Position numbers and translations under genes: made by a program. From IMG/VR virus record IMGVR_UViG_3300020388_000033, positions 1 through 34,775 of that record: a DNA stretch of 34,775 bases, one strand, 5' to 3'. The stretch comes from a virus. Taxonomy: Duplodnaviria > Caudoviricetes. The notes below the pieces were generated by a model, which did no database searches, had not been told where the DNA came from, and was given only the letters and a program-made list of their open reading frames with translations. Below, in pieces: positions 1 through 34,775 of this stretch (positions within the stretch are counted from its first letter, which is position 1; each line of letters opens with the position of its first letter).

Positions 1-2
1 GA

Positions 3-1124
3 GGCGACGAGAATGGGCATCACTTCACACTAGACGATACACGAATAGTAGATGAAGCGTGGGTCCGTCTAAACGGATACGAAGTTGGCATCCCACAAAT
101 CGAACAGCTATGGGTCTGCATGACAGTCTTAGACGAAGAAGCAATCATCAGATTCCAACTCAATCCATACGGCAGACAGTTCCCAGTAGCATTTGGTGGT
201 CTATACAACGACCAGCACAAGACATACAGTCAATCTTTGTATGACTTGTTACTACCAATGCACGAGATATCAACTTGGTTACTGCGTTCAAGAATCGACA
301 ACGTACAAGCGGCACTTAACAATCTTATCTTCGTAGACCCTACGTCGGTAAGTGTTCCAGACTTGATTGACCGAAATCCTTGGGGCGTTGTAAGGACTTT
401 GCCAGGAACAAAGCCAGGAGACGGCATATTCATAGCCGAAGTTCCCGACGTAACAAGGGGACACTGGAACGACATAGCCGCAATGTCAGACTTAAAACAA
501 CGAGTGAGTGCGGCATCTGACGCACAGCAAGGGGTTCCGACTGCTGATGGCATAAGAACCGCTACAGAAATACAACGACTAACTCAGTTAGGCTCTCAAC
601 GACTAGGCGTATTAGCTAGAATACTGTCAGCACAATCAATCCGACCAGTGGCAAGAATGATGGTCGCAAACTTACAAGATGCACTTGAGTACGAAGGCTC
701 ACTACGAATGCAAGATGGAGCTTCCTCCCCTGGTGAACTCATAAACAACATTGACGACGGATACTTAGATTTTGATGTTTCGATGTTGCAAGGAGAGATA
801 GATTACCTCGTCGTAGACGGAACTTTACCAGTAGAGCCGACTAAGAACGCAGAGACTTGGATGAATATGTTGCAAGTTGTAGGTCAATCTGGTCTTCAGA
901 TGGAATACAAAACCAGCAGAATCATTGAAGAAGCTATCAGAGCTATGGGCGTTAGCGACGTAGACCAATTTAAAATTAGCAAAGAAGAGTCAAAGCAAGG
1001 AATGACACCATCACAACAGATGGCACTCATGGAAAAAGCTCGTGGAGCGAACGTAATGCCCGAAGAGCAAATGCAACAAGAAATACAAAAGGGTAATTTA
1101 AAGCCAGCGAGGGAGAATATGTAA
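3..1124 (+). CDS. Portal (head-tail connector) protein, 5'-truncated by the window edge
   Basis: The frame of the 120..1124 ORF is open back to position 3 (GDENGHHFTLDDTRIVDEAWVRL...). It has podovirus portal-like C-terminal motifs (QQGVP..RTATEIQRL, R-LG-LAR, G-IDY-V-DG) and lies at the head of the morphogenesis module. Confidence 0.85.
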   Translation, partial: GDENGHHFTLDDTRIVDEAWVRLNGYEVGIPQIEQLWVCMTVLDEEAIIRFQLNPYGRQFPVAFGGLYNDQHKTYSQSLYDLLLPMHEISTWLLRSRIDNVQAALNNLIFVDPTSVSVPDLIDRNPWGVVRTLPGTKPGDGIFIAEVPDVTRGHWNDIAAMSDLKQRVSAASDAQQGVPTADGIRTATEIQRLTQLGSQRLGVLARILSAQSIRPVARMMVANLQDALEYEGSLRMQDGASSPGELINNIDDGYLDFDVSMLQGEIDYLVVDGTLPVEPTKNAETWMNMLQVVGQSGLQMEYKTSRIIEEAIRAMGVSDVDQFKISKEESKQGMTPSQQMALMEKARGANVMPEEQMQQEIQKGNLKPARENM

Positions 1125-1408
1125 TGACTATACCTGACCCAGACAGCTTGTCCCCAAAACTCTCAGGGTCACAACGAGAGTACATAAGGGCAGTAGCAAA
1201 CTACGCCGCTAAAACGGCTAGAGAAGAATTAAGAACTGAGTTCATAAACCTTCTGCGTAAATCGAATGAACCAACTGTTACAGACAAAAAGGTTGAAGAA
1301 CTCATACGCAGAATGGATTTACTAGAAGTTCGGTACAAAGAGGACGACAAGTTTACCCTAACAAGTGCTAAAATAAACGCACTGATAGAAGAAAAGGGTA
1401 TTAAATAA
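1124..1408 (+). CDS. Hypothetical protein (94 aa, helical)
   Basis: TAATG-coupled to the portal stop with GGGAG upstream, and TAATG-coupled to the next gene. Confidence 0.75.
   Translation: MTIPDPDSLSPKLSGSQREYIRAVANYAAKTAREELRTEFINLLRKSNEPTVTDKKVEELIRRMDLLEVRYKEDDKFTLTSAKINALIEEKGIK
1342..1374 (+). promoter_or_regulatory. Putative late promoter GGACGAC-N20-TAAAAT with extended -10 (TGn)
   Basis: Same bipartite motif as at 7400, 8735 and 21217. It lies about 35 nt upstream of the fibre cassette start at 1408. Confidence 0.5.
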
Positions 1409-1923
1409 TGGCTTTTACCAGACCAACTACAGACCAAGTTAACTTTAGGTCTTCCACCACTGGTACACATTTACTTGATACATATCTTGAGGCTTGTGAA
1501 AAGGGTGGCTTCACACTTCCTGTTTTGATGGACAACTTGTTCTCAAGCACAGGAGGTCTTAACGCTAATGCAGTTTCTTTCAGAGTTAAGCCCAGCGATG
1601 TAAACAATACGTTTCAAGCTAGGTTTGGAATATACACCGACCCTAACTTAGGCTGGTTCGACACTAATCAGTTTTTCTTTAGGCAGAAAGGTGCATACGC
1701 CGCTGGAGTAGCATACGAACGATTGGACATGGTTCAGTCAGGACAGAAAAGTTTTGTTTGTATTGAAGCACATACTGGACCAGCGGTGATAGACCAAACA
1801 AAGTTTGAAGTTTTTTTCGATGGGGACGACTTATTCACCGAAATAAGTCAATTTAGAATTAACAGTGAGCCAAGAATAGATTTGTTAGAAGAGTTTGTTC
1901 TGCTCAAAATTGATGTTTTGTAG
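1408..1923 (+). CDS. Virion structural protein, putative fibre adaptor; N-terminal domain paralogous to the 11935 fibre, C-terminal CBM5/12-like module
   Basis: Shares Y-x4-E-x-G-x2-T...LF...DVN..Q.R.G.Y.D...GW...FFF with 11935..13773. KGAYAAGVAYERLDMVQSGQKSFVCIEAHT resembles the small CBM5/12-like module common in phage fibres. Confidence 0.6.
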   Translation: MAFTRPTTDQVNFRSSTTGTHLLDTYLEACEKGGFTLPVLMDNLFSSTGGLNANAVSFRVKPSDVNNTFQARFGIYTDPNLGWFDTNQFFFRQKGAYAAGVAYERLDMVQSGQKSFVCIEAHTGPAVIDQTKFEVFFDGDDLFTEISQFRINSEPRIDLLEEFVLLKIDVL

Positions 1924-1934
1924 GAGGCTTATAA

Positions 1935-4577
1935 ATGTCTACATCAACTCTTAGAGAACTTGTCGAGTCAATAAAGACGCAAGGCAAGACATTAGCAAAT
2001 GCTACGGGAGCCAGTGCCGCAACAGCACGGGACCTAGTTTATTTATCAACGTCAGTCGAACGACTGTTTGGAGCAGACGCAATACTAGAGCTAGTAGATA
2101 GTGCGGCTAAACCAGTGGAAGTTGTAAGTGCGGCTCTTGCATCAACGCAAGCGGTAACACTCACAACAGACCAAGTCACAAAGACTGTTATCAAATTTAC
2201 GAACACAAGTGGAACACACTCTGCTTCAGATTTCACAGCTACAATACCGAATCAAGGTGTGGCTTTCGTCGTAGACAACGAAATGCCAGTACCAGTCAAA
2301 TTCAAAACATCAACTCAATCATCCAACATCGTACAAATCGGTGCTGGTAAAAAAGGCTGGGTGTTCTGTGACGGAACAGTTGTAGAGCATGTAGTTGACA
2401 TTGAAGGGATTACCAGTGCGTTAACCTCCCCCACTGTAAACCCTGGAGATATGATTTACCGAGATGGCAAAGCCAGCGGTTCTACAGAATATTACAACGT
2501 TTATGTAAGAAAATACGGCGGACAGAACTACTATTACTTTGCTCCGTACAGTGGTTACTCAAGCATGGGCGGTTCTTATAATTATCAAAAAACACCTAAC
2601 TTTATCTTGTACCCAGGCGTTACTTATCGTTTCTATCAGGAAGATGGAACAAACACTGGGCACCCACTAAAGTTCTCAACAACACAACATGGCACACATG
2701 CCAGCCCAGCGGGTACAGAATTGTTGGATATCAATAGCGATAGCACCAACGACATCACCTACGCTGGAACTCCTGGTAGCTCAGGTGCTTACACACAGCT
2801 TGTTATACCAACAACAGGCACAAATGTTTCAACCTTTTACTACTATTGCACTAACCACAACTTAATGGGTGGGACTGGCACTGTCTCAGTACCTTCTAGC
2901 GTTGGTGTAACAAAGCTACCAATAGGTCAATCTCAACAGGTTCTAAGAGTTTCTGACGATGGAAACCGACCTTCTTGGTCTTATAGTTATGTAGATGGTG
3001 GGGCAAACGTTGGAGCCGCCGCTCCGCCTCACGACGTAACAGGAACTTGGTCAGAGGGAAGATTCAGGATGGCGACTCTGATATCAGACGCTACAGAATA
3101 TCCTCATGCCGCTAATAAAGGAACTTACAACGCTGGTCATACTAACGAAATGGGTTATAGAGGTTCCGCAATGCTTTATTGGGCAAACGGAAAAACTCAT
3201 GGCAGTGCTTGGGGTCACTTAAACGAGGGCAGAAACGGAGCCGATGGCGATAAGTATGGTGCCTATAGTGGTTGCCCATTAAATTATTCATATGGAAATG
3301 GGGCGGGAGTAGATGGAACAGACCCCGCACAACAAAAATATGCAGACTATGACACTAAGCAAATCATCACTTCTTATGGCAACACAGCTTTATTGCTTGA
3401 AGACGGAAGTATATGGGTTGCTGGAAGAGGAGACGAAGGTCAAATCGGAAACGGCACAGTCACTGATACCTATGGATTTGGAAAGGTAAACATGCCAAGT
3501 GCGGCTGGACCAATCAGATACATAGTCACTACCGCTCAGTATCCAGTTGGTAACGTCACGTTCGGTGCTCTAACAGAGTCAGGAGACGTTTATCTCTGGG
3601 GTTACAATGCCTATGGACAGTGTGGAAGCAATTACGGAACAAACCAAAGCACTCCAGTAAAACATGCTGGTCTATCAAACATTGACTCATTAGTCGGAGG
3701 TGCTGGTGGACAGTATGGAATGTGGGGAGCAATCGACACTAGTGGTAATGCTTACACATGGGGCTACAACGGCTATGGGCAACTAGGTCATGGAAACACA
3801 ACCAGCACAGCAACAGCTACTCAAGTATCGCCACAATCTGGCGTAAAGGTAGCAAAGATTATTATCGCTGGTGGCGGTTCTTATGGAAACAGCTTCTTCC
3901 TGATGGCTAATGGTCGTTTATATGGTTGCGGATTTAACACATACGGAAACATAGGTGACGGCTCTACAACTCAGAGAAACAGCCCAGTTCTTGTATCTAA
4001 TCTAGGATTACAAGCTAATCAGTACGTCGTAGATATGTTTGCACCAGGCGGAGCTTACCTTGACGCTATTAGAATGGCTGTCACAGATAACGGCGACGTT
4101 TGGGGATGGGGACAAAATGCAAGAGGTGCTGTGGGTGTCGGTAATGCAACCCAAATTAACAGCCCAGTAATTGTGCCTGAACTTAAATTCATCAGTCATT
4201 TTACGTCTTCGGGTACTACCACTAGCACATCTTATTACTACAATACCTACATGGCTGTCTGTCATAGAAACTTTGTGGATAGGGAATTGCGTATCAACGG
4301 CACACTAAAATCTGCTGGTTACGGCTCTCCAACAATGGGTAGATATAATATACCTACTAACAACCAGACTTATCTGCCAGTATTCTTGGACGCTAGAGCT
4401 TCTGGAAGAATCAGGTATGCTTGGGGCGGCGGATATCACTCTAGTAGTACACAAGAGATGAGCCGATATTGCATTGACATGGATGGACGGCTTTGGGCTT
4501 GGGGATACAATTCAAATGGTTCTGTAATGAACGAATCAAGTATCAGTCCTTATCTCCCACACATAGCGTCAAAGTAA
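1935..4577 (+). CDS. Fibre/receptor-binding protein with cupredoxin-like domain and C-terminal RCC1/BLIP-II-type beta-propeller
   Basis: AGGAGG RBS. About 7 repeats of type xxxDGxV(Y/W)xWGYNxxGQ(L/I)G in the C-terminal half, and a GHPL...YYYCTNHNLMGG module. Gly/Thr/Ser/Tyr-rich. Confidence 0.8.
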   Translation: MSTSTLRELVESIKTQGKTLANATGASAATARDLVYLSTSVERLFGADAILELVDSAAKPVEVVSAALASTQAVTLTTDQVTKTVIKFTNTSGTHSASDFTATIPNQGVAFVVDNEMPVPVKFKTSTQSSNIVQIGAGKKGWVFCDGTVVEHVVDIEGITSALTSPTVNPGDMIYRDGKASGSTEYYNVYVRKYGGQNYYYFAPYSGYSSMGGSYNYQKTPNFILYPGVTYRFYQEDGTNTGHPLKFSTTQHGTHASPAGTELLDINSDSTNDITYAGTPGSSGAYTQLVIPTTGTNVSTFYYYCTNHNLMGGTGTVSVPSSVGVTKLPIGQSQQVLRVSDDGNRPSWSYSYVDGGANVGAAAPPHDVTGTWSEGRFRMATLISDATEYPHAANKGTYNAGHTNEMGYRGSAMLYWANGKTHGSAWGHLNEGRNGADGDKYGAYSGCPLNYSYGNGAGVDGTDPAQQKYADYDTKQIITSYGNTALLLEDGSIWVAGRGDEGQIGNGTVTDTYGFGKVNMPSAAGPIRYIVTTAQYPVGNVTFGALTESGDVYLWGYNAYGQCGSNYGTNQSTPVKHAGLSNIDSLVGGAGGQYGMWGAIDTSGNAYTWGYNGYGQLGHGNTTSTATATQVSPQSGVKVAKIIIAGGGSYGNSFFLMANGRLYGCGFNTYGNIGDGSTTQRNSPVLVSNLGLQANQYVVDMFAPGGAYLDAIRMAVTDNGDVWGWGQNARGAVGVGNATQINSPVIVPELKFISHFTSSGTTTSTSYYYNTYMAVCHRNFVDRELRINGTLKSAGYGSPTMGRYNIPTNNQTYLPVFLDARASGRIRYAWGGGYHSSSTQEMSRYCIDMDGRLWAWGYNSNGSVMNESSISPYLPHIASK

Positions 4578-4586
4578 GGAGGAACT

Positions 4587-4970
4587 ATGGCTAACTTAGA
4601 ATCATATTCAGGAACAAAGGACAAGGATGGGAAAATAGAAGGTAACTACCTTCCTACACCCAGAACCTTTGTTAGTATAGGTAAACTCCCCTCAACTTGG
4701 GGAAACGAAAACCTAACAGAAATGGGTATTACCTTACTGTTTTCCAAAGACGGAATGCACTGGGGTTCTGTTGATACTGCTATATACAACGCCGCTTTAA
4801 AAAAGAAGTATGCGTTGGCTGACGAAAAAAATAACTATGTTATGAGCATGGCGTTAGAATTAGCACCAAAGTGTCGAGGTAACACCGCCTCCGCTAACGA
4901 AGACTGGGGCATTAAGGTTGACGCTGACAAATTGGCGGATGACCAAAAGACTTACGAAGACGCTCTATAA
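4587..4970 (+). CDS. Hypothetical protein, possible fibre chaperone or accessory
   Basis: AAGGAGG RBS directly after the fibre gene. The function is inferred from position only. Confidence 0.7.
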   Translation: MANLESYSGTKDKDGKIEGNYLPTPRTFVSIGKLPSTWGNENLTEMGITLLFSKDGMHWGSVDTAIYNAALKKKYALADEKNNYVMSMALELAPKCRGNTASANEDWGIKVDADKLADDQKTYEDAL

Positions 4971-5224
4971 TGAGTAGGAAATCTTTGACAGACGAACAGT
5001 TAGAGTCTCTGTTAGAGAGAGCATCACACAAGGGTGCCCAAAGAGCACTTGCCGATATAGGTCTTCAAGACACTAATGCTGTCCACGACATAAAAGACTT
5101 ACGGAATTTAATTGATGGCTATCGTGAATTAAAGAGGACAGTGGCAAGCACTGTTCTTAAATGGTTCGTTGTAGCTTTTTTGGGTTTTGTTTCTCTCGCA
5201 GTTTGGACTCAGATAAAGGATTAG
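4970..5224 (+). CDS. Small membrane protein, DUF6127-like (single C-terminal TM, possibly holin-like)
   Basis: LERA-x2-GA-x-RALADIGL...DI-x-DLR-L pattern recalled as DUF6127, followed by hydrophobic WFVVAFLGFVSLAVW. Confidence 0.65.
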   Translation: MSRKSLTDEQLESLLERASHKGAQRALADIGLQDTNAVHDIKDLRNLIDGYRELKRTVASTVLKWFVVAFLGFVSLAVWTQIKD

Positions 5225-5226
5225 TT

Positions 5227-5385
5227 ATGGCGGCTAAAAAAGGTAAAAAGGACGCTTGCTACCACAAGGTAAAGTCTCGCTATAGAGTTTTTCCATCAGC
5301 TTATGCTTCAGGAGCCTTGGTCTCTTGCCGAAAAGTTGGAGCCGCAAACTGGGGCACAAAGTCTAAAAAGAAAGGCAAAGCATAA
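5227..5385 (+). CDS. Small basic protein (52 aa, MAAKKGKKDACYHKVKSRY...PSAYASGALV.CRK.GAANWG)
   Basis: ATG at 5227 preceded by AAGGA is a better start than 5161. The motif is recalled from other aquatic phages. Confidence 0.75.
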   Translation: MAAKKGKKDACYHKVKSRYRVFPSAYASGALVSCRKVGAANWGTKSKKKGKA

Positions 5386-5513
5386 TGCCTTTTAAAAAAT
5401 ACAGTGCAAAACAAAAGAAATTAGCAAAAGTTGCACCGCCAAGAAATAAGATTACTGGTGCAGACCTAAAGAAACTTCGCAAGAAGCCAACCCCGAAAAG
5501 AAGGAGAAAGTAA
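5385..5513 (+). CDS. Lys/Arg-rich micro-protein MPFKKYSAKQKKLAKVAPPRNKITGADLKKLRKKPTPKRRRK (42 aa)
   Basis: Hand-translated and below the ORF-track cutoff. TAATG-coupled to the previous gene; 18 of 42 residues are K/R. Confidence 0.7.
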   Translation: MPFKKYSAKQKKLAKVAPPRNKITGADLKKLRKKPTPKRRRK

Positions 5514-5514
5514 G

Positions 5515-5628
5515 ATGCCTATCGTTATTAAAGAGTTAAAGCCAAAAAAGAAAAAAATGCCTCTTCCTAAGAAGAAGCCAGCTATGCCTAAAAAGAAAAA
5601 GCCAGCCATGAAAAAGAAGAAGTATTAA
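5515..5628 (+). CDS. Lys-rich micro-protein MPIVIKELKPKKKKMPLPKKKPAMPKKKKPAMKKKKY (37 aa)
   Basis: AAGGAG RBS at 5501-5506; starts 1 nt after the previous stop; 17 of 37 residues are Lys; KKKPAM repeats. Confidence 0.7.
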   Translation: MPIVIKELKPKKKKMPLPKKKPAMPKKKKPAMKKKKY

Positions 5629-5629
5629 A

Positions 5630-5764
5630 ATGCCTGGTGTAATGAAGAAAAAGTTTCCCTATACCCCCGCTGGTATAGCGGCGGCAAAAGTTTACGCCAA
5701 GAAGACTGGTGGAAAACTAATTATGGAAGACAAAAAAAGTGGCTACGGCAAAAAGAAAAAGTGA
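5630..5764 (+). CDS. Lys-rich micro-protein MPGVMKKKFPYTPAGIAAAKVYAKKTGGKLIMEDKKSGYGKKKK (44 aa)
   Basis: Starts 1 nt after the previous stop. The F-x-YT-x2-G-x-AAAK-x-YAKKTG pattern is recalled from small marine phage ORFs. Confidence 0.7.
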   Translation: MPGVMKKKFPYTPAGIAAAKVYAKKTGGKLIMEDKKSGYGKKKK

Positions 5765-5960
5765 TAGTAGTGACGGCTTACGCAAATGGTTCTCTCGGAA
5801 CAATGGCAAAGGCTGGATAGATTGCAAGACAGGAAAACCTTGTGGTAGGCAAAAGGGCGAGAAACGTAAGGGTTACCCAGCTTGCAGACCGACGAAGGCT
5901 CAGTGCAACTCATCCGCTTCCAAAAAGAAAGGACCAGCTAGAATTAGTTGGAAAAAATGA
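5739..5960 (+). CDS. Small basic Cys-containing protein (GLRKWF...WID.KTGKPCGR...YPACRP; DUF5872-like)
   Basis: GTG start overlapping the previous ORF, and ATGA overlap with the next gene. Family assignment is from recall. Confidence 0.7.
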   Translation: MATAKRKSDSSDGLRKWFSRNNGKGWIDCKTGKPCGRQKGEKRKGYPACRPTKAQCNSSASKKKGPARISWKK

Positions 5961-6229
5961 ACAACGTAGAGAAAAAAAGAAAACTAAACGACTTGCTAAA
6001 GTCTGATGGCTGGAGTGTAATCCAACAGAAGATGCAAGAAGAAATTTTATCTGCCGCCTATCAGTTAGCAGAAAATAAGATACTAACGATAGACGAGATA
6101 AACTTTAGACGGGGTGCAATGTTTGCGGCTCGTCGTTTCATGGAACTGCCGAAGAATTTAGACTTACTATTAGACAACGAAATACTAATGGAAAGTGCAA
6201 TAAAGACAGAGGCAGAGACTCAACAATAG
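5957..6229 (+). CDS. Hypothetical head-module protein preceding scaffold (90 aa)
   Basis: ATGA overlap at 5957-5960. Helical protein with an S-x-GW motif, in the position of small pre-scaffold genes of podoviruses. Confidence 0.75.
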   Translation: MNNVEKKRKLNDLLKSDGWSVIQQKMQEEILSAAYQLAENKILTIDEINFRRGAMFAARRFMELPKNLDLLLDNEILMESAIKTEAETQQ

Positions 6230-6265
6230 GACGCTACGGCTTCCACATCGTTCGCTACGGCTAAC
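6229..6265 (+). repeat. Tandem CGCTACGGCT elements, each a cUACGg tetraloop hairpin, abutting the scaffold RBS
   Basis: GGA-C-GC(TACG)GC-T-TCC at 6229-6244 and GTT-C-GC(TACG)GC-T-AAC at 6250-6265, followed by AAAGGAG at 6266-6272. Confidence 0.75.
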
Positions 6266-6278
6266 AAAGGAGATAAAA

Positions 6279-7397
6279 ATGGCAGAACTAAACCAACAAG
6301 ATAAGGCGATGATTGACGCACTAGCTGGTCAACAGCTAGGAGATGCAAACGCTACGGCTCCAGCACCTCAAGCACCACCTGAAGGTATGCCACCTCAAGG
6401 ACAACCGCCACAACAACCCCAAGCACAGCAAGCAGAGGCACCAGAAGTACCTACTGAAGTAGAAAAAGCCCAAGCATCTGTGTCGCCTACTACCGAGGCG
6501 GACAACTCTCTGGATGAGAGCGTAACAATGGTAAAAGTAGACTTTGGCGATGGAGATGTCAGAGACTTGTCTACTAATCAAATCAAAGAAACATTCGGTA
6601 GATACAAAGACGCAAACTACAAGTTGATGCAACAAAAGCCTATGGAACCAGCTATGAAGTACATCCAGTCAATTATGGATGGTGCTAGTAAGAATGGTCA
6701 AAAGGTAGGTGCAGACGACGTAGTTCAATTCTTGCAAGCCGCCGCACAAGCGGCTCTGAAAAACCCTACTATGGGTCAACAGAAAGACCCAACACCTGAC
6801 AGACAAGGTACACCAGTCACCAACATGGCTAACCTTGACAGTGAGTTTGAGACTCAAATCAAAAGATGGGAAGAGGAAAACGCAGTATCCTTGCCACCTA
6901 TGATGCGAGAGGGTTACAAAACAATACAAGCATTACAGTCTGATAACGCAAACATGAGACAGACTCTGAACCAATTCTTGGCTTCTGCTGGACAGATAAA
7001 TCAAGATGCGGCTAAAGCTACAATGCAAGCAGAGACACAAGCTCAAGATGCATATAGGCAAACTGCGGCTAACAACCTCAACGAAGCACAGGCAAAATAC
7101 CAATTACCCGACGAGCAAAGCGACGACTTCTTTACGTTTGCTTTTGAACGGGGTTTTAGTAACGAAGATTTTATAGATGCTGGATTAGTCGATAAAATTA
7201 TGGGTGACTTTGTAGCTGTACGAGGCACACCAGAAATGGAACGACTAAAAGATATGGCAAAAAGACGAGTAGCATTCACAGGAAACATAAATGCTACCCC
7301 AGGGTCATCTGCTGGAGGAGCACAGAGCAAAGACCCAAGCATGGATTTCATCAACAAGGTTGCTGATGAAGCTATGGCTAAGAAAAATATGATGTAA
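6279..7397 (+). CDS. Capsid scaffolding protein
   Basis: Immediately upstream of the MCP. P/Q/A-rich disordered acidic N-terminus, V-x-V...DG-x-V motif, coiled-coil body and low-complexity C-terminal tail. Confidence 0.75.
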   Translation: MAELNQQDKAMIDALAGQQLGDANATAPAPQAPPEGMPPQGQPPQQPQAQQAEAPEVPTEVEKAQASVSPTTEADNSLDESVTMVKVDFGDGDVRDLSTNQIKETFGRYKDANYKLMQQKPMEPAMKYIQSIMDGASKNGQKVGADDVVQFLQAAAQAALKNPTMGQQKDPTPDRQGTPVTNMANLDSEFETQIKRWEEENAVSLPPMMREGYKTIQALQSDNANMRQTLNQFLASAGQINQDAAKATMQAETQAQDAYRQTAANNLNEAQAKYQLPDEQSDDFFTFAFERGFSNEDFIDAGLVDKIMGDFVAVRGTPEMERLKDMAKRRVAFTGNINATPGSSAGGAQSKDPSMDFINKVADEAMAKKNMM

Positions 7398-7399
7398 GG

Positions 7400-7432
7400 G
7401 GACGACTTAAAGTTAAAGTTGTTCTCTAATAT
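7400..7432 (+). promoter_or_regulatory. Putative late promoter GGACGAC-N20-TAATAT for the capsid gene
   Basis: Begins just after the scaffold stop in a 158-nt intergenic region; recurring motif. Confidence 0.6.
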
Positions 7433-7437
7433 AAATA

Positions 7438-7467
7438 ACACGAGACGCTACGGCTTCATATTCGTGT
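7438..7467 (+). promoter_or_regulatory. 5' leader hairpin containing the CGCTACGGCT element
   Basis: ACACGA/TCGTGT outer stem enclosing GA-C-GC(TACG)GC-T-TC. It begins at the expected transcription start of the upstream promoter motif. Confidence 0.6.
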
Positions 7468-7555
7468 GCGGGTTTATCAAATTTACTTTGCTGAAAGCAG
7501 TTTGTTTGTGAGCACCCAGTTATGAAAACGCAATTTATCGCTAAAGGAGGTCAAC

Positions 7556-8734
7556 ATGACTGCGATTACAGGACTGCGTGGGACTGGGCAATTCGGTACA
7601 GAATTTCGTCCCACCAATTATAGAGAGCTATTCACTCTCTTGGAGCCTAACGGAACAGCACCATTGCAAGCACTGCTATCAATGGCTGGTTCGGAGAGCA
7701 CAGACGACCCTAAGTATAATCACTTCAGGGACGAGCTTCCAGACAGAACAGTAACTGTCAACGGAGCAGTCGCATCGACAAGCACTACAGCAATTACGCT
7801 GGACAACGATGACGACGAAGCATTTATTGTTACGGGCACTATCTTACAAAACCAGACAACTGGTGAGATTATGCGAGCAACAGCAGATGCTAACCTAGCC
7901 GCTAATACAATAGCAGTTGAACGTAACATTGGTGGAACATCTCACCAAATTGCTGACGATGCTGTATTGGTTATTGCTGGACATGCCGACCAAGAAGGCG
8001 GGTCCGCACCAACAGCTATTAGCTTCGACCCAACCACAGACTTTAACTTTACGCAGATTTTCAAAACTGCCGTTCAAGTCAGTGGAACTCTCCAGAACAC
8101 ATATTTGCGTACTGGTGACAAAGAGCAAGAGCAACTCACAAAGGCACTCAAACTACACATGGGTGACATTGAGCGAGCTATGTTCTTTGGTAAAAGGCAT
8201 GAAGCAAATGGTACAACTGCAAGCCCAACACGTTACACTGGCGGTCTGTTAACACAGATTACTGACGTAACAGATGGTGCTTCTTTTGGTGCAACTGCAA
8301 ACACTATCACTGAGAAAGAGTTCGACAAACTGTTAATCGAAAACATTTTTGCTTTCGGTGGCTCAGAAAAAGTCGCATTCTGTGGTGCTAGAGTTATTTC
8401 CAACCTTATGGAAATCGGCAAAAATCGTTGGCAACCAACACAAATCGACAACGCTTATGGCGTATCACTAACACGATACACCACATACGCTGGCGACTTG
8501 TTGGTATACATGCACCCAATGTTCCGTCAGACAGGAATGACAGAAGAAATGATTATCCTAGATATGGCTGAGTTAAAGTTCCGTTACATGCAAGGACGTG
8601 ACACTCAACTTATCAGGGATGTTCAAGCTCCTGATTTCGATGGCGTAAAGCATATGTATATGACTGAGTGTGGACTTGAGATGACTCAAGCAAAAGTGCA
8701 CCATCGTATCAAAGGCTGGAACAAAGTCACATAA
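7556..8734 (+). CDS. Major capsid protein (HK97 fold; DUF5309/SU10-MCP-like with inserted beta domain)
   Basis: AAGGAGG RBS. Motifs N-x-TQIF-x3-V-x-VSGT, H-x2-DIE-RAM-x-FG, R-x-TGGL and E-x-GLE. Followed by an intrinsic terminator. Confidence 0.9.
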   Translation: MTAITGLRGTGQFGTEFRPTNYRELFTLLEPNGTAPLQALLSMAGSESTDDPKYNHFRDELPDRTVTVNGAVASTSTTAITLDNDDDEAFIVTGTILQNQTTGEIMRATADANLAANTIAVERNIGGTSHQIADDAVLVIAGHADQEGGSAPTAISFDPTTDFNFTQIFKTAVQVSGTLQNTYLRTGDKEQEQLTKALKLHMGDIERAMFFGKRHEANGTTASPTRYTGGLLTQITDVTDGASFGATANTITEKEFDKLLIENIFAFGGSEKVAFCGARVISNLMEIGKNRWQPTQIDNAYGVSLTRYTTYAGDLLVYMHPMFRQTGMTEEMIILDMAELKFRYMQGRDTQLIRDVQAPDFDGVKHMYMTECGLEMTQAKVHHRIKGWNKVT

Positions 8735-8766
8735 GGACGATTAAGGACTCCCCTTAATGTTAAGAT
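8735..8766 (+). promoter_or_regulatory. Putative promoter GGACGAT-N19-TAAGAT overlapping the capsid terminator
   Basis: Recurring motif starting at the first base after the MCP stop. The spacer also holds an ATTAAGG/CCTTAAT inverted repeat. Confidence 0.45.
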
Positions 8767-8794
8767 AAGGACGGCAACAGCCGTCCTTATTTTT
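8765..8794 (+). terminator. Rho-independent terminator after major capsid gene
   Basis: Perfect 11-bp stem ATAAGGACGGC / GCCGTCCTTAT with loop AACA, followed by a T run. Confidence 0.85.
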
Positions 8795-8807
8795 ATTGGA
8801 GGTAATA

Positions 8808-9188
8808 ATGGCAGAAAGAGCAAGGAACGACAAAGGTCAACTCATAGGAGATGACTTGAGCACACCTGAAGTAAACGAGGCTTGGGTAGGTGGCACAGCA
8901 CCAAGCAAGAGTGCAAAAGAGAAGGCATCAAACAATCGCAAGGTAGCTAAAGCACAAAAGGCTATTGAGAAATCAGCACCAAAAAATAGTCAGCGTAAAG
9001 AGCACACCATATACGTCTCAGCAGAGCCTCAAGTAATTAACAGAGAGACTGGTTTAAGGGGCGAGACATACAAAACATATTGGGATGAAGATAGGGAATA
9101 CAACATGTTTTCTATCAAACCTCAACATGTAGAGGCTTTTGAAATGCATGAGTTCTTTGTAAAAGGAATTTATATTAAAGAGGAGTAG
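8808..9188 (+). CDS. Hypothetical protein (RARNDKGQLIGDD.STP.VNEAW motif)
   Basis: GGAGG at 8798-8802 points to the ATG at 8808 rather than 8796. The N-terminal motif is recalled from marine phage ORFs. Confidence 0.75.
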   Translation: MAERARNDKGQLIGDDLSTPEVNEAWVGGTAPSKSAKEKASNNRKVAKAQKAIEKSAPKNSQRKEHTIYVSAEPQVINRETGLRGETYKTYWDEDREYNMFSIKPQHVEAFEMHEFFVKGIYIKEE

Positions 9189-9191
9189 AAA

Positions 9192-10013
9192 ATGAGCTAT
9201 CACACTGGCAGTAGCGGTTCTTCATCAGGCTCTAGTTCTAGCGGTTCCAGTTCCAGTTCTAGTTCTAGCAGTAGTAGTAGCGGTAGCAACGCAGTATCTA
9301 ACACTAATGCAAATGCTAGTGCGGCAAATGCTAGTAGTGGAAGTTCAGGAACAGGAAACTCTGGAGTAAACAGGGCATACGACAATATCACTGGTGCAAG
9401 ACCAGTAAATACAGACCCAGTTCACACAGACCCAGGCACTGGTAGAACTGATATGCCAGGTGCTCGTGACCTAAGAGACGTAATTGACGCAAACACAGAG
9501 CGTGAAATACGAACTACATGGCAAGAAGACTGGGATAAAGAAGAGGGTCGTAACAGGTATTCTGTAAACAATCCTCACATATCAGAGCCATATAGTGACC
9601 TGGAAGCACTCGTCTTTCAGGCTCTTCGTCGTTACGGAGATATGCACCCAGGCACTGTAGATGGCGAAGTCATGTTAATGTTTGTAGAGTTTGCCAACTT
9701 GGTTATCGAAGACTTACGGGGTCATGTGTACTGGGACAATCCTGAGATTGACTACTACACACATCCACAACAACAACGAGCAATACCAGACTCAATAATG
9801 GTTTCAGGTTTGCTTTATCACTACTCAGTTCAGCAACAATCGAATAAGATTGAGGCGTATGGACCGATGTATTTTAAAATGATGAACAGAATTTTGTATC
9901 AGAGAAAGTATGGCTCTGGTCCAATAGAGATGTCTCCTTGGGACAAATCTGTTACACCGACTGGTTCACAGCCATATGATGCAAGGAGAGATGGGAAAAG
10001 GACTAACTACTAA
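9192..10013 (+). CDS. Putative head-tail adaptor (tail tubular A/gatekeeper-like) with Ser/Gly low-complexity N-terminus
   Basis: GAGGAG RBS. The C-terminal ~140 aa is a helical domain (LV..ALRR...FAN.VI.DL...W) directly upstream of the nozzle gene. Confidence 0.55.
   Translation: MSYHTGSSGSSSGSSSSGSSSSSSSSSSSSGSNAVSNTNANASAANASSGSSGTGNSGVNRAYDNITGARPVNTDPVHTDPGTGRTDMPGARDLRDVIDANTEREIRTTWQEDWDKEEGRNRYSVNNPHISEPYSDLEALVFQALRRYGDMHPGTVDGEVMLMFVEFANLVIEDLRGHVYWDNPEIDYYTHPQQQRAIPDSIMVSGLLYHYSVQQQSNKIEAYGPMYFKMMNRILYQRKYGSGPIEMSPWDKSVTPTGSQPYDARRDGKRTNY
9207..9365 (+). repeat. Low-complexity Ser/Gly-coding tract (AGTTCT/AGTAGT-type repeats)
   Basis: Encodes GSSGSSSGSSSSGSSSSSSSSSSSSGS...ASSGSSGTGNSG. 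Confidence 0.8.
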
Positions 10014-11935
10014 TGTCAACTACATACGCACCATCAGGCGTAAAGACGAAGATATATCCCTACGAAGACTTCCAGGGAATTGATGCTTCACGAGACAAAG
10101 GTGCATTAGACACTGGTCAGAAGCAACACTTGATATCAATCGTCAATGGTTACGCAGACTTTCGTGGCTCTATAGTTAGAGACCCAGGAGCAACACAACG
10201 AACAACAGGCGACGCACTTATAAAGCACGTTGCCTTCTTTGGTCGTGACTTAGCTGTTTGGGCACAAAAAGATGGGGGCGGCACAACGTTGAAGTCAGAA
10301 CGTAGTCTTGCAAACCCACAAAGAGTCATTGACTTAAAACTAAAGTCAGACAATTCAGGCGTAGAAACAGACACTAGCGGGACCTACAGACCTACTGGAA
10401 CTCTTGTTTATTACACAATAACATACGAAACAGTTGCCAATTATCCAGACATGACATCATTTGTTTGGGGAGTTCCATCAACTGGCACACCAGTTTACAG
10501 CATAGAAGTTGCTTTTGACAAAACATACACACCTGTTCCTCTTACAGTTAACGGAACACTAAAAGCATCAATAGACTTTGTTTACAACAAGGTAACCATA
10601 AAGAATCAAGGCGGCACAGCCGCAGATGACTTCACAGCCTTTTACGATTGGATAGTCGCACAGCAATCAAATGGGACTCAGCAAGATTATTACATATTTG
10701 GACGCAGAGTAGATGTGTCTCCTCAATCTGGCTCACACCAAACAACAGAAGTTTATCCTCAGTCTGCCATTGTTACGACTACTGTTTACAACAACAAAGT
10801 TATATTCGCATCACGAGACTTCCCAATGTATTCATACGATGGGTTCCGTTTCAAAGAAATAACAGCCTCATCAGACCCAAGACCAGCCTACGTCGTGTCT
10901 GTTCAACGACGATTAGCTACTGCTGGACAGCCAGGACGACGAACAATCATTGATTTTAGTCGTGTAGATACAGAAGATGTCTTCACATTGGACGAAGATG
11001 TTAGTGCTGTTCAAGTAACTCAAGCCTCAGACATTGATGTGGCAAACGTTATTGGTACTGCTGACGAGATAAGAGGGCTAGGAGTGTTTGAAAACTCACG
11101 ACTAGCGGTGTTTACATTCGACCAAGTGCTTGTATATCAGCTACATCCTAACTACACGCTATGGCAAATAGACGATAAAGCTAACATTAAGGTTGGTTTG
11201 ATTAGCCATAACACCATTGCACAGGCTGGTTCAGACCTTTTGTTCTGCTCAAGAGACGGCGTACACTCCCTTCGACGCTCAGAAACCAATGGTGTCACCA
11301 TCTTTACCATACCAATGTCCAATAAAATTGACCTGATATACAGAGAATACCTAAAATCTGTTGGTGACTTTGAAGAAATAAATGCATTCTTTGACCAAGA
11401 CGAGGGTCAATACCATATATTCTTTCCTCAATCAGACCAGCTTTCACGGAGATTAACTCTCACACTGAACCCACAAGTAGGTGGTGAAAGCAAATGGTCT
11501 TCTGGTGACTTCTTAAATACAAGATGTGCCAAAACGCTAGGCGGTGTAACGCTTCTAGGAACCCCTGGCGGTATATGGGAACAGAATAAAATCGAGGATG
11601 TGGTTCAGTACAGCCCAGAAATGGTCGTAGCCACACCCATACTGTGGCAAGGTGCCATCAACGATATCAAAGAAAGTTACAGCTTTATCTTACAAGCCAC
11701 TGGTAAAGGAGAGCTTCAGGTAGAGTCCTTTGATGAGCGTGGTAGATACCTGTCTTCTATGCAATTTTTAATAGAAGATGACGGAGCGGACGACAAATTC
11801 CCCGATGTGCCGTTAAGTAGACAGTATGAAAGAAAATTTGAACATCGTTATCGTGGCGTACAGTTTCGTTTTACGACTAGCGGTAAAGGACTCCTAAAGA
11901 TTATAGGGTTCGCAGTAGCAGTGAGGACAGGATAA
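10013..11935 (+). CDS. Tail nozzle / DNA stabilisation protein (P22 gp10 / T7 gp12-like)
   Basis: 640-aa beta-rich protein with N-terminal F-x-GI and R-x-PG motifs, plus DEIRGL, G-x-IS-x-NTI and LLF-x-S-x-DGV-x-SL propeller-type motifs. Its position follows the adaptor. Confidence 0.75.
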
Positions 11936-13773
11936 TGGCTAGATTAAGGCAACAACACCCACAAAACTATGTAAATAGTGGGAACATTCATACCGACTTT
12001 GAGAATCTCATTCGGTATGTCAACTCAGCCGAGCTTGGAAACAAGACAATTGGCGAGTTGTTTGCAATCTTATTCAACGAGGAAGGGGTCTTTCGTGGTC
12101 CAATCCAGATGAGGCAAGATGTGAATACTGGTATCCAGTACCGAGTAGGTCAGTACGCTGACGACGAAAGTGGTTGGATTACGATTGCTAACATCGCAGA
12201 CCTTAGAGGAACTGCTGGTTCATCCGTTGGTAATGTTGAAGGTCCTTTCTTCTTTAACAGGCAAGACTTTGAGATAGGCTCTACAGTTACTGCAATCACA
12301 GTAAGTGCTGGAGGAACTGGATATACTGCGGCACCGACTGCTACAATCAGTGCACCTAACGATACGACGAACGGAGTTCAAGCTACAGCAACTGCTACCA
12401 TAGATGCCAATGGAGTTGTGGATGCAATAACAGTTGGAACTGCTGGCTCTGGTTATTCAACTGCCCCTACTGTCACCCTCACTGGCGGTAATGGTACTGG
12501 AGCTACAGCCACATCTACAATTGGAACGCCGAACGCAGTTGTCCCTTACACATTCGACGCAAGCACAGAGAACATCGTAGTTTATAGGAATGGACTGCTA
12601 CTCCATGACGCTACTACTGGTGGAACTGCGGCACAATACACATACAGCACAGCGAATAACACAGTCACAATCGGTAACGTTACACCAGCACTGGCTAACG
12701 CAGATAAGATATCCATATACTCTATTCGTTCTCAGGCTGTTACAAACTTTAGACGAGTGGACAATGAGATAAGCGGTGCAACAACACTGGTATCATTTGT
12801 GCACACTACAGACGAAAAGCTCTTAGTCTTCAGGAACGGAGTTCTTCAAGAAGAAGGTGGTACTGCTGACTACTTAGCATCATCTGCCGCTTCAACAATC
12901 ACATTCTTGGATACAAACAACCAGCTAACAACTGGTGACAAGGTGACAATCATTACTGTTGAGAACACATCTGTGAAAACAGTTGCTGGTCTTATGTTTG
13001 AAGACGAATACACAGACGCAAATGGATACATCCAATACTCAAAACTTTCAGTTACAGACAACCAGATTCCTCAGATAAAGGTATCGAATCTTTCTACGTC
13101 GTTAGCTAACAAAGCAAACATTGTAAACTCTTTGACGGCACCTACAGCACCAGTAACTGGAGACTTATGGCTTGATACATCTCAGGTTCCAGCGGTTCTG
13201 AAGTTCTACGACGGAACACAGTTCCTCAATACTTCACCTGAAAGCTCACTTCCTACGTTCTTACAAACAAATGCAAGTCAGTACGTCAGGGTGAATGGAA
13301 CTGGTACAGCACTAGAGTATGGCGACATTGACTTCTCAGCCCTAGTTCCAAAGACGTACATGGGTGCGGCTAATGGTGTAGCGACTCTTGATACATCTGG
13401 TAAAATGCCACCGAGTCAGCTACCAGAAACATTCTCAACAGTTACCATACCATTCTTTAGCGTATGGGAACAAAGCGGTGCCACAGTCACAAACAAAACT
13501 TACTTTGTTCAAAGACTATTTAAGCAAACAATACGAATAGATGGGCTTGCGTTTAAACTATCGGGCGGTACATGTACTATTCAGCTTTCCGTAGATGGTG
13601 TTGCGGTTGGCTCAACATATAGCGTATCGACCACTGCGTCTCAGCAAAACCTAACGACAATCATTGAGATTGATGCTACAAGTGTGGGTAGACGACTAGA
13701 ACTTGTAGTCACGAATGCTTCGTCGGCAACATCACTTGAGGTAGGAATAGCGGCGGCTACAGTTAACGTTTAG
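11935..13773 (+). CDS. Tail fibre / virion structural protein
   Basis: Thr/Gly-rich. Repeated ITV..(G/A)G.GY..APT, duplicated V(Y/F)RNG.L...Y......T(V/I)T.....L...DK(I/V) domains, and P..GDLWLDT...LK.YDG and [12 protein letters not shown] motifs typical of fibres. Confidence 0.75.
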
Positions 13774-13782
13774 GAGGGAACA

Positions 13783-14715
13783 ATGAATTTTGACAAGATA
13801 CCCTCAAGACAAGACTTGGAGGAGTTGTATCACAAAGCGAACATGCGTGGTGTGGACAACAACATTTCTTACACAACCGATGGTGAGTTTGTAGTTCCAA
13901 AGCCTGTCATGGAGAAGTTCCCAGCTATGGCGGCTGGGATAATGCAAGCTACAGCACAAGAAGGCTTGGACCCAGAACAATACTTAGTCGGAAGCGACAA
14001 AGGTGTTTACAATCCAGAGACAGGTGCACAAGAATTTGGTCACGTTTGGTATCACTTTGAATTAGATGACCTTCAGAAAACTATCAGCAACGTAGGCAAG
14101 AGCCTAGTAGATAACGTTAAAAAAAATTACGACGAATTTTTAGAAGCTCCCTTAGACAACAGAGTTGTTCAAGGAAGTTTAGCCGCTCTTGGTTCTGGAG
14201 CAGTTGCAAAATTAGCTGGTGCAAGCAATGACCAAGCAATTCAAACAGCAATTGGTGGTGGTCTAGCATATGGTGCTTTGCCGTCTAGTACAAAAAAGAA
14301 CCCAATAACAACGGCTGATAGAGTGTTCGCTGGTTTGGCTGGAGCTTATGGAGCCTATTCAGGTTACCAACCTCCATTAGAAGACGAGCCTATTCAAGGA
14401 GCAAACAATCCAGTACCGACGAACTATGCAGACATACTTGATACTGCACCAGTTGCTGGGTTTGACCAAAACGAACAAGCAAACGTATCACTTGGCTTGC
14501 CATCAAAGGTTGCCCCAGCACCATTCACAAGCATGGATGAGACACCAGATGGGGTTAACTACAAGAGAAAAGTAAAAGATAGAAAGACTGGAGCATTTAA
14601 CTATGTAGACTCCGCACCTACCAGTAGTTTTGGTAGGAACGTAAACACAGAAGGAAGACGTGGAGGGTTATCAAAAGGCTTTGGTTCAAAGGTTTTATAT
14701 ATAGATGACCAATGA
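13783..14715 (+). CDS. Putative internal virion (ejection) protein
   Basis: AGGAGG RBS. GEFVVP...Y.VG.....NPETG..EF motif and Gly/Ala-rich hydrophobic segments. Confidence 0.55.
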   Translation: MNFDKIPSRQDLEELYHKANMRGVDNNISYTTDGEFVVPKPVMEKFPAMAAGIMQATAQEGLDPEQYLVGSDKGVYNPETGAQEFGHVWYHFELDDLQKTISNVGKSLVDNVKKNYDEFLEAPLDNRVVQGSLAALGSGAVAKLAGASNDQAIQTAIGGGLAYGALPSSTKKNPITTADRVFAGLAGAYGAYSGYQPPLEDEPIQGANNPVPTNYADILDTAPVAGFDQNEQANVSLGLPSKVAPAPFTSMDETPDGVNYKRKVKDRKTGAFNYVDSAPTSSFGRNVNTEGRRGGLSKGFGSKVLYIDDQ

Positions 14716-15169
14716 TTTTAGAATAAGGAAGGCAGAGTTAGAAGATGTGGGGCGTTGTGTTGATTTGGCTAAACAGTTCCATGCCACCTCATACTGGGGG
14801 AGCAGAGCGTTTAGCCAAGAAAAGGTTGAAGCGTATGCAGAGTGGGTTATTAGAAACCCAAAACGGCTTGTCCTTGTGTCGGAAAACAAAGAAGAAATAT
14901 ACGGGTTCTTCGTTGCTAGTTGGAATGAAATGTTTTTTACAGATGAAAGAGTCAGCGACGAAGAAGTATTGTGGGTGCAAGAAGGGTCTGGAACTGTGTG
15001 GACTATGAGAGAGTTTTTTAAAGAGTGGGAAAAGTGGGCTAAAGAGAATGGCTGTTCTCTTATCTTTTTTAATCCTACATCTCATGGAGAACTTGCAAGT
15101 AAATGGAATAAGTTTATGGGAAGATATGGCTACGACGTAGCTGGTGCTTCGTATAGAAAGGAGTTGTAA
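14705..15169 (+). CDS. GNAT-fold acyltransferase-like protein
   Basis: IRKA...D...(helix)...LVLVSE....IYGF....LWV.........E.WAKENGC...(F)..RYGY follows the GNAT topology. The acyl-CoA motif A looks degenerate. Confidence 0.75.
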   Translation: MTNDFRIRKAELEDVGRCVDLAKQFHATSYWGSRAFSQEKVEAYAEWVIRNPKRLVLVSENKEEIYGFFVASWNEMFFTDERVSDEEVLWVQEGSGTVWTMREFFKEWEKWAKENGCSLIFFNPTSHGELASKWNKFMGRYGYDVAGASYRKEL

Positions 15170-17013
15170 TGGGTGGCTCTCCATCAAATGACGACGATAG
15201 CCCAGGTGCAAACATTCCTACTTCTAAGGAAGAGTACGAAGAGGCTGTGGGAGGTTACACTCCTAACGACGAAGGTAAAAAAGATTACGACAACTCTAAT
15301 GCAAAAGGGTCTGACGAGGACTTGGCTTATGAGTCGGGCGACTTTGATATCTCCAACTACGACTACAGTGATTTTGGAGATGATTACGACCCCGAATCTA
15401 ACAGTGACAAAGGAGGAGGCTGGGAACCAGGGGACAAAGTTCCAAGCCCTGGAGTCTACAATGCTTACAACAACACATATACAGTTGATGGCAACGTCGT
15501 AACAAAAGAAGAATACGATGCAAACCAAGCGGCTAGAGAAGATTTTGTAAACACCGCATCTGATGACACCAACACTAACTTTCAAGAAGCATATGCTGAA
15601 GAGATGATGAGGAGTGATGGTCGTAATCCTAACGACGATAACTACAAAGAGGACTTTGATACCTATAAGAGTCAGGCTCAAGATTATTATAATGACAACA
15701 AAGTAACTAATGAAAAATTAAATGAGCTTGTAAACGACCCTTCTTATCAGAAGCTGGATTATCAAACACAAGAAGACCTAAAGATGGGTCTTGGCTCTAA
15801 CAATAAGCAAATGCAAACAGATGCCATAAAAGCTCTCGGCGAGTTTCTAGGAGATGGCAGAAGGCAAAACGACCCTGGCTTCAAAAGCATGCTTAGTAGT
15901 TTGCTTGGCGGCAAAGGCAACATAAATGAGCTTCAGGGATATGGGCAACTTTCACCTCAAGAGTATGGTCAAGCCTTGGTTGACGGGCTGAATCAAGGTT
16001 CTGGTATAGATATAACAGGACTAGGTTCAGGATTTGATTTGCCAGGCGACATGTTTGACTTCGATGGGTTTAAAGCATTCCAAGGCGTAGGTGGTACAAC
16101 ATATGGAATTGATGCTAATGGAAACATCACTGTTCAAACAGGCGGAAATAATCTTGCTTCTAAAGGGGTAAATATTGGAACATCTCTTTTAGCCGCTAAA
16201 ACTGGCGGTACTTCTGGGTTGCTTATGGGCGGGTTAGACACAAACATCGGTGTGCAAAGTATCAACGACTTCCTTGGTCTTGCTAAAGGGCAAAACCTTG
16301 GTAGCATGAAGCAAGGCGTAAACGTTAGGTTTGACCCAGCTTCAGTTGCCGCAAACTACCTCGGTGGCAAAATCATGGATAAAAACATGATGAGCATAGC
16401 CAAAAATGTTTTTGACGCAAGTGGTGGCAACAAGAACCTTACAATGGGTGCTGTTGCGGGTGCCGATATGCTAACAAAAGAAGCAATATCAAAAGCAGTG
16501 GAATCACTAGATTTAAATAAAATAGACTTACTTGGTAATAGCACTGAGTCTCCTACTGCTGGAGGAGGCGGAAACACTAAAGCCAATGTAAACATTAGCT
16601 CAAGTGGCGAAACATCTACCGCACAATCAGATTTAAAGTCTGGCTCTGGATTGACCCCAGATGTGGCTGGAGAAACTCAGCTATCTCAAAACCTTAAAAG
16701 CTCAAATCAAAGCAGTAAGGGTGGAAATTACAACGACGATGGCGGAAACGACGATGCTAGGTCCGATTTCTTAAAAGCAATGCCAGAAACCTTAGATGTA
16801 AACACATTACAGAACTTAAACACTGTAAACACAACGCCTTTAACGACGATGAACAACGATGCATCTTTGATGATGAACTCTATAGGCAAGTCGTTTGGTG
16901 GGAGATATCTACAAAGAGGACGAAACAGAGACACAGGAAGTGTTACAACTAAAAGAGCAAGTCAAAGAGATGTCGATAAAGACAGACGACGCTCTGGAAT
17001 ACTATTTGGATAG
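15169..17013 (+). CDS. Putative internal virion (ejection) protein with acidic N-terminal region
   Basis: AAGGAG RBS and TAATG coupling. D/E/N/Y-rich N-terminus and Gly-rich middle; located in the ejection-protein block. Confidence 0.6.
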   Translation: MGGSPSNDDDSPGANIPTSKEEYEEAVGGYTPNDEGKKDYDNSNAKGSDEDLAYESGDFDISNYDYSDFGDDYDPESNSDKGGGWEPGDKVPSPGVYNAYNNTYTVDGNVVTKEEYDANQAAREDFVNTASDDTNTNFQEAYAEEMMRSDGRNPNDDNYKEDFDTYKSQAQDYYNDNKVTNEKLNELVNDPSYQKLDYQTQEDLKMGLGSNNKQMQTDAIKALGEFLGDGRRQNDPGFKSMLSSLLGGKGNINELQGYGQLSPQEYGQALVDGLNQGSGIDITGLGSGFDLPGDMFDFDGFKAFQGVGGTTYGIDANGNITVQTGGNNLASKGVNIGTSLLAAKTGGTSGLLMGGLDTNIGVQSINDFLGLAKGQNLGSMKQGVNVRFDPASVAANYLGGKIMDKNMMSIAKNVFDASGGNKNLTMGAVAGADMLTKEAISKAVESLDLNKIDLLGNSTESPTAGGGGNTKANVNISSSGETSTAQSDLKSGSGLTPDVAGETQLSQNLKSSNQSSKGGNYNDDGGNDDARSDFLKAMPETLDVNTLQNLNTVNTTPLTTMNNDASLMMNSIGKSFGGRYLQRGRNRDTGSVTTKRASQRDVDKDRRRSGILFG

Positions 17014-17022
17014 GAGGCACAT

Positions 17023-17904
17023 ATGGGACAATCAGCAAGCGATGGACCAGGTAACAGCGAAAGCCAGAACCAAGCGGAAGCGGCTTTTCTTGGACCTGAT
17101 GATTACCAGAAGGTAAACTACAATCTTGATACTCCAACCCAAAAAGAACAGGGTTACAGAATGGAGTTGAATCAACAAGGTCGTGCAAAGACTGGTGAGT
17201 CAGACGATGGTAATCAAAGCGATGGTCCTGATGGTAACTATACACCAAAAGGTGCAAACCTAGATGGTCCAGTTAAACCACAGAACTTGCCAAAGGAAAA
17301 ACAGATTACAGATTTCCTTAGTGAAAGTCAGGCAAACGAATATCAAATGGGAACAAGAGTTGGTGCTGAAGGTCCAGGCAGTTTCCTTGGAGACGCAGAC
17401 TCTGTTATGGGCAGTGCTTTAGGTGCGGCTCTAGGCGGCGGTATGGGATTCCAAGCGGCACAAAGTCCTTTTGACCCTAAGAACAGAGGTAGATTTTTAA
17501 AACAACAAGACCAAGGAATGGAAACAGGTTCAGACTCAACAGTTGACATGCAAGGTGGAACAGCAACTCCAGGTGGAGAAGTCGGCGTGGGTCAACAAGG
17601 ATTTGGAGCAAGAGCATTGGGTGGTAGTGACCAAGTTGTAGAAAATATGGCACCCCCAGGTGCAGAGCAAACTGACCAAGTTGCGTCTCAAGCACAGCCT
17701 GATTTACAGCCAGACCCCAATGTTCCTCCACTTACTCCTCAACAAGCAGTGGTTCCCGACGTAAACTACGTCTTACCTACTGCTGGGCAACAACAGGTAA
17801 TTGCTTTTTCACCTAATGACCCAAGGGCTGTGTTTACTGCTCGTGGACCATTGTCTCGTAATCTGATTAGTGAGCGAAGCGGTTTCGGAAGAAAGTTTTT
17901 ATAG
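17023..17904 (+). CDS. Putative internal virion protein (G/Q/P-rich, largely disordered)
   Basis: AGGAGG RBS; MGSALGAALGGGMG glycine-zipper-like segment. Confidence 0.6.
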   Translation: MGQSASDGPGNSESQNQAEAAFLGPDDYQKVNYNLDTPTQKEQGYRMELNQQGRAKTGESDDGNQSDGPDGNYTPKGANLDGPVKPQNLPKEKQITDFLSESQANEYQMGTRVGAEGPGSFLGDADSVMGSALGAALGGGMGFQAAQSPFDPKNRGRFLKQQDQGMETGSDSTVDMQGGTATPGGEVGVGQQGFGARALGGSDQVVENMAPPGAEQTDQVASQAQPDLQPDPNVPPLTPQQAVVPDVNYVLPTAGQQQVIAFSPNDPRAVFTARGPLSRNLISERSGFGRKFL

Positions 17905-17913
17905 GGGTGACAG

Positions 17914-18834
17914 ATGGGTTTCGGAGACACATTCGCTAAAGGGTTAGCATCATTGTATCCAGGAGAGGATGGAGACCCAAGCAGAGCGGGTATGACAATC
18001 CAGACTGGTGGTAAGATATTTGATTACTACCAAGCTACTCAACAGCAAAAACGAGATGAAGAGATTCTTCGTCGTGAACAAGCAAGAAAAAGACAGCTTA
18101 TGGCTGAACAGCTTGACATGGCAAGACGACGTGCTGGTGAAGAAACTGGAATAAGACAGGGAATAGTTAGTAGAACACAGCAACTTGAGCAAGCTCTTGC
18201 ACAAGCAAGGGCGGCTATGGGTGCGGCACCAACTGTTTCACAAGACGACATAAATCAAAACTACGAACAAATCAGTCAGACAATGAGAGACGACTACTTT
18301 GACACTATTGACAGAGTTTCTTCTCAAGGTTTCGCTGACGCAATAGCTAAAGGCATGGATAGGTCAGATAGGTTCAGGGACACGCAAAGAGAACTTGGTC
18401 AAGAAAGTGCCGAACAGCTACGAAAAATTGACCAGGAGGCTTATAATGCGGCAATTAGTAGAACTCAATCAAATCTGGACACGCTCTACAGCGGTCGTGG
18501 CAAGAGGCTTAGCGAAATTGAGGATACGCTGGGTGCTGGTATCAGTGGACTTCAGAGTGCGATGCCGACAAATGCTGGCACGTTGTATAACAATGCTAAC
18601 ACAATGCAAGACACCAGCACTAAAAGTGCTCAAACAAATCTTACTGACACTCAAGGAGTTGTTGGAACGAGCTTGGCGGGTCTTAACAAAGACGTTGCTC
18701 CGAACCTCGGATACATGCTCGGTAAAACTGACAACTACACCAACTCCAACCAGTCAAAAATCGAAAGTCTTGAACAAGAAATCAAAGACTTACAACGAAG
18801 AAACAACAGGCTCCAAGGTCCAAACCCCACCTAA
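17914..18834 (+). CDS. Putative internal virion / DNA-transfer protein (coiled coil)
   Basis: GGGGTG RBS; Q/R/E/A-rich coiled-coil heptads. Confidence 0.6.
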   Translation: MGFGDTFAKGLASLYPGEDGDPSRAGMTIQTGGKIFDYYQATQQQKRDEEILRREQARKRQLMAEQLDMARRRAGEETGIRQGIVSRTQQLEQALAQARAAMGAAPTVSQDDINQNYEQISQTMRDDYFDTIDRVSSQGFADAIAKGMDRSDRFRDTQRELGQESAEQLRKIDQEAYNAAISRTQSNLDTLYSGRGKRLSEIEDTLGAGISGLQSAMPTNAGTLYNNANTMQDTSTKSAQTNLTDTQGVVGTSLAGLNKDVAPNLGYMLGKTDNYTNSNQSKIESLEQEIKDLQRRNNRLQGPNPT

Positions 18835-18865
18835 GAAAAGGGGCAGACCTAAAAAGGTAAAGTAA
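18572..18865 (+). CDS. Candidate overprinted gene (+1 frame) ending in an AT-hook KKRGRPKK
   Basis: Open frame 18395..18865 with ATGs at 18572 and 18593. Its stop overlaps the next ATG (TAATG). The start is uncertain. Confidence 0.4.
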   Translation: MLARCITMLTQCKTPALKVLKQILLTLKELLERAWRVLTKTLLRTSDTCSVKLTTTPTPTSQKSKVLNKKSKTYNEETTGSKVQTPPKKRGRPKKVK

Positions 18866-21213
18866 TGGCAAGATTATCATCAGCATTTGACATCTCCTTC
18901 AGAAAAGAAGAAGACCGAATTGACAAAAAACGCAAAGAAAACAGAGAAGCGTTTGAAAAATTCAGGGAGATGAAAGTAAAAAATGGTGACCAAGTTACCG
19001 CACAAGACTTTCAGCAGTACCGCCAGAGCCTCGCTGGTGGCGATAACTTCATGCTCAAAAACATGGGTCCAGGCAACATGCTTGAGGACATGGCTAAGAG
19101 AACAAATGAACAGTCACTACTAACACGAACTAAAGAAGATTCTGAATTTGCCGAAGCTCGTGAGAAGACGTACAAACTTTTTGAAACTTTTGTGGGTGAT
19201 AACTTAGACCTAGACCCAACTGATTTTAACAAGGGCAAAAAGAAGTTCATGCAATTGTTTAATGATAACCCAGAGCTTGGAGAAGAAATCTGGGACCAAA
19301 ACAAAGGCAGATACACAGAAGCATTAACAACTGAAAGAACTACTGCGGCACAATCATTCGCCGACAGTTTGCTAAAAGACGTTCATACAAAAGACGAAGC
19401 ACAGAAAATTATGAGTATGAACAATGTTCCTCCTTGGAAACAATCCGCTATCTTGTCAATAATTGAACGCAAAGAAGCTACTTTAAATACAGACACCACT
19501 GCAAAAGCAAGAGAATTAGCGAATGCCTACAGTATGCCAAACGTTAGGTTCTTTAATGAAAACGAAATAGACAACGCAGTTGAGGGCATACTTCAACAAG
19601 CTAAAGTTAATTCAAGTGTGCTGGGTCAAGGTAACTATGATGCATTGAAACTTAAACTTAAAGCTACTCTACAAGCAAAAGTAAACAACGCTCAAGCCGC
19701 TGATTTAGAAACAAATAAAAAGTTACTTGAAAAAAACATTACGACAGACAAAAGGTTTTTACTGTCTGGACAAGAAGGTGCTGGATGGCACAGTCAGGAA
19801 ACACTGGACATTGTTAATAGCATTAGGAGGTCGTACTTAGGTCCAAACGTAGTAGACCTAACATTGGAAGACGATGAATTTAAAAACTACATCCATATTG
19901 CTAACATCCACAATCGAAACCAGTATGGTGAAAAACATACGAAAGAGCTAGAGAAAGCTACAAAACTGGCTGAGACAAAAGTTGAATCAATAGCTGGTGC
20001 TATAGATGCTCAAGCCGCTGGATTTGACGCAAACAGCAGTGGCTACATAGCTATCTCAACGTTAACAAGCAATGGCAATGTACTTAGACCTGGTACTGAC
20101 CCTCTTATAATCCGTGGTATAATAGAAAATCAGTTTGGTGCAGACGCTGTGAAATCAGATAATTCTGATAACCAAACAATCAGAGAGATATTAAATAAAA
20201 TAAGCGTATACTTTGTACCAAAGTCTAAACTTATGAACGAACTGATACAAAATAACATGACTGGTGTAGGCTTTAAGCCAAACTCTGACTTTGAAGCCGA
20301 ATCTAAGAATGACGTAAAGATATTCTCCGACGAAAACAATCCGTTAAGTATGGCAGTTTTCCTAAAAACAGTTCGTTCGTCGTTAACTGTTAATCAAGAC
20401 CCAGAAAGCCCAGCGTTTAAAAGGGCACTTGATAAGCTAGAAACTGAATTTAACAATGATATAGACGCAACAATAGCTTATTACAAAAAGAGTAAGGGTG
20501 CTTTTTCTTCGTTTAGTAACGACACTAACGTTGATGCACAGATTAACACACTAAAAGCCGCATTAGAAAAGTCTAGGGACGACTTGCTGGCAGACATAAG
20601 GTCTGGCAAGGTTAGGGGAACCAAGTTGCCTCCAGCATCTTATGACCTAAGAGACATAGGCAGTAACGATGCAAAGCAAGGCTACAGACGTATGAAAGTA
20701 GACTTGGTCAAAAAGGTTATGAACCAACAAACTGGTGAATACGAAGACCGACCTGTCACATATAAAGACTCAGACATCCCAGTAAAAGCTAATGATGTTG
20801 TAAGAATAGATGAAGACGGAAACATTATCAGCAGAGTACAAGACGCTAATAATACAGCTACTAACCAAAGTGGTTTACTTAGCCAAGTGATGTCAAACCC
20901 AGGTAAAGTCGGAACAGACTTATTGCAAGGTGGTTCGCAATTTGCGGCTTTCCTTCCAAGAGGAATGTCAGGTGGTATAGATACCAACACGACGAACCAG
21001 CAAATGGCAGAAACAATTAAGAACTTGTACTCCGCAATGAAGTCAAGTGGGAATCTGCCTGAATATATTAGGGGCGGACAAGGACAAGGCAGACCTGTGC
21101 AAAGTGAGTTTGAATTTGGACAGAGTATTCTTAGTGACGTTGACTACTTTGCTACTAGAAGAGGTGGCTTCCAATTTACAAACAATGGAATTTATAACTT
21201 ATTAGACAGGTAA
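18865..21213 (+). CDS. Putative internal virion protein (T7 gp15-like position)
   Basis: 782-aa helical, charged protein immediately upstream of the largest ejection protein. Confidence 0.6.
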   Translation: MARLSSAFDISFRKEEDRIDKKRKENREAFEKFREMKVKNGDQVTAQDFQQYRQSLAGGDNFMLKNMGPGNMLEDMAKRTNEQSLLTRTKEDSEFAEAREKTYKLFETFVGDNLDLDPTDFNKGKKKFMQLFNDNPELGEEIWDQNKGRYTEALTTERTTAAQSFADSLLKDVHTKDEAQKIMSMNNVPPWKQSAILSIIERKEATLNTDTTAKARELANAYSMPNVRFFNENEIDNAVEGILQQAKVNSSVLGQGNYDALKLKLKATLQAKVNNAQAADLETNKKLLEKNITTDKRFLLSGQEGAGWHSQETLDIVNSIRRSYLGPNVVDLTLEDDEFKNYIHIANIHNRNQYGEKHTKELEKATKLAETKVESIAGAIDAQAAGFDANSSGYIAISTLTSNGNVLRPGTDPLIIRGIIENQFGADAVKSDNSDNQTIREILNKISVYFVPKSKLMNELIQNNMTGVGFKPNSDFEAESKNDVKIFSDENNPLSMAVFLKTVRSSLTVNQDPESPAFKRALDKLETEFNNDIDATIAYYKKSKGAFSSFSNDTNVDAQINTLKAALEKSRDDLLADIRSGKVRGTKLPPASYDLRDIGSNDAKQGYRRMKVDLVKKVMNQQTGEYEDRPVTYKDSDIPVKANDVVRIDEDGNIISRVQDANNTATNQSGLLSQVMSNPGKVGTDLLQGGSQFAAFLPRGMSGGIDTNTTNQQMAETIKNLYSAMKSSGNLPEYIRGGQGQGRPVQSEFEFGQSILSDVDYFATRRGGFQFTNNGIYNLLDR

Positions 21214-21216
21214 TAA

Positions 21217-21247
21217 GGACGACGAAGGATATTCCAGGTTATAATAT
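21217..21247 (+). promoter_or_regulatory. Putative promoter GGACGAC-N18-TAATAT (also contains TATAAT at 21240-21245)
   Basis: Recurring motif in the 66-nt intergenic gap before the giant gene. Confidence 0.6.
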
Positions 21248-21278
21248 AGAATAATAACTTTGGAAAACTGGAGTATCC
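21227..21278 (+). promoter_or_regulatory. RBS-sequestering inverted repeat
   Basis: GGATATTCCAG (21227-21237) pairs with CTGGAGTATCC (21268-21278; one G.U), which contains the GGAG RBS. Confidence 0.6.
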
Positions 21279-21279
21279 A

Positions 21280-24200
21280 ATGGGACGTTTTTACAATCCA
21301 GGCTCAGGTCAGGGTCAAATATCAGGTGCAGAGTCATCGTACCAACAGTCAGATTATTCTGAGTCACTGAACACAGACGACGCAGAATCTCTTCTTGACG
21401 ATAATAGATTTATTCAAGACATTTACGATTACTACGGCGAAAGAGACGGAACGTCTTTTGGTGGTCAGAAAGAAGCCGTAGAACATTTCTTAAACGATAG
21501 ACGTTGGAGAAACTTTAACACTGTTGCAATTGGTAAAGACGTATACGACGCACACAACCAGTCAGCAGTACAGTCTCAACGACTAGCAAGAATACAAAAA
21601 GTTTACGACGCACTCCCTAATTTTACTGGTGGAGTTGGAAGCACATTAGCAGATGTAGCGTTACCACTACTACTCGACCCACTAAATCTTGTGGGTTTTG
21701 GTTCAGGTGGAGCCGCCGCTAGAGCGGCAGTTGCTGGTGCAAAAGGTCTTACAAAAAATCAACTACTAACAAAAGGTCTGAAAGCTGGTGCTTATGGTGG
21801 TGCTAAAGGCGAAGCAGTCGCTGGAGGTATTGCTGAAGGTATCGCCGACATTGGAATACAAAACAGAAACATTGAGATAGGACTGCAAGATGAGTTTAGC
21901 TACATGCAGTTGGCTGGCTCAACAGCATTTGGTGCGGCTACTGGCGGTGCTATGGGTGCTGGTATGGGTGCGGTTGGTGCGGTTGCCCCAGTCCGAAACC
22001 TTGGTGTAGGCAAATTAAACTTTGACGACAGTGCTATTGCTGGCGACCAAGGAGGAATGCTTAACAAAGCGGGAGGATTCCAAGCAACTAAAGAAGATAT
22101 GACTGGTGAAAATCTTCAAAAGATTGCTGATTCTATGGGAATTAGCATAGAAGAAGCACAGAAGTTAACAAGGTCATCCATTGGTCGTGGTCAAATTGAT
22201 GCGGCTATTCGAGACTCAGATTCCTTACTAGACGCTCTACGACCTCAAGCATCCGCAAGGATAGACGCTGGTGCTGGTGCAAATGGCGGTGAAGAAACTG
22301 TTCCTTGGGGAGAAAACCTAGATGACAACCAAGTCATAGACGAATTGGTTAAGGGTTATGAACAAGAAATTTCAAGTAGAGGAGAATTTCTAAACCCTAC
22401 TGAAGGACAAAGGGCAGAAGGTTTAGATGTAGTTGGTGCTTCAGAACAAAACCGAGTAAACCTAGATACAGACCCAGACATAATAAATGCTAGGAAAAAT
22501 ATTGCTCAGTTAAAGTGGGTGCAAGAGTGGCACAAATCAATCAAGCCAAATCTACTAAGAAAAAAAGAAGAATTACTTAAAGGACTGACTCCAGAAGAGT
22601 TGGCATCAAACGAGCCTCCACAATCAATCAGAGATATAGACACCCTGATTGCAGACGGAAATGAGAAGCATAGACGAATATCTAAGTTTGGCAGAGACCT
22701 TGTCCAAAAGGGTGCGGTTGACCCAAGCAGAGAACTAGATGATTACATCTCAACAGTTGTAGACGACCAGCTTCTTCTTGAGGGACCAAACACTCCTCAA
22801 CAGATAGTTAACCAAAACGCTGGTCAACAGTTGCTTCCAGACAACAGCCCAGATACTGCTAATGTAAACGCAGAAATTGGCAGAACTGTTCAAGGCGAAG
22901 GCTTTGAAACAGAGGTTGCTGGCGGAACTGTAACTCGTGACGACGGAACAAAGATAGCTGAAGGTGCGGCAGTTGAGCCAATCACCGACGAAGCTGGCAT
23001 AGCCAGTGATGGTGATGCCAGGGTTGAAGGCACACGAGCACAAAAAGAACAACGTGTCGGTGAACTCAAGCAAAGGCTTTCACGACGTAAGGGTAGCTTG
23101 GAGCACGACAAAAGATTTGCAAAGCAAGAGCTTGCAAAAGCTATCACTCCAGAAGAAATTGATGCGGCAAACAAAAAGATTGCTGACTTAGACAACGAAC
23201 GTCGTGACGCAAAAGTAGAGCTTTCAGAGCTTGAGGGTCAATTAGAAGAAACACTGGACACTGCAAACCCAGAAGTTCAGGCAAAGCTAACTGAAGCCGC
23301 AGATGAAGTGGCAAATGAAATTGACGCAGAAATAGATTTAGAAGTTGATGCAGAGCTAACAGAGTTTAGAGAGAGGTTCCTTTCAGCAGACCAAATGCTT
23401 GAAGCGGCTTTGGTAAACTTTAAAGCAACAAAAGCAAATACCAGAACTCTACTAACAACCCTTGGTTATGATGCCTCTAAAGTAAAAGAGATTCAAGCCA
23501 ACATGCCTAAAGGCAACACAACAGACGCTAGAACTGGAAGGCTTATGGTGTTGAAAAACATCATAGAGGCTCATCAAGGTCGTGAAGCCTTTAATGGTAT
23601 GCTTAGAATTGCAATGAAAGGTGGCGACACTATACCTGTTCACCTTTTAGACGACGCTATCGTAGATGCTTTGATAGTAAACACTGTTCCAGAAAGACTA
23701 CAGCCACATGCATTTCAGCATTTCCATGACTGGAAACAGTCTCAGATGGACGGCATCATTGCCACTGTCCACTTTGAGGTAGAGGGCTTATCAAACACAC
23801 AAGAATTAAAGAGTGCTGTTAGGTCTTTGTTTGGAAACACAAAACTCGTTGAGGACATTGATGCTTATATAGACAGTGGTCTTGATAGAAAGTTACAGAA
23901 CGCTAACCCAAATAAGTTTGATGGCAAAGGTTATGTCGATGAACAACTAGCAAGACTTCAAAAGCAAAACCCTAACCTAGCCAATGCTTGGAATGATTTT
24001 CAAAAGAAGACACTTGCCAACTTCCTAAAAGGCAACAAGAACATTAGCGAGGCTCGTGCAAAGCAACTGTTCGACGGCGTTGTCGAAGAGATGTGGGATA
24101 AGTTCTCAAGAACAGAGACATTCAAAAGAGTATCTAATCATGGTCAGACCTACAGCGTAAAAGGTCTAACGACGAAGACTATGAACGACGTATCAGTTGA

Positions 24201-27200
24201 TGAGACTCAAATCACAGGCGGCGACTACATGGGTCGCTCAATCAATAGGCTTGGAAACTATACTTCTGGTAATGGAAAACAAGGTTCTGGCAGAGACATA
24301 ACCAATAAAGACGTTGGTAAGATACAATCAATCTTGAGGTCTACTCGACCAGACCAAGACTACTTTGACTCTTCAACATTTGACACAGTCACAACCACAG
24401 TAGATGGCGTAAAGAGAATCTACACTGGTGGTGCGGCGGCTCGTATCCTAGACAACCAAAAGCTACTTGAGAGCAGTAAGTCTCAAGCTATGGTAAACGA
24501 CGGAATTAAAAGACAACGAAGCATTAACTTAGCTGAGAAAAGAAAAGGCACTGAGGGATACAGAACCTATCAGGACGTTATTGAAGTTGAGGGTGCGATA
24601 AAGAAAATCAAATCTGCAAAGCAGAAGATTGCAAGGCTAACAAAAGACGAAGCCAGTCTTGATGAAGAACTAGGCATAGTACCAGAAAATGACCCACGCA
24701 GAGCAAAACTTGAAACTAGGTTTGAAAAAGCGTTGGCAGATTTACAGTCTGGTCGTCAAGCTATCCAAGCAATGCTTAACGAGAAAGACGCTGTTGGTGT
24801 AAAGAATTTAAGAAACGCCGCCGCTAAAACACGTTATGTAAAGATAGAAGACCTTGATGATGCTTCTCTTCTTGAAGAAGCTAGAGAAATGCTTGTGCCT
24901 TTAACAAAATCTACAAGGCAAGAAGTAAACGCAAACGTTGTAGAAGAAAGACGCACAAGTGTAATGAGTCAGATGGCTGACTTAAAAGCAGAGCGTATTC
25001 CATTACTGAAAGAAAAAGGCAAATTAGTAAACGCTGGTGGACCACCTTCTCAAAACTTACTTGATATCACTCTACGTCTTAACGCCATAAGAGCAGAGCT
25101 AGTTAAGTTAGAGAAGAAACTTACTCCAGCAGAATTAAAAAGAATACAAAATGACGACTACACTGTTGCAAGAAACACTCTTGCCAATATCAAACGTGAA
25201 GCCCGTATTGCAAATCAGAAAGACAACAAGCCTTTAGAGCTTAACGACGAAGAGTTACTTGATGCAGTAGAAGAGACTACTGGGCAACGACCAAAGATGG
25301 ATGACGTTGCACAGATAGAAGAGCAGATAATGAATATGGGTCTTTCTGAAAATCAGATGAACTCTCAACTTGCATCACTAAAACAATTTGTTATGGACAA
25401 CAATGTTACTGAGGCTGATGCGAAAGCCGCCGCTAAAGAGATTGTTCAGAACACTAACAGAACTCCGTCAAAGCCAACGACTAAGCCTTCAGGTGTTAAG
25501 AGAAATCCAACAATTGTTCAGATAGGTGAAAAAGCATACGACCTTTCAAATGACATACAGTGGAAGTCTATAGGAAAAAACAAGGCTGAAGTAAACATCA
25601 ATGGCAAAAAGCTAGGAACTGTTGAGCACAACGGAGCCACTGATAGCTTCAGTGCGACTATAATAAAGCAAGATGGAAGTCTAATCACAACGGCTGTAGC
25701 TAAGTCTAAAAAGGATATGAACTTAGCAATAGCACAAATGTTTAGAAAAGAACTGGACGAAATTGTAGAAACAAAAGACATCCCACTGGAAGGCGTAGTG
25801 GCAGATGGTCCAATGAATGTAACCGACTGGCATCAAACAAATAGATACAGAGGCAAAAAAGACTCGCCTAAAGTTACAGATACCGAAGACTACATCGCTG
25901 ATGCAAGTCCAGAGAACATGTCACAACAAGACCCAGCAATGGATATTGTTCCATCTGAATTTGATTTGCCAGAAGAGCAGATGTTAACAATTCAAATCAT
26001 AGACCCAAAGCATCCAAAGTATGGAGAGACTCGCAACTTCTATCAAGGCGACGACCAAACTGTGGGTCAAGTAGCTGGTACATTAAAGCCAGAGCAATAT
26101 GTAGTTGGTCAGTCTTTACGAATAAATCCAAAGACAGGTCAGATAAACAAAAACAGCAACATGCTTTCTAAGAAGACGTTCAGACCTCTGAACTCTGAAG
26201 ACATGTTTGTAAATGTATCAGGCACAATGCTAAAGGGAAAAGACGTAGGAGTTGTAACTGATGCTGGAAACTCTTTGGGATTAAGCCCAAGAGCCAGAGT
26301 CAACAAGCCTCTTAACGTAGCAGAGTTAGACAACATGCCTCTAACTCAAGAAAGCCTTTCTCCAAAAATGAAGGCAAAGCGTATTCAAAATGGAGATATT
26401 AGAACTGTTGGAGACCTAAGACGTTTTGCTGACGAAATGGAAAACATAGAGTGGAGCCAGCTAAAAACTGTGGCTCACTTTGATTTCGTTGTAAGCAATC
26501 TTGAAGGAGCTTACGAGACTCTTAACAAACTTGCTCCTAGTGGCATCAAGCTACCTAATGAGACAAGGGTAAAAAGCTACAACAACCTAAAGAAGATAAT
26601 AACAAGTAGGTCTGAAGCTGATGTTGCTCAGATGCTTTCGTTGTTCAATAACATAGCTGGTTCTCAAAACAGACTGCAAGCTCCTACAGATAGTATGATG
26701 CCTAAGTTTGAGAAGTTTAAGAAGTATGCTTTTCATCGAAACACTGGCGATGCTCAATCTAACACTGTGTTTATGAAGGCTGATGCTACTGGACCAAACG
26801 ATATTCCAGATGCCGTGTTCTTTACACATGAGATGGGACACTGGGCATACGCAAACATGCTCACAGATGCAGAGAAGCTACAGTTCTGGGGAGTAGCAAG
26901 AAAGTACATGACACAAAATGATGGCATGGACACTGGAATGCTAAAGAAAAAACTACCTGGATTTATGAGCAACGAAATAGAAAGTCCAGCAGAGTTCTTT
27001 GCTAATCAGTTTACAATATACGCAATGAACAGAACTCCAGGTGCGACTCAATCGTTGTTTGAAAAGGTAGCTGGGAAAATCAAGCAGTTGATAGGCAAAG
27101 TCCTTAAAATGGAAGAGCCTCTTGACCCTGATTTGATTCCTCTGTTTGAAAAAATTATGCCTGACCCACAAAAAGCAACTGGCACAGTCACTGAAGGCAG

Positions 27201-30200
27201 AGCTTTGGCTAACCAATTCGACGAACTAATGACACGACTAAAGGGAATAGACCTAGAAAAGAATGGTGCAGTTGGAATTGCCGCACAAGAATTGCACGAC
27301 TTACGGGCACTACAAATTAAACTGGAGAAAGCACTATCCGACAACTCACTAATGGTAGGAGGTGATAAAAATACAGCACCTTTACAAGACGTATTAAAAG
27401 AAGTTGCGTCTGTAGTTTATGGAAAGTACGGAGGACAGGGTGGTTCAAAGACACATAAGAGCGGTGCAAAAAGAATCACACTTCTTGATAGTTACAGCAA
27501 AGGCAAGCCAGCAGTAGATAGAACAAAGCCAGAAATAACTCTTCCTAATGGCAAGACCATGCATCCGTTCTACTTTATGAACGCAAGGATAGCTCGTGGA
27601 AGATTGCTGGGAACAAGCAATAAAATTCATAGAACTCTGTACGACGAAAAGGCTATGTCCAGCAGTGCAGAGCTAGAAAAACTTATTGCAGAACAACGTG
27701 CAGACCAAATGTCTACAATCGAAGACGAACAATTAGCTATGATTGATAACGACTTCATGGCTTTGGAGAGAGTTATCGACGAAGACTTTGCGGTATCTGG
27801 ACTACAAGGTTCTGGTTCTCTTGGCTCTACATTTGATGTTGAGGCAAACATTCTAAGGAGTCAGTCTTACCTTAAACCTGATGACGCTAACCTAGAAAAA
27901 CTACTCGTCGGTCAAGCAAACGATATGATTGTTGCACTTGATTCCGCTATTGATGAATACACAAATGTATTCAATCGTAACATGCGACAAGTATCAGGTG
28001 GGGTTAAAGCACCAGCAATTGATAAGGCTGGTAGAATATTCAGTGCTGGAAACAGTGTGGCTAAAAAGTATCAAAAGAAAGCGTACAACAGAAATAATAA
28101 AATAGCTTTGGCTGTTATGAAAGCTATTGATGACACGACAGAAACCTTTGGTGACATGCCACCGATAGTAGATGCTCCTGTTAGGAAGTCTCCTAAAGAC
28201 ATGTCTGACACAGAGATACTAGAGAACATTCATCAAATAGGAACAAGAAGCCCTAATACAAAAGAGCTTAAACAAGAAATATTTATGAGACGTAGGGCTG
28301 AACCAGTAATGAAGCCTTTTGAAGATTTGACTCCTGATGAAAAGGATTTTTATCAGAGCTTACTGAAAGACGTTTCAACATTGCCTAAAGCAGAGCAAGT
28401 CCAAATGCTCAGAGGTAAGGTTGATGAGTTAATCAATCAAGGTAGTTACGACGATGCCAACATGGTTATCGGAATACTTTCTATTCAACCAGGCGTGGTT
28501 CCTGTCAAGCCAAAGGCTTCGTTGTTGGGCAGAGCACTTGACATTGAGTACAGTCAAGGTCGCAAAGCTGATGCTAGTAATGGAGTTCCAGGTGACGCAC
28601 CTCCAGCAATTAAGGAAGTTCTTACAAAGATAACACACAGAGACAAAAACATAGAGCATGGTGCAAGAACTATGCTTTACAGAATGCTTAACTTATTAGG
28701 CAGAACAGCAAGAGACAACCTACAAGACAACACAACCTTCATGTCTGTTGAAGACTTATACAGAATGTCTGGAACAAAAGGCACCGCTGGAACAAAGGCG
28801 GCGTTTACAGAGGTTGGTCCTACTAGAGGTAAAGTCTTTAATGATTTAAGGAAAGACTTACGTCGTTACGCCATTGGGATAAATGAAGGCAAAGCTGACC
28901 CACTTGATATCATGCACGAAGTTGGTCACATGGTTAGCCGTAGTGTGTTCAAAGACCAAGACTATGACAACATGCTTTCAGGGTTCACAGACGCATTGCG
29001 TCAAGGAGACCCTAGTGCGTTAGCAATGCGTGACAAGTATTCAAAACTTCCTCCAGAAGCTGGCTATGATGACAAGAACATAGCAGAAGAATGGTTTGTT
29101 GAAAGCTGGGCACAATGGATGTCAGAGAAAGTCGCAAAAGGTGACTTGTTCAAAGTGAGATATCAAGATGGTGCAGTCACAGACTTAAAGGCAAAGTCAT
29201 ACCTGATGCAACTGGCGAACGACCTCTACGATTACACTGCCTACATACTAAATGGTCTCATGGGCAGAACCAGTATGAAGCAAATGTTCCGTCAGATGAC
29301 GTATCATGGGGACATGTTTACACCAAAGAGACTGAGCAACAGCGTAAAGAACTCCGTTGATACCTTTGATTTCCCATTGGTGAACCTGTCTGTTGCTGAC
29401 AGATACGCAAGAAACGTAATAGACACTATGGCTCCAGAGAAGAAACTTCTTGCTAGAGAGTTTGTAGGTGCTGGTCCAGACGAAGACTTGATGGACTACG
29501 TTGTTTATCATGGAACACCAGCAGTAGATATTTTCAATAGAAACAAAAACCCAGACGTGTACCTACACTCAAGTGATAATGGTGCTTATGGTCCAGGCGT
29601 TTATGTAACTCCTGACTCGTCGTTAGCTGGCGACTTTGGCGGACCAGACGCTATGGGAGTTGGAGGTGCTTCAGTTGCAAGAGCTAGAATAATAACGCAA
29701 ATGAAGGATAAGGCTCTTGTTAAAGAAGCTGAAAACCTAAACGACATGATTACCAATTATGACAACATGATTATGGAAGCTGATTACGATAGGTTTGGCA
29801 TTGATGATTTCATGGACGAGCTTACTGGAGGTTACTTAGATGGAGAGATGGATAAGATTCGTCGTTCAAGAGCGGCGGCTTTAGAAGCCTTTGCAAAAGT
29901 AACTGGATTCAAAACACACCCAGGAATCATGCCTCTTTTTGTTAAGAAAAAGAATGTGATGGATTTTTCTCAAAACAAAATCTATTCGCTTGAAACTGGC
30001 GAGCCTAACGACATGTTACATTTCGTTACAAACTTGCAAATGAATGGTGTCATAACTCCAGAAGCTAGAGTCAGAATGGTTAACAAACTTTCTATGGATG
30101 CTGACTTTGATGGGGAGTTATTTTATTCATACCTATTAGAAGCTATATCTCCTAACGACTTAGACGGAGCAAAGATAGCTTTAGCCAAGCACTTACAGAC

Positions 30201-33114
30201 TGAAGGCTACGATGGAATAAAAGCTGGTGACCCTGAGTTCTCTCAGAATGAACAGTTTGCAATCTTTAGCCCAAACAACGTAAAGCACATTGATGCAGAA
30301 ACTTTCGACAGCGACAGACGTGGCATCTACTACAGCGTATTAGGCTCTGAGTTCTCAGAGGGTTTAGGCGGAGCCGCACTTACTCATATGGTTCAGAGGG
30401 ATAGAGGCTTAGACATCGACGACATGATAGGTGTGTCACGAGCATTGCAAGAAGCTGGCACCCCAGACATGGCGAAGCCAATGAAGAAGATGCTTAGAGG
30501 AGAAGAGATAACTCCAGATGATGCTAATGCAGTTCAAAGAAACTCGTCTGTATTAAATTACTTTAGAGAGAATAGTCAAAGGTTGAGATTGTCTGGTGCT
30601 AACTGGCTTGCAGACTTTGTAAAGCCAACCAATGGCACTGGCTTGTACGAAAGGCATGACATTGATTTAGCAGATAAGATTATGCCTATCTTCAACATAC
30701 TAAAAACAATGCCTGACAACGATAACTGGGCAAAAAGGTGGGGAAGAAAGAACGCTTATCTAATACCAAACATAGGCAAACTTAGCACATTAAGAGATGC
30801 CGCCGCACAGCCCGCATCTCACAGGCGAATACTAAATGCCATTCGTCGTGGAGAGTTTGAAGTCAGAAAGCTGGAGCCAAGAGAGCAACAGGCGGCACGA
30901 CTAATCATTCAGACATTTGAAGCTGAAAGGCAGAACCTGTTAAAGCAAGGGTTGCCAGTTGGTGACACAAGGAAAACACAGAATGAATTTTATGTTCCAC
31001 AACAGTGGGACACAGAAGGTATTAGGCAAAATCCTAAAGCGGCAATGGAAGCATTCACTAGGTTCTTTACAGAAGAACGTAAGCGTCCAGACTTTGAGGC
31101 AACAGGAAACTTAAAGAATCCACGTCAAGTTGCAGAAGACTTAGTCAATGCGATGATGGATACAAGTGGTGAGGTTTATGGAGACGACGTAATACGACGA
31201 GCAGTTGGAGACCCATTCTTCTCCAGGTTAATTAAACTAGACCCTGACCAGTACGACTACATGACAGACTTCTTGGTCAACGACTTAGAGGGTCTGGTCA
31301 CACAATACTTTGACAGAACAACTAGAAAGATAGCTATATCAGACAAGTTGGGAACAGGTGGTCATGGCTATGCTTCTTACATAACTGTGGCAGAGCGTGG
31401 TCTTGAGGGTGCAAAAGACGCACTGATGAACTCAGCCAAAAGACGTTACAAGTTTAGACAGTATCAGTCTGAGGTAGACATTGAGCAACAGGTCGTTGCA
31501 AGGGCTACTGCTACTGAAATTGAAGTTGATAATGCTTTGGATAAAGTAAAGATTCTTCTTGGCGAAGGTCCAAAGCAAATGCCTAACAACAAACAGTCCA
31601 TAAAAAATATCTTAATGAACTTGTATGACCCAGAAGATATGGGCAATCCACAAGTCAAGATTAGGGTTGACTCTATAGCTAATGCGTTGGTGGACTTTAA
31701 TAACACAAAGCCTAGTGCAACCACTCTAAGCCTTGCTGACAATATGATAGACGTAATCAACAAGCGTCCAATCACAAAGTATTCTGGCAACGAGTTATCT
31801 TACAAGGTTTCACGAAACGTGAAAGCGTTTAACGCAATCAGTCTGCTGGGCTTCACAACCCTTACGTCGTTGGGCGACGTAGTCTTACCATTGATACGTT
31901 CAGGTAACATGGGAGCGTTTGTAAAAGCACAAGCCAAGTACATGACTGACCCAACATATAGACAAGCCGCAAAGAATATTGGGCTTAGTGTTGAGAACTT
32001 GATGCACGACAGAATGGTTCAGATGGCTGGCGAAGGTTCGCAGAAGTTACAAAACAGCTTCTTCAACTTTACGTTGCTAACTCCTTGGACAAACATGCAA
32101 CGAGAAATCGCTGGTATTCATGGCTTTGAAGCATTCAAAGCTGAGATAGCCAGAGCAAGAAGGTTCCAGCAACAAGGTCAAATCACTTCAAGTGGATACA
32201 AGACTGCTGTCAGGTTCCTTGAAAGGTACGGACTAACTGGAGATAACGCTACTACAGACTTCTTGGCTGATGGTGCACCAAACTTAAATGACATTCGTGA
32301 CACTGATGTTCTTTCAAACAAGGCATTACGTTATGGGTTGCTTAGATTTACTAACGAAGCAATCTTTACACCTAATCCAAATGACATTCCAATGTGGGCA
32401 CAAACTCCATTTGGTTCCATGTTCTTCCAGCTAAAATCATTCCAGTTGATGATGGCTAGAATGAGTAAGTACATCATTGATGAGGCTAAACAAAACAACA
32501 TTAAGCCAGCAATGTACATGCTTACGGCTGGTATCGGTGCTGGTTTTGTGGCTAACGTTTCAAAAGACTTTGCACAATCAAGAGGCGGTGAAGAAGGTGA
32601 GTCTCGTGCATTAAGAGAGAGAAGTCTCCGTGAGTCAAATCCTCTGGGAATAGGTTATCTTGCTGGCACACTTGGATTAGAAGAGGACAGCACCACAGAC
32701 GAAGTTCTTGGTAACTACTTTGAAGGTCTGCTTTCAATTGGAGGTCTGGGATTATTTGGTGAGCTTATGTATAACACCGCATCTCAAGCTGACAACGGAG
32801 CATACGGAAAAGTTAGAGTTGCTTCTGCAATATTTGGTCCTTCAGTTGGACTGGGAGAAGACATCTTTGATGTTGGAATAGCTGGACCGATGGGACTGTT
32901 CGACGACGAAGGAAAGAATGCAAGACGCAGAGAAGCTGTGCGTTCTGTAATCGGAAGGGTTCCAATCGCTGGAGGAATAAGAGGATTCAAAGAAAACGCT
33001 GTTGATTATATAGCTGGAGAAGCTGGAGATAGTGGAAAACGAAGCAGTCCAAAATCATTTAGTGCAAACAAAAAAGGTTTTGGTGGCAGTGGCTTCGGTA
33101 AGGGAGGATTCTAA
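21280..33114 (+). CDS. Giant polyvalent internal virion protein (3944 aa): two HExxH metallopeptidase modules, ADP-ribosyltransferase-like module, gp16-like C-terminus
   Basis: HEMGH (26827-26841) with downstream EFFA; HEVGH (28915-28929) with EEWF; YHGT...GAYGPGVY.T...GYDGI...E.F..F.PNNVK (about 29506-30285); C-terminal F.NEAIF.P...P.W...P.G..FFQLKSF; N-terminal Gly/Ala hydrophobic segments. Confidence 0.8.
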   Translation: MGRFYNPGSGQGQISGAESSYQQSDYSESLNTDDAESLLDDNRFIQDIYDYYGERDGTSFGGQKEAVEHFLNDRRWRNFNTVAIGKDVYDAHNQSAVQSQRLARIQKVYDALPNFTGGVGSTLADVALPLLLDPLNLVGFGSGGAAARAAVAGAKGLTKNQLLTKGLKAGAYGGAKGEAVAGGIAEGIADIGIQNRNIEIGLQDEFSYMQLAGSTAFGAATGGAMGAGMGAVGAVAPVRNLGVGKLNFDDSAIAGDQGGMLNKAGGFQATKEDMTGENLQKIADSMGISIEEAQKLTRSSIGRGQIDAAIRDSDSLLDALRPQASARIDAGAGANGGEETVPWGENLDDNQVIDELVKGYEQEISSRGEFLNPTEGQRAEGLDVVGASEQNRVNLDTDPDIINARKNIAQLKWVQEWHKSIKPNLLRKKEELLKGLTPEELASNEPPQSIRDIDTLIADGNEKHRRISKFGRDLVQKGAVDPSRELDDYISTVVDDQLLLEGPNTPQQIVNQNAGQQLLPDNSPDTANVNAEIGRTVQGEGFETEVAGGTVTRDDGTKIAEGAAVEPITDEAGIASDGDARVEGTRAQKEQRVGELKQRLSRRKGSLEHDKRFAKQELAKAITPEEIDAANKKIADLDNERRDAKVELSELEGQLEETLDTANPEVQAKLTEAADEVANEIDAEIDLEVDAELTEFRERFLSADQMLEAALVNFKATKANTRTLLTTLGYDASKVKEIQANMPKGNTTDARTGRLMVLKNIIEAHQGREAFNGMLRIAMKGGDTIPVHLLDDAIVDALIVNTVPERLQPHAFQHFHDWKQSQMDGIIATVHFEVEGLSNTQELKSAVRSLFGNTKLVEDIDAYIDSGLDRKLQNANPNKFDGKGYVDEQLARLQKQNPNLANAWNDFQKKTLANFLKGNKNISEARAKQLFDGVVEEMWDKFSRTETFKRVSNHGQTYSVKGLTTKTMNDVSVDETQITGGDYMGRSINRLGNYTSGNGKQGSGRDITNKDVGKIQSILRSTRPDQDYFDSSTFDTVTTTVDGVKRIYTGGAAARILDNQKLLESSKSQAMVNDGIKRQRSINLAEKRKGTEGYRTYQDVIEVEGAIKKIKSAKQKIARLTKDEASLDEELGIVPENDPRRAKLETRFEKALADLQSGRQAIQAMLNEKDAVGVKNLRNAAAKTRYVKIEDLDDASLLEEAREMLVPLTKSTRQEVNANVVEERRTSVMSQMADLKAERIPLLKEKGKLVNAGGPPSQNLLDITLRLNAIRAELVKLEKKLTPAELKRIQNDDYTVARNTLANIKREARIANQKDNKPLELNDEELLDAVEETTGQRPKMDDVAQIEEQIMNMGLSENQMNSQLASLKQFVMDNNVTEADAKAAAKEIVQNTNRTPSKPTTKPSGVKRNPTIVQIGEKAYDLSNDIQWKSIGKNKAEVNINGKKLGTVEHNGATDSFSATIIKQDGSLITTAVAKSKKDMNLAIAQMFRKELDEIVETKDIPLEGVVADGPMNVTDWHQTNRYRGKKDSPKVTDTEDYIADASPENMSQQDPAMDIVPSEFDLPEEQMLTIQIIDPKHPKYGETRNFYQGDDQTVGQVAGTLKPEQYVVGQSLRINPKTGQINKNSNMLSKKTFRPLNSEDMFVNVSGTMLKGKDVGVVTDAGNSLGLSPRARVNKPLNVAELDNMPLTQESLSPKMKAKRIQNGDIRTVGDLRRFADEMENIEWSQLKTVAHFDFVVSNLEGAYETLNKLAPSGIKLPNETRVKSYNNLKKIITSRSEADVAQMLSLFNNIAGSQNRLQAPTDSMMPKFEKFKKYAFHRNTGDAQSNTVFMKADATGPNDIPDAVFFTHEMGHWAYANMLTDAEKLQFWGVARKYMTQNDGMDTGMLKKKLPGFMSNEIESPAEFFANQFTIYAMNRTPGATQSLFEKVAGKIKQLIGKVLKMEEPLDPDLIPLFEKIMPDPQKATGTVTEGRALANQFDELMTRLKGIDLEKNGAVGIAAQELHDLRALQIKLEKALSDNSLMVGGDKNTAPLQDVLKEVASVVYGKYGGQGGSKTHKSGAKRITLLDSYSKGKPAVDRTKPEITLPNGKTMHPFYFMNARIARGRLLGTSNKIHRTLYDEKAMSSSAELEKLIAEQRADQMSTIEDEQLAMIDNDFMALERVIDEDFAVSGLQGSGSLGSTFDVEANILRSQSYLKPDDANLEKLLVGQANDMIVALDSAIDEYTNVFNRNMRQVSGGVKAPAIDKAGRIFSAGNSVAKKYQKKAYNRNNKIALAVMKAIDDTTETFGDMPPIVDAPVRKSPKDMSDTEILENIHQIGTRSPNTKELKQEIFMRRRAEPVMKPFEDLTPDEKDFYQSLLKDVSTLPKAEQVQMLRGKVDELINQGSYDDANMVIGILSIQPGVVPVKPKASLLGRALDIEYSQGRKADASNGVPGDAPPAIKEVLTKITHRDKNIEHGARTMLYRMLNLLGRTARDNLQDNTTFMSVEDLYRMSGTKGTAGTKAAFTEVGPTRGKVFNDLRKDLRRYAIGINEGKADPLDIMHEVGHMVSRSVFKDQDYDNMLSGFTDALRQGDPSALAMRDKYSKLPPEAGYDDKNIAEEWFVESWAQWMSEKVAKGDLFKVRYQDGAVTDLKAKSYLMQLANDLYDYTAYILNGLMGRTSMKQMFRQMTYHGDMFTPKRLSNSVKNSVDTFDFPLVNLSVADRYARNVIDTMAPEKKLLAREFVGAGPDEDLMDYVVYHGTPAVDIFNRNKNPDVYLHSSDNGAYGPGVYVTPDSSLAGDFGGPDAMGVGGASVARARIITQMKDKALVKEAENLNDMITNYDNMIMEADYDRFGIDDFMDELTGGYLDGEMDKIRRSRAAALEAFAKVTGFKTHPGIMPLFVKKKNVMDFSQNKIYSLETGEPNDMLHFVTNLQMNGVITPEARVRMVNKLSMDADFDGELFYSYLLEAISPNDLDGAKIALAKHLQTEGYDGIKAGDPEFSQNEQFAIFSPNNVKHIDAETFDSDRRGIYYSVLGSEFSEGLGGAALTHMVQRDRGLDIDDMIGVSRALQEAGTPDMAKPMKKMLRGEEITPDDANAVQRNSSVLNYFRENSQRLRLSGANWLADFVKPTNGTGLYERHDIDLADKIMPIFNILKTMPDNDNWAKRWGRKNAYLIPNIGKLSTLRDAAAQPASHRRILNAIRRGEFEVRKLEPREQQAARLIIQTFEAERQNLLKQGLPVGDTRKTQNEFYVPQQWDTEGIRQNPKAAMEAFTRFFTEERKRPDFEATGNLKNPRQVAEDLVNAMMDTSGEVYGDDVIRRAVGDPFFSRLIKLDPDQYDYMTDFLVNDLEGLVTQYFDRTTRKIAISDKLGTGGHGYASYITVAERGLEGAKDALMNSAKRRYKFRQYQSEVDIEQQVVARATATEIEVDNALDKVKILLGEGPKQMPNNKQSIKNILMNLYDPEDMGNPQVKIRVDSIANALVDFNNTKPSATTLSLADNMIDVINKRPITKYSGNELSYKVSRNVKAFNAISLLGFTTLTSLGDVVLPLIRSGNMGAFVKAQAKYMTDPTYRQAAKNIGLSVENLMHDRMVQMAGEGSQKLQNSFFNFTLLTPWTNMQREIAGIHGFEAFKAEIARARRFQQQGQITSSGYKTAVRFLERYGLTGDNATTDFLADGAPNLNDIRDTDVLSNKALRYGLLRFTNEAIFTPNPNDIPMWAQTPFGSMFFQLKSFQLMMARMSKYIIDEAKQNNIKPAMYMLTAGIGAGFVANVSKDFAQSRGGEEGESRALRERSLRESNPLGIGYLAGTLGLEEDSTTDEVLGNYFEGLLSIGGLGLFGELMYNTASQADNGAYGKVRVASAIFGPSVGLGEDIFDVGIAGPMGLFDDEGKNARRREAVRSVIGRVPIAGGIRGFKENAVDYIAGEAGDSGKRSSPKSFSANKKGFGGSGFGKGGF

Positions 33115-33503
33115 TGCTACAATTTTTAGGACCAATAGCAAGTCTAGCCAGTACATGGATGGAAGGCAAAGTTGAAAAGACTAAGGCAGATGGACAAGCC
33201 AAAGTAGCAGAGGCTAGAGCACGAGCAACAGTTGCAGAAAAGGTTGCGGCTGGAGAAGTCGAGTGGGAAAGCAAGATGGCTAACTCAACTGACGGCTCGT
33301 GGAAAGACGAATTTGCTCTCGTCGTACTGCTAACACCAGCAATACTAGTCTTCATTCCTGGGATGACAGAGTATGTAAGAAATGGTTTTGAGGTATTGAA
33401 TACACTTCCTGAGTGGTATCAGTATCTTTTATTCATTGCAATCTCTGCGTCGTTTGGAATCAAAGGTGTTAACCAAGCCGCTAAAATGATGAGACGAAAG
33501 TAA
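33114..33503 (+). CDS. Holin (3TM/GTA-holin-like)
   Basis: SWKDEF motif followed by two hydrophobic helices (FALVVLLTPAILVFI; WYQYLLFIAISASFGI) and a basic C-terminus; upstream of the endolysin. Confidence 0.7.
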   Translation: MLQFLGPIASLASTWMEGKVEKTKADGQAKVAEARARATVAEKVAAGEVEWESKMANSTDGSWKDEFALVVLLTPAILVFIPGMTEYVRNGFEVLNTLPEWYQYLLFIAISASFGIKGVNQAAKMMRRK

Positions 33504-33826
33504 TGGCACAGAAAAAATTACAACAAAAATCAATATATGCTGAGTACGACGAAGACGGAGATGGCATTGTTTCAGACGCTGAGTTAGCACATGCGGCGGA
33601 AATTAAAAGTCTTGAACACGACTTACGCAAACAAAGAGCACAACGACGTATGGCTACTGCCTGTCTCATTGCTATGGGTGCTTTTACTACCGCTATGTTT
33701 TTGGTTCCTGTTGATAGAGTCAATGCCCTTGCTGATATTTCCAATCTTTTTTATCTTACTGGCGGTGGCGTCGTCTCTGTTTATATGGGTGCGTCGGCGA
33801 TAATGAATAAGAATGGAGGTAAATAA
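33503..33826 (+). CDS. Two-TM membrane protein with N-terminal EF-hand-like loop (lysis cassette)
   Basis: DEDGDGIVSDAE loop and two hydrophobic segments; TAATG-coupled on both sides. Confidence 0.7.
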   Translation: MAQKKLQQKSIYAEYDEDGDGIVSDAELAHAAEIKSLEHDLRKQRAQRRMATACLIAMGAFTTAMFLVPVDRVNALADISNLFYLTGGGVVSVYMGASAIMNKNGGK

Positions 33827-34284
33827 TGGATTTTGAATTATCATCAAGAAGTCTTGGCAGACTAGAAGGTGTGGAAGAACCTTTAGTTCAGGTTGTGAAA
33901 CAGGCGATAATGACTACGTCGGTAGACTTCGGAGTAATCTGCGGACTACGAACAGTAGAAGAACAACAAGCACTGTTTGACAAAGGTGCTTCTCAAACTA
34001 TGAAGTCAAAGCATCTTGAGGGAAAAGCTGTAGACTTGATGGCGTATCTGGATGGTCGTGGAACATGGGAGTTAAATGTCTACGACGAAGTAGCTGATGC
34101 TATGAAGTATGCCGCCAGGGAACTCGGAGTAAAGATTCGTTGGGGAGCGGCTTGGTCGGTTCATAGTCTTGGAGACTACGACGGAACAAGTGAAGCCGCC
34201 ATGTTAGAATATATTGATTTGCGAAGGTCACAAGATAAGAGACCATTTATCGACGCTCCGCATTTTGAATTGATGGATTCATAA
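33826..34284 (+). CDS. Endolysin, peptidase M15 family (L-Ala-D-Glu peptidase-like)
   Basis: GLRT.EEQ, SKH..G.AVD and D.PHFEL zinc-peptidase motifs; GGAGG RBS. Confidence 0.9.
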   Translation: MDFELSSRSLGRLEGVEEPLVQVVKQAIMTTSVDFGVICGLRTVEEQQALFDKGASQTMKSKHLEGKAVDLMAYLDGRGTWELNVYDEVADAMKYAARELGVKIRWGAAWSVHSLGDYDGTSEAAMLEYIDLRRSQDKRPFIDAPHFELMDS

Positions 34285-34285
34285 T

Positions 34286-34438
34286 ATGGCAGAAGCAATA
34301 CTAAAGGTAGTCAAGAGAGGAACTAGGTCTACTGGAAATGTGAGCAAGAAAGCTCGTCCTACTAACTATGCGAAGGGTGGTCGCAAGGGGAATATGATGG
34401 TTAAGCCATGCCCCTGTGTACTTAAAAAGAAGAAATGA
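34286..34438 (+). CDS. Small basic protein MAEAILKVVKRGTRSTGNVSKKARPTNYAKGGRKGNMMVKPCPCVLKKKK (50 aa)
   Basis: Hand-translated. It fills the gap between the endolysin stop (34284) and the next ATG (34439). Confidence 0.6.
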   Translation: MAEAILKVVKRGTRSTGNVSKKARPTNYAKGGRKGNMMVKPCPCVLKKKK

Positions 34439-34775
34439 ATGGAACCAATCACAATAGCAGTAGGAGCATTTACCGCCCTTAAAGCTGGCATCAACGCTGG
34501 CAAAGAAATACATTCTATGGGTAAGGACCTCGCCAAGATGTGGCAAGCCATAGATGATATTGATGCAGAGCATCACAAAGCAAAATCAAAATCATTTAAA
34601 ACAGTTGAAGAAGAAGCTATGGATACCTTCTTGGCTAAGACAAAAGCCAGAGATATGGAAGACCAGCTTCGTCAAATCATAATACTTACAAGAGGGGTCA
34701 ACGCTTGGGCTGAACTCGTTAAGATGAGGACAGACATAAGGGTAAAGCGTAAAGAAGAAAGAGAGAAAAGAGAAA
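34439..34775 (+). CDS. Hypothetical protein, 3'-truncated (MEPITIAVGAFTALKAGINAGKEIHSMGKDL...)
   Basis: Open frame from ATG 34439 to the window end, with a coiled-coil-like C-terminal part. Confidence 0.75.
   Translation, partial: MEPITIAVGAFTALKAGINAGKEIHSMGKDLAKMWQAIDDIDAEHHKAKSKSFKTVEEEAMDTFLAKTKARDMEDQLRQIIILTRGVNAWAELVKMRTDIRVKRKEEREKRE

Follow-up and report, generated by a model that had tools for sequence, protein, structure and literature searches.

A covarying hairpin module in the scaffold and capsid leaders of CRP-810-like phages is a candidate RNA operator

RESULTS

Head genes of the window and their phage family

The window (the whole 34,775-base stretch of DNA analyzed here, a virus record that is itself a fragment) carries a structural gene module on the plus strand, the strand of every feature mapped below. 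An SU10-type portal gene (positions 120 to 1124) was assigned by Pfam and PHROG profiles, and an SU10-type major capsid protein is encoded at positions 7556 to 8734 (PF17236, E = 5e-45; phrog_1328). Between them lies a 372-aa ORF (6279 to 7397) with a Shine-Dalgarno (SD) sequence, AGGAG, at 6268 to 6272. This ORF is likely the scaffolding protein, as judged from its position before the capsid gene, a helical structural model, and weak BFVD matches to entries named "Scaffolding protein" (E values of 1e-3 to 6e-3, TM scores below 0.2); Pfam and PHROG profiles gave it no family name. Directly upstream is a small ORF (5957 to 6229) of 89 to 90 aa with three helices and an FRRG motif. It is kept in 59 of 61 lineages, with R51-G52 invariant, and its AlphaFold model has a pLDDT of 94.7; searches of Pfam, PHROG, the PDB, and known folds returned no match for it.

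Among cultured phages, Roseobacter phage CRP-810 is the closest, with a capsid protein 61% identical to that of the window; the other 25 records were below 34%. The scaffold and the upstream ORF are homologous in the two phages, and these genes stand in the same order. CRP-810 gp46 is annotated as hypothetical. PMC11288001 presents CRP-810 as the type phage of a marine family whose members are mostly temperate, and a LuxR-like gene is reported there in only 107 UViGs plus CRP-810. In the CRP-810-like family, the gap between the scaffold and capsid genes is 140 to 521 nt in 74 of 78 cases.

A repeated 10-mer marks a recurring hairpin

A first-pass annotation of this DNA, made from the sequence alone, had reported an exact 10-mer, CGCTACGGCT, at 6232, 6253, 6350, and 7446. 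All four copies were found, on the plus strand only, and allowing one mismatch added a single match, at 28936 on the minus strand (shuffle mean, 0.70 with one mismatch allowed). The recurrence had also been called improbable, and that claim held in part. Nine different 10-mers have at least four plus-strand copies in the window, compared with 6.0 expected from order-4 Markov simulations, so a copy number of four is by itself unremarkable; the clustering is what is rare, as four copies of a 10-mer fell inside 1.3 kb in 3 of 300 simulations. An A-rich 10-mer of the basic micro-genes also has four copies inside 1.3 kb.

Copies 1, 2, and 4 are one module, composed of a 2- to 3-bp stem, a C.Y mismatch, GC/GC pairs, and a YNMG loop, and their folds agreed with the earlier observation that three copies fold alike on stems that differ in sequence and still pair. 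Copy 1 (6229 to 6244; GGA-C-GC-UACG-GC-U-UCC) is the distal module of the scaffold leader, and its first G is the final base of the TAG stop codon of the upstream gene. Copy 2 (6250 to 6265; GUU-C-GC-UACG-GC-U-AAC) is the best conserved of the sites and stops 2 nt short of the SD sequence. Copy 4 (7438 to 7467) caps a helix, P1, in which GA/UC is extended by ACACGA/UCGUGU; it stands 100 nt ahead of the capsid ATG, at what folds and the predicted start place at the 5' end of the transcript. A second capsid-leader hairpin, P2 (7470 to 7517), was found in folds with the cap GCUGAAAGC (7490 to 7498), and P2 cap motifs were matched by two regexes in 54 of 86 capsid leaders. Isolated 25-mers gave fold z scores of −3.2 and −1.8, and longer pieces gave about −0.8.

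Copy 3 (6340 to 6369) is degenerate and lies in frame (N-A-T-A-P) at codons 24 to 27 of the scaffold gene, so that the earlier placement of copies 2, 3, and 4 at the scaffold ribosome binding site, early in the scaffold coding sequence, and in the capsid leader agrees with the coordinates. The bases next to the mismatch are unpaired in copy 3 (AAA/CCA), and in place of the short stem, a 4x4 loop joins GC(UACG)GC to the end of a longer helix. Phages of the window's clade use the spelling GCY-HCG-GCY for 9 of 19 A-[STP]-A tripeptides at codons 11 to 33, compared with 0 of 75 in the remainder of the scaffold and capsid genes. A full 4- to 5-bp stem can be drawn for this region in five relatives, two of which fold otherwise. 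The codons of copy 3 look selected, and we take it for a probable third site in degenerate form.

The module covaries at two conserved positions

Five scans yielded 316 capsid-bearing loci, the window and CRP-810 included, which formed 93 clusters at 95% capsid identity. Eighty-eight clusters with at least 50% capsid identity to the window were kept, and five distant ones were dropped. Only the core (Y-GC-YNNG or GNRA-GC-Y) was used to choose sites; the stems played no part.

These leaders carry a covarying hairpin module at two conserved positions. The SD-proximal scaffold module was present in 71 of 78 readable leaders, and the capsid-leader module was present in 77 of 86, near the start of the leader. 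A distal second scaffold copy was found in 26 of the 78, and 45 of the 71 lineages have just one copy at the scaffold gene. At the SD-proximal site, the three outer pairs were formed in 69, 71, and 67 of 71 leaders, each with three to five pair types, versus shuffle maxima of 56, 51, and 40; at the distal site, the three stem pairs were formed in 26, 25, and 24 of 26 leaders, and capsid stems were paired in 72 and 70 of 77. The covariation score of the proximal site (63 distinct rows) was 0.591, compared with 0.139 for shuffled alignments (0 of 500 shuffles) and at most 0.171 for slid partners. Parsimony on the capsid tree gave 10, 17, and 18 double changes for the proximal pairs (slid partners, 0 to 4), or about 45 compensatory stem changes at the scaffold site, as well as 8, 8, and 4 for the distal pairs and 15, 20, and 8 for the capsid site (slid partners, 0 to 6). 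Covariation, which the first-pass annotation had noticed within one genome, thus holds across relatives, and a model was built from the proximal sites. A variant at 6263 (A>G), seen in a single contig from four RNA-labelled runs, retains a G.U pair.

The inner part of the hairpin behaved differently from the stems. When any loop was allowed on stems of at least 2 bp, 153 of 166 loops were YNMG, with GC/GC being part of the search core; the spectrum comprised UACG, CACG, UUCG, CAAG, UAAG, and UAUG, along with GAAA and GCAA. In one lineage (L063), the loops of both leaders have switched to GNRA. With the flanks left free, a Y.Y mismatch was present in 172 of 175 cores and a C on its 5' side in 166, and a Watson-Crick pair replaced the mismatch in 1, even though closing it with a pair would gain about 6 kcal/mol. 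Because the stems vary freely while a destabilizing mismatch stays fixed, these results suggest that the module is recognized by its shape. In four lineages (L046, L047, L050, and L054), the hairpins stand ahead of an inserted short ORF rather than the scaffold start, a placement that counts against an operator on the scaffold gene.

The two copies differ in their distance from the start codon

A candidate late promoter (7398 to 7432), consisting of GGACGA at 7400 to 7405 and a −10-like hexamer 25 to 27 nt on, was recognized with a motif profile from 77 capsid leaders and predicts a transcription start near 7437. The pattern (A)GGGACGA(C) with a TANNNT hexamer 25 to 26 nt later was found in 53 of the 77 leaders by a regex that allowed two variants and mis-picked one lineage (L259). 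The motif also occurs ahead of other late genes that have no hairpin, at 8735 and 21217 in the window and in CRP-810, and for this reason it is read as a late promoter rather than as part of the module. In 67 of 77 folds, pairing of the capsid helix begins no more than 3 nt from the predicted start, which would put the capsid copy at the very 5' end of the predicted transcript, followed by P2 and then a linker, with 74 to 149 nt between module and ATG. The two head genes appear to be transcribed separately in the CRP-810-like family.

At the scaffold gene, the stem ends 11 to 17 nt ahead of the ATG in 67 of 71 leaders. A 30S subunit covers the region 11 to 17 nt upstream of an ATG. The scaffold SD sequence is predicted to be mostly unpaired (median, 0.68), and a promoter-like motif lies within 70 nt of 15 of the 71 scaffold sites, with 56 having none nearby. 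A scan for plus-strand terminators called none in 4500 to 9300; it also failed to call a candidate that was spotted by eye behind the capsid gene. In many relatives, terminator-like hairpins were seen by eye after the scaffold and capsid genes.

This geometry bears on two explanations that differ from translational control by a bound protein. The module could be a protein-independent 5' stabilizer or a ribosome standby structure on long-lived head messages, a role suited to an extra-stable loop class, to a capsid helix that begins so near the predicted start, and to those 15 scaffold sites with a promoter-like motif close by. We judge this distinctly unlikely, since selection for stability should close the mismatch, which is closed in one core, and would not fix the 5' C or the order of the GC/GC pairs; other late promoters also lack the module, and most scaffold sites lack a nearby promoter motif. 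Alternatively, the module could be a loading site for antitermination, like lambda boxB or the UNCG hairpin of LoaP: LoaP binds a leader hairpin of this loop type (PMC12691694), the capsid copy is promoter-proximal, and terminator-like hairpins were seen in many relatives. We consider this very unlikely, because the best-kept copy abuts an SD sequence, the plus-strand scan called no terminator in 4500 to 9300, and promoter-like motifs follow directly after both scaffold and capsid, making read-through unnecessary; moreover, the 63 CRP-810 annotations, many of them hypothetical, include no NusG-like gene.

The element probably acts as RNA rather than as DNA

The loop class, the GNRA swap, and the position of the module point to RNA rather than DNA. 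Pairing statistics are less informative: wobble counts at stem positions 1 and 2 (G.U, 8; A.C, 5) favor neither strand, and RNA energies of −4.15 for the sense and −3.77 for the antisense hairpin leave the sense strand better in 28 of 53 cases. With DNA parameters, the antisense hairpin is the more stable (−2.17 versus −0.9).

The first-pass annotation had offered DNA direct repeats, spaced by 21 bp, as an alternative. That idea is weakened by the relatives, in which the offset varies from 21 to 28 nt, a single scaffold copy often suffices (45 of 71), and the flanks vary yet stay complementary. More generally, a DNA element, either a set of protein-binding repeats or a template-strand hairpin extruded as in N4 promoters, could draw on the exact core repeats, on the antisense stability just given, and on wobble counts that do not separate the strands. 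It nevertheless strikes us as highly improbable. The flanks preserve pairing and not sequence, the spacing changes, the loops on the sense strand are those of an RNA class, and the module sits downstream of a promoter-like motif and beside an SD sequence; searches of Pfam, PHROG, and the PDB with the 3944-aa ORF matched nothing, a polymerase included.

The module is confined to head-gene leaders

The model of the proximal site was run on 16 long records, one of which had no strong match, and 17 of 17 matches at E < 1e-3 had coordinates inside scaffold or capsid leaders. Some matched sites had trained the model, so this result counts as absence of the module elsewhere. Six weaker genome-wide matches, read by eye, had no leader geometry. 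Additional matches to GCTACGGC in relatives proved to be coding (RYGD, GYG). The first-pass annotation had named a lack of conservation or covariation in relatives and many scattered copies as evidence that would speak against an operator; both were looked for, and neither was found. The Rfam comparison that it had proposed for the leaders matched no family: with Rfam 15, the window gave 0 matches at the gathering threshold, and positions 6150 to 7600 gave 3 chance-level matches at E values up to 10.

Outside the family, six cultured phages with 25 to 33% capsid identity lack the module, and their scaffold-capsid gaps are 6 to 50 nt. One distant locus (L432; 30% capsid identity) carries, ahead of the capsid gene, a CACG hairpin that is related but has an A.C mismatch. 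In the bacterial class of a Brevundimonas-labelled genome, 11 of 101 genomes had model matches (80 candidates scored per genome); among the 9 of 12 matches with context listed, all were in long open frames on either strand, and none stood before an SD-ATG.

A search of IMG/VR for tandem cores by pattern gave 120 loci, drawn from 20 of its 64 parts. Of these loci, 102 have no scaffold gene nearby and mostly resemble coding repeats, an observation that, together with the in-frame copy 3 and with lineages whose upstream reading frame continues across the scaffold hairpin, encoding S-A-K/T-A-E, might suggest chance or a coding constraint from Ala-Thr or Lys-Ala codons. We find that explanation barely credible. 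Both stems have at least 3 pairs in 16 of 18 scaffold-linked tandem loci, compared with 0 of the 102 others; the upstream stop codon can precede the hairpin, lie inside it, or follow it, in different frames; and the capsid copy is noncoding. Since their stems covary, chance and coding are refuted for copies 1, 2, and 4.

The scaffold protein as a candidate reader

The scaffold model (mean pLDDT, 75; pTM, 0.36) has a beta-hairpin at residues 84 to 98 and a helix at 99 to 138, with conserved residues Q101, R108, Y109, N113, and an aromatic at 114. Fold and profile searches with the scaffold returned no recognizable RNA-binding fold and no informative known fold. The module has disappeared from both leaders of one lineage (L316), which two further records confirm. 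In its scaffold, alone among 109, R108 and N113 are both missing. Of the conserved positions, 14 of 46 are changed in this scaffold, compared with 0 of 172 in the capsid protein of the lineage and 0 of 11 in its upstream ORF.

Position 114 is Y, H, or F in 98 of 98 proteins with canonical leaders at both genes. It is nonaromatic in L063, L286/L321, L316, and L424, and thus in all three lineages without the module at both leaders, counting L063, in which the loops are GNRA. Columns deviating in all three double-loss lineages numbered 1 of 72 in the scaffold (position 114), 0 of 24 in the upstream ORF, and 0 of 243 in the capsid, and the pattern recurred in 2 of 364 triples of long-branch lineages picked at random and in 5 of 300 draws of eight lineages. 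Among 35 further scaffolds, 32 are aromatic at 114, and two new nonaromatic lineages each have an abnormal SD-proximal site. Counterexamples include L424 (Q at 114), in which the scaffold hairpin persists; L061 (K), L411 (Q), and L545 (Q), in which the capsid hairpin remains canonical; and nine lineages that are aromatic at 114 with one abnormal leader. In addition, 31 of 115 motif-bearing representatives are nonaromatic there and may add to these. The link was noticed after looking and depends on a few long-branch lineages. This correlation in sequence is a lead, not proof, and divergence could drive both traits.

The first-pass annotation had also suggested the basic micro-proteins as readers. 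These are poor candidates: each was found within 1.5 kb in at most 7 of 61 lineages (short queries of limited sensitivity), and for that reason they are rejected as a universal reader. The site might instead serve to raise translation of both head genes, or to set its timing, through some other protein: the capsid protein, the product of the upstream ORF, an unlinked phage gene product, or a host factor. The evidence for an RNA module fits this as well, the two most demanded head genes share the module, the scaffold SD sequence is mostly unpaired, and the upstream ORF is nearly universal with its invariant R51-G52. We regard such a reader as possible but unlikely, since L316 lost the module with its capsid protein and upstream ORF unchanged at conserved positions and its scaffold altered; the bacterial matches, where context was listed, look like coding sequence.

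DISCUSSION

The module is a genuine cis element that no catalog searched here lists. We found no account of it in the literature: the main text of the CRP-810 paper never mentions a promoter, a scaffold, or a hairpin (PMC11288001), and the core sequence is absent from the searched supplements of Fremin 2023 (PMC10690425). The one candidate before DUF5309 in those supplements, DNAVirus_5700, is a four-sequence terminator from engineered solids.

We infer that the module is bound by a protein, that the scaffold is the binder, and that binding serves to set stoichiometry. The reading we favor, held tentatively and at somewhat less than even confidence, is that the module is an RNA operator bound by free scaffold, which represses scaffold translation, and that the capsid copy couples the two genes. 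In such a scheme, the module would fold in the mRNA as a hairpin with a UNCG-type loop, and the kept C.Y mismatch and GC/GC pairs would form the recognition surface for the beta-hairpin/helix region of the scaffold around R108 to Y114. Scaffold bound 11 to 17 nt before the AUG would exclude the 30S subunit, and procapsid assembly would relieve repression by consuming free scaffold. The capsid copy, 74 to 149 nt from its ATG, means that one blocking mechanism cannot account for both sites; at the 5' end of a separately transcribed message, it may couple the genes by competing for scaffold or by holding it. Extended in this way, the scaffold would be a structure-specific RNA binder acting on two messages, shutting off its own synthesis and being titrated by, or delivered to, capsid mRNA so that its supply tracks capsid synthesis, a model that we rate as conceivable but rather doubtful.

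A 16-nt element, a candidate surface (scaffold residues 84 to 116), and natural loss and loop-switch lineages can all be named, and a cultured phage, CRP-810, carries the module at both sites (record positions 43737 and 42538), making binding and reporter tests straightforward. A compact pairing of hairpin and protein, drawn from a marine phage family with a worldwide range, could also be put to use as an orthogonal switch for translation.

Several known systems use similar hairpins. In T4, C(UUCG)G hairpins stand between genes, and the stabilizer reading would make the module their counterpart. In N4 promoters, a template-strand hairpin upstream of the start is used by the virion RNA polymerase; the module described here, in contrast, is downstream of the predicted promoter motif, the start itself being predicted. 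In MS2 and Qbeta, coat protein represses translation at an operator hairpin that holds the initiation signals and a bulged A. As proposed here, a virion-assembly protein on a small hairpin represses translation in those phages, whereas our hairpin lies upstream of the SD sequence, has a Y.Y mismatch, and belongs to a double-stranded DNA phage.

The YNMG loop class carries the UNCG fold, as in domain d of the enterovirus oriL, which is bound by 3C (PMC5633025). The cYNMGg/cUNCGg class resembles the module in its C-G closing pair, its YNMG/YNUG loop set, and the preservation of shape rather than loop sequence (PMC5633025); it is a structural class and not a family. The enterovirus element comes from an unrelated virus with an unrelated function, and the invariant GC/GC pairs with the C.Y mismatch are the feature found here. 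LoaP binds a UNCG hairpin in the dfn and mln leaders that is required for antitermination, and, like the lambda and P22 boxB elements, this is a small hairpin near the 5' end of an operon that is bound there by protein (PMC12691694), as is proposed for our module. LoaP and boxB act on transcription elongation through a NusG paralogue or N protein, whereas the main copy here abuts an SD sequence. Neither a NusG paralogue nor an N protein was detected among the 26 scanned proteins of the window or in the CRP-810 annotation, in which many genes are hypothetical.

To our knowledge, the matching of scaffold to capsid in tailed phages is known mainly from P22, and its RNA target has never been structurally defined. 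Searches of PDB sequences and folds gave no match between our scaffold and P22 gp8; scaffolds diverge fast. In P22, free gp8 limits its own synthesis by means of its N-terminal part, as described in a preprint (bioRxiv 10.1101/2022.12.13.520362). The logic proposed here is the same, with a control site at the translation-initiation region. Unlike in P22, the hairpin is defined here and covaries, it often comes as a pair, and the capsid leader, which has its own predicted promoter, bears a further copy.

Capsid- and scaffold-leader hairpins in relatives

The capsid leader contains a second hairpin, P2 (positions 7470 to 7517, about 57 to 84 nt 5' of the ATG), located 3' of the main mismatch-hairpin module. 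P2 is capped by GCUGNA in the clade of the window and forms a bulged stem, GCG-A(U/A)-G or GCG-U-G, on the side of the Roseobacter phage CRP-810. It is present twice in the L316 lineage, which lost the main module. The L432 locus, whose capsid is 30% identical, carries in its capsid leader (3930 to 3960) a long-stemmed GC(CACG)GC hairpin that includes an A.C mismatch; it is possibly a distant relative of the module.

Scaffold leaders also varied. Those of four lineages (L046, L047, L050, and L054) contain tandem hairpins and a Shine-Dalgarno (SD) sequence, followed by an insert of 60 to 135 nt and then the scaffold's own SD. The insert holds a short ORF with a C-terminal L-P/Q-A/T-G-N, which may be translationally coupled with the scaffold. 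The module-less scaffold leaders of L316 and L545 have a different small hairpin at the same spot, directly 5' of the SD.

Neighboring ORFs

Upstream of the scaffold, four very basic micro-ORFs (5227 to 5764; 37 to 52 aa, 29 to 46% K+R) are patchily distributed in relatives. A small protein with a predicted three-helix structure (5957 to 6229) was found in 59 of 61 lineages, with W18, M25, R51, G52, and P64 invariant. Pfam, PHROG, PDB, and fold searches matched it to no known family, and its Atlas look-alikes are viral clusters without names. Elsewhere, an 880-aa tail-fibre-like protein with RCC1 repeats is encoded at 1935 to 4577, and a 3944-aa ORF (21280 to 33114), preceded by its own promoter-like motif and unmatched in Pfam, PHROG, and PDB searches, probably encodes an internal virion protein.

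A promoter-like motif on the late strand

The late strands of the window and CRP-810 share GGACGA(C) followed 25 nt downstream by a -10-like hexamer. Window motifs lie at 7400, 8735, and 21217, and within genes at 1824 and 16918; the CRP-810 record has them at 57582, 54984, 44227, 42591, 41248, and 31279. A hairpin 3' of the scaffold stop (7398 to 7426) spans one motif and takes a terminator-like form with a U run in many relatives; a GC-rich hairpin with a U run also lies downstream of the capsid gene (about 8765 to 8800). GGACGA(C) sites fall mostly between genes. The motif is a candidate late promoter common to the whole phage family, with a noncanonical -35 element (ACGACA).
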